In this document: piece by piece, positions 1-64,000 of the stretch | How the letters are laid out: the number at the start of each line of letters is the position of its first letter | Numbering within the stretch: the stretch's first letter is position 1 | Origin: Patescibacteria group bacterium | GTDB taxonomy: Bacteria; Patescibacteriota; Patescibacteriia; UBA1558; GWA2-36-10 | DNA: 64,000 nucleotides | NCBI GenBank assembly: GCA_041662585.1 | Contig: JBAZSG010000005.1 | Span: forward strand, 4,181-68,180 | Direction of reading: 5' to 3' | Made by a program: the position numbers and the translations under genes | The notes under the pieces: generated by a model | What the model was told of the DNA's origin: nothing | Database searches by the model: none | What the model saw: only the letters and a program-made list of their open reading frames with translations

Positions 1-1457
1 TTAGTAAAGAAGGTTTTAAGATAGAAGTTGGGCTAGTTGATCCTACCAATTTTAAGGCTACAGAAGCGTTGAATTATCTGGCTCGTAAAAAAAACTTTCA
101 GGTTAAGTATTATATTATTTCAGAAGACAGCTATCGCTCCGCTTCCAAGCAATATGAAACTTTGGGTGAAGAAGTTGGTGAAGCTTTGGATACGGCCGAA
201 GCTATCTTTGCTCCCAAGGAAAAAGATTTTGATTTAGAAGGGGATATCGGAGAAGTGGTAAAAAGTGCTCCGGTTTCTAAAATAGTTTCCGTAATTCTTC
301 GTCATGCCATAGAAGGCCGTGCTTCTGATATTCATATTGAGCCAGTAAACAATCAATCAAAAGTCAGATACAGGATTGACGGTGTACTTCATACCACCAT
401 AGTCTTACCTTTATATGTACATGCCGCTCTTATTTCTAGAATCAAAGTAATGGCCAATTTAAAAATTGATGAAACTAGGATTCCTCAAGACGGTCGTATT
501 CGTATCAAAGTACACAACAAAGATATTGATTTTCGTATTTCTACCATACCTTTGATGGGACAAGAAAAAGTAGTAATGCGTATTTTGGAAACACCAGACA
601 AAGCGCCTACTTTTTCAGACCTTGGTTTTTTGGGTTTACAGCTCAAAGTTATAGAAAGAAACGTACACAAGCCAAATGGTATGTTTTTGTTGACTGGACC
701 AACTGGTTCTGGTAAATCCACTACCTTGTTTGCTTTTTTGTCATTTTTGAACAAAGAAGACATAAACATTTCTACTTTAGAAGATCCGGTAGAGTATTAT
801 ATTCCAGGAGTAAATCAATCACAGATTAGACCAGAAGTAAATTTTACATTTGCCACTGGACTTAGAGCTTTGCTTCGTCAGGATCCAGATATTATCATGG
901 TGGGTGAGATTCGTGACAATGAAACTGCTGAGCTAGCTATTCACGCTGGTTTGACTGGTCACTCAGTCTTGACCACACTCCATACCAATAGTGCTGTAGG
1001 AGCTATCCCTAGACTTTTTGATATGAAAGTAGAGCCATTTTTGTTGGCTAGTACTCTCAATGCCGTAGTAGCTCAAAGACTAGTTAGAAAAATATGTGAA
1101 AAATGCAAAGCAGAGGATAAGTTGCCTCATGAGGTAGAAGTATTGTTGAAACAACACTTAAATTCTATCCCCAAAGAAGCTTTTTATGGGGACATAAATG
1201 TAGATTCATTCAAGTTTTATAAAGGCAAAGGTTGTGCCAATTGTGGGCAGACTGGTTATAAAGGAAGACTTTCTATAGCTGAAGCCATTCATGTTACTAG
1301 AAGTCTCAAAGATATTATAGCCAAAGGTTTTGATAGAGCTGAGGTAGATGCAGAACTAGCCAAACAAAAATTTATCACTATGGAACAAGATGGTATTATA
1401 AAAGCCTTGCTGGGTATGACCACAGTAGAAGAAATAATGAGAGTTTCAAAAATGTAA
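1..1457 (+). CDS. pilB: Type IV pilus assembly ATPase PilB/GspE family, 5'-partial (frame open to the window start)
   Basis: The N-terminal GSPII_E_N-like region continues upstream of the listed ORF start. Walker A GPTGSGKST, Asp box DPDIIMVGEIRDNETA and His box TGHSVLTTLHTNSA are intact. A C-terminal tetracysteine zinc motif is present (CEKCK...CANCGQTG). Confidence 0.85.
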   Translation, partial: SKEGFKIEVGLVDPTNFKATEALNYLARKKNFQVKYYIISEDSYRSASKQYETLGEEVGEALDTAEAIFAPKEKDFDLEGDIGEVVKSAPVSKIVSVILRHAIEGRASDIHIEPVNNQSKVRYRIDGVLHTTIVLPLYVHAALISRIKVMANLKIDETRIPQDGRIRIKVHNKDIDFRISTIPLMGQEKVVMRILETPDKAPTFSDLGFLGLQLKVIERNVHKPNGMFLLTGPTGSGKSTTLFAFLSFLNKEDINISTLEDPVEYYIPGVNQSQIRPEVNFTFATGLRALLRQDPDIIMVGEIRDNETAELAIHAGLTGHSVLTTLHTNSAVGAIPRLFDMKVEPFLLASTLNAVVAQRLVRKICEKCKAEDKLPHEVEVLLKQHLNSIPKEAFYGDINVDSFKFYKGKGCANCGQTGYKGRLSIAEAIHVTRSLKDIIAKGFDRAEVDAELAKQKFITMEQDGIIKALLGMTTVEEIMRVSKM

Positions 1458-1484
1458 TAATAAAAATATTAATATATAAAATAT

Positions 1485-1868
1485 ATGGAGGACAAAAAAA
1501 TACTAATTGTTGAGGATGATGATTTTTTGCTACAAATGTATTCTACCAAGTTGGAATTAGAAGGTTTTAAGGTCTTTGAGGCAATCAATGGTTTACAAGG
1601 TTTGAAAATTGCTCAAAAAGAAAAACCAGATCTTATATTATTGGATCTCAATTTACCGGAGCTCAGTGGTTTTGAAGTGCTCAGTCAATTGAAAAGAGAA
1701 GATGATACCAAAGGTATAAAAGTTTTGATTCTTACCAATTATTCTCAAAAGGAGGATATAGATCGTTGTCTGGATTTGGGAGCTGATGATTATTTAATCA
1801 AGGCACATTTTGTACCATCGGAGGTTATTGCCAAAATAAAAGTAATATTAGAAGGAAAACAAGCATAA
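1485..1868 (+). CDS. Stand-alone CheY-like response regulator receiver domain
   Basis: 127 aa. Acidic pocket at IVEDDD, phospho-acceptor Asp in LILLDLNLPE, and a conserved Lys near DDYLIKA. The gene sits between pilB and pilT. Confidence 0.8.
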   Translation: MEDKKILIVEDDDFLLQMYSTKLELEGFKVFEAINGLQGLKIAQKEKPDLILLDLNLPELSGFEVLSQLKREDDTKGIKVLILTNYSQKEDIDRCLDLGADDYLIKAHFVPSEVIAKIKVILEGKQA

Positions 1869-1872
1869 AGCT

Positions 1873-2925
1873 ATGTCAGATACATTAATTATAAATGATA
1901 TATTAAACGCTGCTGCTGAGCGCAAGGCTACCGATATACATCTGGTAGCTGGTAGCAACCCAGTTATTCGGGTTGATGGACGACTAGTGACTTTGGTTGA
2001 TCAAGCTATTTTGACTGGCGATATATTGGCAGCTTTGGCTGAGTCGTTTTTGAATAAAGAAAATTTTGATAAATTGAGCAAAGAAAAAGAAGTGGTAGCT
2101 ATATATAATTGGGCTGATCGCAATCGTTATCGAGCCAAAATATTTTATCAAAAAGGTTTTTTGGCTATTTCTCTTCGTCTGATAGCACCATTTATTAGAG
2201 CTCCAAAAGATTTGGGAATACCCTCATCTATATTGCAACTTCTCAACCGAGAAAAAGGTTTGATTATTATCACTGGTCCTTTTGGTAGTGGGCGTACATC
2301 TACAGCAGCCTCTTTGATAGAAGCACTCAATCAAAACAAAGGCTTGCATATCCAAACTTTAGAAAAACCACTTGAATATTTATTTTCCAACAATCAATCA
2401 GTGATTGAACAGAGAAATGTAGGCACGGATGTAAATACCTTTGTTACTGGTCTTAAAAATATGTTGGACGAAGATATAGATGTAGTGTTTGTAGATTCTG
2501 CTCACGAAGAAGGTGTGGAAGATATTATTTTGGAGCTAGCTGAAAGTGGTAAACTGGTAATATTTATTATGGATGCTGACTCAGTAGAATCAGCGCTAGA
2601 CAGATTTATTTCAAATCTTTCATTGGACAAAAAAAACTGGGGAATAGAAGTATTGGCCGATGTATTACTGGGAGCCATGGCTCAGCGTCTGATGTCTAGA
2701 GTCGGAGGAGGTCTGACGATGGCTTCAGAAGTATTGATCAATAATCCAGCTGTGCGTAGCTCCATAAAAAGTAACAAGCTATCACAGCTCAATAGTATTA
2801 TGCAGACTTCCAAAGATGAAGGTATGTCATCTTTGGACAAAGCTTTATTAGAGCTAGTCAGGATAGGCGACATAAGTATGACTGATGCTAGAAATCAAGC
2901 CGTTGATTCAAATATTTTTAAATAA
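1873..2925 (+). CDS. PilT-like twitching-motility ATPase homologue with degenerate catalytic motifs
   Basis: PilT family fold and length. Walker A reads GPFGSGRTST (Lys replaced by Arg). The Walker B/Asp box reads DVVFVDSAHEEG, with the catalytic Glu of GEMRD absent. The His box reads SGKLV (His replaced by Lys). Confidence 0.7.
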   Translation: MSDTLIINDILNAAAERKATDIHLVAGSNPVIRVDGRLVTLVDQAILTGDILAALAESFLNKENFDKLSKEKEVVAIYNWADRNRYRAKIFYQKGFLAISLRLIAPFIRAPKDLGIPSSILQLLNREKGLIIITGPFGSGRTSTAASLIEALNQNKGLHIQTLEKPLEYLFSNNQSVIEQRNVGTDVNTFVTGLKNMLDEDIDVVFVDSAHEEGVEDIILELAESGKLVIFIMDADSVESALDRFISNLSLDKKNWGIEVLADVLLGAMAQRLMSRVGGGLTMASEVLINNPAVRSSIKSNKLSQLNSIMQTSKDEGMSSLDKALLELVRIGDISMTDARNQAVDSNIFK

Positions 2926-2934
2926 TACCCCTTT

Positions 2935-4143
2935 ATGGCAATATATAAATATAAAGCAAGAACCAGTGAAGGCCGGGCTACAGATGGTGCTGTAGAGGCC
3001 ATCACTGAAGATGATGCAGCAGAATTATTGGCTGAAAAAGGCTTGATTCTTTTGTCACTTACAGAAATTGCCAAAAAAGAAAGTAAAGGTTGGAATATAA
3101 ATATTGGTAAAATCAAGCACAAAGATATAGTAATATTTTCACGTCAGCTATCAGTGATGATATCGGCTACTGTACCGATAGTACAGTCACTGAGGATATT
3201 GGCTCAGCAAACAGTCAATCCAATGTTTATCGACAAGATAATAGAAATGGCCAATGATGTAGATGGTGGTATGAGATTTTCTAGTGCTTTGGCCAAGCAC
3301 AATAAGGTTTTTAGTAATTTTTATGTAGCTATGACCAAGAGTGGTGAGACCTCTGGTAAATTGGATGAAATATTACAATATTTGGCTGATCAGATGGAAA
3401 AGGATTATGACTTGGTCTCTCGTATTAAGGGCGCTATGATTTATCCGGTTTTTATCATTTCTTCTATGTTGGTGGTTGGTTTTTTGATGATGACTTTTGT
3501 GGTGCCACAAATGGTCAAGATGTTGGAAGAAACTGGCGCAGAGTTGCCATTGGTTACTAGGGTTTTGGTGAGTGTTTCTAGTTTTATGAATTCTTATTGG
3601 TATATTATTATTATACTTTTTGGATTATTGGTTTTTATGCTCAAGCTTTGGTTAAAATCTACAGTTGGTAAGCTGGCTTGGGACAATCTTAAAATACAAA
3701 TTCCAATTTTTGGTAATCTTTTCAAAAAAGTTTATATCGTACGCTTTACTCGTTCTCTTACTACCCTTATCAAGGGTGGTGTGCCTATTTCTTCAGCTTT
3801 GAATATCACAGCCGAAGTAGTGGACAACAGTGTGTATGAGAAATTGATATTGGATACCGTCGCTGAGGTAGAGGGTGGAAATTCTATTTCTACTTTATTT
3901 GTCAATTCCAAAGCTATGCCCAAAATGCTTTCACAGATGATGGTCATTGGTGAAAAAACCGGTAAGCTGGATACAGTGTTAGAAAAATTGAGTGATTTTT
4001 ATAGTCGCGAAATTGATAATTTAGTAGAAGGATTGACGGCACTTATTGAGCCTTTGATTCTTATCGTTATGGGTGTGGGAGTAGGTGGTATGGTGGCCGC
4101 TATTATGTTGCCGATGTTTAAAGTTGCTCAAAGTATTAGTTAA
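2935..4143 (+). CDS. pilC: Type IV pilus inner-membrane platform protein PilC (GspF family)
   Basis: 402 aa with duplicated GspF-like domains and three TM segments. Typical position after the pilB/pilT genes. Confidence 0.85.
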   Translation: MAIYKYKARTSEGRATDGAVEAITEDDAAELLAEKGLILLSLTEIAKKESKGWNINIGKIKHKDIVIFSRQLSVMISATVPIVQSLRILAQQTVNPMFIDKIIEMANDVDGGMRFSSALAKHNKVFSNFYVAMTKSGETSGKLDEILQYLADQMEKDYDLVSRIKGAMIYPVFIISSMLVVGFLMMTFVVPQMVKMLEETGAELPLVTRVLVSVSSFMNSYWYIIIILFGLLVFMLKLWLKSTVGKLAWDNLKIQIPIFGNLFKKVYIVRFTRSLTTLIKGGVPISSALNITAEVVDNSVYEKLILDTVAEVEGGNSISTLFVNSKAMPKMLSQMMVIGEKTGKLDTVLEKLSDFYSREIDNLVEGLTALIEPLILIVMGVGVGGMVAAIMLPMFKVAQSIS

Positions 4144-4167
4144 AAGATTGTTGAAAATCAAAAAAAA

Positions 4168-4176
4168 TGATATAAT
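4168..4176 (+). promoter_or_regulatory. Extended -10 promoter element TGaTATAAT upstream of the major pilin gene
   Basis: Sequence tgatataat. A ~130-nt leader with RBS GGAGG lies just before the ATG at 4310. Confidence 0.4.
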
Positions 4177-4309
4177 GAAGATGTTCTTTTTTTAAAATAA
4201 AAATATTAAATATCCTAGCAGATTTCTATTTGAAGATTAAAACCTCAGGGATCTCAGGCTTTAATTAGCCAATAGAATTTGCTAAAGTGGAAGGAGGTGA
4301 AAATAGAAA

Positions 4310-4729
4310 ATGAAAAATAATAAAGGTTTTACTTTAGTTGAGCTATTGGTAGTTATTGCCATCATTGGTATTTTATCTACTGTAGCTGTAGTAAACTTAA
4401 ATTCAGCTCGTGATAAGGCTAGAACAGCCGCTGCGCAAGCTTGGGGTTCTGGTTTAGCCCCATTAGTAGTGCTTTGTGGTGATGAGGTTTCAGGTGTATT
4501 GACTGATCCTATGGTACTTGGTGTTTATACACCAGGTGAGTTTTGTAATCCAGCTATAAGTGCTACTTGGCCAGGTGCATTACCTTCAGGCTATACAACT
4601 ATAGGTCTTGATTCCAATAGTCCTACTACTGGAGCTTGGGAAATAGATATAAGTGGTGCATCAGTAAATTGTGTTGAATGTGATCAAAATAGTTGTGTTG
4701 ATGCTGGAGCAGTTGCTTGTGCTGATTAA
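4310..4729 (+). CDS. pilA: Type IV major pilin (prepilin with class III signal peptide)
   Basis: The N-terminus MKNNKG|FTLVELLVVIAIIGIL has the G/F cleavage site and Glu+5. SARDKART follows, and the C-terminus is Cys-rich. 139 aa. Confidence 0.8.
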   Translation: MKNNKGFTLVELLVVIAIIGILSTVAVVNLNSARDKARTAAAQAWGSGLAPLVVLCGDEVSGVLTDPMVLGVYTPGEFCNPAISATWPGALPSGYTTIGLDSNSPTTGAWEIDISGASVNCVECDQNSCVDAGAVACAD

Positions 4730-4759
4730 ATAGAAATTTATTTAAATTCAATTTTAAAA

Positions 4760-4787
4760 AACCTTCTTAATAGAGGGTTTTTTAATT
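4760..4787 (+). terminator. Rho-independent terminator after the pilin gene
   Basis: aaaaaCCTTCTtaatAGAGGGtttttt. The stem is 6 bp with one G.U pair and is followed by a T-tract. Confidence 0.45.
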
Positions 4788-4805
4788 TTGTGCTATAATA
4801 TTTAT

Positions 4806-5240
4806 ATGAAATTATTTGATTATTCTATCAAAATAAAAGTTGCTTTGATTGCTATATTTATTATATTAGTTGTAGTTTTGATTTTTTTGATAAATTACAA
4901 TTATAGTCGTGGTCGTGATTTAAAGAGAGTTTCTCAAGTCAGAGAAATAGCTACAGCTATGGAGCGTTATTTTGACAAAACTCGTACTTATCCAGAAACA
5001 GCTAAAATCAATTTATCAACTATCAATTTTATAAGCGAAAATGGTATCAACCAAACTGGTGAATATTTGTATTTTAAAGCAAGCAACAGAGAAATAGACG
5101 GCACCTTGGTATCTTCTCTTGATCGTTATGTGATAGAATTTCCTTTGGATAATTCTTGGGATTTATGGGGAGTGACTAGTAGTGATGGAGGCACTTGTCG
5201 TCTTTCCAATTATTTGGAGATGCTTTGTAAATCTAAATAA
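4806..5240 (+). CDS. Pilin-like protein with an N-terminal membrane anchor but no prepilin-peptidase motif
   Basis: A TM helix is followed by SRGRDLKRVSQVREIATAMERYF, which resembles the pilin alpha1-C region. There is no Gly-Phe...Glu+5 cleavage site. An extended -10 box (tgtgctataat, 4788-4798) lies immediately upstream, so the true start is probably the ATG at 4806. Confidence 0.5.
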   Translation: MKLFDYSIKIKVALIAIFIILVVVLIFLINYNYSRGRDLKRVSQVREIATAMERYFDKTRTYPETAKINLSTINFISENGINQTGEYLYFKASNREIDGTLVSSLDRYVIEFPLDNSWDLWGVTSSDGGTCRLSNYLEMLCKSK

Positions 5241-5336
5241 AATTTGACAATTTGAATATTAGAGAGTAATTTTTAGTTAGAAGAAGAAAAGCGAAAGCGA
5301 GAGTTTTAAGATTATGGTTAGTTTTTTTGTGTTTAG

Positions 5337-5666
5337 AAAATTAAATTTTATTTTTATGAAAGAGAGATTTGGTATGCTAGTTTAGGAGAAAATATTGGTT
5401 TTGAACAAAACGGTAAAAATACATGTTTTGAAAGACCAGTGCTTGTTTTAAAAAAATTTAATAAAAATTTACTTTGGGTTTTGCCACTTACTAGTCAGTC
5501 GAAAACAGGAAATTATTATCACCAATTTGAATTTAATGGAAAATTTAGTTTTATTATTTTAGTGCAGTTGAGGGTTATTAGTAGCAAAAGATTGATAAGA
5601 AAAATAGGGACATTGTCTGTAGATAATTTTAATGAGGTAAGAAAAAAAGTAAAAACTTTGTTATAA
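5337..5666 (+). pseudogene. MazF/PemK-family toxin homologue lacking a canonical start codon (possible frameshift or decay)
   Basis: The in-frame translation EREIWYASLGENIGFEQNGKNTCFERPVLVLKKFNKNLLWVLPLTSQSK...RLIRKIGTLSVDNFNEVRKKV matches MazF/PemK (IW...G.EQ.G.RP.LV...PITS...R.G.L). No ATG/GTG/TTG lies between the upstream TAG and the conserved block. The only nearby ATG (5356) is in the +1 frame. No adjacent antitoxin ORF is visible. Confidence 0.55.
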
Positions 5667-5671
5667 AAAAC

Positions 5672-5698
5672 GACCTCCATCAAATGATGGAGGTCTCG
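5672..5698. other. Perfect 11-bp hairpin GACCTCCATCA-aat-TGATGGAGGTC
   Basis: A direct inverted repeat sits right after the mazF-like stop. The T-tract is on the minus-strand side only. Confidence 0.4.
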
Positions 5699-5835
5699 GA
5701 GGCCGAAGCCCATTTGATTACAATATAACACAATGTTATTCACAAGTCAAATTAAATTATTTTTTTAATTATTTAATATAATTTTTAACCTTAATATAGC
5801 CAAATTACCACAAAATATGCTATAATAAAGCTACT

Positions 5836-6615
5836 ATGATTGTAGCTTTTGTGTTTATTTTGGGGCTTTTTATTGGTAGCTTCTTAAATGTAGTTATTTT
5901 GCGTTTGCATCGGCAAGAATCTTTTATCAAAGGAGCTTCCAAATGTCTTTTTTGCAAACATAGACTATATCCCAAGGATTTAGTTCCTTTGTTTAGTTTT
6001 TTGTTTTTACAAGGGCGTTGTCGTTATTGTAAAAAAAGATTTTCTCAGCAATATCCTTTGGTGGAGTTAGCTACTGGCTTGGCTTTTGTTTTGGTTTTTT
6101 TGAAGGTGATTCCTAGTTTGGATTTGACCTCAATCTCAGCTTTACAATTTTTGCATTTATTGGATTGGTGGATGATTGTCGGGTTTTTGATTATTATTTT
6201 TGTTTATGATCTCAAATATTATTTAATATTGGACAAAGTGGTTTGGCCAGCAATTGTTTTGGCTTTTTTTGCCAATTTATTTTTGGGATTTTCTATACTC
6301 AATTTAGTCTTGGCAGCGGTGATTGGTGGGGGATTTTTCTTATTGCAATTTGTCATGTCCAAAGGACGGTGGATAGGCGGAGGAGATATACGCTTGGGAG
6401 TATTTATGGGTGTTATTTTGGGTTGGCCACATATTTTGACAGCCTTGTTTATTTCTTATATTTTAGGCAGTTTTATTAGTATATTTTTGCTTTTGGGCAA
6501 GCGTAAAGAATGGGGTGATAAGGTGCCTTTTGGTACTTTTTTGGCTTTGGGTACTTTTGTGACTATGCTATGGGGGTCAGCTCTAATGAAAGGCTATTTA
6601 GCTTTGTTTTATTAA
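5836..6615 (+). CDS. pilD: Prepilin peptidase PilD (A24 family)
   Basis: N-terminal CxxC...CxxC zinc motif (CLFCKHRL...CRYCKK). Polytopic membrane protein with the GGGDIRLG active-site region. A TGcTATAAT box lies at 5818-5826. Confidence 0.85.
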   Translation: MIVAFVFILGLFIGSFLNVVILRLHRQESFIKGASKCLFCKHRLYPKDLVPLFSFLFLQGRCRYCKKRFSQQYPLVELATGLAFVLVFLKVIPSLDLTSISALQFLHLLDWWMIVGFLIIIFVYDLKYYLILDKVVWPAIVLAFFANLFLGFSILNLVLAAVIGGGFFLLQFVMSKGRWIGGGDIRLGVFMGVILGWPHILTALFISYILGSFISIFLLLGKRKEWGDKVPFGTFLALGTFVTMLWGSALMKGYLALFY

Positions 6616-6648
6616 CTATATAATTAATATAATTATTAATATAAAAAT

Positions 6649-7926
6649 ATGTTTAAAAAAATATTTTTTGTTAAACAACTTGACTCAAGTATAAAGAGTA
6701 AAGTTGGATTTACAATAATAGAGCTACTGTTGGTAGTGGCAGTTACGGCCATTATCACAGTGGTATCAGTAGCCTATATCAAAGGTGATGATACTGACGA
6801 TGTAGATTTGGCAGCTGGTCAATTGTTGTCAGATGTTCGTGAGCTTAGAAGCCTAGCTGCCTCTCATCAAGCTTTTGATTTTGATGGTCCTATTGGCATA
6901 CAGCCAGCTGTTTATCCAGCCGGTGGCTATGGTATAACCTTTAGTGGTGGAAACAGTTATAGACTTTTTGCTGATTCAGGAGCAACAGCTGGTTATGATG
7001 CTGCAGATGGTACTATCAGAGTAGTCACTTTAGACAACACTTCATTACATGTAGAAGGTTTACAGAGTAGTGGTACTAGTGGCGGAGAGACTAAATATTT
7101 TACTTTTAAATCAGAAAATGACGCAAGTACAAATTTGGTAGCCAATGCAGCTGGTAGATATGAAATGGCTATTATTTATTCAGATATAACGCCTGCTTAT
7201 GTAGGTAAACTTTCTTTGGGAGAAAATTCAACTGATGGGAGCATAATTGTAAGTTTGGGAGTTGGTTTTGCTTCTGTTGAAATTGCTTGTGCTGAGCTTG
7301 GTGCTTCTTGTGGTGGATCAATAGAATGTTGCGGCGTTTTAGATACTTGTAATCCGGTAACGCACAAATGTACAGCTCCTACTCCTCCTCCTGGTGGCGG
7401 TACAATACTTAGTTGTTTTCCAGCTGGAACAAAAATTTTGATGGCTGATAATTCATCAAAAAACATTGAAGATGTTCAAATAGGTGATTTTGTTTTGAGC
7501 TATGATGAAAAATTGGGAGTGGAAGTTGTAGCTGAAGTCTTGGAATTGGCTGCTCCAGTCAGAGAACATATGTGTGAGATTACTTTTGCTGATGATGATT
7601 CTCTTAAACTGACAAATGAACACCCTGTCTACACTACAGATGGTTGGAAATCTATCAATCCAGAAGAAACTTACAAAGAAAATGATGATTTTGTGGTTGA
7701 AAGATTGCTACTCGGCGATGAAGTCTTTTTTGTCAACGAGCTATACAAAGTAGTCAAAGGCATAAACTGTTGGCAAGAAGAAGGAATACAAACATACAAT
7801 CTAAAGAGTGTTAAAGACTCTAGTACATTTTTTGCTGATGATATTTTGGTTCATAATGTAGCAAATCCTGATTGTGGTACACCGGCTACCAGAGATCCAG
7901 CTGCAGCCGCTGGAGCGCTTAATTAA
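6649..7926 (+). CDS. Prepilin-type (pseudopilin-like) protein with a C-terminal Hint/BIL (Hedgehog-intein-like) autoprocessing domain
   Basis: Class III signal SKVG|FTIIELLLVVAV. A Cys-rich knot and a PTPPPGGG linker precede the Hint domain. Hint blocks are block A CFPAGTKILMADNS, block B LTNEHPVYTTDGW (TxxH), block F TYNLKSVKDSSTFFADD, and block G ILVHN. The +1 residue is Val, so it is not a canonical intein. Confidence 0.75.
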   Translation: MFKKIFFVKQLDSSIKSKVGFTIIELLLVVAVTAIITVVSVAYIKGDDTDDVDLAAGQLLSDVRELRSLAASHQAFDFDGPIGIQPAVYPAGGYGITFSGGNSYRLFADSGATAGYDAADGTIRVVTLDNTSLHVEGLQSSGTSGGETKYFTFKSENDASTNLVANAAGRYEMAIIYSDITPAYVGKLSLGENSTDGSIIVSLGVGFASVEIACAELGASCGGSIECCGVLDTCNPVTHKCTAPTPPPGGGTILSCFPAGTKILMADNSSKNIEDVQIGDFVLSYDEKLGVEVVAEVLELAAPVREHMCEITFADDDSLKLTNEHPVYTTDGWKSINPEETYKENDDFVVERLLLGDEVFFVNELYKVVKGINCWQEEGIQTYNLKSVKDSSTFFADDILVHNVANPDCGTPATRDPAAAAGALN

Positions 7927-7943
7927 AAATAATAAATAGCTTA

Positions 7944-8630
7944 TTGATTGTGTTAGACAATAATAACCAACAAAAAAATTTCCAGCATCATTTGAGAAGA
8001 AAAAATGATGCTGGATTTACTTTGATAGAATTGCTTATAGCTATTGCAGTTTTTACGATTGGGCTTTTAGGGTCTATTGGTTTGGCTACTTCAAATTATA
8101 GTAATTCTCAAGACAATTTAGATAAGACATTGGCTGTCAATTTGGCTCAAGAGGGTCTAGAGCTTATCCGAAATGTTCGTGATAGCAATTGGCTGAAAAT
8201 AGAAGCCAATCAAGAAGTAATTGTTGGAGGAGTCTTTGATCCATATACTTGGGATAGTGCTTTGTCAGGCAATAATTATGTATATATAGATTATGATGAT
8301 GTTGCGCCATCGGCTTTCCCTCTCGCTTGTGGTGGAACTCTTAAATCATGTGTAGAAAATTGTCCAAATTGTCAGTTGTATACATATCTAGCTAATGGTT
8401 ATTATAGTCATGATAATACAGACAGCGTGCCAACCAAATATTCTAGAGGTTTTAGACTACATAAAATATGTTTGAGTGCAGATGGGCTTACTGAGTCTTT
8501 GGTAGATGCTAGTGGTGTTTGTCCTGGTACGCATATCGGTTTTCAAGTGACTTCTCATGTTCAATGGCCAGACAATGGTCAAACAAAATTTATAGAAGTA
8601 AGCGATTATATATATAATTGGAGAAGGTAA
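7944..8630 (+). CDS. Minor pilin / pseudopilin (prepilin-type N-terminus)
   Basis: NDAG|FTLIELLIAIAVF class III signal with Glu+5. 228 aa. Confidence 0.7.
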   Translation: MIVLDNNNQQKNFQHHLRRKNDAGFTLIELLIAIAVFTIGLLGSIGLATSNYSNSQDNLDKTLAVNLAQEGLELIRNVRDSNWLKIEANQEVIVGGVFDPYTWDSALSGNNYVYIDYDDVAPSAFPLACGGTLKSCVENCPNCQLYTYLANGYYSHDNTDSVPTKYSRGFRLHKICLSADGLTESLVDASGVCPGTHIGFQVTSHVQWPDNGQTKFIEVSDYIYNWRR

Positions 8631-9280
8631 TGAATAAACAAATTATCAAAAATGAAAATGGCTTTACCTTGATAGAAATGTTGGTTTCTATGGCAGTTTT
8701 TAGTTTGATGGTTTTTGCTGTAGGGGCTATATATATTGCTTTCAATAGTAGTCAGGTTCGCACTACTGCTTCTCAACAAGTCCTCAACGACAGTCAATAT
8801 GCTATGGATTTTATGGCCAAAGAAATCAGAAACAATGCCATAGTCAAATATTCTCTAAATTGCGATGATTTTATAAATACCGTAGGCGCTAATGCCGATG
8901 TTTTTAGTAAATGTATTATTTTAAAAAGACCAAATGGTCAGGTTTTTGCTTTTACCAGTCATAATAATGGTGCTGATGCTAAAGTAAATCTTTTGTATGT
9001 TTTATTGACCTGTACGGACAACACTTGTAATACCTATGAGGATATATACTTTAATTCTGGTTCAGTAGCTACATTATTGGGACCAGATTTAAATAATATC
9101 CAGCTAGATAATCTAGATTTCCTTATAAATCCCACTACTGATCCTTTTGTAATCAACGGTCCAAACGCTCAACCAAAAGTCACTATTAATATGAAAGTGG
9201 TTTATAATAGTACCAACCAAACAAAAAGAGTAAATTATGTTTTTCAAACAACAGTTTCTTCTAGAATATATAAACGATAA
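8618..9280 (+). CDS. Minor pilin / pseudopilin (PilW-like)
   Basis: NENG|FTLIEMLVSMAVF class III signal. 220 aa. Overlaps the previous gene by 13 nt, which suggests translational coupling. Confidence 0.7.
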   Translation: MEKVMNKQIIKNENGFTLIEMLVSMAVFSLMVFAVGAIYIAFNSSQVRTTASQQVLNDSQYAMDFMAKEIRNNAIVKYSLNCDDFINTVGANADVFSKCIILKRPNGQVFAFTSHNNGADAKVNLLYVLLTCTDNTCNTYEDIYFNSGSVATLLGPDLNNIQLDNLDFLINPTTDPFVINGPNAQPKVTINMKVVYNSTNQTKRVNYVFQTTVSSRIYKR

Positions 9281-9292
9281 TATATAATAATC

Positions 9293-12177
<2,885 letters not shown>

Positions 12178-12178
12178 T

Positions 12179-12763
12179 ATGCAAGAAATAATTATTAGTA
12201 ATATTTATTTGTTTATCTTAGCTACTGTTTTGGCTATTTTGGAGATTCAAATAGAAGGTAAAAATGGTTGGGCTATGGATCTTCCGACTTGGAGACCAAA
12301 AAAAATAAATTTGTTTATCAAAATTTATAAGAAATTGATGAGTGATAGAGAAGTGACTGGCTATCACATTACGATGTTTATTTTTGTGCTTTTAATATTG
12401 CATTTACCTTATGCTTTTGGTCAAGATTTAAACTTGATCAATTGGTTAATGACCATTTCTTTATTTTTTATTTTTATTATTTTGTGGGATTTTTTGTGGT
12501 TTGTTCTCAATCCTTATCATTCTTTGAAAAAATTTAATAAAGAACATATTTGGTGGCATAAAAAATGGTGGATAGGAGCACCTTTGGATTATTATTGGAG
12601 TGTTTTATTATCTTTTGTTATTTTATTACCAGCTATTTTTTATTATGATTTTTGGTTTTTGATATTTTGGTGGGTAATAAATATATGGCTATTTATAATG
12701 CAAACAGCTATGGTTATTTGGTTTAGTTTGGTAGTTTTAAAAATTGATAATTGGAAAAAATAA
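12179..12763 (+). CDS. Hypothetical Trp-rich polytopic membrane protein
   Basis: 194 aa with multiple hydrophobic segments. No recognisable family. Confidence 0.35.
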   Translation: MQEIIISNIYLFILATVLAILEIQIEGKNGWAMDLPTWRPKKINLFIKIYKKLMSDREVTGYHITMFIFVLLILHLPYAFGQDLNLINWLMTISLFFIFIILWDFLWFVLNPYHSLKKFNKEHIWWHKKWWIGAPLDYYWSVLLSFVILLPAIFYYDFWFLIFWWVINIWLFIMQTAMVIWFSLVVLKIDNWKK

Positions 12764-12805
12764 TCAATTTGCGAGATAAGCATAGATTAGTGTAAAATAC
12801 ATATA

Positions 12806-13096
12806 ATGGAACTAAATAAAGAACAATTGAGCCATTTGGCAGATTTGGCCAAATTGGAGCTCAAAGATGAGGAATTAGAATCTTACAAGAGAGAATTGCA
12901 AGATGTTTTGTCTTATGTAGCCAAAATCAATACTTTGGATCTTCAAAATGTCAAAGAAAGCCTGAGTGGTATAGATGATGCTGGTACTGCACCAAGGCCT
13001 GATAATGTAGAAAAATCTAATCCAAAAATAATAAATCAAGCTTGTCAAAAAGATGGTCAGTATGTAGCAGTTCCCAATGTTTTTAATAATAAATAA
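12806..13096 (+). CDS. gatC: Asp/Glu-tRNA(Asn/Gln) amidotransferase subunit C
   Basis: 96 aa with the GatC-like LAKLELKDEELESY...VLSYV pattern. Immediately precedes gatA with overlapping stop and start. Confidence 0.8.
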   Translation: MELNKEQLSHLADLAKLELKDEELESYKRELQDVLSYVAKINTLDLQNVKESLSGIDDAGTAPRPDNVEKSNPKIINQACQKDGQYVAVPNVFNNK

Positions 13097-14526
13097 TGTC
13101 TATTGATTTAAAACAATTAAATATTGATGTCATACAAGAGGCTTTTAGGAGTAGCAAATTCACTAGTGAGGAACTCACTACAGCATATTTGGCTAATATA
13201 AAAAAAGATGACACCAATGCATTTATTAGTGTCAATAAAAATGCTTTGCTTGAAGCCAGAGCTGCCGATAAAAAAATAAAAGCTGGACAGGCTGGACCAC
13301 TGACTGGAGTCCCTATTGCTATTAAAGATATTATTTTGGTAGAAGGACAGCTTGCTACGGGGGGATCCAAAATTTTGGAAAACTATCAAGCTTCATATAC
13401 TGCTACGGCGGTAGCTAGACTCAAAGAGGCTGGTATGGTGATACTTGGTAAAACAAATTGTGATGAATTTGCCATGGGTTCTTCCAATGAAAATTCATAT
13501 TTTGGACCAGTACGCAATCCCTATGATAAAAGCAGAGTATCTGGTGGTTCATCAGGGGGTAGTGCAGCCGCTGTAGCTGCCAATTTGGCTCCATTGGCTT
13601 TGGGGACAGATACAGGTGGGTCTATTAGGCAACCAGCTTCATTTTGTGGCATAGTAGGTCTCAAGCCAAGTTATGGGCGAGTGTCTCGTTATGGATCTAT
13701 AGCCATGACTTCATCATTAGACCAAATTGGTCCAATGACCAATACCGTCAAAGACGCTGCTTATTTGCTTACTCAGATGGCTGGTTTTGATAAATATGAT
13801 GCTACTAGTTCGCAAACAAAAGTATTGGATTATATAAAAAATATAGATAAAGATGTCAAGAAAATAAGGATTGGTGTACCAGAGGAGTATTTTGCTAGGG
13901 GTATTGATGAAGAAGTAAAACAAGCTGTTGAAGATAAAATAGCCATTTTGAAAAAACAAGGTTTTGCAATCAAGTCAGTAAAATTGCCTTACACAGAATA
14001 TGCTTTAGCAGTTTATTATTTACTCATGCCAGCTGAAGTAAGCTCCAATCTAGCTCGTTATGATGGTCTTTTATATGGTATGGGTGTTGATAAAAATTTG
14101 AGTCTAGATGATTGGTACAAGACAGTGCGTAGTCAAGGTTTTGGAGCAGAGAGTAAGCGTCGGATAATACTTGGTACTTATATTTTATCAGCTGGTTATT
14201 ATGATGCTTATTATAAACAAGCTCAAAAATTACGCACCCTTATAAAAAATGATTTTTCTACAGTGTTCAAAGAAGTTGATGCTTTGATTACACCGGTTAC
14301 ACCAAGTACAGCTTTTAAGATAGGTGAAAAATCAAAAGATCCTTTGGCAATGTATCTGTCTGATATTTTTACCGTGGGGGCCAATATTGCTGGTATATGT
14401 GCCTTGTCTTTACCAATAGCCAAAGATAACCATAATATGCCAATTGCTATGCAAATTTTGGCTAAGCCTTTTGCCGAAGATATTTTATTTAAATTGGGAA
14501 ATTATATAGAAAAAACTAAAAAATAA
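13096..14526 (+). CDS. gatA: Asp/Glu-tRNA(Asn/Gln) amidotransferase subunit A (amidase)
   Basis: Amidase signature GGSSGGSAAAVAA. 476 aa. Confidence 0.9.
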   Translation: MSIDLKQLNIDVIQEAFRSSKFTSEELTTAYLANIKKDDTNAFISVNKNALLEARAADKKIKAGQAGPLTGVPIAIKDIILVEGQLATGGSKILENYQASYTATAVARLKEAGMVILGKTNCDEFAMGSSNENSYFGPVRNPYDKSRVSGGSSGGSAAAVAANLAPLALGTDTGGSIRQPASFCGIVGLKPSYGRVSRYGSIAMTSSLDQIGPMTNTVKDAAYLLTQMAGFDKYDATSSQTKVLDYIKNIDKDVKKIRIGVPEEYFARGIDEEVKQAVEDKIAILKKQGFAIKSVKLPYTEYALAVYYLLMPAEVSSNLARYDGLLYGMGVDKNLSLDDWYKTVRSQGFGAESKRRIILGTYILSAGYYDAYYKQAQKLRTLIKNDFSTVFKEVDALITPVTPSTAFKIGEKSKDPLAMYLSDIFTVGANIAGICALSLPIAKDNHNMPIAMQILAKPFAEDILFKLGNYIEKTKK

Positions 14527-14530
14527 ATAT

Positions 14531-15301
14531 ATGGGAGCAGAAAATAAAATCAAAGAAAGAGTCTCTGATGCTGTAGCCAAGAGTTATTATAAGCCTTGGT
14601 ATAAAAGAGTTTATGGACGAATATTATTGAGTATTTTAGCTCTGATAGTATTGTTATCTATTTATTTTGTTATTAGAGTGGCTATTGGTTATTATCATGC
14701 TCAAAAAGGAGAAGTATACAATTCAGAGCTTGATATTTGGTTGACCGAAGAACAGTATATAGAAAATCAAAAAATAGCTTCTAATATCATAACAGACGAT
14801 GATCCATGGCTAGGGTCTGAGAATCCAATAATTAATGTAGTGATTTACGAATCTTTTGCTTGTCCATTTTGTAAAGACGATCAGGAGACTCTTAAAAGAG
14901 TATTAGAAAAATTTGGTCCAGTACTTCGTTTTACAGTTAGAGATTATCCAACAGAAGGGCTTCACCCAGGCGTATTTGATGCTCATTTAGCAGCTGGCTG
15001 TGCCAACGAACAGGATGCATATTGGCCATATCATGATATTTTATTTGCCAATCAAGGTGATTTTAGTAAAAAAAATCTAAAATTATTAGCCAAAACTTTG
15101 GGTGTAGATATTACTCAGTTTGATAAGTGTTTAGATGATGAAATATATAGATTTGAAGTTCGACAGGATTATGCTAGTGGGATTGAATCTGGCGTAGAAG
15201 GTACTCCTACTTATATAGTAAATGGAAATTTGCTACCAGGTAGTATGTCTTATGAAATGTGGGAAGAAATCATAGGATTTATTTTGAAAGGGGAATTATA
15301 A
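14531..15301 (+). CDS. Membrane-anchored thioredoxin-fold DsbA-family thiol:disulfide oxidoreductase
   Basis: N-terminal TM segment and an active-site CPFC. Confidence 0.7.
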   Translation: MGAENKIKERVSDAVAKSYYKPWYKRVYGRILLSILALIVLLSIYFVIRVAIGYYHAQKGEVYNSELDIWLTEEQYIENQKIASNIITDDDPWLGSENPIINVVIYESFACPFCKDDQETLKRVLEKFGPVLRFTVRDYPTEGLHPGVFDAHLAAGCANEQDAYWPYHDILFANQGDFSKKNLKLLAKTLGVDITQFDKCLDDEIYRFEVRQDYASGIESGVEGTPTYIVNGNLLPGSMSYEMWEEIIGFILKGEL

Positions 15302-15304
15302 CCT

Positions 15305-16111
15305 ATGTTTTGGCAGGATTATTTGCCAAACCCAATATTTTTTTCTATCGGACCATTTATAGTGCATTGGTACGGATTGATTTTGGTTTTAGCTATTATA
15401 ATGGCCACTTGGCAAGCTAAAAAATATTTTATAAAAAAAAATATTTTGACAAGTTCTCAATTTGAAGACTTGTCTTTTTATATTATTATTTTTGGATTAC
15501 TGGGAGCTAGATTTGGACATATAGTATTTTTTAATTTTTTTTATTATTTACATAATCCAGTTGATATTTTTAAGGTTTGGCAAGGAGGTATGTCTATTCA
15601 CGGGGCATTATTTTTTGGTATTTTAACAGTATTTTTCTGGTCTCGTCGTCATAAAATAAATTTTTGGAAAATGGCCGATGGATTAGCTCTAGCAGTGCCA
15701 CTGGGACAGGCGATTGGTCGCTGGGGTAACTATTTCAATCAAGAATTATTTGGCAAGCCGACTAGTGCTTGGTGGGGCATTCCTATAGCGCCCATAAACA
15801 GAGTAAGTGGCTATGAAGATTTCAATTATTTTCAGCCGATCTTTTTTTATGAATCTTTAGCTTGTTTGATATTATTTATTATTTTGTATAAATTAATTTA
15901 TAATAATACTTTTAAAAAAGGTACTTTGACACTGTTTTATTTTATTGGCTATGCTTTTATTCGTTTGATGATAGAGTTTGTTCGTATTGATGAGACAGCT
16001 ATACTATTTGGTATGCGTATGGGTCAAATTATTAGTATAGTTATTATTTTATTGGCTTTAGCTTTTGTTTATCAGCTATACATGAAACCCTTGTCAAAAC
16101 AGCAAAAATAG
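15305..16111 (+). CDS. lgt: Prolipoprotein diacylglyceryl transferase
   Basis: Lgt-like polytopic protein with GARFGHIVFFNF and W/G-rich conserved loops. 268 aa. Ends with a TAG stop. Confidence 0.85.
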   Translation: MFWQDYLPNPIFFSIGPFIVHWYGLILVLAIIMATWQAKKYFIKKNILTSSQFEDLSFYIIIFGLLGARFGHIVFFNFFYYLHNPVDIFKVWQGGMSIHGALFFGILTVFFWSRRHKINFWKMADGLALAVPLGQAIGRWGNYFNQELFGKPTSAWWGIPIAPINRVSGYEDFNYFQPIFFYESLACLILFIILYKLIYNNTFKKGTLTLFYFIGYAFIRLMIEFVRIDETAILFGMRMGQIISIVIILLALAFVYQLYMKPLSKQQK

Positions 16112-16167
16112 GGTATTATATTTCTGTTTTAAATAATATGTAATTATGTCGTTCGAATAATCTTGAT

Positions 16168-16244
16168 GGGGTCGTAGTTCAGCTGGTTAGAACGTCTGCC
16201 TGTCACGCAGAAGGTCGAGGGTTCGAGTCCCTTCGATCCCGCCA
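16168..16244 (+). tRNA. tRNA-Asp (anticodon GTC)
   Basis: Cloverleaf GGGGTCG...CGATCCCG-CCA with anticodon loop CTGTCAC and T-arm GGTTCGAGTCC. Flanked by a 9-bp inverted repeat (CGAATAATC / GATTATTCG). Confidence 0.85.
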
Positions 16245-16306
16245 TGATTATTCGAATTTTTTGTTGATCAAATTTTGAGCTTATTATTCAATTTAGCCTA
16301 TTTTTA

Positions 16307-16335
16307 TTGACAATTTTAAGCTATTGGGGTATGAT
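16307..16335 (+). promoter_or_regulatory. Sigma70-like promoter TTGACA-17-TATGAT
   Basis: The -35 and -10 hexamers are seen directly with a 17-nt spacer. RBS AAGGAG lies at 16349-16354. Confidence 0.4.
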
Positions 16336-16376
16336 TAATTGGCTTCTTAAGGAGTTTAGATGAGTTATTGTCAATT

Positions 16377-16580
16377 ATGCTAAGTACTATAAAAAAAATA
16401 AAAAAAAGCAAATTTGTTGCTGGAGAATCTAGATATTGTCAAAGCTGTGGAATAGAGTCCCATAAGTTATTTGAAGTTACTCATAATATTCAAAAAATAA
16501 ATCAACTGTACTATTGCTTGAAATGCAAAGAGACTTATAAAGCAAAAGATAAAGTTGTTTACAATAATAAAATAAATTAA
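16377..16580 (+). CDS. Small zinc-ribbon protein (CxxC...CxxC)
   Basis: CQSCG...CLKC. A 7-codon uORF (16360-16383) overlaps the start. Confidence 0.4.
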   Translation: MLSTIKKIKKSKFVAGESRYCQSCGIESHKLFEVTHNIQKINQLYYCLKCKETYKAKDKVVYNNKIN

Positions 16581-16584
16581 TTTT

Positions 16585-16617
16585 AAAAAATAGCCTTTTT
16601 GTTTGAGCTATTTTTTT
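16585..16617 (+). terminator. Rho-independent terminator
   Basis: AAATAGC-loop-GCTATTT followed by a T7 run. The T-run leads directly into the TGgTATAAT box of the next gene (16617-16625). Confidence 0.45.
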
Positions 16618-16656
16618 GGTATAATACTTAAAAATAAATAATAATTAAATTTTAAT

Positions 16657-19527
16657 ATGAAAAAAATAAATATTTTGGTTTTTAATATATTATTGCTATT
16701 TCTAGCCGTAATACTAATTAAAACGGTTCAAGCCGAACCAATTGGCTATGTTCATTCAGCCTTGATGTTTAATAGTGTTGCCAATAAAACAGTTGATGAA
16801 GGCAAACCACTTATTTTTACTATATCAGCTACAGCTGGGGCTAGCGAAGATATATATTTATCTTATTCGGCTACCAATCTACCAACTGGAGCTAATTTTT
16901 CTGACTCCACATTTTCTTGGATTCCAGGATATGATCAGGCTGGTACTTATAATGTCAATTTCTCAGTCAACGATGGAGTTGAAACCAAACAAAAAGTGCT
17001 TACTATAACGGTAAACAATGTAGATAGATCCAATCCTTGTGCTGGCAAAACAAATTGTATTGAAGTTGATAGTTGTAGAATCTTAGATCAAACTGGAGCC
17101 TACTATGTTTTAACACAGGATGTTAGTGCGGATAATAGCTGTTTTTATATAGACGCTGATAATATCGTTTTGGATCTCAATGGCTATACCATCACTTATG
17201 CCAATAACGGCAGTAATGTTGATTGTTATTATGAACCAGATGGTTGGGTATATGGAGCCAACGCTTGTCATTATGGTGTGTTTGTCAGTGATTATCCAAG
17301 TGAAAATCCTGATAGTCTTTCCAGTGATTGGAACAAGCACAGTGATAATACCGAGATTAAAAACGGTACAATCAGACAAGGTAATAGTAATACTCGATGG
17401 GGAGACGCTATTCATATCTATGGTAATCATAATAGCTATCATGACCTTAATATAGAAGTCAAAGGACCTGATAGTCGAGCTATATGGTCAAGAATGGCTC
17501 AAAACAATAATCAAGATGTGGATGTAGATGTATACAATAATATTGTTTATATGAACCTCATAGATATTACCAATAGATATACTGTACCAAGTGTTTTTTG
17601 GATTGGTAATGGTTCTAGGATTTATAACAATCATATTACCGGTAGAGGACAAGCTGGCATTAAAGTGGGAGATAATAGTCAGGTTCATGATAATTATATA
17701 AGTATGTGGGGTATTGCTCCCAATGCTTATGCTATTATTATGGGGTCATATTCAGAAATATATAATAATTATGTCAATCAATTAAATGGCCGAGCTACTG
17801 GTATGGGTTCTGATAATAATACAGAAGGGGGTCATCATATACAATTTTATAACAATCACTTTGAAGGACGAGAAGGTTGTGATGCCAATGCCACTGATAT
17901 AACTCACGTATTTAGAGTAAGATATGGTTCTCATGACAATGAGATACATGACAATGACATCATAGCTTATGGAGCTAAAGATTGTTATAAAAACGCAATT
18001 GCTTTGAGGGTTTCAGAAGATCCTGTATATTATGGAGGGAAAAATCATATTTATAATAATACTATTGCCGCTTTTACTAATTCAGACAATGACTCATATG
18101 TTGTGGCTTTTATGTTGGAAGGTGATGATGACAATAGAGAATATCCAAACGACTCAATTCATGATAATCGGATAATCAGTAATTCACAAAACATGGTATA
18201 TGGCGGTTCCAATGGTGGTCTTAGTGGCACTGTTTTGACATCAAATACATTTGTTAAGGCTGACAATACTGCTGATTATACCAATAGTGGTGCTTATTAT
18301 ACTTTGAATGTGGGTTTTTATGGTTATCCATCATATGATCAGGTTTTGTTAGATTCAAAATTTGAAAATGGAGCGTCTTATAGTCAAGTTATTTTTAATG
18401 GTTCGGATCCAGAGATGGTAGTCAAATGGTATTTAGATATTAAAGCATTGGGTGCCAATGCTTTGGCACTTCCAGGAGCAAATATTACTATTAAAGATGT
18501 ATTTGGTAATACTGTGAGTCAAGGTGGAGTGACAGATTCAAGTGGGCATTTTAAAAAAGATTTAACAGAATTTGTACAGGTATCTGGTACCAATAAAACC
18601 TATTATTCCCCATATACTGTTATTGTGAGTTATGCTGGAGAAACCAAAACAAGACAAGTTACTTTGAATGCGAGCAAAGAAGAATCTTTTTCTTTTGGAT
18701 CAGGAGTAATAGACAATCCACCAGCTGATAATAATCCACCAGCCGATGACTCATCAAATACTCCTTCATCTGGATCATCTACTACACCGACACCTGATAC
18801 AAATACTCCTTCATCTGGATCATCTACTACACCGACACCTGATACAAATACTCCTTCATCTGGAAATTCTACTACACCGACACCTGATACAAATACTCCT
18901 TCATCTGGAAATTCTACTACACCTATTTCCGAGACAAACAATAATAGTAACATAGGCAATGTTGCCATTGATACTCAGCTTACTAATAGATTAAAAGGTA
19001 GAATTCTTTTGCAAGTAGAATCGCTAGGAGAGGCTTGGTATGTCAAACCAAGTGATGGTCAGAGAGTTTATATGAAAGACGGTGATGCTGCTTACCAGAT
19101 AATGAGATTTTTAAGTTTGGGTATTACCAATGCCAACTTAAACAAAATACCAATTGGTATAGAAGATAGATTTGAAGAGTTTGATGCTGATGGTGATGGC
19201 TTATCAGATAAAATAGAAGAAGCGATTGGTTCAAATTTATTTAATAAAGATTCAGATGGTGACGGTTTTGATGACAAGTCTGAAGTGTTGAATAATTTTT
19301 CTCCAATTTCAAGCTCACGAGTAGCTTTATTAAGAGATAATTCTTTAATCAATAGATTAAAAGGTCAAATTCTTTTGCAAGTAGAATCCAGAGGAGAGGC
19401 TTGGTATGTAAATCCAGTTGACGGTAAAAGATATTATATGAAAGACGGTGACGCTGCTTACCAGATAATGAGATTTTTAAGTTTGGGTATTACCAATGCT
19501 GATTTGGCCAAAATTGCTCAAGATTAA
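16657..19527 (+). CDS. Large secreted right-handed beta-helix (pectate-lyase-fold-like) protein
   Basis: Signal peptide, then N/G/I-rich parallel beta-helix repeats (NNxIxxN). A Thr/Pro-rich linker follows. Two copies of a ~55-aa C-terminal module (LKG(R/Q)ILLQVES(L/R)GEAWYV.P.DG.R.YMKDGDAAYQIMRFLSLGITNA.L.KI) flank a D.DGDG...D.DGDG calcium-binding-like motif. 956 aa. Confidence 0.65.
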   Translation: MKKINILVFNILLLFLAVILIKTVQAEPIGYVHSALMFNSVANKTVDEGKPLIFTISATAGASEDIYLSYSATNLPTGANFSDSTFSWIPGYDQAGTYNVNFSVNDGVETKQKVLTITVNNVDRSNPCAGKTNCIEVDSCRILDQTGAYYVLTQDVSADNSCFYIDADNIVLDLNGYTITYANNGSNVDCYYEPDGWVYGANACHYGVFVSDYPSENPDSLSSDWNKHSDNTEIKNGTIRQGNSNTRWGDAIHIYGNHNSYHDLNIEVKGPDSRAIWSRMAQNNNQDVDVDVYNNIVYMNLIDITNRYTVPSVFWIGNGSRIYNNHITGRGQAGIKVGDNSQVHDNYISMWGIAPNAYAIIMGSYSEIYNNYVNQLNGRATGMGSDNNTEGGHHIQFYNNHFEGREGCDANATDITHVFRVRYGSHDNEIHDNDIIAYGAKDCYKNAIALRVSEDPVYYGGKNHIYNNTIAAFTNSDNDSYVVAFMLEGDDDNREYPNDSIHDNRIISNSQNMVYGGSNGGLSGTVLTSNTFVKADNTADYTNSGAYYTLNVGFYGYPSYDQVLLDSKFENGASYSQVIFNGSDPEMVVKWYLDIKALGANALALPGANITIKDVFGNTVSQGGVTDSSGHFKKDLTEFVQVSGTNKTYYSPYTVIVSYAGETKTRQVTLNASKEESFSFGSGVIDNPPADNNPPADDSSNTPSSGSSTTPTPDTNTPSSGSSTTPTPDTNTPSSGNSTTPTPDTNTPSSGNSTTPISETNNNSNIGNVAIDTQLTNRLKGRILLQVESLGEAWYVKPSDGQRVYMKDGDAAYQIMRFLSLGITNANLNKIPIGIEDRFEEFDADGDGLSDKIEEAIGSNLFNKDSDGDGFDDKSEVLNNFSPISSSRVALLRDNSLINRLKGQILLQVESRGEAWYVNPVDGKRYYMKDGDAAYQIMRFLSLGITNADLAKIAQD
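18757..18925 (+). repeat. Tandem 45-nt coding repeat (~4 copies) encoding NTPSSG(S/N)STTPTPDT
   Basis: Near-identical 45-mers beginning aatactccttcatctgga. This is a coding repeat, not a CRISPR array. Confidence 0.85.
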
Positions 19528-19539
19528 ATATTATTGATA

Positions 19540-19595
19540 TCATATAGCTAATAATAAGACTATTATTAATAGTCTTATTATTTTAATTCTTTTTT
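19540..19595 (+). terminator. AT-rich hairpin terminator after the 956-aa gene
   Basis: AATAAGACTAT-tattaa-TAGTCTTATT followed by a T-rich run. Confidence 0.4.
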
Positions 19596-19624
19596 AGAGT
19601 TATATATTGTGTTATAATGTGTAT

Positions 19625-20893
19625 ATGAATATAAATTGGAAAAAAAATGGCCCATATTTGATTATTTTAGCGGCTATATTATGGGCTTTGGATGGAGTAC
19701 TGCGTAGGTCTCTTTTTTCTTTACCACCAATAATCATAGTTTTTTATGAGCATTTAATTGGTTTAATTATTATATCGCCATGGTTGTTCAAAAATATAAA
19801 GAACTTAAGTTTTAGCAAAAAAGAATGGGGGGCTTTATTTTTGGTTAGTTTGTTAAGTGGAGTATTAGGAACTCTTTGGTTTACTACAGCGCTGGTTAAA
19901 GTAAATTTTATTTCTTTTTCAGTTGTGTTTTTATTGCAAAAATTACAGCCACTCTTTGCCATGATTTTTGCTATTATTTTTCTCAAAGAAAAAATAAATA
20001 AGCAGTATATTGCTTGGGCTATTTTGGCTTTGGGCGCGGCTTACTTTGTGACTTTCAAAAATGGTTTAGTGAGTTTTGCTACAGGAGATAAGACTTTGAT
20101 AGCTGCTTTATTTGCTTTGGGAGCGGCTTTTGCTTGGGGTTCATCCACTGCTTTTTCTCGTTTTGCATTACTTAGAAAATCCAATACAATTGTCACTGGT
20201 ATGAGATTTTTTATTACTTCCATACTAGCTTTAATAGCTGTATTTATTTTTGGACAAAGCTCAAGTTTGGGAGCTCCTACCGGAGATCAGTGGCTTCGTT
20301 TTTTGGTCATTGCTTTCAGTACTGGTTTGGTAGCTTTGTGGATTTATTATCGTGGCCTTAAAAATACTCAAGTCAAAGTGGCTACTATTTTAGAATTGAC
20401 CTTTCCATTTTTAGCAGTTTTTATTGATATTGTTTTGTATAAAAATGTATTAGCTCCTAGCCAATATATAGCTGCTTTAGTTTTACTTTTTGCTATGTAT
20501 CGTGTATCTAGATTAAATACTGCTTTTGATAAACTATATACTACCAATATAATTGGAGGAGCTGGTCGAGGGCAGAGGATTGGTTTCCCGACTCTCAATT
20601 TTATTATTCCAGATAATTTTGAACATGCTTATGGTATTTATTGTGGTTTTGTTATTATAGGTGACCATAAACATAAAACAGCTTTTCACTACGGACCAAT
20701 TCCAACTTTTAAAGATAAAAGAAAATCTTTGGAAGCTTATATTATTTCTGGGGAATATTTAAAAGATATCCCAGATAAAATTTCTTTTCGTTTTGTAGCC
20801 AAGCTTCGTGATATAGAAAATTTTTCAGTCAAAGATAAATTAGTAGAAAATATTAAGCAAGATATAATTCAAGCAAAAGAAATATTAAAATAA
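19625..20893 (+). CDS. Fusion of a DMT/EamA-type 10-TM transporter with a C-terminal riboflavin kinase (flavokinase) domain
   Basis: The N-terminal ~300 aa are a two-repeat EamA-like membrane domain. The C-terminus reads GGAGRGQRIGFPTLNF...GIY...GPIPTF...LEAYII...FVAKLRDIENFSVKDKLVENIKQDI, matching the flavokinase domain of RibF. A TGtTATAAT box lies at 19610-19618. Confidence 0.75.
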   Translation: MNINWKKNGPYLIILAAILWALDGVLRRSLFSLPPIIIVFYEHLIGLIIISPWLFKNIKNLSFSKKEWGALFLVSLLSGVLGTLWFTTALVKVNFISFSVVFLLQKLQPLFAMIFAIIFLKEKINKQYIAWAILALGAAYFVTFKNGLVSFATGDKTLIAALFALGAAFAWGSSTAFSRFALLRKSNTIVTGMRFFITSILALIAVFIFGQSSSLGAPTGDQWLRFLVIAFSTGLVALWIYYRGLKNTQVKVATILELTFPFLAVFIDIVLYKNVLAPSQYIAALVLLFAMYRVSRLNTAFDKLYTTNIIGGAGRGQRIGFPTLNFIIPDNFEHAYGIYCGFVIIGDHKHKTAFHYGPIPTFKDKRKSLEAYIISGEYLKDIPDKISFRFVAKLRDIENFSVKDKLVENIKQDIIQAKEILK

Positions 20894-20900
20894 AATAATT

Positions 20901-21293
20901 ATGCTTTCTACAAAACAAAAAAGACAATTGCTATTTTTATTATTGGCTGCTTTGTGGGGTTATCTTATTTTTTATTTATCCAATACTCCTGATTTAGCTA
21001 CTGACTTACCACATCAATATGATTTTATTTTACGTAAATTGGCTCATGTTTTTGTTTTTTTAATTTTGACCTATCTGGTAGCCTCTAGTTTAGATAGTCA
21101 GCAAAGACATTATTTACTTTTTGTGATTATTGCCGCTATTGTTTATGCTTTTACTGATGAGCTTCACCAGACATTTGTACATGGCAGAGTGGGTAGTGGA
21201 CGTGATATATTGGTAGATTCTATTGGGGTTTATTTTGGCATATGGTTATATAAAGTTTATCCACCCACTAAATTATTTAAATATCTAAAATAA
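20901..21293 (+). CDS. VanZ-like membrane protein
   Basis: LRKLAHVFVFLILTYL...DELHQTFVHGRVGSGRDILVDSIG. 130 aa. Confidence 0.6.
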   Translation: MLSTKQKRQLLFLLLAALWGYLIFYLSNTPDLATDLPHQYDFILRKLAHVFVFLILTYLVASSLDSQQRHYLLFVIIAAIVYAFTDELHQTFVHGRVGSGRDILVDSIGVYFGIWLYKVYPPTKLFKYLK

Positions 21294-21311
21294 ATTTTTT
21301 TTAATCTCTTC

Positions 21312-21376
21312 TAAGCTTCTATTAATATGTGAAGCTTTTTTTGTAATAAAAAATCCCCCTGTTAAGGGGGATTTAG
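21312..21376. terminator. Two hairpins forming a convergent terminator pair
   Basis: AAGCTTC-loop-GAAGCTT followed by a T7 run serves the plus strand. aaaaaaTCCCCC-tgttaa-GGGGGAttt serves minus-strand rplT. Confidence 0.55.
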
Positions 21377-21386
21377 GGGGTTGAAT

Positions 21387-21734
21387 TTATTTTTTCATTT
21401 CGGCAACAATTTTTGCAAAAGCCTTTGGATCAGTTTCAGCAATTTGTGATAGCACTTTTCGATCTAATTCACATTTTTTAAGCGTCATGGCGTGAATAAA
21501 AGAAGAATATTTCCAGTCTAGTTGATGAAGAGCAGCATTGAGTTTGGTTTGCCACAATCTGCGGTTTACTCCTTTTTTGTCGCGTCTATCACGCATAGCA
21601 TGTGTACCGGCGTGTAGTATAGCTTCTTTAGCTTGTTTTATATTGTTTTTACGACCCCATCTGTATCCTTTGGTTTTAGCAAGGATATTTTTTCTTCTTT
21701 TGACATGGGTAGTGCCTCTTTTTACTCTTGGCAT
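21387..21734 (-). CDS. rplT: 50S ribosomal protein L20
   Basis: MPRVKRGTTHVKRRKNILAKTKGYRWGRKN. 115 aa. Confidence 0.9.
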   Translation of the reverse strand: MPRVKRGTTHVKRRKNILAKTKGYRWGRKNNIKQAKEAILHAGTHAMRDRRDKKGVNRRLWQTKLNAALHQLDWKYSSFIHAMTLKKCELDRKVLSQIAETDPKAFAKIVAEMKK

Positions 21735-21760
21735 AATGTTATTGTAGGTTCTTTAGAAAT

Positions 21761-21955
21761 TTATAAATAAGGTAATAGTGTTTTAATTGTTTTGACATTG
21801 ACAGATGATATTTCTTTATCACGTTTTTTGTTTTTAGTAACCTTTGAAGATTCTCTAGAATTAAAATGATCTTGTCCACCTCTACGGATAAGCACTTTTT
21901 TCTTGGCAGTTATTTTTACTCTCTTTTTTACTAATTTTTTTGTCTTCAATTTCAT
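21761..21955 (-). CDS. rpmI: 50S ribosomal protein L35
   Basis: MKLKTKKLVKKRVKITAKKKVLIRRGG. 64 aa. Confidence 0.85.
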   Translation of the reverse strand: MKLKTKKLVKKRVKITAKKKVLIRRGGQDHFNSRESSKVTKNKKRDKEISSVNVKTIKTLLPYL

Positions 21956-21972
21956 AGTATTGTTAAATGGAA

Positions 21973-22476
21973 TTATTTTTTAGCGATTACTACACTTAGT
22001 ACAGCACCCATTTGTTGTATACCTTTATCATCAAATGTATACTCGCCTTCTAAGTCTTCTACAAATTGTTTGATTACTTCTTTGGCTTTGTCTTTAAAGG
22101 CATAAGCTTTTTCTCTACCTTTTAGTCTTAATTCTATCTTGACATTATGACCTTTGGCCAAAAATTTTTCTACTTGTTTTTGTTTTACCAACATATCATG
22201 TTGGCCGATTTTTAGTGACAATCTTACACCTTTGGTTTCAATTTGTTTTATTTTTTTTTCGCTTCTACTTTGTTGAAATTTAAATTTGCCATGATCAATA
22301 ATTTTGCATACGGGGGGATTGGCCAGAGGAGAGACCTCTACCAAATCCAAGCCTTTTTCAATTGCCAAAGCCAAGGCTTGTTGAGTTGGCATTACACCGA
22401 GTTGTTCATTTTCTTCTCCAATCACTCGGACTTCTGCGGCACGTATTTGCCTATTCATCCAATATTTTTTGGTCAT
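21973..22476 (-). CDS. infC: Translation initiation factor IF-3
   Basis: IRAAEVRVIGEENEQLGVMP N-domain and a C-domain. Standard infC-rpmI-rplT operon order. The true start is probably internal, and IF-3 often uses an unusual start codon. Confidence 0.85.
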   Translation of the reverse strand: MTKKYWMNRQIRAAEVRVIGEENEQLGVMPTQQALALAIEKGLDLVEVSPLANPPVCKIIDHGKFKFQQSRSEKKIKQIETKGVRLSLKIGQHDMLVKQKQVEKFLAKGHNVKIELRLKGREKAYAFKDKAKEVIKQFVEDLEGEYTFDDKGIQQMGAVLSVVIAKK

Positions 22477-22531
22477 GATTTTTGCTTTGTTTCTTCTATT
22501 TGTTCTAATAACTTTATTTTAAGTTATAAAA

Positions 22532-22918
22532 TGGTGGAGATGAGGGGTATTACACCCCTGTCTGACAAATGTCCTAATACACTTCTACAAGTTTAGTCAA
22601 TCTTGTTGTTTAAATTGTTGGCTCTAAAACTGACAAAAAACCAACAACCGAGTTAGATTGGGGGATTCAAAATATTTGTACTAACACCAAATATTTTTAG
22701 CCTGAAAAAATATGACGCTTCTAGTTAATCTCAGGCAGATTAGCCTAGAAACGGTCGAGGCACTTTTAAGCCAAGACTGGCGCAAAGCTAGGAACTTTGA
22801 AAAGCTCTTTTACTTTGGCAAAAGTGTTTTCTGCACTTAATTTTTTGTAATTTTGGCGAGATTACGAACTCAACTTGCTATATATCACTTCATCTGACAT
22901 CAAATAAAAAACATCCCC
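22532..22918 (-). ncRNA. ssrA: Putative tmRNA (ssrA), about 387 nt
   Basis: The minus strand begins GGGGATG... 4 nt after the smpB stop. It ends ...CAGGGGTGTAATACCCCTCATCTCCACCA. This forms a 7-bp acceptor stem with G3.U70 (Ala identity), discriminator A and CCA. The T-arm is GGGG/CCCC with a non-canonical loop TGTAATA. A candidate tag ORF ends ...GCGCCAGTCTTGGCTTAA (..APVLA*). Confidence 0.55.
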
Positions 22919-22922
22919 TAAA

Positions 22923-23375
22923 TTAAAAACTCTTTAGTTTTCGTAAAATGCTCCTATTGATATCTTTTCTTTTGATATCTTCTCGTTTGTCAAATTTCTT
23001 TTTTCCTTTAACTAAGGCTATTTTTACCTTAATTAACCTTCGCGTAGTATACACTGAAATAGGTACTATTGTCAAGCCTTTTTCATTGGTTTTATTCGAT
23101 AAATAAGCTATTTCTTTTTTAGTCAAAAGTAATCTTCTATCGGCATCTGTATGGTAATTTTGTTTACTTTGCAAAGAAGCCTTAGAATATATTGGAATAT
23201 GCATTTTTTTGATGTATGCTTGGCCATTTTTGAGAGAAACAAAAGCTCCTTTGAGACTAATATGCCCAGTTTTAATGGATTTTACTTCAGCTCCATTCAA
23301 AGCTAAACCAGCTTCAAACTCTTCTAAAATTTTGAAGTTATGACCGATTTGTTTGTTATGGGCAACTGTAGGCAT
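22923..23375 (-). CDS. smpB: SsrA-binding protein SmpB
   Basis: GLALNGAEVKSIKTGHISLKGAFVSL. The upstream in-frame extension to 23426 is probably not translated. Confidence 0.85.
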   Translation of the reverse strand: MPTVAHNKQIGHNFKILEEFEAGLALNGAEVKSIKTGHISLKGAFVSLKNGQAYIKKMHIPIYSKASLQSKQNYHTDADRRLLLTKKEIAYLSNKTNEKGLTIVPISVYTTRRLIKVKIALVKGKKKFDKREDIKRKDINRSILRKLKSF

Positions 23376-23643
23376 ATATTTAGTATTTTGTGCGTTAACT
23401 ATAAGATATTTTAGCTTATTTGACAAGAATAAGCATTTAGGTTTAAAAATGCTATTTTTTGTTTATTTTAAAATTCGCTATACTATATATATGGAAAGTA
23501 GACAAAGGAATATATTGATATCACTAGGTATCATTGTTGTAGTTGTTTTTATATTTACCTTGATAGTTAGATACGGCATGCATATGTTTTTTGATGATTT
23601 TGATTATTTTAAAGCTTTTTAAATATTATTAATAATAAAAAAT

Positions 23644-23862
23644 ATGTTTGGATTAATTTTGGTAATTTTGGGTATCCTTTTCTTGTTTGAAGAAATGGGG
23701 ATTATCCGTGGTGATTTTTGGGGTTATTTTTGGCCAATTATCTTGATTGTTATTGGACTAAATTTGATGAAGAAAGATAAATTTAGTATGGATTGTTGTA
23801 ATTTTTGGGGACAGTCTAAGAAAAAAGATAATAATACTCATAAAGTGGTAGACGAACAATAA
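23644..23862 (+). CDS. Small two-TM protein resembling the LiaF/PspC-type N-terminal TM domain
   Basis: ILVILGILFLFEEMGI...FWPIILIVIGLNLM. 72 aa. Confidence 0.3.
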   Translation: MFGLILVILGILFLFEEMGIIRGDFWGYFWPIILIVIGLNLMKKDKFSMDCCNFWGQSKKKDNNTHKVVDEQ

Positions 23863-24251
23863 TGAATCAGATTGTTGGAGAAAAAGAATCGCAGGTCACT
23901 ATAAAGCGGTCCAAGTTTTTGGGCTTTGCTTTTTATGTAGCTAGTGTCAAACAAGTAGCTGATATTTTGGAAAGTTTTGAAGGTAAATACAAAGGCTCAG
24001 TACATACAGTCTATGCTTATCGTTTACAAGAAGAGGGAGTTCCATATGAAAAATTTGACAATGACAAAGAGCCAGTTGGTTCAGCTGGCCAACCAATTCT
24101 TTATTTGCTACAAAAAAAAGACATTATGAATTGTTTGATAGTAGTGGTGAGATATTTTGGTGGTGTACTTCTAGGGACAGGAGGATTGGTCAGGGCTTAT
24201 ACTCAAGCAGCACAGGAGACTTTGGAGGATAATTTATGTTTAAAAAAATAG
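23862..24251 (+). CDS. YigZ/IMPACT-family protein (UPF0029 N-domain)
   Basis: KRSKFLGFAF...TVYAYRL...DNDKEPVGSAGQPIL...VVVVRYFGGVLLGTGGLVRAY. Confidence 0.7.
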   Translation: MNQIVGEKESQVTIKRSKFLGFAFYVASVKQVADILESFEGKYKGSVHTVYAYRLQEEGVPYEKFDNDKEPVGSAGQPILYLLQKKDIMNCLIVVVRYFGGVLLGTGGLVRAYTQAAQETLEDNLCLKK

Positions 24252-24805
24252 AAACTAGAAATATAAATATAGCTGGTCAAGAATATGAATATACTCTTCG
24301 GCGTAGAGCTCGAGTCCGGTATTTAAGGTTGTCTATTGAGCACGATGGAGCGCTTGTTTTAACAGCTCCGTTTACTTATCCAATATTTTTGATAAAACAA
24401 TTTTTGACTAGTCGCATAAATTGGATAGTAGAAGGAGTAAATAAAAAAAAATCTAATCCAACATTATTTGGTATTAGACACAGTGTTATAGAAATAAAGC
24501 AATATAAAAAACAAAGCAGATTATTAGTTGAGGAAAGACTCAAATTTTTTAATCAGCATTATAATTTTAAATATAATAAAATAGCAATTCGTAATCAAAA
24601 AAGCCGTTGGGGGTCATGTTCATCATCAAAAAATTTGAATTTTAATTACCGTTTGGCTATATTAGCACCTGAATTAGCTGATTATATTATTGTTCATGAA
24701 CTTTGTCATTTACAAGAAATGAACCATTCTGTCAAGTTTTGGTCCTTAGTTGAAAAGACTATTCCAGATTATAAAAAAAGACAGAAACAATTAAAGAAAA
24801 TTTAG
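24236..24805 (+). CDS. DUF45/YgjP-like HExxH metallohydrolase
   Basis: The characteristic HExxH motif IIVHELCHLQEMNHSVKFW is near the C-terminus. 189 aa. Confidence 0.6.
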   Translation: MFKKIETRNINIAGQEYEYTLRRRARVRYLRLSIEHDGALVLTAPFTYPIFLIKQFLTSRINWIVEGVNKKKSNPTLFGIRHSVIEIKQYKKQSRLLVEERLKFFNQHYNFKYNKIAIRNQKSRWGSCSSSKNLNFNYRLAILAPELADYIIVHELCHLQEMNHSVKFWSLVEKTIPDYKKRQKQLKKI

Positions 24806-24901
24806 CTAACTTTAGCTAAATTTTTTGATTATTAATAATTTGAAAAAAGCAGCTACTTCTGTTAAAATTATTAATACTAAGTATAATAAATAATAAATAT
24901 T

Positions 24902-25402
24902 ATGAATGGCAAGACAAAAGCAAGAGAAGATTTTTTATCTTGGGATGATACTTTTATGCTTATGGCTGATCTTATAGCCAAAAGGTCAAAGGACCCCTCT
25001 ACACAAACTGGTTCAGTTATAGTTGATCAAAATAATGTTGTTCTTGGGTTGGGGTATAATGGTTTTCCTCGTGGCACAAAAGAAGGTGATTTTCCTTGGG
25101 ATAGAGAGGGTGGTTATGAAAAAGACGAATTTTTAAAAACCAAATATCCTTATGTAGTGCACGCTGAAGTAAATGCCATATTTAATTCTAATAACAAAAT
25201 TGAAGGAGCTAAAATGTATTGTCATCTTTTTCCTTGTAATGAGTGTGCTAAAGCCATAATTCAAAATGGTGTTAAAGAATTAATATATCAAGAAGATAAA
25301 TATAATGACGTTGATATTTTTCAAGCATCTCGAAAACTTTTTGATGCAGCCGGAATAAAAGTTCGTCAATATATACCAACTAAAAAATTAGAAATAAAGT
25401 AA
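24902..25402 (+). CDS. dCMP deaminase (CMP/dCMP deaminase zinc-binding family)
   Basis: HAEVNAI ... PCNECAKAI zinc ligands. 166 aa. Confidence 0.8.
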   Translation: MNGKTKAREDFLSWDDTFMLMADLIAKRSKDPSTQTGSVIVDQNNVVLGLGYNGFPRGTKEGDFPWDREGGYEKDEFLKTKYPYVVHAEVNAIFNSNNKIEGAKMYCHLFPCNECAKAIIQNGVKELIYQEDKYNDVDIFQASRKLFDAAGIKVRQYIPTKKLEIK

Positions 25403-25944
25403 TGGCAAAGATAATTTTGGGATTTACAGGGCTTATAGCAAGTGGTAAAGGGACTGCTGCTGAATACTTAAAAGAAAAATATGGAGCAGATACTTTTCGT
25501 TTTTCTACAATGTTAAGAGATGTAATGGATCGTTTATATATACCCCAATCAAGAGAAAATTTTCAAATCATCTCACCTGTCTTAAGAAAAGCTTTTGGGC
25601 AGGACTTGATGGCTAAAGTAATGGCGGAAGATGTTAAAAATTCTAAAGCAGAGATAATAGTTGTAGAGGGAATGCGTCGACCAGCAGATATAGAATATTT
25701 AAAAGATGTTCCTGGTTTTAGAATGGTAGCTATAGATGTGGACATTAAAACACGTTATGAGAGACTTATAAAACGGAGTGAGAATACAGATGATATAACA
25801 AAAACTTTTGAACAGTTTAAAAAAGAGCATGAAGCAGAAACAGAAATTTATATTCCAGAATTAATGAAACAAGCAGATTTTACAATTGATAATAATGGGA
25901 CATTAGAAGAATTATACAAACAATTAGACAAATTATTAAAATGA
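25402..25944 (+). CDS. P-loop nucleoside/nucleotide kinase (dNMP/cytidylate-kinase-like)
   Basis: [18 protein letters not shown]-loop. 180 aa. Embedded in a dTTP-pathway gene cluster. The exact substrate cannot be assigned from sequence. Confidence 0.5.
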
Positions 25945-26837
25945 AACAATATTTAGATTTACTGCAAAAAATAATGGATGAGGGTGTAGATAAAGGTGAC
26001 CGCACTGGCGTGGGTACACGCAGTGTTTTTGGTGCTCAAGCTAGATTTGATTTGTCCGAAGGTTTCCCGCTACTGACCACCAAAAAAATGTTTTTAAAAG
26101 CCATTATTCATGAGCTGATTTGGTTTGTGAGAGGTGATACCAATATCAAATATTTAGTTGACAATGGTGTCAGGATTTGGAATGAATGGCCTTACCAAAA
26201 ATACTTAGAGGCTAATAATCTGGCTGATAAATACAAAAAATATACTCCCGAGTGGGAAGAGAAAATGGCCGAATTTGTGGAGAATGTTAAGAGTGATGCT
26301 GAGTTTGCTAGCAAGTGGGGAGATTTGGGACCAGTGTATGGCAAACAATGGCGAGATTTCGGAGGAGTAGATCAGTTGATGGATATAATAGAAAGAATAA
26401 AGAAAAATCCCAATGACAGACGCATGATAGTTTCAGCTTGGAATCCACCAGAGATTCCTCAGATGGCTTTGCCACCTTGTCATTTACTTTTTCAATTTTA
26501 TGTGGCTGACGGAAAATTGTCACTACAAATGTATCAGCGTAGTTGTGATACATTTCTAGGTGTACCATTTAATATTGCTTCTTATTCACTGCTACTTATG
26601 ATGGTTGCTCAAGTAACAGGACTTAAACCTGGAACATTTGTGCATGTCTATGGTGATTTACATATTTATACTAATCATTTTGATCAAGTTAAAGAACAAT
26701 TATCTAGGCAGCCCAAGCCACTACCAATTATGAAAATCAATCCAGCTGTCAAAAAGATTGAAGATTTTGTTTATGAAGATTTTACTTTAGAGGGTTACGA
26801 TCCTTATCCAACTATTAAAGCACCGATTGCTGTATAA
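25941..26837 (+). CDS. thyA: Thymidylate synthase ThyA (long form with an insertion)
   Basis: MKQYLDLL...DRTGVGT...PPCH..FQFYV...[10 protein letters not shown]. 298 aa. Confidence 0.9.
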
Positions 26838-26839
26838 TT

Positions 26840-27325
26840 ATGTCAAAACCAATTATCAGTTTAATAGCAGCCATTGCCAAAGATAGAGGCATAGGATACC
26901 AAAATAAATTACTGGTGCATTTGTCACCAGATTTACAGCATTTTAAATCTGTTACTTCTGGACATATGGTTATCATGGGTCAGAATACCTATGAATCAAT
27001 GGGTAAGGCATTGCCCAAGCGAGAAAATATAGTATTAACCCGTGATCCAAATTTTAAAGTTGGCGATGCTAAAGTAATGTATTCTATTGAAGAAGCGTTA
27101 GAGTATGCTAAAAACTCTAGTGAAGAAGAAATTTTTTTTATTGGTGGAGCATCTATTTATGCTCAGTCAATTAAATTTGCCGATAAACTGTATTTGACTT
27201 TGATTGATAAGATTTGGCCAGCTGATACTTTTTTTCCGGAGTATGAAGAATTTAAATTAGTATCAGAATCTGACATGCAAGATTATAATGGTATTAAATT
27301 TAAATATATAGAATTAACCAAATAA
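26840..27325 (+). CDS. folA: Dihydrofolate reductase
   Basis: ISLIAAIAKDRGIG...VIMGQNTYESMG...LTRD...IGGASIY. 161 aa. Confidence 0.85.
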   Translation: MSKPIISLIAAIAKDRGIGYQNKLLVHLSPDLQHFKSVTSGHMVIMGQNTYESMGKALPKRENIVLTRDPNFKVGDAKVMYSIEEALEYAKNSSEEEIFFIGGASIYAQSIKFADKLYLTLIDKIWPADTFFPEYEEFKLVSESDMQDYNGIKFKYIELTK

Positions 27326-27330
27326 ATATC

Positions 27331-27570
27331 ATGTGGGATTTAATATCACAGTGGTTTATTGCTATATTAGGAGTGTTGGCTATTGTCATGGTGGCTAAGA
27401 AAAATAAGTGGGGTTTTGTAATCGGTTTAATTTCTCAACCATTTTGGTTTATTACTTCTTTTTCAAATCACCAATGGGGAGTGTTTATTATGAGTTTTGC
27501 CGCCACGGCTAGTTGGATGTTGGGTGTTTATGAATGGTTTTATAAAAAAGAAAATGAAAATAAAAGCTAA
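27331..27570 (+). CDS. Small hypothetical membrane protein (Trp-rich)
   Basis: 79 aa with two hydrophobic segments. Confidence 0.3.
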   Translation: MWDLISQWFIAILGVLAIVMVAKKNKWGFVIGLISQPFWFITSFSNHQWGVFIMSFAATASWMLGVYEWFYKKENENKS

Positions 27571-27976
27571 AAAAATATATCCAGATGCAATATTGCCTCA
27601 AGCTATGCGAAAAGGTGATGCTGCTTTTGATATTTATTCATACAAAGATTATGCATTACAGCCTGGACAGAGTATTTTGGCTCAAACAGGCGTAGCGCTG
27701 GCCATACCATTTGGATATTGGGGGAACATTAGAGATAGGAGTGGTTTGGCCGCTAAACACAATATTCATACTATGGCCGGTGTGATAGATTCAAATTATA
27801 GGGGAGAAATAAAAATATCCTTAATTAATTTAGGACAGGAAATATATAATATAAAAAAGGGAGACAGAATTTGTCAAATGATAATAGAACGTCATGAGCA
27901 AGTAGAATTAGACGAAGTGGAAAAATTGGATGAGACTAATAGAGGCGAAGATGGTTTTGCCTCTAGTGGATATTAA
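27554..27976 (+). CDS. dut: dUTP diphosphatase
   Basis: dUTPase motifs AAFDIY, RSGLA, GVIDSNYRGE, and the C-terminal RGEDGFASSG. The start was placed at the ATG at 27554; the upstream extension overlaps the previous ORF. Confidence 0.85.
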   Translation: MKIKAKKIYPDAILPQAMRKGDAAFDIYSYKDYALQPGQSILAQTGVALAIPFGYWGNIRDRSGLAAKHNIHTMAGVIDSNYRGEIKISLINLGQEIYNIKKGDRICQMIIERHEQVELDEVEKLDETNRGEDGFASSGY

Positions 27977-27977
27977 T

Positions 27978-28601
27978 ATGGATAAAGGAAAATTTATAGT
28001 AATAGAAGGAGGAGATAAATCTGGTAAAAGTACCCAGATTGCTTTGTTAAAAGATTATTTAGAATCAAAAAATATTGATTTTGTTTTAACTAGAGAACCA
28101 GGTGGCAAAGGATCAGTGATAGCTGAAAAGATTAGAGCCATAATTTTGGACAAAAATCACAAAGAAATGGATTCACGAACAGAGCTATTATTATTTTTAG
28201 CTTCTCGGGCTCAACATGTAGCAGAAATAGTAAAACCGGCCTTGGAAGAAGGTAAGGTAGTAGTATGTGATCGTTTTGATTCTTCTACTTTTGCTTATCA
28301 AGGAGCAGCTCGCAAGCTTGATGTAGAAACAATAAAAGCCATAAATAATTGGGCTAAGTATGGATTAGAAGCGGATTTGGTTATTTATTTGGATATTTCT
28401 CCAGAAGAAGCCGAAAATAGACGTCGTGGTGATAAACATGATAGACTAGATAGAGAGACACAAGAATTTCATCAGGCTGTTAGACAAGGATATTTAGCTC
28501 AAGCCAAAAACAATAATAAGTGGTTTGTAATATCAGCTGTGGGAGAAATAAATGATATTGCTAGTAAGATTTCTGATAAAATAATGATTTTGCTTAAATA
28601 G
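27978..28601 (+). CDS. tmk: Thymidylate kinase
   Basis: FIVIEGGDKSGKSTQ P-loop and DRF motif (DRFDSS). The start was placed at the ATG at 27978. Confidence 0.85.
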   Translation: MDKGKFIVIEGGDKSGKSTQIALLKDYLESKNIDFVLTREPGGKGSVIAEKIRAIILDKNHKEMDSRTELLLFLASRAQHVAEIVKPALEEGKVVVCDRFDSSTFAYQGAARKLDVETIKAINNWAKYGLEADLVIYLDISPEEAENRRRGDKHDRLDRETQEFHQAVRQGYLAQAKNNNKWFVISAVGEINDIASKISDKIMILLK

Positions 28602-28631
28602 ATATAATAGTTGATTATTATTGCGACAAAT

Positions 28632-28678
28632 CCTACACTAGATGCGACTTTGCGTAGCAACGGAGCAATCTGTGTAGG
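28632..28678. other. Conserved ~30-nt motif (AGATGCGACTTTGCGTAGCAACGGAGCA) inside a 7-bp stem, copy 1, in the gatB leader
   Basis: Stem CCTACAC...GTGTAGG flanks the 27-nt core. A second copy with a different but still complementary stem lies at 31065-31113. Confidence 0.4.
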
Positions 28679-28703
28679 AGAGGAGCAATATGAATATAGA
28701 TTT

Positions 28704-30212
28704 ATGAGTAAATACGAAACAATTATTGGATTAGAAATTCACTTGCAGCTCAAGACGAAGAGCAAGATGTTTTGCGCTTGTTCAAATGATGCCGAAGGCA
28801 AAGAGCCGAATACTTTGGTTTGTTCGATTTGTTTGGGTCATCCAGGTACACTGCCAACTGTCAATAAAGAAGCTATCAAGATGGCTATGATGATGTCTTT
28901 GGCTATAAATTGCAAGATAAACAAACAATCAAAATTTGATCGCAAAAATTATTTTTATCCAGATTTGCCCAAAGGATATCAGATATCTCAATTTGACGAA
29001 CCATTGGCTCATAATGGACATTTGATTATTGAAGTAGAAGGTCAGACTTGGAGTATTGGTATTGAAAGACTTCACCTTGAAGAAGATGCTGCCAAAAATA
29101 TTCATAAAGGCAATAAGACTTTGGTGGATTATAATAGAGGAGGCACACCGCTAGCCGAGATTGTTACCAAACCAGATTTTAAAAGTCCCAAAGAAACCAA
29201 AGAATTTTTACAACAACTAAGGCTCATTGCTCGTTATTTGGGAGTATCTGATGCTGACATGGAAAAAGGACACCTGAGGTGTGATGCCAATATATCTCTA
29301 AGACCAATAGGTGACCATGACCTCTATGCCAAAACTGAAGTCAAAAATCTCAATTCATTTAAGGCAGTTGAGAAAGCTTTGATGTTTGAGGAAAAAAGAC
29401 AAGCTAAACTTTGGGATGAAGGTAAGGCTCCTCAAAAGACAGAAACTCGTGGTTGGGATGAAGACAAAGGTGAAACAGTTGCTCAGCGTAGCAAAGAAGG
29501 ATCTTCTGATTATCGGTATTTTCCAGAGCCTGATTTACCACCTCTGATTATTTCTGACAATTTGATGCAAGAGGTATTGTCTTTGATGCCAGAGCTACCA
29601 TATGATAAAAAGGCTAGATTTGTAAAAGAATATGAACTCAAAGGAGATGATGCTTGGATTTTGGTCAATCAAAAAGTGTGGGCCAATTATTTTGAGGAAG
29701 TAATGTCTGATTTGAGAGCTTGGCTTTTTAAAGCCAATGGTTTGTCTGAAGATAGTGAAGCAGCTGCTAATTTGTGGGGTAAAGAAAAAATCAAGCTATC
29801 AAAACTTACTTTCAATTGGATAAGCTCGGAATTATTTGGACTTTTACCTAGCAATTTTGATATTAAAGATTTAAAGATTAGTGCTGAAAATATGGCAGAA
29901 TTTATTAGTTTAATTTATAGAAAAATCATCAATAGTTCTGCAGGACAAATTATACTTAAAGAAATGTTTGCTGGTGCTGATGATGATCCAAGTCATATTG
30001 CTGATCGTTTGAATTTAATACAAATTGATGATGACATAGCAATTGAAACAACCGTATTAGCTGTTATGGAGGCAAATCCAGATCAAGTTGCTAAATATAG
30101 AGCTGGCAAGGATACTTTATTTAAATTTTTTGTAGGAAAAGTTATGGCTATGAGTAAGGGTAGAGCCAATCCACAAAAAGCTGAAGAGATACTGAAGAAA
30201 AAATTAAAATAA
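28704..30212 (+). CDS. gatB: Asp/Glu-tRNA(Asn/Gln) amidotransferase subunit B
   Basis: YETIIGLEIHLQLKT start and GatB/YqeY C-terminal region. Start placed at the ATG at 28704. An in-frame TTG-initiated extension from 28611 contains the conserved motif. Confidence 0.9.
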   Translation: MSKYETIIGLEIHLQLKTKSKMFCACSNDAEGKEPNTLVCSICLGHPGTLPTVNKEAIKMAMMMSLAINCKINKQSKFDRKNYFYPDLPKGYQISQFDEPLAHNGHLIIEVEGQTWSIGIERLHLEEDAAKNIHKGNKTLVDYNRGGTPLAEIVTKPDFKSPKETKEFLQQLRLIARYLGVSDADMEKGHLRCDANISLRPIGDHDLYAKTEVKNLNSFKAVEKALMFEEKRQAKLWDEGKAPQKTETRGWDEDKGETVAQRSKEGSSDYRYFPEPDLPPLIISDNLMQEVLSLMPELPYDKKARFVKEYELKGDDAWILVNQKVWANYFEEVMSDLRAWLFKANGLSEDSEAAANLWGKEKIKLSKLTFNWISSELFGLLPSNFDIKDLKISAENMAEFISLIYRKIINSSAGQIILKEMFAGADDDPSHIADRLNLIQIDDDIAIETTVLAVMEANPDQVAKYRAGKDTLFKFFVGKVMAMSKGRANPQKAEEILKKKLK

Positions 30213-30941
30213 AAAATCTTTAATCAATTTTTTAATTTCAGTTTTACTTTTATTCCAGTATATTTTGATGCCTTGTTTTTCCATCCGTCTGAACCAAGTC
30301 ATTTGTCGTTTGGCATAATGTCTAGTATCTTGTTTTATTTTTTCTATAGCTTTTTCTAGGCTAGTTTTATTGTCCAGATACTCTATTATTTGTCTGTAGC
30401 CAATGCCACTCAAAGATACTAGTTTTTTATTGGGATATTTTTTGTATATCTTTTTTACTTCAGCTATAGAGCCATCACGAAGCATTTTATCAACACGCTT
30501 ATTGATTTTATTATATAATTTTTCTCTATCTGGATTAATGCCTAGTACTATAAATTCATAAGGACATTCTCTTAAAGATGGTCTTTGGGGATGCATATCA
30601 TAATTTTGGATAACAGAACAAATGTATAAGCCAGTGCCACCACAAATAATAGGTATTTTATTATTTTTTAGTATTTTTTTTATTTTAGCAAAAGCAGCTT
30701 GTTGCCAATTGTATAGGGAATAGTCTTGATCAGGATTCACTACATCCAATAGATGGTGTTTTATACCAGCCATTTCGCTTTTAGTAATTTTGTTGCTAGC
30801 AATATCCATACCTTTGTATATTTGACGAGAGTCAGCAGAAATTATTTCACCATTAAAATTTTTAGCAACATAAACTGCCAAAGCTGATTTTCCAGAAGCC
30901 GTTGGACCTAAAATTATTATTATTTTTTGTTTATTTTTCAT
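30204..30941 (-). CDS. miaA: tRNA dimethylallyltransferase (short form)
   Basis: IIIILGPTASGKSALAV P-loop and ADSRQIYKGMDI. 245 aa. Confidence 0.8.
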   Translation of the reverse strand: MKNKQKIIIILGPTASGKSALAVYVAKNFNGEIISADSRQIYKGMDIASNKITKSEMAGIKHHLLDVVNPDQDYSLYNWQQAAFAKIKKILKNNKIPIICGGTGLYICSVIQNYDMHPQRPSLRECPYEFIVLGINPDREKLYNKINKRVDKMLRDGSIAEVKKIYKKYPNKKLVSLSGIGYRQIIEYLDNKTSLEKAIEKIKQDTRHYAKRQMTWFRRMEKQGIKIYWNKSKTEIKKLIKDFLF

Positions 30942-31064
30942 TATCTATTTATTGTTCTTTCTTTGTGTCTACAACGCCTAGCTGCTAGCGCAGAAGCCGT
31001 TGGTCCTAAAACTACTATTATTTTTTGTTTGTCTTTTTTTGGCGTATTTATTTCATTACGAGTA

Positions 31065-31113
31065 ACCTGTGCCAGATGCGACTTTGCGTAGCAACGGAGC
31101 AGTCGGCGCAGGT
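31065..31113. other. Conserved ~30-nt motif, copy 2, in the miaB-miaA spacer
   Basis: Stem ACCTGTGCC...GGCGCAGGT (9 bp with one G.U) flanks the identical core GATGCGACTTTGCGTAGCAACGGAGCA. Confidence 0.4.
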
Positions 31114-31127
31114 ACGAGTAATAATTT

Positions 31128-32429
31128 TTATATTACCTTTGCTTTTACACCCCAGTCTAGAGCTTGAGTTATTTCTACTTTATAAAATTGACCAACTTTT
31201 AATTTTTGTTTAGTTTCTATGTGTACTGGTAAATAATTTGATAATTTGCCGATATTTATGTAGATATTTTTTTCTTTTTTAACTACATCAATCAATGCTT
31301 CGCGTTCTTGTCCAATGAGCTTTTTATTAAAAGCAAAAGATTGGACAGTTAATTGATCATTCATAGCTTGCCAGCGAGCTTTCTTGATTGTTTTTGATAC
31401 ATCATCTTTTATCATTTTGGCAGCAATAGTACCAACTCTAGATGAATATTGAGATATATACATTAGATTATAGTCCATTTCTTTGACTAGCTTTTTTGTA
31501 TCCGCAAAATCTTTGTCTGTCTCACCACAAAAGCCCACAATAATATCACTAGATAGAGTAATATTAGGCATTAATTTGCGTATTTTTTTTATTAATTTTT
31601 TGTACTGGGCTATTGTATAATGTCTATTCATTTTTTTGAGTATTTCATCAGAACCACATTGGACTGGCAAGTGCAAATAATCATTTAGATTTTTACATTT
31701 GGCCATAGTAGAAATAAGCTCATCACTCATATCATAGGGGTGGCTAGTCAAAAACTTTAACCAAAAATGATCTGATAAATCATCTACTTTTTTGAGTAGC
31801 TCTGGAAAAGAAATTTCTTCGCCATTTACCTTGTCCAAGCCATAGCTATTTACATTTTGACCAAGTAACACTATTTCTTTGTAGCCTTTATCTAAAAGTT
31901 CTTTAATTTCTTTTATTATATTTTCTGAAGGACGGGAAGTTTCACGGCCTCTGGTATAGGGCACTGCACAATAAGAGCAAAATTTGTTGCAACCAGTCAT
32001 GATAGGCACATAGGCACGATAAGTTGATCCGTAGCTAGGCGATATATCAAAAAAATCTGGTAAAGCCAATTTTTCTTCAGGATGGATACTAGCTATATCC
32101 TGAGCTAAATTTTCTAGTTTTTTTATATCAATAAATAAATCAAATTTGTGAGCTAGCTTTTTTTTATCAGAATCTAAAACACAACCAGAAAGTATGGTAA
32201 TCAGTGGTCTGGTTTCTTTGGTGAGTTGCCAGTGGTGTACTTTGCTGTAGATTCTATCTACTGCTGCCTGCTTGACGGAGCAAGCTACTATGACTATCAG
32301 ATCAGCTTCTGCTTCATTTTTTGTTTCGCTATAGCCTATTTTTTTTAGCACAGTAGCTAGTCTCTCACCGTCAGATGAATTCATTTGACAACCAAATATA
32401 ATAAGATGAAATTTTTTATTTTTTATCAT
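31128..32429 (-). CDS. miaB: tRNA-2-methylthio-N6-dimethylallyladenosine synthase (radical SAM methylthiotransferase)
   Basis: UPF0004 N-domain (HLIIFGCQMN), radical SAM CSYCAVPYTRG and a TRAM C-domain. Start probably the ATG at 32429. Confidence 0.85.
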   Translation of the reverse strand: MIKNKKFHLIIFGCQMNSSDGERLATVLKKIGYSETKNEAEADLIVIVACSVKQAAVDRIYSKVHHWQLTKETRPLITILSGCVLDSDKKKLAHKFDLFIDIKKLENLAQDIASIHPEEKLALPDFFDISPSYGSTYRAYVPIMTGCNKFCSYCAVPYTRGRETSRPSENIIKEIKELLDKGYKEIVLLGQNVNSYGLDKVNGEEISFPELLKKVDDLSDHFWLKFLTSHPYDMSDELISTMAKCKNLNDYLHLPVQCGSDEILKKMNRHYTIAQYKKLIKKIRKLMPNITLSSDIIVGFCGETDKDFADTKKLVKEMDYNLMYISQYSSRVGTIAAKMIKDDVSKTIKKARWQAMNDQLTVQSFAFNKKLIGQEREALIDVVKKEKNIYINIGKLSNYLPVHIETKQKLKVGQFYKVEITQALDWGVKAKVI

Positions 32430-32500
32430 AGCTGATATTGTAGACTTTTTTTTAAAGCTAGTCAAAAACAGCCCAATTATTAGGGCTGTTAGGTATCGTA

Positions 32501-33715
32501 TTAATTATTTTTTATTTCAATTTGTCTTTGTTGGATTTGTCTTTTTAATACAGGGTTGTCTTCTATATTTTGTTCCAAAATTCTTAGTTTAGCTGGATCT
32601 GTAGTAGCTTGAATTCTAGCCTTGATTCCTTGAGTTTGAATTTCTAAAAGATTTTTTATTTCATCTTTATTTTCAGGAGTGTCTAGAGTTTTTAGAAATT
32701 CAAGATTTATGGGGTGGCTATTTAGTTTGTCTTCAAATTGATTTAAAAATCTTTTTTGTTCTTCTTCGTTTAAGCTTTGAAATCTATTGCGCAGGGCATT
32801 AGAATAGGTATTTAGTATATTGTTGGCTTTTTCTCTAATAGAAGCTGGTAATTTTTCGCTATCTTTTAAATTACTAATAAATCTTTGTTTGGTGAGCTCA
32901 GGAATTTTTATATTATTTATATATTTTTCCAATTTTTCTCTATCAGTATTATCAATATTTTCCAATTTTTCGGCCAGTCTTTCCTCAGCTCGGAGTCTAG
33001 CAGCTTCTATTTTGCCTCTAGCTTCTTCTGGAAGAGTATTACTCAATTCTTCTAAAGTAGCTATATTTTTAAGTTGCCTAAATTTACTACCAACATTATT
33101 GTCATCAACAGCTTCTTCTAACCTTTTCTGTAAATTTTCTTTATTAGTATTATACCAGCGTAGAGCAGTGGCATGTTTAATATTTTCTAATTTTTCTAAG
33201 TCCGTTTGAGAAATTTTGTTTCGTAATTTTTCAGTTACAGTAGATAATACTTGTTGATGTTTTAATTGGTTAGCGTCAAATTTTTCTAATAACCTTTCTT
33301 TTAACTCTGGATTTTCTTCTAAGCGAATAGCTATTTTTTCTCTCGCCTGCTCATATCTTTTTAATGCTTCTTCTACTCTGCTAGCAGCATTAGCCGTTCC
33401 TATTTCTGATAGCTTCTGAGCTTCTATTAATCTACGATTAGATATCTCTTCTAGCTTGGCTATTTTTTCTTCTGATTTAAAAGTAAAAAACAGGTTAATA
33501 TTTTCCTTAAATAATTGCCAATTGTATTTGAATTCTCCTGGTAGAGCACTAGGATTTTCTATGCCAAAACTTTTAGCGTTTATTTCATCTGTTTCAAATT
33601 CTAGTAAAGCATTGGCAAGTTCTTCGGAGTTTGTAGTTTGAGCTTTTACATTTGTAAATACAAAACTAGCAAAGATTAGGATGATAATCAAGCTAAATGT
33701 TTTTAATAATTTCAT
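32501..33715 (-). CDS. Secreted coiled-coil protein, hypothetical
   Basis: Signal peptide MKLLKTFSLIIILIFASFVFTNVKA, then E/K/L-rich heptad-like sequence. 404 aa. Confidence 0.45.
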   Translation of the reverse strand: MKLLKTFSLIIILIFASFVFTNVKAQTTNSEELANALLEFETDEINAKSFGIENPSALPGEFKYNWQLFKENINLFFTFKSEEKIAKLEEISNRRLIEAQKLSEIGTANAASRVEEALKRYEQAREKIAIRLEENPELKERLLEKFDANQLKHQQVLSTVTEKLRNKISQTDLEKLENIKHATALRWYNTNKENLQKRLEEAVDDNNVGSKFRQLKNIATLEELSNTLPEEARGKIEAARLRAEERLAEKLENIDNTDREKLEKYINNIKIPELTKQRFISNLKDSEKLPASIREKANNILNTYSNALRNRFQSLNEEEQKRFLNQFEDKLNSHPINLEFLKTLDTPENKDEIKNLLEIQTQGIKARIQATTDPAKLRILEQNIEDNPVLKRQIQQRQIEIKNN

Positions 33716-33774
33716 GATAATTTTATTAAGTATTAGCTATAATTATTATAGCATTTTATAGCTTTTTATAACAA

Positions 33775-35517
33775 TTATAAACTACGATTTTTAATATCGT
33801 TTTTTATTTTGGTTATAAATTCTGTTTGAGAAATATTTAATAAATTTTCTTGTCCACGTACTCTGACTGCTAAATCTTTGGAATTTACTTCTTTGTCACC
33901 AATTACTAGAGTGTAGGGTATTTTTTCTTGAGAGCTTTTTCTTATTTTATTACCTACTGTTTCATCAGAAATATCTAGCTCTACGCGTATATTTTCTTTG
34001 GCAAATTCTTCAGCTAGATTTTGACAATATTTAATATGTCCCTCACCAACAGATATTATTTTTATTTGTACTGGAGAAAGCCAGAGAGGAAAAACGCCAC
34101 CATAATGCTCAATCAATATTCCCAAAAATCTTTCAGGAGAACCAATAATAGCGCGATGGATCATCACTGGATTTTTTTCATGACCATCTTTATCAGTATA
34201 AGTCAATTCAAAACGTTTGGGCATATTAAAATCAAGCTGGATAGTAGATATTTGCCATTCTCTTTTTAAAGCATCTTTGGCAATAATATCCATTTTGGGA
34301 CCATAAAAAGCGGCTTCACCGATAGCTGTTTCGTAGTTTATAGCATTATTTTGGAGGAGTTTTTCCAGTAGCTGCTGAGATTTTTCCCAGATTGTCGCGT
34401 CACCGAGATATTTTTCTTTGTGTTCAGGATCCCACAGAGATAATCTGACAAAATAGTTTAGGTCGTATATTTTTAAAGCTTTGTGTATAATACCCAAGAT
34501 ATTTTTAAATTCAGATTCTATTTGATCTTCTCTACAAAAACTATGACCGTCATCCTGAGAAAAACATCTCAGTCTGGTCAAGCCTGATAATTCTCCAGGT
34601 TTTTCATCTCGAAATAAATTGGCAAAATCAGCATAGCGTATCGGCAGATCGCGATAGCTTCTTTTGCGAGATGCATATATTTGAGTATGTTGAGGACAGT
34701 TCATTGGCTTGAGAAAAAATTCTTCTTTACTGTAATGAGAAGTAGCCGATATCATATCATCTTTGAATTTATCATAATGTCCAGAAATTTTGAAAAGTTC
34801 AGCTTTATTTATTTGTGGAGAGTGTACTTCAGAAAAACCAATGGTTTTTTGTAGTTCATTTGAGAAGTTAATAATTTCTTTTCTCATAGTAGTGCCTTTA
34901 GGAGTATAGAGTGGCATACCTTGTCCTACTAATTCCGAAAAAGTAAAAAGGTCTAGTTCTTTGCCTAGTTTTCTATGATCACGTTTTTTGGCTTCTTCGA
35001 GCATAGCTAGATATTCATCTAGTTCTTCTTTTGTTTCAAAGGCTACACCATAGATACGAGTGAGCATTTGATTTTTTTCATCACCACGCCAATAAGCTCC
35101 AGCAGTAGCAGTCAGTTTAAAAGCTTTGGCATTTATTTCAGTGCTATATTCTACATGAGGGCCAGCACAAAGATCAGTAAAATTACCAGAAGTGTAATAG
35201 CTTATTTCTTCTGATTTTGGTAAATCATTAATTAACTCAATTTTAAATAATTGATTTTTTGATTTTTGCAAAGCTTCTTCACGAGACACAATATTTTTCT
35301 CAAATTTTATTTTTTGAGATATTATTTTCTTCATTTGTTTTTCTAGCTTTGGTAATTCAGTATCAGATAAATTATCTGGTAATAAAAAATCATAATAAAA
35401 ACCATTATCAATAGTTGGTCCAATGGCTAGTTTGGCATCAGGAAATTTTTGCAAGACAGCCATAGCTAGTATGTGAGACAGTGAGTGACGTTTGGCGTCG
35501 ATGTTTGATTTGTTCAT
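33775..35517 (-). CDS. thrS: Threonyl-tRNA synthetase (lacks the N-terminal TGS domain)
   Basis: Class II motifs including HRAIIGSPERF (motif 3). Zn-binding editing/catalytic core and an anticodon-binding C-domain. 580 aa. Confidence 0.9.
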   Translation of the reverse strand: MNKSNIDAKRHSLSHILAMAVLQKFPDAKLAIGPTIDNGFYYDFLLPDNLSDTELPKLEKQMKKIISQKIKFEKNIVSREEALQKSKNQLFKIELINDLPKSEEISYYTSGNFTDLCAGPHVEYSTEINAKAFKLTATAGAYWRGDEKNQMLTRIYGVAFETKEELDEYLAMLEEAKKRDHRKLGKELDLFTFSELVGQGMPLYTPKGTTMRKEIINFSNELQKTIGFSEVHSPQINKAELFKISGHYDKFKDDMISATSHYSKEEFFLKPMNCPQHTQIYASRKRSYRDLPIRYADFANLFRDEKPGELSGLTRLRCFSQDDGHSFCREDQIESEFKNILGIIHKALKIYDLNYFVRLSLWDPEHKEKYLGDATIWEKSQQLLEKLLQNNAINYETAIGEAAFYGPKMDIIAKDALKREWQISTIQLDFNMPKRFELTYTDKDGHEKNPVMIHRAIIGSPERFLGILIEHYGGVFPLWLSPVQIKIISVGEGHIKYCQNLAEEFAKENIRVELDISDETVGNKIRKSSQEKIPYTLVIGDKEVNSKDLAVRVRGQENLLNISQTEFITKIKNDIKNRSL

Positions 35518-35540
35518 ATTTAGACTTATTATTTGGGATA

Positions 35541-35760
35541 AAAAAACCCAAGACTTATTAAGCCTCGGGACCCTTCTTTGCTAAAGCTACGAAGGGCGGT
35601 TCCACCCAAGTTCTACCCAAAGCTTTAGTTTTGGGTAACACTTTTTAATAATATAGAGATTTAGGCCCTTATTAGGGATTCTGTATATTTACAGAAGAAT
35701 AGTTGGTAGCTATTCCAATCATCTTAGATTATTATTTATTATAGTCTTTTTAGAAAAAAA
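35541..35760 (-). promoter_or_regulatory. T-box riboswitch leader of thrS with an ACC (Thr) specifier
   Basis: On the minus strand, specifier hairpin GGAATAG-CTACCAA-CTATTC contains ACC. The T-box sequence AACTTGGGTGGAACCGCCC fits the AGGGUGGNACCGCG consensus. Terminator CCCGAGGC-UUAAUAA-GUCUUGGG followed by a U7 run lies just before the thrS start. Confidence 0.7.
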
Positions 35761-35790
35761 GTCAAAATATTTTTATAGCTATAAAATATA

Positions 35791-36790
35791 TTATATAACT
35801 TTTCGTATTAAAGACAGGCGACGAATAGTACTAATAAATATCCAACTGAGTAAGAAGCTTATAATAAATACAATCAATGATTTATAAATTGCATGAAGAT
35901 TGAATTCTAATAAATAATATTGTAGCCCAGTTACAAATATATAATGAACAATATATATGCCATAGGCATTAGTATTTAAATTGTCTAGTTTATCGGTATG
36001 TTTTGTCACAAAGCGTAGAAAAGTTGCGCTGACCCCTAGAGTCATAAGAGCTGAAAAAAGAATATTGGTCACAATCATCATTGTTCCCAAGAAATTAAAA
36101 AGATTATAGCCAATAATAAATGTCACTATAGCCAAACTTAAGTATAGCCACCAATTTTTTGTAAGCTTGCTTTGGGAATTAAATATAGTATTTTCAATTC
36201 CATATGCTCCAACTCCAAGGCCAGCAAAAAAATATATTAAATGAAGAATCAAAATCCACTGAGGACCAAATTTAATTATTATTGGTAAATATATAAAGAT
36301 GGAAATTATAAATAAAATAGCAAAAAATATTAGATGATTTTTAAAAATACCAGACGCTTTTATTTTTAATTTGTCATCCAAATGAGGTACTAGTTTATAT
36401 AATATAGCGCTTAATATATCAAAAGTTAATAAGACCCACAAAAACCATAGATGTCCAGCTATACCAATCATACCAAAGCTAGCAGCTATAGAAGTTAGTA
36501 ATAAATATGGGATGCCAAGTTTTATAAATCTGCTATATAAAAATTTTTTTGCTCCTTTACGTTTTAGACTTTGCCAAACAAAAAATCCCGAAATTAAAAA
36601 TAACAGGGACATTGAAAAATTATAATTAAATAATACTATAAATTTAAATCCAAGCCATTGATATTTATCAGTAACTTGGCTCAGCTTTGATAAAGGAGTG
36701 TAAGCAACGATTGAGTGATGGATTAGAGTAAGAAGGATGATAAAACTACGAAGATAATCAAAGGTAATTATTTTGTCTGTTTTAGCTATG
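35791..36790 (-). CDS. Acyltransferase family 3 (OatA-like) membrane protein with an uncertain start
   Basis: The listed ORF (35791-36612) continues upstream in frame through KTDKIITFDYLRSFIILLTLIHHSIVAYTP, the AT3 N-terminal motif. No ATG/GTG/TTG lies between the upstream stop and this motif. Confidence 0.5.
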
Positions 36791-36817
36791 ATTTTTTGTA
36801 TACTTTTAAATAAAGAC

Positions 36818-37957
36818 TTATTCTATTATGATATGGTCTTTTAATCTTGGAGTTGTCTTGACCCAGAAAGGAGAAAATTTTATTTCTATTTTTTCGGGAT
36901 TAAATTTTTGAAAATAGTCTCTTAGTCCTTGTTCGTTTAGTCCGACTAGTTCAGATTTATCTATATCCCAATTATTTTCACTAGAAGATATAGTAGTATT
37001 TGTTTTTACTTCTATGATCGCTTCATTTTTTTCTAGATTTATTTCCAAGATATTATAGCTTATTTGATTATTTTCAAAATTTACCAATACTTGTCCACTT
37101 TCCAATTCTTTGGCTAGTTTCTCTTGGGCAACTTTTAGTAAAGATTCTTGATCAAAAATCAAGGCATGAACAGTTATTTTTTGAGTTACTGTAGTTGTTT
37201 CGCTAATATCTCCCACCTGATTACTATCTATATCCTCAAATTCAAGTTTTAATCTATTTTCATCTATAGCCAATTTGTCACCCACCATTTCATTGATAGT
37301 GGCTATACTTTTGGCTATTGCCTCTAGTCTTATTTTTTCTTTGGCTACTGCTATATTTTCTTCTGTGACAGCAAAACCAGGAATACTTTGCAAACTCATA
37401 CCTTCTGTTGTTTCAGCATAAATTTTGTCTTGTAAACCTTCCCAAAGACCAGGAATAATAAAAGTAATAGCACCAGTTACAAATTCTTCACCTTCTTTGT
37501 CAGCTTCTGCCCAAACTTTTACTTGATCGCCAGCAGCTACAGTCACGCCTTCACTAAGTCTAAATAATTTATTGTCAGGCGTTAGTAGGCGAGTAGTTTT
37601 TACTAGGGCTTGATTCTTAGAATAATTATTGTAGATAGTGACATAACCACCAGCTTTGTCGCTACTAGTTGTTTCTTTGCTACTATCTACAGTGGCACTA
37701 AGTTCCAATTCAGTAGTGATTATTTTTCCTAAAATTGTTTCTGTTGATATATCTTCACTATCTTCAGCTTGCATTTCTACCAAAACAGAGGATTCTTTTG
37801 TTTCTAAATTGCTATATATTTTTATTTGTACTTTGGCTAGAGCAAAATGTATTACTACAAATATAGCAATAATAGTCAAAAACAGAAAAAAACTTACCAA
37901 TTTGGAATAAGCGGTGTTTGATTTTCTTTTTGTAGTTTGATTGATTTCCATATTCAA
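36818..37957 (-). CDS. Hypothetical membrane-anchored extracytoplasmic protein
   Basis: N-terminal TM segment, then 340 aa with no recognised domain. Confidence 0.4.
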   Translation of the reverse strand: MNMEINQTTKRKSNTAYSKLVSFFLFLTIIAIFVVIHFALAKVQIKIYSNLETKESSVLVEMQAEDSEDISTETILGKIITTELELSATVDSSKETTSSDKAGGYVTIYNNYSKNQALVKTTRLLTPDNKLFRLSEGVTVAAGDQVKVWAEADKEGEEFVTGAITFIIPGLWEGLQDKIYAETTEGMSLQSIPGFAVTEENIAVAKEKIRLEAIAKSIATINEMVGDKLAIDENRLKLEFEDIDSNQVGDISETTTVTQKITVHALIFDQESLLKVAQEKLAKELESGQVLVNFENNQISYNILEINLEKNEAIIEVKTNTTISSSENNWDIDKSELVGLNEQGLRDYFQKFNPEKIEIKFSPFWVKTTPRLKDHIIIE

Positions 37958-38014
37958 ATAATTAAATATTTATTATAATGAGTATATTATAGCGCATATC
38001 AATATTTTTCACCA

Positions 38015-41000
38015 TTATACTTGATCTTTATTTATTTGCCAGCTATCAGCTCCCAAAAAAGCACTGATTTTTTCTTGTAGGTCTTTGTTGGGCAGTACTT
38101 TTATTTTGGTTTTTATTTTTCTTATTTGACCATTATTTATTTTTAAATATACTGGACTTAATCCCGGACTAGTATCTAAAATAGTTTTTAATTGTTCCAT
38201 TTTTTCTTTATCAAAACCATGTGGTAAAGACAACCACAGCTTTTCTTCAGCTAAATTTTTGGCATCTAGATCATTGAGAGTTGCTGTAGTTATCAATTCG
38301 GCTCTTTCTACCAATATTTTTGTTTGACCATCTTTGTCCGATACCTTTCCTTCTACTATTACTTTGTTTTCATCTTGCCATAGCTGGAAAGTAATGTCCA
38401 ATGTTTTTGGAAAGATGATTATTTCAGTGCTAGCAGTAGAGTCTTCTAGTACTACAAAGAGCATAGCTTGTCCTTTGTGAGTAGTTATTTTGTGAACATT
38501 GGTTACTATGCCAGCTACTTTTACACTTTGACCTTCTTTCTTTTTTAATTTGTCCAAAGTAGTGACATGTTTTTTTAGTATTTTGATATAGGATTTAAAA
38601 GGATGATCAGAAATATATAGACCCATTAATTCTTTTTCCCAAGATAGGCGGGTTTGAATGTCTATATCTTCAAATTCATCTAGTTTTAGAGACAGTGTTG
38701 AAGTGGCCATTGGTAAATCTGCAAAAAGATTGTTTTGACCACTTTTGTGTTCGTTTTGAATTTTTTTGCTAAATTCTAATAAAGCTTGAATATTGCCTAG
38801 AGCTTTACCACGAGAAATCAAAGAATCCAAAGCGCCAGCTTTTATCAAACTTTCTAAAGATTTTTTATTCAAATCTTTATCTTTGATACGAGTGAGCATT
38901 TCTTCTATTGATTTGTAATGGCCATTATTTTTTCTTTCTTGAATAATAGTTTTGGCAATATGATGTCCGACGTTTTTGATAGCATTTAAACCAAAGCGTA
39001 TTTTGCCCAATTTATTTTTAGTAGTACTTTCTACTACCGAAAAATTTGAAAAACTTTCATTTACATCTGGGGCCAATACTTCGATGCCCATTTTTTGGCA
39101 TTCTTTTATTTCAATAGTTACTCGGTCTATATTGTCTTGATCAGCTGTCAGTAGAGCTGCCATAAATGCTTCGGGAAAATTGCTTTTGAGATAGGCTGTT
39201 TGGTAAGCAATCATAGCATAGCAAGCGGCATGAGATCTATTGAAACCGTAGCGAGCAAAAGGTACAATAAATTCCCATATTTTAGTAGCAGTTTTTTTAT
39301 CTATACCATTATCAATCATGCCAGAAATAATTTTTTCTTCTTGTTCATCAAGTAATTTTTTTATTTTTTTACCAACGGCTTTTCTGAGCACATCAGCTTG
39401 ACCATAAGAAAAGCCAGCCAAGTCACGCACAATTCGCATGATTTGTTCTTGATAGATAGCAATGCCATAGGTATTTTTTAAAATTGGTTCTAATTTTGGA
39501 TGGAGGTAGCTTACTTTTTTCTTACCATGTTTTCCAGCAATAAAATCAGGTATAAATTCCATTGGACCAGGACGATAAAGAGAAACCATGGCAATAATAT
39601 CTTCTAATTCAGTTGGTTTTAATTGCTTGAGGTATCTTTTCATACCACCAGACTCTAGCTGAAATACACCAGTGGTATTACCACTTTGAAATAACTCAAA
39701 AGTTTTTTTATCTTCTAGTGGCAAATTGTCTAGATCAATTTTGATGCCTTTGGTTGCTGCTACTATGTCAATGGTTTTTTCTAGTATAGTCAAGTTTTTT
39801 AGTCCCAAAAAATCCATTTTTAATAAGCCCAGATCTTCTACTGGGTGCATAGAATATTGGGAAACGATAGTTTTATCATCACCACTAGCATATTGAAGAG
39901 GAGTATAGTTGGTCAGAGGTTCTTTGGTGATAAGTACAGCACAAGCATGAGTACTTGAGTGACGACACAAACCTTCTAGTTTTTGAGCCATATCCAACAA
40001 GCGTTGAGCTTCTAAATCTTCTTCGTATATTTTTTTGAGCTCATCTACATTGGTCAGAGCATCACCTAGAGAAGTAAACATCGGAATCATTTTGGCCAGT
40101 TGATCACAATAGCCATAGCTATAGCCTAATACACGCCCCACATCTCTGATAGCGGCGCGCGCCGCCATAGTACCAAAGGTGATGATTTGAGATACATGGT
40201 CTTTTCCATACTTATCTTCTACATAGCGGATTACTTCGTCACGTCTAGTATCAGCAAAATCAAGATCAATATCAGGCATTGATATACGCTCAGGATTGAG
40301 AAATCTCTCAAAAATCAAGTCATATTTTAGAGGATCAATATTGGTAATATTGATAAGATAAGAGACTAGTGATCCAGCGGCAGATCCACGACCTGGTCCA
40401 ACAATGATACCTTGGGATTTTGACCAGTTTACAAAGTCTTGAACAATCAAAAAATAAGTAGCATAGCCAGTTTTTTTGATAATAGCTATTTCATAATCAA
40501 GCCTTTCTTGAATATGAGTAGGGATATATTTTTCTTTAAAGCCAAATCTTTTAGCAACTCCTTGAATACAGAGTCTATACAACTCAGCATCAGCATTGGT
40601 ATTGGAAGGTAATTCGTATTCTGGTAATTGTATGACGCCCAATTCTATTTCTACATTACAACGATCAGCTATTTTTTTTGTATTAGCTATAGCTACTTTT
40701 GCTTCTTTACCAAATAATTCCAAAACTCTTGCTTCGGTAATCATAGAATAATCTTCACCAAGATAGTTCATACGACCTTCATCGTTTTTCTTTTGTTTGG
40801 TTTGGATACAAAGCAGTACGTCTTGAGCCTGATCATCATCAGAGTGGACATAGTGAGCATCATTGGTGATGATAAGAGGAATATTGTGTTGAGAGGACAA
40901 TTTTTTATATGCTTCATTTACTGTTTTTTGAGCATCATTGTTTATATGTTGCATTTCCAAAAATAGATTATTATGGCCAAAAATATCCAATAGGATATTT

Positions 41001-41464
41001 ATATTTTCTTCTATTTTGGTATTCTGCCCAGCTAAAATATGTCTAGCTAGTGGACCACCTAGACAAGCAGTGCTAGCAATAAGACCTTTAGAATATTTTT
41101 TTAGAGTTGCCCAATCTATGCGAGGTTTATAATAAAAGCCTTCCAAATGGGCGATAGTAGTGAGTTTTAATAGATTTTTGTAGCCTTCATTGTTTTCGGC
41201 TAGTAGTATGAGATGATATGGTTTTTCTTTATTATTTTTTTCGCTTAGCAATCCTGAAGATACATAAGCCTCTACACCAAGGATTGGTTTGATTTTTGCT
41301 TTTTTACATTTTTGATAAAATTCTATAGCTCCATACATGTTGCCATGATCTGTCAAAGCCAAAGCACTAGCTCCTTGAGCTTTGGCTTCAGCAATCAATT
41401 GATCTGGAGTACCTAAGCCATCCAGCAAACTATAATGAGAATGAGTATGGAGATGAATAAACAT
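38015..41464 (-). CDS. dnaE: DNA polymerase III alpha subunit
   Basis: PHP domain HLHTHSHYSLLDG, polymerase core, HhH and OB fold. 1149 aa. Confidence 0.9.
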   Translation of the reverse strand: MFIHLHTHSHYSLLDGLGTPDQLIAEAKAQGASALALTDHGNMYGAIEFYQKCKKAKIKPILGVEAYVSSGLLSEKNNKEKPYHLILLAENNEGYKNLLKLTTIAHLEGFYYKPRIDWATLKKYSKGLIASTACLGGPLARHILAGQNTKIEENINILLDIFGHNNLFLEMQHINNDAQKTVNEAYKKLSSQHNIPLIITNDAHYVHSDDDQAQDVLLCIQTKQKKNDEGRMNYLGEDYSMITEARVLELFGKEAKVAIANTKKIADRCNVEIELGVIQLPEYELPSNTNADAELYRLCIQGVAKRFGFKEKYIPTHIQERLDYEIAIIKKTGYATYFLIVQDFVNWSKSQGIIVGPGRGSAAGSLVSYLINITNIDPLKYDLIFERFLNPERISMPDIDLDFADTRRDEVIRYVEDKYGKDHVSQIITFGTMAARAAIRDVGRVLGYSYGYCDQLAKMIPMFTSLGDALTNVDELKKIYEEDLEAQRLLDMAQKLEGLCRHSSTHACAVLITKEPLTNYTPLQYASGDDKTIVSQYSMHPVEDLGLLKMDFLGLKNLTILEKTIDIVAATKGIKIDLDNLPLEDKKTFELFQSGNTTGVFQLESGGMKRYLKQLKPTELEDIIAMVSLYRPGPMEFIPDFIAGKHGKKKVSYLHPKLEPILKNTYGIAIYQEQIMRIVRDLAGFSYGQADVLRKAVGKKIKKLLDEQEEKIISGMIDNGIDKKTATKIWEFIVPFARYGFNRSHAACYAMIAYQTAYLKSNFPEAFMAALLTADQDNIDRVTIEIKECQKMGIEVLAPDVNESFSNFSVVESTTKNKLGKIRFGLNAIKNVGHHIAKTIIQERKNNGHYKSIEEMLTRIKDKDLNKKSLESLIKAGALDSLISRGKALGNIQALLEFSKKIQNEHKSGQNNLFADLPMATSTLSLKLDEFEDIDIQTRLSWEKELMGLYISDHPFKSYIKILKKHVTTLDKLKKKEGQSVKVAGIVTNVHKITTHKGQAMLFVVLEDSTASTEIIIFPKTLDITFQLWQDENKVIVEGKVSDKDGQTKILVERAELITTATLNDLDAKNLAEEKLWLSLPHGFDKEKMEQLKTILDTSPGLSPVYLKINNGQIRKIKTKIKVLPNKDLQEKISAFLGADSWQINKDQV

Positions 41465-41552
41465 GTAAATATTTGTTGATAATAAAACCCGATAACATTT
41501 GTTATGATTTATATATATGTATCGGGATTGTCCCTGAACTCAGGTTTTATTT

Positions 41553-41837
41553 TTATTTTTTATTTTTGCTAGTCTTTTTTTTGTTGACAGTAGCTAGGAT
41601 TGATTGAGCACCCTTTATCATTACAGTCAAAAAGGCAGCAACATTACCAGCTTTAGATTTGAAAGTATTGACTCCTTCATCTATATTTTTGGCTATATTT
41701 TGAGCAATCTGGATAATATCATTAAAGCCTTTGATACTTCTAGTGATTTGATATAGCATCCATGAAAATAGTATAGCTACCATTAATACCGAAGCACCCA
41801 ATAATACATTTAATAAGTCTCTTGATGTTTCCAACAT
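41553..41837 (-). CDS. Small hypothetical membrane protein
   Basis: 94 aa with two hydrophobic helices. Confidence 0.3.
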   Translation of the reverse strand: MLETSRDLLNVLLGASVLMVAILFSWMLYQITRSIKGFNDIIQIAQNIAKNIDEGVNTFKSKAGNVAAFLTVMIKGAQSILATVNKKKTSKNKK

Positions 41838-41921
41838 TTTTTTATTTTAGTTTTTAAATTCATTATTATTATAACATAGCTCATCTTATCTTGCCAAATA
41901 ATTGGCATAAAGAGCCAAATA

Positions 41922-42809
41922 TTGTATAATTATTATACTATGGATGATTATAAACCAATTAGTCAAAAAGAATTAGAAAGAGGGTATTTTATAGTTACCC
42001 ACCGTTTATTGATAAATAAAATAGTTTTTGGCTTGGTTATTTTTATTTTAATTATTTTGTATGGAGCATTAATAGTTATGACCTTTAATTATTTTAGAGG
42101 GCCGAGTTTTAATGCTTCAGCACTAGCTATACAAAACAATACTTTTGATTGGTCTACTTATCATAATTCTCGGGCTCCAGAAGAAATAACTATATCAAAA
42201 CCAGAGTTTACATCATTAGGTGATAGACGATACAATATTACTGCTTTGGTAGAAAATAAAAATAAAAATTGGGCTGTCAAAAGTATGGATTATCATTTTG
42301 TTTCTCAGGGAGAAAGTACACCCTCTAAGACTGCTTTTATAAATCCAGATGATAAAAGATTATTGGCTTTGACGGCTTATCAATCAGATATAGCTATTAG
42401 AAATCCAGAGCTTGTAGTTTCCAATTTAGAATGGTACCGTATAGATGATACTTTTCCAGTTATCAATATAGATATTTCAAATATTGTCTTTCACGCTGCT
42501 TCTAGAGAAACCGTTGATGGTGTGACTAGTGATTTGCCAGCTAGAGTATCATGGCAGGCTTATAATGATTCGGTTTATAATTTTTGGGAAATAGATTGGC
42601 AAGTAGCTCTATACAATGGTGATAAATTGGTAGCTATCAATGAATTAAAATCTAAAGATTTTTTGGCTTTAGAAAATAGGGAATTAGAAACAGTTTGGTT
42701 GAATAGTTTACCAAGGGTTACTAGAAGCAATATATTTCCACTGCTTAATAAGTTGGACAAAAGTATCTTCAAAGATATTTATGTAACTCCAAAAGTTGAA
42801 AATAGATAA
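41922..42809 (+). CDS. Hypothetical N-terminally anchored protein
   Basis: 295 aa with one TM segment and no recognised motif. Confidence 0.35.
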   Translation: MYNYYTMDDYKPISQKELERGYFIVTHRLLINKIVFGLVIFILIILYGALIVMTFNYFRGPSFNASALAIQNNTFDWSTYHNSRAPEEITISKPEFTSLGDRRYNITALVENKNKNWAVKSMDYHFVSQGESTPSKTAFINPDDKRLLALTAYQSDIAIRNPELVVSNLEWYRIDDTFPVINIDISNIVFHAASRETVDGVTSDLPARVSWQAYNDSVYNFWEIDWQVALYNGDKLVAINELKSKDFLALENRELETVWLNSLPRVTRSNIFPLLNKLDKSIFKDIYVTPKVENR

Positions 42810-42814
42810 GTAGT

Positions 42815-43909
42815 ATGACAAATTTTTTTGCCAAGTGGCAAAAAATAGATTGGCTTTTATTTTTTGCAATAGTTATTTTACTGGTGCTTGGCACCAGTAT
42901 TTTGTATAGCCTTAGTCTCAATACCGATACTAGCAATTTTTTGATTTTTAGAAAGCAAATATTTTTTGCCTTATCTGGAATTGGCCTTTTCTTTTTTGTA
43001 GCTAGTATTAATTATAATGTTTGGTTGACTTATGCCAAGCTTATTTTTATTATTTTTGTTTTGGTTTTAGTAGCAGTATTACTTTTTGGTACAGAGGTAA
43101 AAGGTACTACTGGCTGGATCAATTTGGGTATTTTTAATATTCAACCAGTTGAGTTTGCCAAAATTGCTTTGATCATTGCTTTAGCTCGGTATTTTTCACG
43201 CTATGCTGGTGAATTTTTTATGTTTAGGCACATTGTAAAATCTGGTCTTATAGCTTTTGCTTTTGTTGTTTTGGTCATGTTGCAACCAGATTTGGGTTCA
43301 GCCCTAGTACTTTTGGGTACTTGGCTGATAATTTTACTTTTTACCGGTATCTCAAAAAAGCATTTTTGGTGGTTGACAATAACATTTTTGATGACAGTGA
43401 TTGTAGCTTGGTTTTTTATTTTACAACCTTATCAACAATCTAGAATACTGACTTTTGTAGATCCGGGTCGTGATCCACAAGGGGATGGATACAATGTTAT
43501 ACAATCTATGGTAGCGGTTGGTTCGGGACAGTTTTTTGGTAGAGGTCTAGCTCTTGGTCCGCAAAGTAGTCTTCGTTTTTTACCAGAACCAGGTACTGAT
43601 TTTATATTTGCAGTTATTGCGGAAGACCTTGGACTTATTGGAGTGGCCTTGGTTTTGGGTTTGTTTACTTTTATATTTCATCGTTTATTTATGACTATGC
43701 GCAAAAGTCAGGATGATTTTGGCACTTATCTGGTACTGGGCATTGCATCGATGTTGCTAGTTCAATTATTTATAAATGTGGGTATGAATATGGGTATTTC
43801 ACCAGTTACGGGTATTCCTTTGCCACTGGTATCAGCTGGTGGTAGCTCAATGTGGGCCATTATGATTGCCTTGGGCATAGCGCAAAGCGTACATATGAGA
43901 AGTACTTAG
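42815..43909 (+). CDS. SEDS-family peptidoglycan glycosyltransferase (FtsW/RodA)
   Basis: 10-TM protein with the FAKIALIIALARYF and SEDS large-loop motifs. 364 aa. Confidence 0.8.
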   Translation: MTNFFAKWQKIDWLLFFAIVILLVLGTSILYSLSLNTDTSNFLIFRKQIFFALSGIGLFFFVASINYNVWLTYAKLIFIIFVLVLVAVLLFGTEVKGTTGWINLGIFNIQPVEFAKIALIIALARYFSRYAGEFFMFRHIVKSGLIAFAFVVLVMLQPDLGSALVLLGTWLIILLFTGISKKHFWWLTITFLMTVIVAWFFILQPYQQSRILTFVDPGRDPQGDGYNVIQSMVAVGSGQFFGRGLALGPQSSLRFLPEPGTDFIFAVIAEDLGLIGVALVLGLFTFIFHRLFMTMRKSQDDFGTYLVLGIASMLLVQLFINVGMNMGISPVTGIPLPLVSAGGSSMWAIMIALGIAQSVHMRST

Positions 43910-43977
43910 TATTCTTGACTTTATGGATATTTTGTGATTAAATATACGCATTGAATTTTTAATTTAAGTCTAAAATT

Positions 43978-44658
43978 ATGGCAGAATTTATATTAGAAGC
44001 AAATGAACGTAAAGCTGACAAACAAAGCCAGCTTACAGATATCAGAACAAGCAGCCGAGTACCTGGTATTATTTATGGTTTTTCTCAAAAACCAGTATCT
44101 ATAGATGTAGATTATAGAGAGTTACTCAAGGTATTAAAAGAAGCCGGTACTAGTAATATTATAAGTATTAAAGTAGGTACCAAAGAAATAAAAACTATTG
44201 TTCGTGAATATCAACAAAATCCAGTTAGTGATAAGATTACTCATGTTGATTTTATGGCTGTAGATGCCAAGAAAAAAGTTAATACTAAAGTTCCTTTGGA
44301 ATTTATTGGTGAGTCAACAGTCGTTCGTGAACAAGGTGGACAATTAAATAAAAAAGCGCTCACTGTCAATGTTACATGTCTACCAGCTGACCTACCAGCC
44401 AAGATTGAAATTGATATTTCTGTTTTAAAAGAACTTGGTCAAAAGTTGTTAATTAGAGATTTAAAAGTTGATGCCAAAGTAACTATTACCAACGATCCAA
44501 ATGATCCAGTGGTTAATGTAACTATGCCAAAGAAGATGCAGTTGAAAAGTTTGGCTGAAGAAGCTGCTGATACTGCTGCTGCCGAAGCTGCTACTGCCGC
44601 TGCCGAAGCTGCTACTACTACTGCTGAAGGTGAAGTAAAAACTGAAGAGAAAAAATAA
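43978..44658 (+). CDS. rplY: 50S ribosomal protein L25 / general stress protein Ctc
   Basis: RVPGIIYG N-domain plus Ctc C-domain. Ala/Glu/Thr-rich acidic tail. Confidence 0.8.
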   Translation: MAEFILEANERKADKQSQLTDIRTSSRVPGIIYGFSQKPVSIDVDYRELLKVLKEAGTSNIISIKVGTKEIKTIVREYQQNPVSDKITHVDFMAVDAKKKVNTKVPLEFIGESTVVREQGGQLNKKALTVNVTCLPADLPAKIEIDISVLKELGQKLLIRDLKVDAKVTITNDPNDPVVNVTMPKKMQLKSLAEEAADTAAAEAATAAAEAATTTAEGEVKTEEKK

Positions 44659-44674
44659 TAAATATATTAAATTT

Positions 44675-45697
44675 TTGATGATGAGTCATCGTTCAAAAAT
44701 ATATCTTGCAATAACTGTCATTTTTGTGGCAGTTATTTTGCTTGGGATAGGGATTTTTAATTTTTTATCTCAAAACAAAAAGATTATAAAACCAGTTATA
44801 AATAATGATATAAAATCACCTATTGTATATCGACATATTTTAAATGGTTCTATTTTAGAAAATCCAGATCAAGAATTTTTTGCTATTGCTATAATGTTTG
44901 ACAATGCTTATGATGCTAGACCTCAGTATGGATTGGATAAGGCAGATATTGTTTATGAAGCACTGGCCGAAGGAAATATTACTAGACTTTTGGGTATTTT
45001 TGATAGCCGACAAAATATAGATAAGATTGGGTCAGTTCGTTCAGCTCGTCCGTATTTTATGGACTGGGCAGATGAGTATGCTGGTATTTATATGCATGTT
45101 GGAGGATCTCCTGATGCTTTGGCCAATATCAATAATTATAGTTTTTATAATATTGATCAAATAGGAGTCGGTGAAATATATTTTTGGCGTGACAACAATT
45201 TGGATGCTCCTCACAATGTATTTACCTCATCTTCAAATTGGCTCAGAGTAGGGGAAATAAAAGAGATTTCTAAGATCAATACAAATATAAATTGGAATTT
45301 TGTAGAAAGCGAAGACAATTTGGGCATTGATTTTTCATTGGATTACAATGAACCTTATAAAGTGGATTGGAAGTACAGTGATCAGTTACAAGCTTATTTA
45401 CGCTGGCAAGGAGATAATAAATTTATTTACAATACTGGTGAGCAAGTTAGAGCTGCTAATGTCATTGTCCAAATAGTTGATTCTAAAATTATTGATGAAA
45501 AAGTAAGAAGAAAAATGAATACCCAAGAAGGTGGTCAAGCTTTTGTATTTAATAAAATTGGTAGACAAGACGGAACTTGGGAAGTGGTAGATGGTCGTAC
45601 TAGATTTTTTGACGCAGAAAAAAACGAGCTAAAGCTCGTGGCTGGTCAAACTTGGGTCCAGGTCATACCGACAGAGGAGTATTTAATTACTGAGTAA
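44675..45697 (+). CDS. DUF3048-family extracytoplasmic protein
   Basis: N-terminal TM segment. MFDNAYDARPQYGLDKADIVYEALAEGNITRLLGIF...SVRSARPYF matches the DUF3048 core. Confidence 0.6.
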   Translation: MMMSHRSKIYLAITVIFVAVILLGIGIFNFLSQNKKIIKPVINNDIKSPIVYRHILNGSILENPDQEFFAIAIMFDNAYDARPQYGLDKADIVYEALAEGNITRLLGIFDSRQNIDKIGSVRSARPYFMDWADEYAGIYMHVGGSPDALANINNYSFYNIDQIGVGEIYFWRDNNLDAPHNVFTSSSNWLRVGEIKEISKINTNINWNFVESEDNLGIDFSLDYNEPYKVDWKYSDQLQAYLRWQGDNKFIYNTGEQVRAANVIVQIVDSKIIDEKVRRKMNTQEGGQAFVFNKIGRQDGTWEVVDGRTRFFDAEKNELKLVAGQTWVQVIPTEEYLITE

Positions 45698-46532
45698 TTT
45701 TAACTACGCGAATATTATTGGCCAAGTCTTTTACAAAATTTATTCTAGCTTTAGGGAGATTTTTTAAAGTCTCTTTTTTTATTTGTTCAACTTGCTGGGG
45801 ATCAATTTCCAATAATATTAAATATTGCTTGTTTAAATATTTTGGTATTTGTTTTAAAAGTTTTTTATAATGGTCCAAGCCATCTTTACTAGAAAATAAA
45901 GCAGTCTTAGGTTCTTTTTTAATAGAAGGCTCTTTCATTTGACTAGCAGTAAGATATGGAAGATTGGCTATTACTATATCAAATTTAGTTTCAACATTAT
46001 TTAATAAATTTGATTTTATAAATTTAACTTTATTTTTTAAGTGTAATTTACGAGCATTACTCTTGGCAACTTTTAAAGCTTTAGTAGAAATATCACAAGC
46101 AGTATAATGAGCTTGGCATTTATTATTTTTGGCTATAGATAATATCAAAGCACCAGAACCAGTACCAATGTCTATTATATTTTGATTTTTGCCAGCTGGC
46201 GAATTTATAAATTTTAAAGCCTCTTCTAACAATATTTCGCTGTCAGGACGAGGAATCAAAGTGTGTTTGTTTACCAAAAAATTTAGATTAAAAAATTCTT
46301 TAGAGCCCTTGAGATAAGCTAGTGAATAATTGGCCAATCTTTTATTTAATAGTTTTTTAAAAGCAAGTATATTAGAGCGGTTTAGTTTTTTATCAGGATT
46401 TTTGTATATATAGGCTATATTTTTGTGCAAAGCCAAAGCCATTAGCTGATCTATTTCAGCAATTTCTAATTTATCTTTATATTTTAAGATTAAATTTTTT
46501 AGGCTTGTTTTTGTGCTTTGGCCACTTCCCAT
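45687..46532 (-). CDS. prmC: Release-factor glutamine N5-methyltransferase PrmC/HemK
   Basis: SAM motif [11 protein letters not shown] and substrate motif IANLPY (an NPPY variant). Immediately downstream of and overlapping prfA. Confidence 0.7.
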
Positions 46533-47557
46533 AGAGGTTTTATTATTGGCATTAGATCACCATCAAGTATTTTATCCAAATTGTGCAAAGATAATTTGAT
46601 GCGATGATCGGTCATTCTGTCTTGGGGAAAGTTGTAGGTACGTATTTTTTCTGATCTATCACCACTGCCAATTTGGCTTTTTCTTTCAGCTGCATTTTTG
46701 GCATTATTATCTGCTTCTATTTTGGCCAGTATTCTAGAACGCAAAATAGTCATAGCTTTTTCTTTGTTTTGTCCTTGTGATTTTTCATCTTGGCAAGAAA
46801 CCACAGTATTGGTGGGTAAGTGAGTAATACGCACGGCAGAGTAAGTAGTATTTACTGATTGGCCACCATTGCCAGAAGAACAAAAAGTATCAATACGAAG
46901 ATCTTTGGGCTCTATTTTGAGATCAACTTCTACTGCTTCTGGCATCACAGCCACTGATGCAGCACTAGTGTGAACTCTGCCAGCTTTTTCGGTTTCTGGT
47001 ACACGTTGGACACGATGGACACCACTTTCGTATTTAAAATATTTATAAACATTATCACCGTCAACTTTTGCAATGATTTCTTTGAAGCCTCCAATCTCAG
47101 TACGGTGAGAAGACATTATTTTTATTTTAAAATTCATTTCTTCAGCAAAACGTGAATACATACGGAAAAGCTCAGCAGCAAAAAGAGCAGATTCGTCACC
47201 ACCTGTACCAGCTCGGATTTCCAAGATTATATTTTTTTTGTCATTGGGGTCATCTGGATTTATCAATTCTTCAAATTTTTCTTCGTTTTCATTTATTCTT
47301 TGTTCCAAAATATTTATTTCTTCTTGAGTCATAGCTATCATCTCATCATCAGTTTCTGTTGCTATGGATTCTTCAAGACTGGCCAGATCATGAGAGTCTT
47401 TGTTGATGATTTCAGCCAAAGCTAAAATTATCTTGATTTCATTGTATTCTTTACCAAGACGAGACATCTGGCTAGCATCAGAGACTATGTCTGATTTTTG
47501 CATTTGAGCTTCTAGCTGATCTGATTTTTGTTTGTATTCGGTTATGTTTATTTTCAT
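46499..47557 (-). CDS. prfA: Peptide chain release factor 1
   Basis: GGQ motif ([11 protein letters not shown]) and RF1-type PxT tripeptide ([10 protein letters not shown]). 352 aa. Confidence 0.9.
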
Positions 47558-47615
47558 ATCACTATTATTATAATCTATTATCGCCCAGAGGGCGACCCCG
47601 CTTTGCGGGTTAACA

Positions 47616-47650
47616 AAAAAGCTCCTATAAATCTAAAGAGAGCTTTTTTG
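47616..47650 (-). terminator. Hairpin with T-tracts on both sides, downstream of rpmE
   Basis: AAAAAAGCTC-13-nt loop-GAGCTTTTTTG. Confidence 0.4.
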
Positions 47651-47666
47651 TAAAAGTTTGCTTATG

Positions 47667-48023
47667 TTATTTTTTTGTAGCTTTGGTTTTTGCCTTTACA
47701 GTACTTGGTTTGGAATTTTCTTTGATTTCAGCTTTAATTTTGGCTTTTTCTTTGGCTAGTTTTCTTTCACCGGCCTTGGCTTTTTTGACTGCCTTACCTT
47801 TTCTTACTTTAGAAACTTTGGCTTTTTGTTCAGTCAGTTTCTTGAATCTATCTACACGACCAGCTGTATCAACCAATCTTTCTTTTCCACTATAAAAAGG
47901 ATGGCAGTTTGAGCAAATTTCAACGTGGATTTCTTTAACTGTAGAACCTACAGAAAATTTATTACCACAAGCACAAACTACTTTGGCGTCAGCATAATAA
48001 GTTGGATGAATGTCTTTTTTCAT
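47667..48023 (-). CDS. rpmE: 50S ribosomal protein L31 with a ~50-aa Lys/Ala-rich C-terminal extension
   Basis: [10 protein letters not shown]...CxC...CxxC core, then the [35 protein letters not shown]... tail. Confidence 0.85.
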
Positions 48024-48675
48024 AATATTTTATAATTTTTAGGTCTGGGATTTAATCCACCGACTAAATTAATACCCCAACAGAATAACAGCTTAAGCGT
48101 AAAATGTCAATAGTAGGCATGAAAAATAAATATTATATTATCCCTAGCTAAGGATTTTTATTATTTTTTGTTGGGTTTCTTGTATAGTTTGTTGATTATT
48201 AAGCCATTGTTTAGACAAGGCATTGTCTTTATTGTTTTGTGGGGGAATAAAATTTTTATATATTTTTAGTTCTTTATTTTTTATAATCTTATTTACTATG
48301 TTGATTTTTTCTAAGGGCTCAGCATTTTTAAGTTTGCTTATAAATTTTTTATCCACTTTTGATTGCCAATTTTTTATGTCAATTTTTGGCAAAGTTTTTA
48401 ATAGCACCTTTATTTTACAAGACGCTTAAATGTGTTACAATTTTACTATGAAAAAAAAGTTGAAAAAATTTTTAGCCAAAGTTCTAAAGCTGGTTTATTA
48501 TTGATTGATGCAGATAACAAAAACATAAAAGATATAAAGAAAGAAATACGCGATGCTATTTCTGTAAAAATGCAAAACTATTTTTTTGATAATATTATAC
48601 ATTTTATGGATAATAGAGAGTTTGGTAGAGAATTTTTAAAAAAGTATAGTTCTAAGTAGTTAAAATATATATATT

Positions 48676-49107
48676 ATGGAAAATGTAAAATTAAATATTG
48701 CAGTGCATGTGTTTTTGAATAAAGATAATAAATTGTTACTTTTGAAAAGAAAAAACACTAAAGTATTTGACAATATGTGGTCTGTACCATCTGGTAGATT
48801 GAATTCAGGAGAGGGTATTTTGAAAGCAATTATTAGAGAAATAAAGGAAGAAGTTGGAGTTGATATCAAAGTAGAAGATTTGTCAGAGCCTTTATTTATG
48901 CATCACAAAGACGAAAGAGGAGAGCGTGTTTATGTATTTTTTATTTGTCACAATTGGCAAGGCGAGCCAGAAAATTTGGAAAAAGATAAATGTGAGAAAA
49001 TTGAATGGTTTAATATTGAACATTTTCCAAAAGACTTGTTACCACACATTAAGGAGGCTTGGTTACAAATGCAAAATAAAAAAATATATATTGAATATGG
49101 TTTTTAA
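48676..49107 (+). CDS. NUDIX hydrolase
   Basis: Nudix box GRLNSGEGILKAIIREIKEEVGV. Confidence 0.75.
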   Translation: MENVKLNIAVHVFLNKDNKLLLLKRKNTKVFDNMWSVPSGRLNSGEGILKAIIREIKEEVGVDIKVEDLSEPLFMHHKDERGERVYVFFICHNWQGEPENLEKDKCEKIEWFNIEHFPKDLLPHIKEAWLQMQNKKIYIEYGF

Positions 49108-49295
49108 AATATGAAAGTTTTTTTTGATTAGATATGTTGAGACTAAATAGAATTTGAAAAACTATATTACAGATGATAATAAAGATTTTTCTTTATCAGA
49201 GCTTGGTATCAATACAGCCAATAAATTAAAAATTTTTTTTGGATAAGTATAAAATAGATAGTATATATAGCGCTCCTCGCCGTTGTTTTTCAAAT

Positions 49296-49334
49296 GACTG
49301 TTCGGCCCCAGATGCGCACAAAATGCGTGTCTGG
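49296..49334 (+). other. 13-bp GC-rich hairpin in the long rpsB upstream region
   Basis: CCCCAGATGCGCA-caaaa-TGCGTGTCTGGGG (two G.U pairs). Further hairpins at 49427-49477 and 49478-49498 precede the rpsB RBS. Confidence 0.4.
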
Positions 49335-49521
49335 GGTCTTCTTAATATATAAAACCCTTGATTTATTTCAAATTTTGTGTTAGAGTATTGCTACTTAATT
49401 AATCACAACTATTTTCTATATTATTTAGTTTACCTTCCATCCGAAGCCTTGGCGAAGGATGGCTGCTAAATAGGGAAATAGGGGTAAACTCATTTAAAAA
49501 TGAGTTAAAGAAAGGAAAAAT

Positions 49522-50202
49522 ATGAATTTACCAACACTTGAAGAGTTGTTGAAAAAAGGTGTCCATTTTGGTCATAAGACCTCAAAAAGATACCCAAAAG
49601 CCAACTCTTACATTCACACTCAACGCAACGGTGTTCACATTATTGATTTACAAAAGACAGTTAAAGCTTTGGAAATTGCTTTGGCCTTTGTAGACAAGAC
49701 TGTAAAAGCTGGTGGCGTTATTTTATTTGTCGGTTCAAAAAAACAAGCCAAAGACATTGTAAAAGAAGCTGCATTAAGTTGTGGCATGCCGTATATAGTA
49801 GGTCGTTGGTTGGGTGGTACTTTTACCAATTTTGAAAATATTGTTAAATTGACAAAAAAATTGGAAAGACTAGAAAGAGAAGAAGAGGATGGTACCTGGG
49901 AAATGTATACCAAAAAAGAGCAAGTTACTTTCAAAAAAGAACTTAACAAACTCTTGGATAATGTAGGTGGTATAAAAAATATGAAAAATTTGCCAAAGGC
50001 GATTTTTGTAGTAGATCTTAAAAAAGAAGGTACAGCTGTAGCTGAGGCCAATAAGATGGGTATTCCAGTCATTGCTTTGGCTGATACCAATGTCAACCCA
50101 GAATTAGCTACTTATCCAATCCCAGCCAATGATGACGCTATTAAATCAATTGAGGTCATCACTGATTTGATTGCTGAGGCAGTCAGAAACGCACGTAGTT
50201 AA
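49522..50202 (+). CDS. rpsB: 30S ribosomal protein S2
   Basis: LLKKGVHFGHKTSKRYPKA... 226 aa. Confidence 0.9.
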   Translation: MNLPTLEELLKKGVHFGHKTSKRYPKANSYIHTQRNGVHIIDLQKTVKALEIALAFVDKTVKAGGVILFVGSKKQAKDIVKEAALSCGMPYIVGRWLGGTFTNFENIVKLTKKLERLEREEEDGTWEMYTKKEQVTFKKELNKLLDNVGGIKNMKNLPKAIFVVDLKKEGTAVAEANKMGIPVIALADTNVNPELATYPIPANDDAIKSIEVITDLIAEAVRNARS

Positions 50203-50239
50203 TTATATTTTAAATATTAGAGAGTAAACAAATAAAAAA

Positions 50240-51010
50240 ATGTCATTAGAATTGATCAAAGAAATTAGACAAATCACCGGTGCTGGTATAAGTGATGTAA
50301 AAAAAGCATTGGATGAAGCTGGTGATAGAGAAAAAGCAATTGAAATACTTCGCAAAAGAGGTCAAAAAATTGCTGCTAAAAAAGCAGACAGAGAAGTAAA
50401 AGAAGGCGTGATTGCTTTTAGCAAGCAAGGCAATAAAGTAGCTGTAGTAGCACTAGCCTGCGAAACAGATTTTGTGGCCAAAAACGAAGATTTTCAAACC
50501 GCTGTTGGTGAATTGGCCAACAAATTGATGGAAATGGGTAAAACTGATTTTGAGTCTTGGGCTACCAAATTTATACAAGATGAACTTATAGTAAAAATTG
50601 GTGAAAATTTAGTTTTAACAAATTTTGATATTTTTGTAGGTGAAGTAGTGGGTACTTATTTGCATTCAAATAATAAAGTAGCTTCTGTTGTAGTATTAAA
50701 GGGTGGTAGTGAAAGTCTAGCCAAAGACATTGCCATGCATGCTACGGCTATGGCTCCTAAGTATTTAAAGCCAGAAGATGTCCCAGCTGAAATAGTGGCC
50801 AAAGAAAAAGAAATCTATACCGAACAACTTCAAAAAGAAGGTAAGCCAAAAGAGGTGCTTGCTAAAATATTAGAAGGTAAAGTAAATAAGTTTTATACTG
50901 ATGTATGTCTTCTAAAACAAGCCTATATCAAAGATGATAAAAAATCTATTGAGAAATTATTGGAAGAAAATAAAGCCACTATAGAAAAATTTCAGTATTA
51001 TTCATTATAA
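50240..51010 (+). CDS. tsf: Elongation factor Ts
   Basis: UBA-like N-terminus (IKEIRQITGAGISDVKKAL) and dimerisation domains. 256 aa. Confidence 0.9.
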   Translation: MSLELIKEIRQITGAGISDVKKALDEAGDREKAIEILRKRGQKIAAKKADREVKEGVIAFSKQGNKVAVVALACETDFVAKNEDFQTAVGELANKLMEMGKTDFESWATKFIQDELIVKIGENLVLTNFDIFVGEVVGTYLHSNNKVASVVVLKGGSESLAKDIAMHATAMAPKYLKPEDVPAEIVAKEKEIYTEQLQKEGKPKEVLAKILEGKVNKFYTDVCLLKQAYIKDDKKSIEKLLEENKATIEKFQYYSL

Positions 51011-51012
51011 TC

Positions 51013-51040
51013 AAAACCCCCTAAGTTAAGGGGGTTTTTA
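51013..51040 (+). terminator. Rho-independent terminator after tsf
   Basis: aaaaCCCCCT-aagtta-AGGGGGttttt. Confidence 0.55.
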
Positions 51041-51105
51041 TTTTACTTAAAATAAGAAGAGGCATGCAAATCGTGCTTGAATACCTCTTCGAAGATGTAA
51101 AGATG

Positions 51106-51309
51106 TTAGGATATATATACATTGCCATCTTTTTTGAAAAGAAACCCCGTGTCACAGAGTCTAGTTATCTCATTGTAGACATGTCCAAATCCCATGTCTG
51201 TTTCTGACGCTATTTTCCAAGCCAATTCATAAGGACACACGAGATTATTTCCTAAACGTTTTTTGAATTCTTCCTTGAATTCATTATCGTTCATTTTACA
51301 TCCTTTCAT
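51106..51309 (-). CDS. Small hypothetical protein
   Basis: 67 aa with no recognised motif. Confidence 0.3.
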   Translation of the reverse strand: MKGCKMNDNEFKEEFKKRLGNNLVCPYELAWKIASETDMGFGHVYNEITRLCDTGFLFKKDGNVYIS

Positions 51310-51446
51310 TGAAGGAATTATTATAAGAACGTTATTTAAAATTACTATTATAGTATTACTAAATGATGTTGGTTTGTCAATTTTAAGTATCTTGCTAATT
51401 TAACAACAATTTGACATAATTAGGATAAGATTTTTAAAACAAAACA

Positions 51447-52163
51447 ATGAATAAAAAGCGTATAGTTATAAAACTATCTGGAGAAGTATTTGAAGTTGGC
51501 AATCAAGAGGCTAATCTTGATTTTCCCAGTATTAAAAAAGTAGCTATTAGTTTAAAAAAACTGGTTAAAGCAGGTTATCAAGTAGGTGTAGTAGTGGGAG
51601 CTGGCAATATATTTCGAGCTCGGATGATCAAAGGTTCTGAGATTGATAGAGTGGCTGCTGATCATATGGGTATGATGGCTACTTCTATCAATGCTTTGGC
51701 CTTACAAGCCACTCTGGAAAAAGAGGGTCAAGATGCTAGAGTATTATCTTCTTTTTCTATTCCAGCCATTATGGAGGATTATATTTATAAACGAGCCATT
51801 AATCATTTGAAAAACAAGCGTATAGTCATTTTTGCTGGGGGAACTGGTAATCCATATTTTACTACTGACACTACTTTAGTTCTTCGCGCACTGGAAATAG
51901 GGGCCAATAATATCTATAAAGCCAGCAATGTTAATGGTGTTTATGATATGGATCCTGATAAAAACAAATCAGCCAAATTATACAAAAAATTAAGCTATAG
52001 TGAAGCTTTGAAACAAGATCTTAAAATAATGGATGGTACAGCTTTTGCTCTAGCCAGAGAAAATAATTTACACTTAAGTGTTTTTAAATATAGTCCAGCC
52101 AATATTATAAAAGCAGTTGTTGGCAATAGCATTGGTACCAAAATTTCTAATGAAAGTCGTTAA
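51447..52163 (+). CDS. pyrH: UMP kinase
   Basis: RIVIKLSGE...GVVVGAGNIFR...FAGGTGNPYFTTDT. 238 aa. Confidence 0.9.
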   Translation: MNKKRIVIKLSGEVFEVGNQEANLDFPSIKKVAISLKKLVKAGYQVGVVVGAGNIFRARMIKGSEIDRVAADHMGMMATSINALALQATLEKEGQDARVLSSFSIPAIMEDYIYKRAINHLKNKRIVIFAGGTGNPYFTTDTTLVLRALEIGANNIYKASNVNGVYDMDPDKNKSAKLYKKLSYSEALKQDLKIMDGTAFALARENNLHLSVFKYSPANIIKAVVGNSIGTKISNESR

Positions 52164-53031
52164 AGTACAATTTCATAAATTAGATAAAGAATATTTTTTT
52201 CTACCAGAATTTACTGAAACACCAGGTCTTGATATCAAGATTGGCGATAGCGTTGTAGTTGAGACATCTTTGGGTCAAGATGTGGGAAGGATTACTGCTT
52301 GGACAGAATGGGAATCTCCAAAAGCCATTGAAAAAAATAATTCAGAAAAAAACAATACTGAGTTTATTCAAGAAAATATTTCTGATGTCAAAGCAATGCT
52401 TAGACCACTCCAAGAAGAAGATCTAGATATATTAAGAGTGCAAAAAAAAGAAGGAGTAAAAAAATTTTTGGAGTGTAAAAAATTGATAGACAAATATGAA
52501 CTCAAATCCATGAAGCTGATTGATATGGCTGAGTCATATGATAACAAACGGATTACTTTTTATTTTATAGCAGATTCTAGAGTTGATTTTAGGGATTTGA
52601 TAAAAGAATTGGTACAAAAATATCACAAAAAAATTCGTTTACAACAAGTAGGTGTGCGTGATGCAGTAAAAGTCAGTGGTGATATTGGTTCTTGTGGTAT
52701 GCCTTTGTGTTGTAAAGCATGGCTTAGTACCATTGGCAGTGTTACACCTGATAGTATCAAAAATCAAGAACTTAGTCATCGAGGACCAGATAGACTGAGT
52801 GGACCTTGTGGACGACTCAAATGTTGTTTACGTTTTGAAGAAGAGGCTTATAAGTACAGTAGAGAAAATATGCCCAAAGAAGGTGATTTTATAAAAACAG
52901 CTGCTGGATTGGCCAAGGTTGTGGCAGTCCATCCTATAAAACAAACAGTTAATTTGGATATAGATGGTAATATAGTAGAATATCCGTATTTGGAAGGTAA
53001 GCTGTGTGAAAAAAATGAAGAATGTAAATAA
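52117..53031 (+). CDS. PSP1/RicT (YaaT)-family protein
   Basis: PSP1 C-terminal region DSRVDFRDLIKELVQKYHKKIRLQQVGVRDAVKVSGDIGSCGMPLCCKAWL...GPCGRLKCCLRFE. Confidence 0.7.
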   Translation: MLAIALVPKFLMKVVKVQFHKLDKEYFFLPEFTETPGLDIKIGDSVVVETSLGQDVGRITAWTEWESPKAIEKNNSEKNNTEFIQENISDVKAMLRPLQEEDLDILRVQKKEGVKKFLECKKLIDKYELKSMKLIDMAESYDNKRITFYFIADSRVDFRDLIKELVQKYHKKIRLQQVGVRDAVKVSGDIGSCGMPLCCKAWLSTIGSVTPDSIKNQELSHRGPDRLSGPCGRLKCCLRFEEEAYKYSRENMPKEGDFIKTAAGLAKVVAVHPIKQTVNLDIDGNIVEYPYLEGKLCEKNEECK

Positions 53032-53033
53032 AA

Positions 53034-53061
53034 ACAGCTCTTCGCAGGGGGCTGTTTTTTT
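53034..53061 (+). terminator. Terminator hairpin with a T7 run, running into the TGgTATAAT box of gap (53061-53069)
   Basis: aaaaACAGC...GCTGTttttttt. Confidence 0.5.
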
Positions 53062-53100
53062 GGTATAATGTTAATGTAATAAATCAAAAAATAAAATAAT

Positions 53101-54144
53101 ATGAAAAAAGCAAATCCCGCAAAACGGGACTCCGCTACGCGGAGGAAAAAAATAAGAGTAGCGATCAATGGTTTTGGACGTATTGGCCGAGCTGCTTTCA
53201 AAATAATAGGTGATAGCAAAAAGTATGAAGTAGTAGCCATTAATGATTTGGCTCCAGTAGAAACTTTGGCTTACCTATTAAAATACGATACAGTCTATGG
53301 TCGGTATAATAAAAAAGTAAGCTACAGTGCCAACAATATAATAGTCAACGCCAAAAAATATCATGTCACTAGTCAAAAAGAACCTCAAAAACTTCCTTGG
53401 AAAAAATTGAACATTGATGTAGTACTAGAATGTACTGGATTTTTTGTAAAAGATGGAGCAGCTTCAGCTCATATTCAGGCTGGCGCTAAAAAAGTCATTA
53501 TATCTGCTCCAACCAAAGGAGAAGGAAATGTAGCTACTTTTTTGTTGGGAGTAAATGAAAATAAATATGGCAAACAAAAAGTAATTTCCAATGCTTCTTG
53601 TACTACTAATTGTATTGCTCCAGTTGCTCAAGTGCTAGTATCTAAGTTTGGAGTAGCCAAAGCTATGATGACTACTATCCATTCATATACTGGTGATCAA
53701 GCACTAGTTGATGGTCCACACAAAGATTTTCGTCGTGGCCGTAGTGCTGCTGCCAATATGGTACCCACTACTTCTGGAGCGGCTATTGCTACAGCCAAAG
53801 TAATTCCTGAATTAGAAGGATTATTTGATGGGCTAGCAATACGTGTACCAACTCCAGTTGTATCTTTATCTGATTTTACTTTTGTTCTCAAAAAAGATGT
53901 AACAGTCAAACAAATAAATGATGCTTTGATCGCAGCTTCCAAAAGTAAAAGATACCAAGGAATATTAGGCGTAACTGACGAGCCAGTAGTTTCATCTGAT
54001 TTTATTGGTGATTCTCGTTCATCTATTGTTGATTTGTCACTTACCAAAGTAGTAGGAGGCAACATGGTCAAGATCATTGCTTGGTATGATAATGAATGGG
54101 GATATTCTGCTAGGTTGGTAGATATGATAGGTCAAATTTCTTAG
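53101..54144 (+). CDS. gap: Glyceraldehyde-3-phosphate dehydrogenase
   Basis: NGFGRIGR and the active-site ASCTTNCIAP. 347 aa. The ~17-aa N-terminal extension overlaps two GC-rich mRNA hairpins. Confidence 0.9.
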   Translation: MKKANPAKRDSATRRKKIRVAINGFGRIGRAAFKIIGDSKKYEVVAINDLAPVETLAYLLKYDTVYGRYNKKVSYSANNIIVNAKKYHVTSQKEPQKLPWKKLNIDVVLECTGFFVKDGAASAHIQAGAKKVIISAPTKGEGNVATFLLGVNENKYGKQKVISNASCTTNCIAPVAQVLVSKFGVAKAMMTTIHSYTGDQALVDGPHKDFRRGRSAAANMVPTTSGAAIATAKVIPELEGLFDGLAIRVPTPVVSLSDFTFVLKKDVTVKQINDALIAASKSKRYQGILGVTDEPVVSSDFIGDSRSSIVDLSLTKVVGGNMVKIIAWYDNEWGYSARLVDMIGQIS

Positions 54145-54149
54145 ATTTT

Positions 54150-54180
54150 TAATAAAACCCTCTAGATATAGGGGGTTTTT
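54150..54180 (+). terminator. Terminator after gap
   Basis: aaaaCCCTCTAgatATAGGGGGttttt. Confidence 0.45.
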
Positions 54181-54233
54181 ATATTGCCAAAACTTAGCTT
54201 TGTGTTACAATAAAATAACCAAGATTAAATAAT

Positions 54234-55616
54234 ATGAATATTAGATTATATAATAGTTTAAGCAAACAAAAAGAAGAATTTAAGCCCATCAAGAAAAAAG
54301 AGGTGGGTCTTTATACTTGTGGACCAACTGTTTAGGATTATCCACATATTGGCAATTTGATGGCCTATACTATTTGGGATGTATTAAAACGAATACTCAA
54401 AGTCAAAGGATACAAGGTCAAACATATCATGAATATTACCGATGTGGGACATCTGACTTCAGACGCTGATGAGGGAGAGGATAAATTAGCCAAAGCTAGT
54501 CGTAATTCTGATCAAAATGCTTGGCAGATAGCCGAGTTTTTTATCAAAGTATTTAGAAATAATTTAGCAGCTTTAAATATTGATGAACCAACTAAATTTT
54601 TAAGAGCGACAGATACTATTGAAGAGCAAATTGACTTTGCTAGAATTTTGGACAAAAAAGGATATTTGTATAAGATAGAAGATGGCATGTATTTTGATAC
54701 TTCAAAAATAAAAGATTATGGCAAGATAGCCAATCTAGCCAATGTTGATCTAAAAGAAGGAGCGCGGGTAGAAAAAATAAAAGGAAAAAAGCATCCAACG
54801 GACTTTGCAGTTTGGAAATTTACTCCAGAAGATATCACCAGAGATATGGATTGGGAGTCACCTTGGGGACTTGGTTTTCCAGGTTGGCATTTGGAATGTT
54901 CAGTTATGAGTCGTATGGAGCTGGGCGATACTTTTGATATTCATACTGGTGGTATGGATCATTTGACTGTTCATCATCCCAATGAAATGGCTCAATCAGA
55001 AGCAGTGACTGAAAAATTACAAGCCAATTATTGGTTGCACAATGCTTTTGTAAAAGTGGATGGTGGGAAAATGTCCAAATCTAATGGTACTTTTATCACT
55101 TTGGAAAATATTCGAAACAAAGGTTTTTCTCCAATCGCTTTTCGTTTTTTGATTTTACAAAATCATTATCGTAGTCCACTCAATTTTACTTTTGAATCTT
55201 TGCAAGCTGCTCAACATGGTTTGATTGCCATAATTCGTGAAATTGCTTTTTATGGCAAACCAAAAGGATCTTGCAAGGAACTAGAAGAAGAATTTTATGA
55301 AGCCATCAGCAATGATCTCAATACTTCCAAAGCTGTATCAATATTACAAAAAGTTATTGATTCTGATCACAAAAATAATGCCAAGATGGCTACTATACTC
55401 AAGATGGATGAGGTACTTGGCTTGTGTTTAGAGGGCTTGGCTTATCATGCTCTGGAAATTGGTGATGAAGCCCAGATTATCTTGGAAGAAAGAGCCAAAG
55501 CTCGCGCTAGAAAAGATTGGGCAGCAGCAGATAAGCTCAGAGACAAATTGACAGTTTTGGGCGTAGAAGTTCAAGATACGCCTGAAGGACAAAAAGCTGT
55601 AGAAGTAAAATTATAA
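54234..55616 (+). CDS. cysS: Cysteinyl-tRNA synthetase interrupted by an in-frame TAG at codon 34
   Basis: [48 protein letters not shown]... The TAG (54333-54335) replaces the conserved Tyr of CGPTVYD. The HIGH-like motif, KMSKS and the anticodon-binding domain are present downstream. TAG is used as a genuine stop elsewhere in the window, for example lgt. Confidence 0.8.
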
Positions 55617-55619
55617 TTT

Positions 55620-56357
55620 ATGCAAGTAAATAAAAAACAAATAGAATTTTTGATCAAACTCAAAAAAAAGAAATATCGTGACGAGCATCAAAAATTTTTG
55701 TTCGAAAATCCTAAAGTAATTTGGGAAGAATTTTCCAATCCTTTACTTGATTCAGTTTATGTTACAGACAATTTTTATAAAGACAATGAAGATAGGATGG
55801 TTTTTAAGACCATCTATCGTTTATCTGAAAAAGATTTAAAAAAAATATCAAATCAAGTAAATCCTTTGGGGATGCTAGCTTTATTTGATATGCCTCATCC
55901 CAAAAAGTTTATATTCAAATCAAAGCATGTGTTGATTTTGGATAATATAGCTGATCCTGGTAATATGGGCACTATTATTCGTACGGCCGATTGGTTTGGT
56001 TTCAATCATGTATTTTTGGGTACGGGCTGTGTAGAAATCTATAATCCAAAAGTAGTAGCAGCTAGTATGGGTTCTATTTTTAATATTTCTATCAATGAAG
56101 AAGTTGATCTCAAAAATTTTATAAAAGATTTAAAAAATGAAGCTTACCAGATAATAGTAACTGATTTGATGGGAGATGAATTTAGTATCAACAAAAAAAA
56201 TAATATAGCTCTCATCATTGGCAATGAAGCTAAGGGGGTAGATAAAAAATTGATTGCTATGGCTGATCAGCGTTTTAAGATAATGAAGTCAGGCAAAGCT
56301 GAATCTTTGAATGCCGCTGTAGCCGCAGGCATTGTGATGAATAAAATAAAGTTTTGA
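55620..56357 (+). CDS. TrmH/SpoU-family RNA 2'-O-methyltransferase (RlmB-like)
   Basis: LILDNIADPGNMGTIIRTADWFGF and the C-terminal ESLNAAVAAGIV motif. The conserved position after cysS matches the Bacillus yacO arrangement. Confidence 0.8.
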   Translation: MQVNKKQIEFLIKLKKKKYRDEHQKFLFENPKVIWEEFSNPLLDSVYVTDNFYKDNEDRMVFKTIYRLSEKDLKKISNQVNPLGMLALFDMPHPKKFIFKSKHVLILDNIADPGNMGTIIRTADWFGFNHVFLGTGCVEIYNPKVVAASMGSIFNISINEEVDLKNFIKDLKNEAYQIIVTDLMGDEFSINKKNNIALIIGNEAKGVDKKLIAMADQRFKIMKSGKAESLNAAVAAGIVMNKIKF

Positions 56358-56413
56358 CGACTTAAATTTTTTAGATTATAATACTATAACATAATAATTT
56401 AATATATAAAATT

Positions 56414-56647
56414 ATGAAGAAGAAAAGTGAAGTAACTAATTTGGAAATTTTGGAGGCTCTCAATGAATTTTCTACATCTGTAGACAAACGTTTTGATGGC
56501 GTAGACAAACGTTTTGATGGCGTAGAGAGTAGATTGGCTCATTTAGAGTTTAATCAAGAAGAAATTTTATTAAAGCTTGATAACAAAGCTTGCAAATTAG
56601 ATGTTATAAATTTAACAAAAAGAGTAGAGCTTTTAGAAGGTAAATAA
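56414..56647 (+). CDS. Small coiled-coil protein with an internal VDKRFDG direct repeat
   Basis: 77 aa. The 21-nt duplication gtagacaaacgttttgatggc appears twice in tandem. Confidence 0.3.
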   Translation: MKKKSEVTNLEILEALNEFSTSVDKRFDGVDKRFDGVESRLAHLEFNQEEILLKLDNKACKLDVINLTKRVELLEGK

Positions 56648-56850
56648 TAATATTAAATAAAATAACTTGTGATTAATTTTACGGGTTATTTTTTGTTTAC
56701 CTAAAAAGAGGAGAGGGTGTTGACAAGATTTTTTTAGAAGTATATATTTAATATGAAAGTATAAGACGGCTATTAACTTAGCGACGGCTTATAAAAATGT
56801 CCTCTGACAATTTATCATTTATTTTCAACATCTTGAAAGGAAGTATAATC

Positions 56851-57564
56851 ATGATTCAGGCAATAGTTTTAGCAGCCGGTATTTCTACCAGAATGCGTCC
56901 ATTAACAAATAATGTGCCTAAACCGATGCTTGAATTAGCTGGTAAGCCAATTTTGCATTACGTGATAGAAAATTTACGAAATGCAGGCATCGAGCATATT
57001 ATTATTACTACTCATTACTTACCATTGGTTATTAGAGATTATTTTGGGAACGGCTCTCAACTTAACGTAAAAATAACTTATAGCTATGAAGAAAATCTTC
57101 TCGATACAGCTGGTTCCCTTAAAAAATTGGAATCATTATTAGAAGATAATTTTCTAGTTTGTGGCGGACATTTTATTTTACCGACTATTGATTTTAATAG
57201 TTTAATAGAGTTCCATCATAGTATGAGTGGTATAGGCACTATTGTGTTTAAAAGACTGGATGAATTAGAAAATTTAAAGTTTTTTGGACAAGGGATATTC
57301 GATGATGAGGAAAGGTTAATATACTTTGTTGAAAAACCTAAGGAAGCTATTAGTCGCAATATACACACCACTTATCAGATTTTTAACAAGAGAGTATTGA
57401 AATATATTCCTAAAAATAGACCTGTTTCTATTCCGGATTTCCTTATTCCGCGACTATTGTCTGACGGAGAGTCATTGTATGGGCACTTTACAGACAGTGA
57501 ATTAATTAATGTATCTACTATTGAGCTTTATAAGAGGGCTCAAGAAAAGATTGAAAGGATGTGA
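56851..57564 (+). CDS. Sugar-phosphate nucleotidyltransferase (NTP_transferase family)
   Basis: IVLAAGISTRMRPLTNNVPKPML signature. Start probably the ATG at 56851. Confidence 0.7.
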   Translation: MIQAIVLAAGISTRMRPLTNNVPKPMLELAGKPILHYVIENLRNAGIEHIIITTHYLPLVIRDYFGNGSQLNVKITYSYEENLLDTAGSLKKLESLLEDNFLVCGGHFILPTIDFNSLIEFHHSMSGIGTIVFKRLDELENLKFFGQGIFDDEERLIYFVEKPKEAISRNIHTTYQIFNKRVLKYIPKNRPVSIPDFLIPRLLSDGESLYGHFTDSELINVSTIELYKRAQEKIERM

Positions 57565-57568
57565 AATA

Positions 57569-58411
57569 ATGTGTACTCAGATAGCTAATTTAGATTGGTT
57601 TATTACCAGAAAATGTGGGCAAAGAAAATATTGTAAATTTTGTTTTGCACCATGGAATGTTTTTCCACCAGATACCACACTCAGTGGAGCTATGGATATT
57701 TGTGAGCGCATTGGCGAGCTTAAAATTCCTATTGTGACATTGTGTGGTGGAGAACCGAGTGAACATCTTTATATAGCAGAAGTTGTACAAAAACTGTATA
57801 AGCTTGGTATTCAGATTACGCTATATTCTAATATAGCGTGTCAGGAAAACATGGAGATAATCAAATGTTTATTGCCAAATATTCAAATTTTATCACTCCC
57901 TATAGATGCGGTCAGTTTGGATGTGTTACCAAAAATGCGTGGCGTACATCAATTTGAGACTATGTCATCTATGCTCAAGTATTTAGTATGTATTTTACAT
58001 AGGCCTAAAATTAAGGTTGGTACTGTAGTTACCAAACAGAATGTTTCAGATTTGGATAATATTTTAGAATTTTTACTAAAGGCAGAGATTATTGATGTTT
58101 GGAGAATATATCAGTATTCACCCTATGGTAAACAAGCTAATATTATTGATAATTTCTTGTTAGAAGATGAGATTTTTGAGAGGGAAATGATTCGTATCAA
58201 AAATCAAACAAGAAATTGTGGTCTAGATATATCATTTCGTAATAGACGTGATAATATCGGTTATTGTCATATTATGGACTCTCAAGGTAATTTTTATTAC
58301 TACAAGGAAGAATATATAAATTTGGGAGTTACTATATATGACACGCCTAGTCAGATACTGAAACATTATGATGAGAATAGAAATTATCATCAAAAGGGTT
58401 GGCAACAATGA
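57569..58411 (+). CDS. Radical-SAM-like protein with a Cx5Cx2C cluster and GGEP motif
   Basis: FITRKCGQRKYCKFCFAP followed by LCGGEPSEH. RBS AAAGGA overlaps the stop of the upstream gene. The Cys spacing is non-canonical. Confidence 0.5.
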   Translation: MCTQIANLDWFITRKCGQRKYCKFCFAPWNVFPPDTTLSGAMDICERIGELKIPIVTLCGGEPSEHLYIAEVVQKLYKLGIQITLYSNIACQENMEIIKCLLPNIQILSLPIDAVSLDVLPKMRGVHQFETMSSMLKYLVCILHRPKIKVGTVVTKQNVSDLDNILEFLLKAEIIDVWRIYQYSPYGKQANIIDNFLLEDEIFEREMIRIKNQTRNCGLDISFRNRRDNIGYCHIMDSQGNFYYYKEEYINLGVTIYDTPSQILKHYDENRNYHQKGWQQ

Positions 58412-58457
58412 TAGGTATATAATAAATGCACTAAGATAAGAGATTATTTTGGTGCAT

Positions 58458-58940
58458 TTACTTAACTATTTTGATTAGTTTTTTTATAGCTGGATAAATA
58501 GTTCGATGGGTATTTGACTTTGTGATTTGTTTAAATGGTGTCCAATTCACACTACTTATTTCATTACCATCGGCTGTATTAATTATAGATTTATTCTGTT
58601 TTTTATCAAATAGGGAAGACTTAAATACCATTATTATGGAATTATAAAATTGTTTGGACATACGATTATAAAAATTTTCTTGAGAAAGATAGAATGGTAT
58701 ATCAGCATCAATATTTATTTTGTAACCAGTTTCTTCATAACATTCACGTTTTAATCCTTCTAATATAGTTTCATTTTTTTCTACAGCTCCGCCAGGTAAT
58801 TCAAATAAAGTATTCCAAGTTGGTATTACAGTCAGTACTTTATTATCTTTAATGATCAGGGCATAGACTGATATACGCCAATTTACACTTTTTCCTTTGG
58901 GAAGTTTATATTTATTACCATTAGCATCTAAAAATTCCAT
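58458..58940 (-). CDS. NUDIX hydrolase
   Basis: Nudix box LPGGAVEKNETILEGLKRECYEETGY. Confidence 0.75.
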   Translation of the reverse strand: MEFLDANGNKYKLPKGKSVNWRISVYALIIKDNKVLTVIPTWNTLFELPGGAVEKNETILEGLKRECYEETGYKINIDADIPFYLSQENFYNRMSKQFYNSIIMVFKSSLFDKKQNKSIINTADGNEISSVNWTPFKQITKSNTHRTIYPAIKKLIKIVK

Positions 58941-59020
58941 AAAAGTATTATTTAATTATATAAATCATAATAGCACAGTACTATAAAAAATAAAAATTTA
59001 ATTTTACTTAATATATTTTT

Positions 59021-59536
59021 ATGCAATTCATATACGACAAAAAAATAGACAATGATTGTCATCAGAGAATTAAGGCCTGTGATGATATTTTTGGTGAGAA
59101 AATCAGAAAGGAAATTTATCCAGTTGATAATAATATTGTTGATAAATTTTCTCAAAAATGGACTGATGAGGTTGATATAACTTTTAAAGCAGGTATTAAA
59201 GAAATATTTAAAAAAGAATTACCCGAAGATTTTATTTGCTATATTATTTCTAGTCAATATTCTATGGACGTAGAAGATGGTATAGCCATATCAGTTTCTT
59301 CTTTAAACGTGATGATAAGAATGATTTGTCATGAAGCAAATCACTACATGTTTCGCAGAAGTGATTATAAAGATAAATATTTTCCAAATATGGATATAGA
59401 AGATGCTAAGGAAATATTTACTATTGTCAATAACATTTATTTTAAAGATATTATGGAAACACCAGACAATGGTTGGAAAAAATTTTGGACGCAGAGAAAA
59501 GAATTTTTAGAAATATGGCAGTCTAATAATCTATAA
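59021..59536 (+). CDS. Hypothetical protein with an HExxH motif (possible small metallohydrolase)
   Basis: MICHEANHYMF. 171 aa. Confidence 0.3.
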   Translation: MQFIYDKKIDNDCHQRIKACDDIFGEKIRKEIYPVDNNIVDKFSQKWTDEVDITFKAGIKEIFKKELPEDFICYIISSQYSMDVEDGIAISVSSLNVMIRMICHEANHYMFRRSDYKDKYFPNMDIEDAKEIFTIVNNIYFKDIMETPDNGWKKFWTQRKEFLEIWQSNNL

Positions 59537-59566
59537 AACATTCTATATTAAAATGTATATAAAAGC

Positions 59567-59734
59567 ATGATAAATAAAATTAGAAAATTTAATATATTAT
59601 TTTTACCAAGTATGCTGCTATTATTTGTTTGTTCAGCTATGCTAGCTATAATATGGGCAATAGGATATTCAGGCTATTGGATATTTTCTAGATTTAAATT
59701 AAATACAGAGAAGAAAAGCAATTTTGTGAGTTAA
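59567..59734 (+). CDS. Small hydrophobic ORF, family copy A (55 aa)
   Basis: MINKIRKFNILFLPSMLLLFVCSAMLAIIWAIGYSGYWIFSRFKL. ~85% identical to the N-terminus of the ORF at 60309. Confidence 0.35.
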   Translation: MINKIRKFNILFLPSMLLLFVCSAMLAIIWAIGYSGYWIFSRFKLNTEKKSNFVS

Positions 59735-59864
59735 TTAGAAAAAAACAGGCAAACTAATAATTAGTTTGTTAAAAAATGAAGAAGAAAAACGTTTTTGGGA
59801 GCTAAGTTAGTCTCCCCAGTTGGTTCAATCCACTGGGGAGACAGAAAATTATTCAAAATTAATT

Positions 59865-60299
59865 ATGATTTCAAGTAAAAAATTAGAAAATTTTAATAAA
59901 AAATTTGATGTAGTATCTTTGTTTGTAATTGTTGGTAATAAAATATTACTTTTGAAAAGGCACGATGACAAGCCACAGCCTGGATTGTGGGGACCTCCTG
60001 CTGGCAAAGTAGATGAAGGTGAATCTTTAAAACAAGGAATGATTAGAGAAACTTTTGAAGAGTCTGGTGTAAGTATAAAAAACGATGAATTAAAGCATTT
60101 TAAAAAAGAATATTTTGTTAGACATGGGGACGTAGATTTTATTTTTCATGTATTTGCAGTATATCGTGATGATTTTATGGAAGTAAATATAAATGGCACA
60201 GAGCATATTGAATATGGATGGTTTGATATGCAAGAGGCATTAAATATGGATTTGGTAGAAGATGAATATATTCCATTAAAAGATTATTTTAATTTATGA
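59865..60299 (+). CDS. NUDIX hydrolase
   Basis: Nudix box GPPAGKVDEGESLKQGMIRETFEESGV. Start placed at the ATG at 59865, because a 10-bp hairpin occupies 59804-59834. Confidence 0.7.
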   Translation: MISSKKLENFNKKFDVVSLFVIVGNKILLLKRHDDKPQPGLWGPPAGKVDEGESLKQGMIRETFEESGVSIKNDELKHFKKEYFVRHGDVDFIFHVFAVYRDDFMEVNINGTEHIEYGWFDMQEALNMDLVEDEYIPLKDYFNL

Positions 60300-60308
60300 G
60301 ATTTATAT

Positions 60309-60539
60309 ATGATAAATAAAATTAGAAAATTTAATATACTATTTATTCCAACTATGCTCTTATTATTTTTTTGTTCTATTTTATTAACTATTATTTGGGC
60401 AGTAGGTTATGGGTGTTATTGGGTATTTTTTAGATTTAAATTAATGATTAATTGTTATATATGTAAAAATTTAGGAAGTAGAAGTCCCGCGGAGCGGGAT
60501 CGCCCTTTGGGAGAAAAAGCAATTTTGCGGGTTAATTAG
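60309..60539 (+). CDS. Small hydrophobic ORF, family copy B (76 aa)
   Basis: MINKIRKFNILFIPTMLLLFFCSILLTIIWAVGYGCYWVFFRFKL... Confidence 0.35.
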   Translation: MINKIRKFNILFIPTMLLLFFCSILLTIIWAVGYGCYWVFFRFKLMINCYICKNLGSRSPAERDRPLGEKAILRVN

Positions 60540-60718
60540 AAAAAAACAGGCAAACTAATTATTAGTTTGTTAAAAAATGAAGAAGAAAAGCAATTTTGTG
60601 AGTTAATTAGTTGTTCTTTGACAAAAATATCTATCTTTGAATATAAAGATGATGAATAAAAGCGATTTTGGCAGATAACTAGTCTATGTTATACTTTATT
60701 TATAATTAATTAAAATAC

Positions 60719-61297
60719 ATGAATAAGAAGACAATAGGTTTATTAAGCATGCTCGTTTTTATATTGTTAATCATTTGGGGTTATAATAGTTTATATAATC
60801 CAAAGGTTGTTGATAATATCAATACTAATTCTGATAATAAACCAGAAGAAGTAGACACTAGTGATTGGAGGGAGTATAGGAATGAGGAATTGGGATTTGA
60901 GTTTAAGTATCCGAGTGGTTGGATGATGGAGGAAAATAAGAATTTTGATAATAATGAAGAAATAGGATATATTTCATTTAGAGTGGCTACTACCACAGCT
61001 AATCCTTATACTTTTGGGACATCAAGAGTTTTAATAACAATATTTCCCAATCCTGAAAATATAACACCAGAAGAGATAATAATTAAATATAATAATTTTG
61101 CAAATGATGTACTAAATAGTCGGTTTTTAGGAGAGGTAATTTTAGATAACAAAATAGTTAAAAAATATAGCATTCCTGGTTATGTAGAGCTACCATCATT
61201 AATATTTAAATATAAACAGATGGTTTACGAAATATCTTATACTTTAGGAGAAGAGGAGTTAAATAAAATTTTATACACTTTTAAATTTATAAACTAA
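60719..61297 (+). CDS. Hypothetical membrane-anchored extracytoplasmic protein
   Basis: N-terminal TM segment, 192 aa. Confidence 0.4.
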   Translation: MNKKTIGLLSMLVFILLIIWGYNSLYNPKVVDNINTNSDNKPEEVDTSDWREYRNEELGFEFKYPSGWMMEENKNFDNNEEIGYISFRVATTTANPYTFGTSRVLITIFPNPENITPEEIIIKYNNFANDVLNSRFLGEVILDNKIVKKYSIPGYVELPSLIFKYKQMVYEISYTLGEEELNKILYTFKFIN

Positions 61298-61468
61298 AAT
61301 AAAAAATTTATATTCAAAGATAGAGAGTTTAAACAATAAAGTTTAGGCTCTTTTTGTGTCCTTTGACAATTTAAACAATAAACAAGAAAGGAGGTTTTAT
61401 AGAGTGTTCTATTGCTTTGTGTTTTTTGGTAATTCTAACTGTAAATTTTGTAGTAAGGAGATTTTGCA

Positions 61469-64000
61469 ATGAAGACTTTTGTGGTATTCCTAGTGGCGTT
61501 GATGTTTTTTAACATTAACCTTTTTGCTCAAACTGTTCCAGTAGCTGATGGTTTTCAGTTCCCACTTGAAAATTATACTGTCAATGATGGTTGTTTAGAG
61601 TGGGGAGGTACGAATGATTATTTCCCAGGAACACGTCATGTTGCCGATGATGAATGCTCATCAGAAACAACAGATGTATTTGCTACAACTAGAGGATTAG
61701 TTAGATATGCTCGTTTTCATAGAGCATGTGATGATCCCAATAATCCTGGTGGATGGGGATATATAATAATCATTGAATCACAAACTAATAGTGGTAATGT
61801 TTGTGTTATTTATGGGCATGTAAAGCCCACTGTTAATGAAGGAATGATTGTTGAAAGTGGCACCTTAATAGGAAAAATAGATGCTGGCGGATCTTGTTGG
61901 GCAGATCATATTCATTTTAGTATATATAAAGGAATGTATGGAACTACTAACGGAGTCTATCCATCCTGGTTAATGGGATATATGGATATTAACCTTTGGC
62001 CTGGCAATTATGTAGATCCCATTTGGTATGTAAATAACAATCCTCCAAGCTCATCCCCAGTCGGTTGTTTCAGCACCAATGACTGTAGCGGTCCTGTGTC
62101 ATTAGCTTTTCAACAAAAGTATAATGCTATGGCTGCTGCTGGTCATCCCTTGGGAGATCCGTGGGACAATGGTGGTTCCGTCTACGTCCATGAAGTAAAT
62201 GGTATGTATATCCAAGACTTCCAGGATCCTCGTGATCAAGGTGGTCCTAGCAATGGATATTACCATCCATATACGGCTTTAATTTATGATGCCACTACTG
62301 TTTCTACGGCTAATGTCCGTTTGCTTAAAGAAGGTTTTTGGGATACTTGGATGAATAATACTGGTTGGGTCAATTTTGGCTCACCGATAACAGATGAGTA
62401 TTCCAACGGTGGAGAAACTTGGCAAACTTTCCGTCGCTACGGTCTCAACTATTCTAGTAATCAGAGTGATTATGAGAATTTCTATTTTACTTGGAATTCA
62501 AACACTCAATTGCTAGAAGTTTTGGATAAAAACTATAATCCGGTAGATCTTTCACAATTGACCGTTACTACTGCTGATGTTTTTACTAGAGTCTTTAAAA
62601 GCGCTAGTTTAAATGATTCAACTTTAAATGAATATAAGCAGTATAATAGACTGGATTATAGTCTGAGTGATAGTCTGGGTGGCGGGTCACGGCTGGTGTC
62701 TGATACTAAGATCAGTATTGCCAAGGTGATGTCAACTACCACGGAGCCAGATGGTGTCTATCATTCTGGTCTAGCGGTCAGTAATCTTGGTCAACCTTTT
62801 CCTTTGGTCAATCAGCGTGATTATGAGAATTTTTACGCTGTGATTAATGGAAAAGTAATACTCATTGATCCATTCACTATGAATGGTGATATGACGATCT
62901 ATGTTGATGATTCTCCGCCGGAAGCTGATATTCAATTTAGTCACTGGACCATTTATCCTAATCCGGGAACAGTTGGTCAGCAGATACATGTAGAAGGACA
63001 GATATACAACCAAGGATCTTCGGCTGTTACTTTGTCGGAAGTAAGAGTTGAATTCTTGGCTCCAAATGGTGCCGAGATATATCATTGGTCTGAGTACAAT
63101 GTTACTTTAGATCCGGGATATTATTGGTATCAGTGGTTGTATTGTTATCCCTATATATCTGGTAATCACACCGCTCGTTTTAGGGGGTTCATAAACGGTC
63201 AGTGGCAGACTTATGCTACACAGACTGTTTATGTCCAGAATGATCCCAATGATCCGGTGTCAGCAGATTTTTCTGCCTCTCCTACTTTTGGGATTAGTCC
63301 ACTGGTTGTTCAATTTATTGATCAATCTTTGGGAGGACCCACTAGTTACGAATGGGACTTTGGTGATGGCACGTTTTCTTCTGATTCCAACCCCCTTAAA
63401 GTTTACAATGATTCGGGTTTTTACACTGTCAGTTTGACTGTTAGTGATGAGCAAAGCTCAGATACTCTGGTCAAAGTAAACTACATTTCTTTGTATGATT
63501 CGATAGACTCTTGTATAATCGGGTTATATGGTCTTCCTGGAAGAGGGTTCGGAATAGATGTTGTTGGCAATTACGCGTATATTGCCAGTTATGATGCGGG
63601 TCTTCAGATCATCGATGTCAGTAATCCGACTTCGCCAGTCATAGTTGGTTCAGTTGACACACCTGGCCTTGCTTGGGCAATAGACATTGTTGGTAACTAT
63701 GCTTATATTGCTGATTGTGGGGCAGGCTTTCATGTGATCGACATCAACAACCCAACTTCGCCAGTCATAGTTGGTTCAGTTGATACACCCGGTTCTGCAA
63801 AGGGAGTTGTTGTTTCTGGTAACCATGCCTATGTGGGGGATGAGACGTACGGTCTCCAGATCATTGACGTCAGCAACCCAACTTCTCCGGTGATAGTAGC
63901 TCATGTGAACACACCTACATATGTGATAGGAGTTTTTGTCTCTGGCAATTACGCATATATTACTGATGCCTATAACGGTCTCCAGATCATTGACGTCAGC
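61469..64000 (+). CDS. Large secreted protein with PKD domain and LVIVD beta-propeller repeats, 3'-partial
   Basis: The frame is open from the ATG at 61469 to the window end; it is absent from the ORF track because no stop lies in the window. Signal peptide MKTFVVFLVALMFFNINLFA. PKD-like FSASPTFGISPLVVQFIDQS...YEWDFGDGT. At least four LVIVD-type repeats (GNYAYIA..AGLQIIDVSNPTSPVIVGSVDTPG). Confidence 0.65.
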   Translation, partial: MKTFVVFLVALMFFNINLFAQTVPVADGFQFPLENYTVNDGCLEWGGTNDYFPGTRHVADDECSSETTDVFATTRGLVRYARFHRACDDPNNPGGWGYIIIIESQTNSGNVCVIYGHVKPTVNEGMIVESGTLIGKIDAGGSCWADHIHFSIYKGMYGTTNGVYPSWLMGYMDINLWPGNYVDPIWYVNNNPPSSSPVGCFSTNDCSGPVSLAFQQKYNAMAAAGHPLGDPWDNGGSVYVHEVNGMYIQDFQDPRDQGGPSNGYYHPYTALIYDATTVSTANVRLLKEGFWDTWMNNTGWVNFGSPITDEYSNGGETWQTFRRYGLNYSSNQSDYENFYFTWNSNTQLLEVLDKNYNPVDLSQLTVTTADVFTRVFKSASLNDSTLNEYKQYNRLDYSLSDSLGGGSRLVSDTKISIAKVMSTTTEPDGVYHSGLAVSNLGQPFPLVNQRDYENFYAVINGKVILIDPFTMNGDMTIYVDDSPPEADIQFSHWTIYPNPGTVGQQIHVEGQIYNQGSSAVTLSEVRVEFLAPNGAEIYHWSEYNVTLDPGYYWYQWLYCYPYISGNHTARFRGFINGQWQTYATQTVYVQNDPNDPVSADFSASPTFGISPLVVQFIDQSLGGPTSYEWDFGDGTFSSDSNPLKVYNDSGFYTVSLTVSDEQSSDTLVKVNYISLYDSIDSCIIGLYGLPGRGFGIDVVGNYAYIASYDAGLQIIDVSNPTSPVIVGSVDTPGLAWAIDIVGNYAYIADCGAGFHVIDINNPTSPVIVGSVDTPGSAKGVVVSGNHAYVGDETYGLQIIDVSNPTSPVIVAHVNTPTYVIGVFVSGNYAYITDAYNGLQIIDVS

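Follow-up and report, generated by a model that had tools for sequence, protein, structure and literature searches.

A Patescibacteria gene fusing an EamA permease to a flavokinase encodes a probable riboflavin uptake-and-trapping machine

The Patescibacteria (CPR) make up a large share of bacterial diversity, are nearly all uncultivated and are believed to rely on other cells to supply their cofactors. Among transporters of the DMT superfamily some are exporters or antiporters and others import, including LicB, which takes up choline that is then phosphorylated by LicA, a kinase encoded at the same locus (the lic operon). RibN, on which Garcia Angulo et al. reported in 2013, is said to be an EamA-type DMT protein. 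Alpha-proteobacterial RibN members were discovered via an upstream FMN riboswitch, and a 2015 survey placed the family in Proteobacteria only, usually as a monocistronic gene (PMC4418817). The riboflavin transporter ImpX, from Fusobacteria, Firmicutes and Proteobacteria, is controlled by FMN riboswitches and usually monocistronic, is found only alongside a riboflavin biosynthesis pathway, and is described as a distant homolog of eukaryotic RFT2 (SLC52) (PMC4418817). For the Pnu vitamin facilitators, which are co-localised with kinases, metabolic trapping is the accepted model (PMC5749112).

Here, we describe a single gene from an uncultivated Patescibacteria bacterium with a tiny genome that joins a DMT/EamA permease to a flavokinase and which, judging from its sequence and its relatives, we consider likely to encode a riboflavin uptake-and-trapping machine. 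The riboflavin assignment is supported by three independent genomic lines, namely the fusion itself, kinase linkage in four gene arrangements and FMN riboswitches. From these we infer that riboflavin would be the transported species, that it would move inward, and that the kinase would be active and trap it. We found no description of the fusion, of its family or of a CPR riboflavin transporter in the open-access literature, and the transporter-kinase module points to how Patescibacteria acquire flavin cofactors.

Each of the described systems shares some features with the module. Like RibN, the CPR family is predicted to be a riboflavin importer of the secondary-transporter type and has a riboswitch upstream, in its case at 12 of 80 loci (the best 80 of 287 species), but no fusion or kinase linkage is reported for RibN, whereas the CPR family is kinase-linked in 85% of these loci. 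The two are set apart by description, RibN occurring in Proteobacteria (alpha, gamma) and the CPR family in Patescibacteria as far as sequence titles show. The NCBIfam and Pfam matches of the fusion protein included no model specific to RibN. ImpX is likewise a membrane permease with FMN riboswitch control (12 of 80 orthologs in the CPR family), but is of RFT2 type by description and has no reported kinase linkage, while our protein is strongly EamA. The Pnu systems (PnuX/RibM, PnuT with thiamine kinase, PnuC with NadR) resemble the module in that, by the proposed logic, the unphosphorylated vitamin enters passively or at little energy cost and is trapped by phosphorylation in the cytoplasm, and in that transporter and kinase genes are co-localised, yet their fold is unrelated (PF04973 rather than DMT/EamA) and transporter and kinase are separate genes (PMC5749112); Pfam gave no PF04973 match on the fusion protein. 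Among solved structures, the one nearest to the permease half is LicB from Streptococcus pneumoniae (7b0k/7paf, E 2e-8, TM-score 0.81), with ~21% identity over their structural alignment; the LicB/LicA pair differs in its choline substrate, in its unrelated kinase family and in being separate proteins. The kinase half shares its fold and its catalytic residues with the RFK module at the C-terminus of RibF, but where RibF carries an N-terminal FMN adenylyltransferase (FMNAT) module, the fusion carries a permease.

The gene occupies positions 19625-20893 (+) of the window, by which we mean the whole 64-kb stretch of DNA analysed (64,000 nucleotides). It is one uninterrupted open reading frame running from an ATG at 19625 to a TAA stop at 20891-20893, with the stop codon included in these coordinates, and its 422-aa product is 100% identical to a database protein (P0001) whose NCBI annotation reads only ‘EamA family transporter’. 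A TTG at 19607 opens the mechanically called frame, and the ATG is the point where homolog alignments begin. A sequence-only reading of this DNA had proposed an in-frame fusion of an EamA permease to a flavokinase and called for a domain search of both halves; the search matched Pfam EamA and Flavokinase (PF01687) above their cut-offs within the single frame, confirming the architecture. The AlphaFold2 model of the 422-aa fusion (mean pLDDT 87.1, pTM 0.79) places ten transmembrane helices over residues 9-296 and, after them, a beta-barrel and a last helix at the C-terminus. In the model's secondary structure, TM10 is joined to the first kinase beta-strand by a linker of ~7 residues (297-303; 20513-20533, +), which is equivalent to the C-terminal tail of a stand-alone transporter set directly against the N-terminus of a stand-alone kinase, with no inserted sequence. 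Consistent with this, the transporter match at split loci stops at residues 295-297 of the query, and that of the kinase begins at ~301-310 in most and as late as 321.

The permease half (residues 9-296; 19649-20512, +) is assigned by Pfam, AlphaFold2 and Foldseek as a two-repeat EamA/DMT permease of ten transmembrane helices that would form the riboflavin pathway. Two stretches matched EamA (PF00892; E 1.1e-35, 123.3 bits with the cut-off at 28.2), and the modelled helices span residues 9-30, 35-60, 65-92, 99-120, 126-143, 155-182, 187-208, 220-246, 250-272 and 278-296. Foldseek likened the half to the DMT transporters LicB and YddG with TM-scores of 0.80-0.81 on the target. Positively charged residues (K+R) averaged 16.3 in predicted inside loops versus 4.0 outside across 120 homologs, a bias that places the kinase and the C-terminus in the cytoplasm as the sequence-only reading had supposed. 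The protein thus has the predicted topology of the DMT superfamily, a 10-TM fold with both termini on the cytoplasmic side. Invariant polar and aromatic positions of the permease include W20, D23, R27, R28, E42, Q105, K106 and Q108, together with W171, R194, Y241, Y242, E257 and D268.

EamA/DMT is a very broad superfamily, and the permease could in principle carry another metabolite (an amino acid, a nucleoside or a drug-like compound) next to a kinase that is just tethered to the membrane, or expressed alongside, for reasons that have nothing to do with what the permease carries. Among the nearest relatives of solved structure the substrates are choline (LicB), amino acids (YddG) or nucleotide sugars, the top NCBIfam match is a carboxylate/amino-acid/amine transporter model, and certain orthologs have no kinase nearby. 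However, every substrate-specific NCBIfam model touched by the N-terminal half scored far below its cut-off (TIGR00950 59.9 bits against 230; YedA 24.7 against 270), so that this half does not fall into a family with established non-flavin substrates. Moreover, flavokinase linkage persists through four gene arrangements, and FMN riboswitches lie directly 5’ of 12 orthologous transporter genes, three of them without a nearby kinase. Given this pattern, described below, we regard a non-flavin substrate as very unlikely.

The kinase half (residues 304-422; 20534-20890, +) is predicted from PF01687, a PDB profile match and Foldseek to be a domain of the RibF C-terminal/RFK type, a monofunctional riboflavin kinase that would use ATP to convert riboflavin to FMN. 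The flavokinase domain is complete: PF01687 scored 72.8 bits (cut-off 19.6; E 3.7e-20), with its profile positions 9-124 of 124 aligned to residues 307-421. A family profile matched the RFK module of CaFADS (the Corynebacterium ammoniagenes RibF) with E 4.5e-19 and human RFK with E 1.5e-14, and Foldseek superposed the kinase half on the same two structures with TM-scores of 0.69 (rmsd 2.3 Å) and 0.67 respectively. All of the flavokinase motifs quoted in the sequence-only reading are present in the translation between residues 313 and 400: GAGRGQRIGFPTLN (residues 313-326), GIY (337-339), GPIPTF (357-362), LEAYII (369-374) and KLRDIENF (393-400).

Functional residues could be assigned by alignment to CaFADS. 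In that enzyme T208 and N210 accommodate the ATP phosphates and the metal, E268 is the proposed catalytic base contacting the ribityl 5’-OH, and an R292-D310 salt bridge closes the flavin pocket; no FMN is produced once T208, N210 or E268 is mutated (PMC2573891). The PT(phi)N motif of the fusion comprises P322, T323, L324 and N325 (20588-20599, +), with T323 and N325 equivalent to T208 and N210. E370 (20732-20734, +) corresponds to E268, R395 (20807-20809, +) to R292 and D413 (20861-20863, +) to D310. The PT(phi)N motif and the residues T323, N325, E370, R395 and D413 are all invariant in 52 fused orthologs.

This conservation bears on whether the C-terminal domain might no longer be an enzyme but instead a flavin- or ATP-sensing module that gates the transporter. 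Among fused orthologs the kinase half has changed far more rapidly than the permease half (26-44% versus 52-69% identity), and in an alignment of the ten most divergent fusions conservation of the PTxN asparagine drops below 90%. Yet what stays invariant in these divergent fusions, where E370 is kept at 26-43% identity, is precisely the set of residues for catalysis and substrate binding: T323, E370, R395, D413 and the Gly-rich flap. The same domain is also free-standing, at 120-134 aa, in most genomes, and no other flavokinase was seen in the surrounding DNA that was read. We therefore rejected a dead kinase, to which we attach little credence, and retain the reading of the domain as a riboflavin kinase.

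Many relatives encode the two halves as genes that overlap by 1-26 nt in different frames, so that a single indel error could yield an apparent fusion, and an assembly chimera is the second artefact to consider. The record speaks strongly against either artefact. A protein identical to ours appears in NCBI, JGI and ENA records, including one on a 702-kb contig. The same architecture occurs in more than 70 protein clusters of independent assemblies down to 47% identity, and in a representative library of 1.84 billion proteins the fusion recurs down to 27-30% identity, with an organism name (Patescibacteria) on one cluster of the most divergent fusions. Furthermore, the junction is conserved in four orthologs of 81-84% identity (L012-L015), and single-ORF fusions from unrelated projects were found in 20 of 80 species representatives (the best 80 of 287). 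We rejected the chimera on the strength of these independent records and this recurrence, and consider the chance that the fusion is artefactual negligible.

A scan of 185,579 species-representative genomes returned 287 species with a relative, the best 80 of which were examined, and every informative title among these 80 names a Patescibacteria lineage. Most transporters that appear unfused proved to have a separate kinase ORF next to them. Across the 80 loci the kinase is fused to the orthologous transporter in 20 and forms a separate ORF immediately downstream in 32, although ranking the loci by their match to the fused query at full length may have favored those with a downstream kinase. 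It lies immediately upstream in a further 7, and on the opposite strand within 2.5 kb in 9, bringing linkage in one of the four arrangements to 68 of the best 80 (85%); the remaining 12 have no kinase within 2.5 kb of the transporter. When only the 28 loci lacking a fused or downstream kinase are considered, 16 have an upstream or opposite-strand one. The 32 downstream ORFs each have their own start codon and encode 120-134 aa, and 28 of them overlap the transporter stop by 1-26 nt.

The unfused transporter P0054 has no kinase within 8 kb, which together with the 12 loci above indicates that an adjacent kinase is not strictly needed by the transporter. Neither the surroundings of P0054 nor those of four distant fused orthologs contained a conserved flavin gene. 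When every ORF of 70 aa or more in the 80 loci was clustered, no recurrent third partner emerged, only lineage-specific housekeeping genes (MiaA, LepA, FolD-like) and antisense artefacts.

Regulation also points to the substrate. An FMN riboswitch in the 5’ leader is the operational mark by which the riboflavin transporters RibU, RibM, RibN and ImpX were recognized. An FMN riboswitch lies directly 5’ of the transporter and on the same strand at 12 of the best 80 loci, each matching the full-length Rfam model RF00050 at 74.6-106.5 bits (gathering score 66.2), with the aptamer ending ~40-130 nt before the transporter ATG. Three of these 12 loci have no kinase nearby. The riboswitch-linked transporters are 54-64% identical to the query in their best tblastn segment, eleven of them at 59-64%. 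All riboswitches were found at non-fused orthologs, with none at the 20 fused loci. At no fewer than five of the 12 loci a G+C hairpin and then a U-run come after the aptamer, an architecture that would act as an OFF-switch, as expected for an importer. Together with the kinase linkage in 68 of 80 orthologs, the riboswitches at 12 of 80 support what the sequence-only reading had put forward, namely that the protein probably imports riboflavin and traps it as FMN.

The direction of transport deserves separate consideration, as several EamA proteins, YddG included, are exporters. The permease might accordingly be a flavin exporter, or a bidirectional facilitator that mainly releases riboflavin (for instance as an extracellular redox shuttle) while the kinase competes for the substrate. 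Patescibacteria as a group are usually said to lack the biosynthesis of cofactors, and they would therefore have little to export. Riboflavin synthesis is reported for Gracilibacteria only (PMC9166423). While Pnu facilitators are bidirectional and able to release vitamins (PMC5749112), an aptamer with a terminator would shut the gene at high FMN, just when an overflow exporter would have to be on, and an exporter fused to an enzyme that removes its own substrate makes little sense. We thus hold export to be highly improbable and favor import.

In the uptake-and-trapping model, riboflavin would cross the membrane via the 10-TM DMT/EamA permease, and the flavokinase tethered at the cytoplasmic end of TM10 would phosphorylate the ribityl 5’-OH with ATP and Mg2+. 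The FMN product is charged and presumably no substrate for back-transport, and would therefore accumulate. The fusion is one form of a transporter-kinase module conserved in Patescibacteria, which in other lineages is a two-gene operon with overlap or a pair of neighboring genes on either strand, and which in a subset of lineages would be switched off by FMN via the FMN riboswitch. Fused, split and solo relatives offer built-in controls for ‘facilitated diffusion plus metabolic trapping’ within one family. The model would also give a substrate to a highly conserved CPR membrane protein so far annotated generically, and the requirement for exogenous riboflavin that it implies could be useful in designing cultivation media.

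A more far-reaching version would make the fusion an obligatorily coupled group-translocation device and the principal flavin entry route of Patescibacteria, with FAD made in a non-RibF way. The kinase would then dock on the inward-open permease, take riboflavin from the translocation pathway and gate the transport cycle, such that what the cell receives is FMN, not riboflavin. This would amount to PTS-like vectorial phosphorylation on a DMT scaffold, and we judge it unlikely.

Flavin genes beyond the kinase were sought in the fusion and around it. Pfam placed no PF06574 FMN adenylyltransferase module on the fusion protein, and RibF NCBIfam models aligned through their C-terminal halves only, at 30-61 bits against cut-offs of 184-461. 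A tblastn search with the N-terminal (FMNAT) half of E. coli RibF gave no match in the whole 64-kb window or in 90 related CPR loci, and neither a rib gene nor an FMNAT is among the genes annotated across the 64-kb window (of ~702 kb). No second flavokinase was seen within the DNA read around the transporter-kinase genes. In the DNA covered, the module is not linked to an enzyme for the step from FMN to FAD.

The fusion in our window appears to be expressed constitutively, from an extended -10 promoter. This element, TGnTATAAT at 19610-19618 (+), lies 6 nt from the ATG and was pointed out in the sequence-only reading, which also correctly saw no FMN riboswitch upstream; our own search found none at this copy. 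A two-hexamer promoter scan did not list the element because it has no -35. One ortholog (L013) has the identical TGnTATAAT-N6-ATG geometry. With only 6 nt separating the -10 from the ATG the mRNA is probably leaderless, leaving no room for a riboswitch. Further upstream, a perfect 15-bp AT-rich hairpin with a U-run at 19550-19582 (+; RNA fold -15.2 kcal/mol, z = -3.4 relative to shuffles) is likely the terminator of the preceding gene for a 956-aa surface protein, and likely sets the 5’ boundary of the transporter transcription unit. Directly downstream of the fusion lies a VanZ gene (20901-21293), which is not kept beside the fusion gene in relatives and is found 6 kb away in one of them (L005).

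The gene at window positions 19625–20893 (+ strand) is a single uninterrupted open reading frame of 422 amino acids, from an ATG at 19625 to a stop codon at 20891–20893. Pfam assigns it two EamA repeats (E = 1.1e-35) and a complete Flavokinase domain (PF01687, E = 3.7e-20, residues 307–421, profile positions 9–124 of 124), both far over the curated cut-offs. The in-frame permease–kinase fusion proposed in the sequence-only reading thus holds, and the kinase motifs quoted there are all present in the translation. Among NCBIfam models, those for RibF match the protein by their C-terminal halves only, far under cut-off, and the substrate-specific DMT models TIGR00950 and YedA do not reach theirs. 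The nearest PDB sequences are the choline importer LicB for the permease half, and human riboflavin kinase and the riboflavin kinase (RFK) module of the C. ammoniagenes FAD synthetase (CaFADS) for the C-terminal half. An AlphaFold2 model built with 52 orthologs as input is confident (pLDDT 87.1, pTM 0.79), and Foldseek places its permease half in the DMT fold (TM-score 0.80–0.81 to LicB and YddG) and its C-terminal half in the RFK barrel (0.69 to the CaFADS RFK module, rmsd 2.3 Å). No single chain covering both halves appeared among the top Foldseek matches listed.

An assembly chimera is ruled out, as an identical protein lies on a 702-kb contig, under the bare annotation 'EamA family transporter [Patescibacteria group bacterium]', and more than 70 clusters at 90% identity share the fused architecture. 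When 15 billion proteins are reduced to 50%-identity representatives, fusions are seen down to 27–30% identity, and the close family forms a compact group (120 representatives at E ≤ 1e-30 versus 3,624 superfamily matches). In a neighbour-joining tree of the permease half, 'EamA-only' relatives of ~300 amino acids are interleaved with fused ones, requiring at least five state changes.

A profile of the fused family matches CaFADS at E = 1.7e-18 and its isolated RFK module at 4.5e-19. Counted along this alignment, residues T323, N325, E370, R395 and D413 of the fusion are the respective counterparts of CaFADS T208 and N210 (both in the PT-phi-N motif), E268, R292 and D310. Mutating T208, N210 or E268 of CaFADS abolishes FMN formation, and its R292–D310 salt bridge spans the flavin pocket (PMC2573891). 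None of these five residues varies in 52 fused orthologs, and T323, E370, R395 and D413 stay constant among fusions just 26–43% identical. The kinase half as a whole has drifted to 26–44% identity, against 52–69% retained in the permease half; invariant catalytic residues within a drifting domain are what one would expect of purifying selection on catalysis. Hydropathy and the AlphaFold2 helices give ten transmembrane segments, and because lysine plus arginine is in excess in the predicted inside loops (mean 16.3 versus 4.0 outside, 120 homologs), both termini, and hence the kinase, are predicted to be cytoplasmic. The modelled tether is only ~7 residues, TM10 ending at ~296 and the first kinase strand starting from 304.

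Scanning one genome for each of 185,579 species yielded 287 with a relative, and at the best 80 loci, all carrying Patescibacteria-type titles wherever the title is informative, we searched for the two halves separately. The kinase is fused in a single ORF at 20 loci, encoded by a separate ORF directly downstream at 32, directly upstream on the same strand at 7, on the opposite strand within 2.5 kb (divergent or convergent) at 9, and absent within 2.5 kb at 12 (a few cut by contig ends), in a ranking by the fused query that may favour loci with a downstream kinase. Even so, of the 28 loci with neither a fused nor a downstream kinase, 16 carry it upstream or on the opposite strand. Persistence of the linkage through four arrangements is strong evidence for a functional partnership. 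The downstream ORFs are genuine genes, and probably translationally coupled ones, since each, at 120–134 amino acids, opens with a start codon of its own at the first beta-strand (M-K/L-F/Y-...-G-K-G-R-G; a single ORF does not use ATG) and 28 of the 32 overlap the transporter stop codon by 1–26 nt, often as ATGA. An indel of one or two bases would suffice to fuse such overlapping genes.

The reversed order, with the kinase at ~2480–2860 and the transporter directly downstream, occurs at L048, L058, L079, L081, L082, L085 and L086, and kinases of this subgroup are more divergent (26–33% identity to the window kinase domain). ORFs resembling pterin-4a-carbinolamine dehydratase cluster across eight loci, the L086 copy lying directly downstream of the transporter. 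Apart from the kinase, no gene is a recurrent neighbour of the transporter. Several species-representative MAGs from TPA co-assemblies (L019, L022, L025, L033, L035, L039, L047, L049, L051, L059, L063, L067, L078 and L079) carry this CPR-type gene at 48–67% identity under the title 'uncultured Pseudomonadales bacterium' or 'uncultured Gammaproteobacteria bacterium'. The taxonomy in these titles seems to be a placeholder or an error; at least one contig so titled (L035/L007) has typical CPR-like gene content.

Searching all 80 loci with Rfam at the gathering threshold (66.2 for RF00050) revealed full-length FMN riboswitches at 12 (74.6–106.5 bits; L023, L036, L040, L045, L046, L049, L055, L059, L061, L063, L076 and L078), in every case on the transporter strand with the aptamer ending ~40–130 nt before the start codon. 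The kinase is downstream at four of these loci, on the opposite strand at five and not nearby at the other three; their transporters are 54–64% identical to the window protein in the best tblastn segment (59–64% in 11 of 12). At five or more loci a G+C-rich hairpin with a U-run sits between the aptamer and the ATG, close to the latter (for example, ~2456–2480 in L076). This is the usual OFF architecture, by which high FMN would silence the transporter gene, in keeping with an importer. The riboflavin transporters RibU, RibM, RibN and ImpX were originally recognised by an FMN riboswitch upstream of their genes (PMC4418817). FMN riboswitches exist in Patescibacteria genomes, where they are predicted to control non-fused versions of the transporter. 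None was detected at the window copy, as the sequence-only reading had noted, at any of the 20 fused loci or in five further contexts; with 0/20 fused versus 12/60 non-fused genes, fusion and riboswitch control look mutually exclusive in this sample.

The conserved kinase linkage and the riboswitches at 12 of 80 orthologous transporters support the proposal of riboflavin uptake and trapping, in which riboflavin would enter by way of the DMT permease, be phosphorylated by the tethered kinase at the expense of ATP, and be retained as FMN, which is charged and presumably not a transport substrate. Similar logic has been proposed for Pnu-type facilitators with co-localised kinases, with experimental support for thiamine (PMC5749112). 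The proposed mechanism also parallels that of LicB, a DMT choline importer, and its kinase LicA. Unlike the Pnu and LicB/LicA systems, here both steps frequently reside in one polypeptide. RibN is reported from Proteobacteria alone and ImpX solely where the riboflavin biosynthetic pathway is present (PMC4418817), distributions that differ from that of this family. DMT-type riboflavin importers, RFK, FMN riboswitches and metabolic trapping are already known; the covalent transporter–kinase combination and its phylum-wide module appear new. The open-access literature yielded no account of the fusion, of an EamA gene under FMN-riboswitch control in CPR or of any riboflavin transporter from CPR; an earlier one may exist elsewhere.

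The module has no FMN adenylyltransferase, either fused or linked: in 667 kb of CPR sequence around the genes, the N-terminal half of E. coli RibF had no matches and its C-terminal half 66. No rib or FAD genes are among the annotated genes of the 64-kb window (~640 kb more in the genome).

Upstream of the fusion gene, a perfect 15-bp, purely A/T-rich hairpin with a U-run (19550–19582; −15.2 kcal/mol, z = −3.4) probably terminates the gene for a 956-residue surface or secreted protein (16657–19527, +). A terminator scan requiring G+C missed this hairpin, and terminators may be systematically under-called in this low-G+C genome. The surface protein has no significant Pfam domain (TSP3 repeat sub-threshold only); it carries tandem PTPDTNTPSSG(S/N)STT repeats (~18.7–18.95 kb) and a duplicated C-terminal module of ~60 residues (…NRLKG(R/Q)ILLQVES(L/R)GEAWYV…MRFLSLGITNA(N/D)L…). 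The extended −10 box read earlier is present as TGnTATAAT (19610–19618). Only 6 nt lie between it and the ATG, and there is no Shine-Dalgarno sequence, a layout suggestive of an mRNA that is leaderless and constitutively expressed. Ortholog L013 (84% identity) shares this layout (~2485–2503), and L015 has a similar one (TATAAT, 4 nt, ATG).

A VanZ-family gene (20901–21293, +) starts 7 nt past the fusion stop codon and is probably co-transcribed; the adjacency is not conserved, since VanZ in the relative L005 lies ~6 kb from the transporter, next to rplT. The IF3-L35-L20 operon (21387–22476) and a tmRNA (22532–22918, −; 117 bits) directly downstream of smpB (22923–23426, −) confirm a housekeeping neighbourhood.

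A deoxynucleotide operon in the window encodes dCMP deaminase (24902–25402), a P-loop kinase (25402–25944), ThyA (25941–26837), DHFR (26840–27325), dUTPase/DCD (27497–27976) and a Tmk/dNK-like protein (27930–28601). Within it, just after DHFR, sits a 79-residue PnuC-like (PnuC/NMN_transporter) ORF (27331–27570, +) matching only the first ~70 positions of PF04973 (30.3 bits, cut-off 27.3). One possibility is a Pnu-like 'half transporter', a third of the usual size, that carries a nucleoside and works with a trapping kinase; it would then be the window's second case of a transporter beside a kinase.

Follow-up and report, generated by a model that had tools for sequence, protein, structure and literature searches.

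A family of hairpin repeats of about 50 bases, apparently previously undescribed and limited, within the genomes sampled, to a small number of groundwater bacteria from one Candidatus Komeilibacteria clade, is represented by two copies in the window, the term used here for the whole 64,000-nt stretch of Patescibacteria DNA that was analysed. The repeats look like inserted elements, not regulators of the tRNA-related genes that they adjoin. We tentatively prefer to read them as intergenic hairpin elements of a REP/MITE-like kind, active as folded single-stranded DNA.

Two copies in the window

A 28-nt core, AGATGCGACTTTGCGTAGCAACGGAGCA, was found exactly twice in the window, at 28640-28667 and 31074-31101, both on the + strand and in copies 2.4 kb apart; none of 100 dinucleotide-preserving shuffles matched it, even with 3 mismatches allowed. 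Each core is enclosed by complementary arms whose sequence differs between the copies, (T)CCTACAC / GTGTAGG(A) in copy 1 vs. ACCTGTGCC / GGCGCAGGT with one U.G pair in copy 2. The identical core and the differing yet complementary arms described by the sequence-only reading were thereby recovered. Its 'invariant loop' was not; the centre is itself a helix, irregular in shape, which contains a conserved internal loop of tandem GA and ends in a variable apical hairpin (Table 1). A long hairpin was predicted for both copies, with RNA minimum free energies of -23.0 and -28.4 kcal/mol and folding z-scores vs. shuffles of -5.1 and -4.2 for copy 1 and copy 2, respectively.

The neighbouring genes had been named correctly; tmk, gatB, miaA and miaB were confirmed by Pfam and synteny, with copy 2 antisense to miaA and miaB. 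Copy 1 lies between tmk and gatB, 30 nt beyond the tmk stop codon and 25 nt ahead of the gatB ATG (28704), and its earlier label of 'gatB leader' is better replaced by tmk-gatB spacer. The distance from the end of copy 2 to the miaB stop codon is 14 nt.

The public GatB annotation (533 aa) starts from TTG 28611 and reads through copy 1; the hairpin element has in this way produced an annotation error, 31 spurious N-terminal residues in the public model. A protein-coding reading of the element itself was rejected, as the two window copies open in different frames. The apparent lack of ORFs at 61.3-62.8 kb is an artefact of a long ORF that continues past the window end.

Table 1. Genes, repeat copies and flanking repeats in the window
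Feature	Position	Strand	Description
tmk (thymidylate kinase)	27978..28601	+	upstream of copy 1; Pfam
Degenerate left flank of copy 1	28621..28631	+	TTGCGACAAAT; resembles TTACGAGTAA; read from sequence
Copy 1 (w1), type I core	28631..28679	+	tmk-gatB spacer, sense to both genes
Copy 1 outer stem			TCCTACAC/GTGTAGGA; bulged T 28639; then AGAT/ATCT
Copy 1 centre			GC-GA 28644-28647; C; TT; apical mini-hairpin GCGTAGC 28652-28658
Copy 1 3' side			CG; GA-GC 28663-28666; bulged A
Degenerate right flank of copy 1	28680..28689	+	GAGGAGCAAT; 7/10 positions as TACGAGTAAT; read from sequence
gatB	28704..30212	+	start most likely ATG 28704 (MSKYET..., same as in relatives)
miaA (IPP transferase)	30204..30941	-	Pfam (IPPT)
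Left direct repeat of copy 2	31057..31065	+	TACGAGTAA; exact 9-nt
Copy 2 (w2), type I core	31065..31113	+	antisense to miaB and miaA
Copy 2 outer stem			ACCTGTGCC/GGCGCAGGT, one U.G pair; unpaired A 31074; then GAT/GTC
Copy 2 centre			GCGA 31078-31081; apex GCGTAGC 31086-31092; GAGC 31097-31100
Right direct repeat of copy 2	31113..31121	+	TACGAGTAA; exact 9-nt
miaB (radical SAM methylthiotransferase)	31128..32465	-	Pfam (radical SAM/UPF0004/TRAM)

Flanks related to the direct repeat of copy 2 were observed at the L003 copy (GAGTAA / TACGAGTAAT) and at L007a (TTACGAA / GGAGTAAT), and in degenerate form at copy 1, where the right flank overlaps the Shine-Dalgarno-like GGAGAGGAG. As a genome-wide motif, TACGAGTAA was not enriched (12 matches vs. 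9.7 expected at <=1 mismatch). Recurrence of the flanking repeat at different loci makes an ordinary target-site duplication unlikely, which weighs against the element reading; the repeat would instead belong to the element itself or be a preferred target.

Copies and sites in related genomes

Further copies had been suggested as a check, and five were found in related genomes, giving seven distinct copies (w1, w2, L001, the L003 copy, L007a, L007b and L007c) in four assemblies of one Komeilibacteria (Patescibacteria) clade. These assemblies are probably three genomes, with L001 and L007 probably the same genome as judged by nearby accession numbers. Exact 20-mer scans of genome and metagenome contig collections, which were without the window's own genome, gave one further site, with both matches from the same DNA. 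This site (L001) holds a third exact type I core, defined by w1, w2 and L001, in another genome and between a third pair of complementary arms; L007b and L007c likewise have identical cores. A covariance model built on all seven copies and run with filters off recovered exactly those seven and nothing else in 210 kb, and a model built on type I alone, also with filters off, added none, either in the window or across the 210 kb of loci. That the window pair is a chance local duplication of no structural significance, as two copies 2.4 kb apart might suggest, is refuted by the third exact core with its own arm pair, by four more members with co-varying stems and by zero matches expected by chance; its probability is practically nil.

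Copy density was 2 in the 64-kb window and 3 in 13.5 kb of L007. None was present in other related loci totalling about 100 kb or in 41 kb around prfA in two relatives, and the loci around gatB and prfA in relatives held no member besides those of L003 and L007. In viral contigs, searches by 18-mer, by type III core and by gapped pattern yielded either nothing or chance matches (120, all rejected by the descriptor), and BLAST against phages and plasmids gave no meaningful match. The low copy number was noted as an observation against reading the repeats as elements.

All copies lie in spacers, most of them 14-31 nt past a stop codon. Besides the two window sites, the family occurs between dut and tmk and downstream of ychF, and the miaB-miaA spacer of L007 contains two copies, among them L007a, which forms an inverted pair with L007b. 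Orientation relative to the flanking genes was mixed (3 sense, 4 antisense), and L007b and L003m were oriented opposite to the other copies relative to gatB.

The tmk-gatB and miaB-miaA sites are empty sites in most close relatives. Among syntenic relatives, tmk and gatB lie 7 nt apart in L003, L004 and L012 and overlap in L007 and L011; in the more distant L010, a 77-nt spacer holds an unrelated hairpin. For miaB-miaA, the genes overlap in L004, are separated by 24 nt in L003 and are fused in L010 and L011. The dut-tmk spacer is short in the window (1 nt) and in L004 (8 nt); in L003 and L007, where it holds a copy, it is 74 and 103 nt long, respectively, and the two copies have opposite orientations. 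Spacers of this kind, free of the element, were found in relatives 83% identical in GatB.

These distributions bear on the theme of tRNA-related genes raised by the sequence-only reading, in which the hairpin would be a cis-regulatory element common to gatB, miaA and miaB. Two copies do adjoin such genes at close distance, and the L007 miaB-miaA spacer also has two. The empty sites, the copies at dut-tmk and after ychF, the antisense placement of copy 2 and the opposed dut-tmk copies of two genomes nevertheless leave this reading largely refuted and very improbable, and the mixed orientation argues against a cis-regulatory leader. A cis-regulatory RNA leader was likewise rejected as a candidate class, there being no fixed position or orientation with respect to tmk/gatB, miaB/miaA, dut/tmk and ychF.

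GatB proteins of two of the genomes are only 80% identical, yet their type I cores match at 100%; on these sequences, spread would fit better than neutral descent. Two observations concern retention and weigh against the element reading. Copy 2 and L007a are alike in position, orientation and flanks, a hint of prolonged retention and so perhaps of a role for the host, and the ychF-side copy was identical in seven independent metagenome assemblies, with no insertion polymorphism seen.

Structure and covariation

The copies share a common architecture of variable outer stem, invariant internal loop and variable apical hairpin, with element lengths of about 50-65 nt. The internal loop reads GC-GA-(C/A)TT opposite (G/A)-GA-GC and can form tandem G.A pairs; it is asymmetric, with the tandem G.A flanked by G-C pairs and then by a 2-3 nt U/T bulge. 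The apical hairpin is compact and G+C, and in 6 of the 7 copies it carries the GCGNAGC or GCGNNAGC 'mini-hairpin DNA' motif (GCGTAGC in w1, w2 and L001, GCGAAGC in L007b and L007c, and GCGCTAGC in L003); the apex of L007a, GCTTTAGC, is not of this type. Arms were wholly different among copies with identical cores (w1/w2/L001 and L007b/L007c). The 5' feet are CCTACAC, CCTGTGCC, ATGTTTTATGC, TAGGTTAA, TCACTATT and CGCAGATA, and GTAG is confined to the type I apex.

In a hand-made structural alignment, standard pairs filled 96.2% of cells, vs. 31-49% with the 3' partners slid. Changes on both sides were counted in 15 of 20 pairs, and the observed values were reached by 0 of 500 shuffles. The compensatory stem changes around a conserved centre, proposed from two copies, extend to the five further ones. 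G.U pairs occurred only on the GCGA...GAGC strand (four cells in the counted alignment, with no A.C cell there); a fifth comes from our reading of the full L007b arm, outside the counted alignment. Folding energies under RNA parameters favoured the same strand in 7/7 copies, with z-scores across copies of -3.5 to -7.7. Under generic DNA energy parameters, a nearest-neighbour scheme that does not model mini-hairpin stability, the strands folded about equally, the sense strand being more stable in only 4/7 copies, which counts against the folded-DNA reading.

In RNA, proteins commonly recognise tandem sheared G.A pairs. Together with strong covariation of the two helices that enclose an invariant purine-rich internal loop, the one-sided G.U pairs, the strand preference and z-scores under RNA folding, and the agreement of copy 2 with L007a, this feature speaks for a structured RNA transcribed from the GCGA...GAGC strand, either a site for an RNA-binding protein or RNase or a small non-coding RNA gene, with a GNA or GNNA-type apical loop above the tandem-GA internal loop. 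We regard such an RNA as rather unlikely, yet still a serious competitor. In 4/7 copies, both flanking genes run opposite to the folding strand, within very tight operons, neither window copy has a consensus promoter or intrinsic terminator, and the element is absent at the same sites in most close relatives. An intrinsic terminator was rejected as a candidate, since no T run follows either window copy on either strand and a terminator scan lists neither.

Rfam at gathering thresholds gave no match in the whole window, L001, L003 or L007, and at E<=10 the 200-nt regions around both copies gave chance-level hits only (12-15 bits vs. gathering thresholds of 38-98); the earlier remark that the motif is not a known riboswitch class accordingly stands, and the lack of a match also counts against a structured RNA. 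Kink-turn, hammerhead, attC, terminator and T-box readings were rejected on geometry or for a missing consensus.

The apex also speaks against RNA. Mini-hairpins of the GCGNAGC/GCGNNAGC type are reported to be extraordinarily stable as DNA, with a Tm of 76.5 C, and the RNA version, r(GCGAAAGC), is far less stable at 39 C (PMC13037366). Covariation by itself does not show RNA, and a ssDNA hairpin fits it as well or better. The element is in this respect a test case, in which covariation alone cannot tell RNA from folded DNA.

Proposed interpretation as a folded-DNA element

A small repeat element, one of the options that the sequence-only reading had listed, is the one that we favour. On this proposal, elements would be inserted into, or copied between, very short spacers of tight operons in either orientation, and would not regulate gatB or miaA. 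The GCGA...GAGC strand would fold into the long hairpin of outer stem, G.A internal loop and apical hairpin, and its active form may be a folded single DNA strand, e.g., on the lagging-strand template. We infer from the conserved parts that the G.A bubble and apex form the recognition site of a trans-acting protein, candidates for which would be a replication protein or an ssDNA transposase or nuclease that binds hairpins. The sequences establish the family with its fold and covariation, its strand asymmetry, the vacant sites in relatives and the mix of orientations; action at the DNA level, mobility and the protein partner are put forward as predictions. Pfam searches of the 64-kb window showed no transposase, integrase or HUH gene, and no autonomous partner is known. 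It was also noted, against the element reading, that identical cores with unrelated arms are not predicted by simple cut-or-copy-and-paste.

GC skew was positive across nearly all of the window, so the + strand, 'sense' for both window copies, is the predicted lagging-strand template, an argument that concerns two copies only. This placement would also suit a host DNA signal, extruded or single-stranded as a hairpin and repeatedly recruited rather than selfish, with a role as a lagging-strand-template priming or SSB-exclusion site, a hairpin promoter or a recombination site. Mini-hairpins are poorly bound by SSB and are used at ssDNA priming sites and hairpin promoters, the same type being present at the phage G4/ST-1/alpha3 and ssiA priming sites and at N4 hairpin promoters (PMC13037366). 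The conserved bubble, which implies protein recognition, and the fixation of the ychF-adjoining copy in all seven assemblies point the same way. We consider a host signal improbable, as the same spacers lack the element in relatives with 83% GatB identity, about 100 kb of related sequence is devoid of it, and L007b and L003m are reversed relative to gatB.

It is doubtful, though worth stating, that the repeats are a new kind of ssDNA hairpin element in candidate-phyla-radiation bacteria, of which only a core of ~30 nt, made up of the mini-hairpin apex and the tandem G.A bubble, is propagated and new complementary arms are acquired at each site, or else a new protein-binding RNA class of these organisms. 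If true, propagation of the core alone would imply an undescribed copying mechanism, e.g., hairpin-primed or template-switch insertion, and a putative hairpin-recognising protein. No described repeat elements or structured RNA motifs of relevance were found in literature searches on Patescibacteria/CPR.

Patescibacteria genomes are tiny and tightly packed, and insertion into operon spacers of 1-24 nt would make them less static than gene order suggests. The DNA-type apex, G.A bubble and free arms of the folded-DNA element make a clean, small substrate for finding the protein that would recognise it.

Comparison with known systems

REP elements are mobilised by RAYT Y1-HUH transposases and carry a conserved GTAG-like tetranucleotide at the 5' foot, with stems conserved within a family. 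Like REP/BIME, the element is a short imperfect palindrome in spacers just after genes, in either orientation, with a conserved mismatch or bulge in the stem, sometimes in inverted pairs (here L007a/L007b), with modules in mosaic combinations and with a proposed action as folded ssDNA. The usual description of REP as an extragenic palindrome (~20-40 nt) applies, with element hairpins of 47-64 nt that all lie in spacers; the GTAG foot and family-conserved stems were not found. REP families run to tens or hundreds of copies per genome, with a cognate RAYT gene. The element differs further in its low copy number in the sequence covered, in outer stems unconserved between copies, in having the internal tandem-GA bubble and the apex as its conserved parts, and in that no RAYT gene was seen within the 64 kb visible.

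With MITEs, it shares small size, non-coding spacer insertion, presence or absence between relatives, a hairpin fold and, at copy 2, a 9-nt direct repeat at both ends. Terminal inverted repeats are conserved within a MITE family, whereas the element's arms differ despite identical cores, and its flanking repeat recurs at other loci, which would not suit a random target duplication that differs from copy to copy. We know of no parent IS.

Palindrome-associated elements derived from IS200/IS605 (PATEs) and integron attC sites, both ssDNA hairpin substrates, resemble the element in strand-specific recognition of a folded strand, with conserved unpaired or extrahelical bases and a stem free to vary; no integrase or TnpA gene was found nearby. 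PATEs differ in having two different subterminal hairpins. In attC, conserved outer R''/R' boxes (RYYYAAC / GTTRRRY) surround a variable centre, and the sites form cassette arrays beside intI. The element has the reverse layout, a conserved centre and a variable outside, and no GTTRRRY was found at the 3' foot of any copy and no integrase gene in the window.

Tandem-GA RNA motifs are similar in placing a G.A/A.G tandem next to G-C and a short bulge between two helices. A kink-turn consists of a C helix, a 3-nt bulge, G.A/A.G and an NC helix, and its bulged strand has the bulge on the 5' side of the GA; it was rejected because the 5' strand of the element runs helix, GC, GA, (C/A)UU, helix, with the bulge 3' of the GA on the same strand, which also counts against a structured RNA.

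Known mini-hairpin DNAs serve as individual functional sites at origins and promoters of phages or plasmids; they are not repeats dispersed over a chromosome and have no counterpart to the GA bubble and long variable stem (PMC13037366). They nonetheless supply the exact motif at the apex of six copies, and the type III apex, CGGCGAAGCCG, is one base off CGGCGAAAGCCG, an SSB-excluding test sequence (PMC13037366).

Two copies of the hairpin in the window

There are exactly two occurrences of the 28-nt core AGATGCGACTTTGCGTAGCAACGGAGCA in the window, both on the + strand; shuffled sequence contained none, even with 3 mismatches tolerated. A long irregular hairpin was predicted for both copies (folding z-scores of -5.1 and -4.2). 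Copy 1 has the complementary arms (T)CCTACAC/GTGTAGG(A); those of copy 2, ACCTGTGCC/GGCGCAGGT, have a different sequence and also pair, with a single U.G. The sequence-only reading had correctly described an identical core at two sites within differing yet complementary arms; the neighbouring genes were identified by Pfam and synteny as tmk, gatB, miaA and miaB. Copy 2 is flanked on both sides by the exact 9-nt direct repeat TACGAGTAA. Between it and the real miaA start lies a decayed duplicate of this start region, in tandem with a 98-nt period and 82% identical across 57 nt; it reads ...KKDKQKIIVVLGPTAS, diverging where the P-loop lysine is expected.

The public GatB model (533 aa) runs through copy 1, and GatB of relatives starts further downstream. 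Following copy 1, a Shine-Dalgarno-like GGAGAGGAG precedes a 5-codon ORF (ATG AAT ATA GAT TTA TGA), and the stop of this ORF shares bases with the start codon of gatB (ATGA). The ORF may restore the tmk-gatB translational coupling broken by the roughly 95-nt insertion; alternatively, the frame is open from the TTG, matching the public annotation.

Positions of the hairpin copies and other features in the window and related loci
Sequence	Feature	Position	Strand	Details
Window	Type IV pilus cluster	69-10183		PilB- and PilT-like ATPases, PilC, prepilin peptidase, several pilins, PilX-like
Window	Truncated PemK/MazF-like ORF	5439-5666
Window	Hint-domain protein, 425 aa	6649-7926		Within pilus cluster
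Window	956-aa ORF	16657-19527		Product looks like a repetitive surface protein
Window	45-nt tandem repeats; 164-nt repeat pair	18710-19514		In 956-aa ORF; 45-nt repeats encode Pro/Thr/Ser-rich units
Window	TTG, public GatB start	28611
Window	Copy 1	28631-28679	+	tmk-gatB spacer, 102 nt
Window	Core of copy 1	28640-28667	+
Window	Shine-Dalgarno-like motif, 5-codon ORF	28677-28707
Window	ATG of gatB	28704		Equivalent of start in relatives
Window	miaA start region	30882-30941
Window	miaA-start duplicate	30980-31047	-
Window	Copy 2	31065-31113	+	miaB-miaA spacer; antisense to both genes; ends 14 nt from miaB stop codon
Window	Core of copy 2	31074-31101	+
Window	Direct repeats, 136 nt and 92 nt	59567-60606		82-91% identity, spaced by about 740-800 nt, on either side of NUDIX gene and adjacent short ORFs; suggests recent local duplication
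L001	Two further hairpins	7517-7597		= L136 about 5150-5235, - strand
L136	-10-like and terminator-like elements	about 5280-5480		535-nt spacer, ychF to next gene
L010	Unrelated hairpin	9924-10000		tmk-gatB spacer, 77 nt

Search for further copies

Rfam gave no match at gathering thresholds and chance-level matches only at E<=10; the sequence-only reading had likewise recognised no known riboswitch class. Scanning one genome per species plus JGI metagenomes for an exact 20-mer, which detects undiverged cores only, gave one further site. This site, in Candidatus Komeilibacteria bacterium RIFOXYD1_FULL_37_29, has an identical 32-nt core within a third, unrelated, perfectly complementary arm pair (ATGTTTTATGC/GCATAAAACAT), 28 nt downstream of ychF and antisense (locus L001). 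Related genomes, where the sequence-only reading had suggested looking, yielded more members with pairing stems, giving seven distinct copies from probably three genomes: the two in the window, L001, L003m (locus L003) and L007a, L007b and L007c (locus L007). A covariance model of the seven recovered exactly these in 210 kb (window plus related loci) and, with filters off, only 2 copies in the window.

Architecture and covariation

One plan is common to all members: a variable outer stem (7-20 bp); an invariant internal loop with 5' strand GC-GA opposite 3' strand GA-GC, where tandem G.A pairs could form between two closing G-C pairs; a bulge region, (C/A)UU, on the 3' side of the first GA; an apical hairpin that varies between members; and usually a bulged purine after GAGC. 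In a hand-made structural alignment, standard pairs made up 96.2% of cells, versus 31-49% with partners slid, and both sides change in 15 of 20 pairs (values reached by 0 of 500 shuffles); because the structure guided the alignment, these figures are somewhat inflated, but the effect far exceeds that bias.

Both window copies and L001 carry one and the same type I core (identical cores ~30-35 nt) in unrelated arms, across two genomes with 80% identity between their GatB proteins; L007b and L007c, with identical type III cores in unrelated arms, are a second, independent case. Copy 2 and L003m have arms and flanks in common yet differ in apex, which makes the family mosaic. The mosaicism could come from short-patch conversion, from template switching among hairpins, or from a core that moves by itself into new palindromic arms. 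Paired arm changes could arise without selection by quasipalindrome correction; this would erase the bubble too, so the bubble, at least, is probably under selection.

Strand asymmetry and apex

Non-Watson-Crick stem pairs on the GCGA...GAGC ('sense') strand are G.U (four cells in the counted alignment, a fifth from the full L007b arm), with no A.C cells. RNA-parameter folding favours this strand in 7/7 copies; with generic DNA parameters both strands are about equally stable. Strand asymmetry and covariation fit equally well a structured RNA (protein-binding hairpin or small RNA), a serious rival that we nevertheless consider rather unlikely, given the mixed orientation of the copies inside tight operons and an apex of DNA type. 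The type I (GCGTAGC), type III (GCGAAGC) and type IV (GCGCTAGC, L003m) apices are exact GCGNAGC/GCGNNAGC 'mini-hairpin DNA' motifs; type II (GCTTTAGC, L007a) is the sole deviation. Such motifs melt at 76.5 C as DNA, r(GCGAAAGC) only at 39 C; the DNA form is nuclease-resistant, SSB-excluding and present at ssDNA priming sites and hairpin promoters (PMC13037366, review). GC skew is positive over nearly the whole window, and the + strand is therefore the predicted lagging-strand template; it is the sense strand of both window copies (two copies only). That the element is a host signal in ssDNA, serving priming or the exclusion of SSB, appears improbable.

Two more hairpins adjoin the ychF-side copy: ATCCC-GCGTAGC-TTTA-GCGAAGC-GGGAT, in which two mini-hairpin motifs are neighbours, and AATTTTAC-GTAC-GAGTGTAGTGA-GTAC-TT-GTAAAATT, including TACGAGT. 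Hairpin modules appear to be combined as a mosaic in this spacer. In L136, which overlaps L001, an extended -10-like TGTGCTATAAT in the ychF direction is followed after ~170 nt by a terminator-like hairpin (GAATTCCACCT...AGGTGGAATTC) and T run, a pair that may represent a small RNA gene; Rfam gave no match on the L001 locus, which includes this spacer.

Empty and occupied spacers

GatB homologues place the window in a Patescibacteria MAG and give as its nearest relatives Komeilibacteria, whose dut-tmk-gatB/miaA-miaB regions were compared with the window. In most, tmk and gatB overlap or have a 7-nt spacer, and miaB and miaA either overlap, are separated by 24 nt or form a single fused ORF (676-678 aa in L010 and L011); these junctions are empty sites. 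Between dut and tmk there is 1 nt in the window and 8 nt in L004; in L003 and in L007 this spacer contains a single copy, with opposite orientations in the two; the 171-nt miaB-miaA spacer of L007 carries two related hairpins, oppositely oriented. Three spacers within a single gene cluster account for five of the seven copies, in part because the loci retrieved were centred on gatB. The proposed regulator tied to tRNA genes was not borne out: most close relatives have the same sites without the element, other copies adjoin dut/tmk and ychF, and orientation to flanking genes is mixed (3 sense, 4 antisense). In the more distant relative L010, the tmk-gatB hairpin consists of GCCCCGT, a 22-nt A+T-rich loop with TGTTATAAT, and ACGGGGC; this spacer seems a recurrent landing place for hairpin insertions.

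Comparison with known elements

Our leading, still tentative, reading is a low-copy REP/MITE-like intergenic hairpin family whose elements would enter the minimal spacers in Komeilibacteria operons or be copied from one such spacer to another. The active form would most likely be folded single-stranded DNA, its G.A bubble and mini-hairpin apex recognised by a putative protein. No transposase-like gene was found in the 64-kb window. A terminator was ruled out (no T run), as was a kink-turn (bulge on the wrong side of GA). Classical MITEs or REPs were also ruled out, as the arms here vary between copies and the GTAG foot is absent. An attC site is conserved outside and variable in its centre; the present layout, a conserved centre within a variable outer stem, is the reverse and rules it out.

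Follow-up and report, generated by a model that had tools for sequence, protein, structure and literature searches.

The cysS gene carried by this MAG of a Komeilibacteria-like member of the Patescibacteria is interrupted by an in-frame TAG, and we judge, with a probability of roughly two in three, that this stop codon arose through a local error of assembly or sequence. The base is genuinely in the deposited record, and among the assemblies compared, all from one essentially clonal population, only this one has the TAG. Because three near-identical assemblies read a Tyr codon at this position, the TAG most likely reflects a defect rather than a case of recoding; at most it would be a private mutation. 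Here, the window means the whole stretch of 64,000 nucleotides that was analysed. The features in and around the gene are the following:

54234..55616, plus strand: cysS (cysteine--tRNA ligase), 460 codons and a TAA, assigned from TIGR00435, CysRS structures and translation.
54333..54335, plus strand: in-frame TAG in place of the invariant Tyr codon of CGPTVY, with G at 54335 versus T in three assemblies.
54326, plus strand: companion substitution, A here versus C in three assemblies, giving CCA versus CCC (Pro, silent), 9 bp upstream of the nonsense change.
54357..55616, plus strand: longest ORF 3' of the TAG, with a TTG start and 419 aa; the public starts are ATT 54348 (NCBI) and ATG 54360 (JGI).
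54184..54211, plus strand: promoter-like site TTGCCA-16 nt-TACAAT, with TG before the second hexamer, a consensus match only.
54159-54175: terminator-like hairpin after gap and 5' of cysS, a consensus match only.

Translation from the ATG at 54234 to the TAA at 55614-55616 gives a frame of 460 codons whose single interruption is the TAG at 54333-54335, after which the frame resumes as DYPHIGN... and runs to the TAA without a further break. When Tyr is placed at the TAG, the predicted CysRS scores above the cut-off of the TIGR00435 cysS equivalog in a profile search (419.7 bits versus 340) and aligns end to end with the solved structures 8qhp (E = 5e-97), 3sp1 and 1li5. The CysRS motifs, namely C29 within CGPTV[Y], HIGN at residues 38-41 and KMSKS, are matched in 8qhp, in 3sp1 and in 78 relatives, which were drawn from species-representative genomes and share 46-81% protein identity with this CysRS. 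CGPTVY is invariant among these relatives, and the residue aligned with the TAG is Tyr in all 78 (encoded by TAT in 62 and by TAC in 16) and a stop in none. The closest other species are Komeilibacteria-type MAGs, whose CysRS proteins are 80-84% identical and all full-length at 460-463 aa; a protein scan of genome contigs also returned another species as its best CysRS match, at 81% identity. In its full-length match, its CGPTVY, HIGN and KMSKS motifs and its 460 aa, the gene product is like the bacterial class I CysS (TIGR00435, PF01406 tRNA-synt_1e plus PF23493 CysS_C), from which it differs in that codon 34 is TAG instead of TAT, in this record only. Chance would not place an in-frame stop on an invariant codon of a cysS that is otherwise perfectly conserved. 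An earlier sequence-only reading of this DNA had described the in-frame TAG as lying at a conserved Tyr codon, and both the translation and the unanimity of the relatives confirm that description.

No marks of decay were found in cysS when frameshifts, extra stops and excess missense changes were looked for; the 459 other codons give the same residues as the intact allele, and the only other nucleotide change relative to that allele is silent. A tblastn search revealed no second cysS-like locus within the 64-kb window, and no Pfam label among the neighbouring genes suggests SepRS/SepCysS. CysRS is normally essential. The hairpin that follows gap and the promoter-like site ahead of the ATG at 54234 would, as sequence matches, fit transcription of the full-length cysS frame.

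The intact allele was found in three comparison assemblies, ENA ERZ27249449 (contig k141_305749, 702 kb), Logan SRR6484324 and Logan SRR18595301, although ERZ27249449 may derive from one of the two Logan runs, in which case the three intact assemblies may represent two independent samples. The SRR18595301 assembly was located by means of the neighbouring gap gene. All three have T at 54335 where the window has G, reading TAT versus TAG, and both Logan contigs side with the ENA contig at 54326 as well as at 54335 (CCC...TAT). The uninterrupted frame that is lacking in this record is present in these three assemblies of the same population. When the 702-kb ENA contig is compared with positions 44234-64000 of the window, just 2 mismatches occur in 19,767 bp; both lie inside cysS, and they are 9 bp apart. 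The upstream member of this pair, the silent change at 54326, had escaped the sequence-only reading. The gene order gap, cysS, SpoU-methylase is the same in the sister assembly. At the protein level, the 460-aa entry MFA6604721.1 at NCBI falls in the same 90% cluster as the window CysRS, equals it at the 459 other residues and has Tyr at the stop; its coding DNA lies on the 702-kb ENA contig and on a Logan contig of SRR6484324. The comparison with orthologues and sister genomes that had been proposed as a check on the sequence-only reading accordingly gives TAT in three assemblies of the same population and Tyr in every one of the 78 relatives. That reading had also named reads showing TAT as the observation that would count against it, and three near-clonal assemblies that read TAT come close to such an observation. 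In the JGI metagenome contigs there were 0 matches to a degenerate 46-mer covering both alleles or to an exact 35-mer just downstream, the organism being absent from that collection, and no paper was found in the literature under the run accession SRR6484324.

Over the longer span that could be aligned, positions 15851-64000, the window differs from the ENA contig by 5 substitutions in about 48 kb and by a 90-bp repeat difference, and by nothing else. Positions 6453-11913 are identical to the Logan contigs of both runs, and positions 1-6452 and 11914-15850 lay outside the comparison. The identical segment includes a type IV pilus-like cluster at 6649-10183 on the plus strand, in which the gene for a 425-aa protein with a Hint domain precedes two pilin-like N_methyl genes and a PilX_N gene, and the cluster is accordingly the same in the Logan contigs from the two runs. 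Besides the pair in cysS, a second pair of substitutions is private to the window:

42494..42501, plus strand: two substitutions 7 bp apart in the ORF 41922-42809, where ERZ27249449 and Logan SRR6484324 both differ from the window in the same way.

At 42494 the window has C versus T, which is silent (His), and at 42501 it has T versus G, which gives Ser in the window and Ala elsewhere. The clustered signature of this pair resembles that of the pair in cysS, and here too, where a third assembly is available, the window is the outlier. The fifth substitution stands alone at 23476 (C here versus T in ERZ27249449), in the intergenic sequence just upstream of smpB (22923-23426, minus strand). Were the 5 substitutions in about 48 kb independent of one another, about 0.004 pairs within 9 bp would be expected; two were observed, and each pair is therefore the result of one event. 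The 90-bp difference involves a 45-bp tandem repeat at 18755-18923 (3.8 copies, 97% matches) inside the ORF 16657-19527 on the plus strand, which encodes 956 aa and has no Pfam match. In ERZ27249449 the repeat is shorter by two units and the ORF encodes 926 aa, which could reflect either real variation in copy number or collapse of the repeat in one of the assemblies.

We infer a technical cause for the lesion in cysS, mutation being the alternative, from a change that is observed to be private and clustered with another, in a gene that is intact in every other assembly. The lesion comprises two changes, 54326 C>A and 54335 T>G, and is confined to one assembly. If the cause is indeed technical, the gene of the population would be an ordinary cysS with TAT (Tyr) at codon 34, the sole copy in the window and one expected to be essential. 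A possible source of such a lesion is a consensus patch built from reads that were wrong or gave poor support. The truncated CysRS proteins in the public databases result from the lesion, and no recoding, suppression or internal initiation would be needed for cysS. Paired substitutions that arise as one event are expected from a bad read or path, and the 45-bp tandem repeat, a typical trouble spot in assembly, supports an error. Chen et al. (2020, Genome Res 30:315, PMC7111523) reported that local assembly errors are present in uncurated MAGs, found 13 of them in one 1.13-Mb CPR genome, one of which was within a repeat-containing gene, and pointed out that such errors spread incorrect protein sequences into databases. 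The changes in the window are like those errors in being private and tightly clustered in an uncurated CPR MAG, and the likeness extends to a discrepancy in a repeat-containing gene and to a wrong public protein entry. The errors in that study (PMC7111523) were defined by a lack of perfect read support, whereas the likeness of the cysS lesion to them rests on assemblies and not on reads.

Some considerations speak against an error and for a real, recent nonsense allele, in which one multinucleotide mutation or micro-recombination would have changed both bases in a sub-lineage that dominates one sample, or was picked by the assembler there. Short-read assemblers seldom fix substitution errors at good coverage, and the 134-kb contig that carries the TAG suggests that coverage was reasonable. 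Multinucleotide mutations do occur naturally, TAT to TAG is a single step, and the changes at 54326 and 54335 are linked in one haplotype. The base stands in the record as deposited, where two annotation pipelines took it as given; moreover, the window also differs in repeat copy number and in the Ala/Ser change, and may belong to a slightly different strain. Such an allele would be a null or a severe hypomorph, most likely a null and transient, and it would have struck the sole copy of cysS in the window. CysRS is normally an essential enzyme. The rest of the predicted protein is 100% identical to the intact form and has accumulated no further decay, the stop is absent from the three other assemblies, and double hits would account for 2 of the 3 substitution events in 48 kb, which is unusual for natural mutation. 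On this evidence we consider a real nonsense allele unlikely, while still giving it appreciable weight, and if it were real, an essential gene would have a nonsense polymorphism, which is a modest curiosity. Its carriers would either be a transient deleterious variant or stay alive on a small fraction of UAG read-through by a near-cognate tRNA-Tyr or tRNA-Gln, with insertion of Tyr restoring the wild-type CysRS. A bolder form of the same idea is that the only cysS copy of an ultra-small Patescibacteria symbiont has a genuine amber allele that rose to a high frequency in one natural population, whose cells survive through misreading of UAG by near-cognate tRNA-Tyr or through an unlinked suppressor. 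This strikes us as highly improbable; if true, the case would show an essential gene persisting in nature through the leakiness of a stop codon. Possible origins of the double substitutions were also considered. A templated origin from an ectopic donor was rejected, as each variant 12-20-mer occurs only once in the window when both strands are searched, and so was quasi-palindrome correction, as a nearby GTGGA...TCCAC inverted repeat, examined by eye, gains just one Watson-Crick pair. Inspection of the five variant sites by eye for a common motif, such as a methylation motif, gave nothing convincing.

The capacity of the organism to terminate at UAG bears on whether the stop could be decoded as sense, and the window contains the following relevant genes:

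46499..47557, minus strand: prfA (peptide chain release factor 1), intact; NF001859 476 bits versus 400, TIGR00019 462 versus 423.
45687..46532, minus strand: prmC (release-factor glutamine methyltransferase), intact; TIGR03534 232.6 bits versus a cut-off of 199.1.
15305-16111: lgt, ended by TAG.
24236-24805: YgjP/DUF45 gene, ended by TAG.
27930-28601: gene ended by TAG.
42815-43909: gene ended by TAG.
53101-54144: gap, ended by TAG.

Two further explanations would have the record encode a working synthetase in spite of the stop. In one of them the UAG is read through or suppressed by design, by a tRNA-CUA suppressor or by context-driven recoding, and a full-length CysRS results. The stop does sit exactly on the Tyr codon of a frame that is otherwise perfect, and a bare in-frame TAG in an otherwise intact essential gene is the one feature shared with programmed recoding as seen in amber suppression, in pyrrolysine-type UAG decoding and in TAG-reassigned codes. 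Unlike in those systems, however, the TAG of cysS is not conserved even within its own population, being absent from three near-identical assemblies as well as from all 78 orthologues, and it occurs once in 64 kb: under table 11 unbroken ORFs cover the window densely, no other gene has an in-frame TAG, and no gene but cysS was seen to be split. UAG is recognised by RF1, which is retained here together with an intact PrmC. TAG is in use as a stop: among the 53 ORFs with 150 codons or more it terminates 5, namely lgt, ygjP, tmk, ftsW and gap; the sequence-only reading had called TAG an ordinary stop on the strength of lgt and the DUF45 gene, which holds and now extends to three other long ORFs. 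No tRNA-CUA was found within the 64-kb window or 1.6 kb beyond it, tRNA-Asp being the sole tRNA in the window. Programmed read-through of the cysS TAG is therefore very unlikely and close to refuted. The other explanation, implied by the public annotations, is a restart at TTG 54357 or ATG 54360 that yields a CysRS shortened at its N-terminus yet functional. It is true that an ORF of 418-422 aa exists and is annotated as a cysteine--tRNA ligase, and the sequence-only reading had rightly noted TTG 54357 as an internal start site, for the longest post-stop ORF begins there. The product, however, would be without residues 1-41, and with them would go both the HIGN signature and Cys29 of CGPTVY, two elements shared by every relative and by the solved structures. 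In the E. coli CysRS structures 1LI5 and 1U0B, the counterpart of Cys29 is Cys28, a zinc ligand, and HIGN corresponds to the class I HIGH motif for ATP binding. A product that lacks both could not act as a synthetase. In addition, the 78 relatives, which have a complete N-terminus, all begin about 33 codons upstream of the site, and there is no Shine-Dalgarno-like sequence before 54357. We regard a functional truncated enzyme as extremely unlikely. Among the four readings that had been offered from the letters alone, the comparisons agree with a consensus or assembly error and with a nonsense variant of recent origin in the population, while read-through or suppression and TTG initiation found no support.

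A local assembly or sequence error, which remains our preferred explanation of the TAG, has consequences for the public record. The NCBI entry MFA6307920.1 ('MAG: cysteine--tRNA ligase [Patescibacteria group bacterium]'), from a 134,357-bp contig, is a protein of 422 aa that is 100% identical to the frame and begins with the ATT at 54348, and the JGI call for the same contig is a protein of 418 aa that begins with the ATG at 54360. Judged from the frame, products starting at 54348-54360 are gene-calling artefacts of the in-frame TAG, and the two database proteins deserve a data-quality flag as truncated artefacts of one doubtful base. If they were read literally, surveys of completeness or metabolism would count a functional CysRS as missing from this genome or would model the N-terminus of the enzyme wrongly. 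Comparison of assemblies from the same population offers a cheap test for lone in-frame stops in MAGs, to be applied before recoding is invoked.

The window also contains features that lie outside the question of the cysS stop. Directly downstream of smpB there is a tmRNA gene at 22532-22918 on the minus strand, which matches Rfam RF00023 over its full length with 117 bits and was missed by ARAGORN in both of two runs. Secondary BLAST matches revealed a direct repeat of about 98 bp with about 91% identity between its copies at 59714-59811 and 60515-60611. The former copy lies directly before a small NUDIX-like ORF (59820-60299), and the latter lies about 100 bp before another small ORF (60719-61297).
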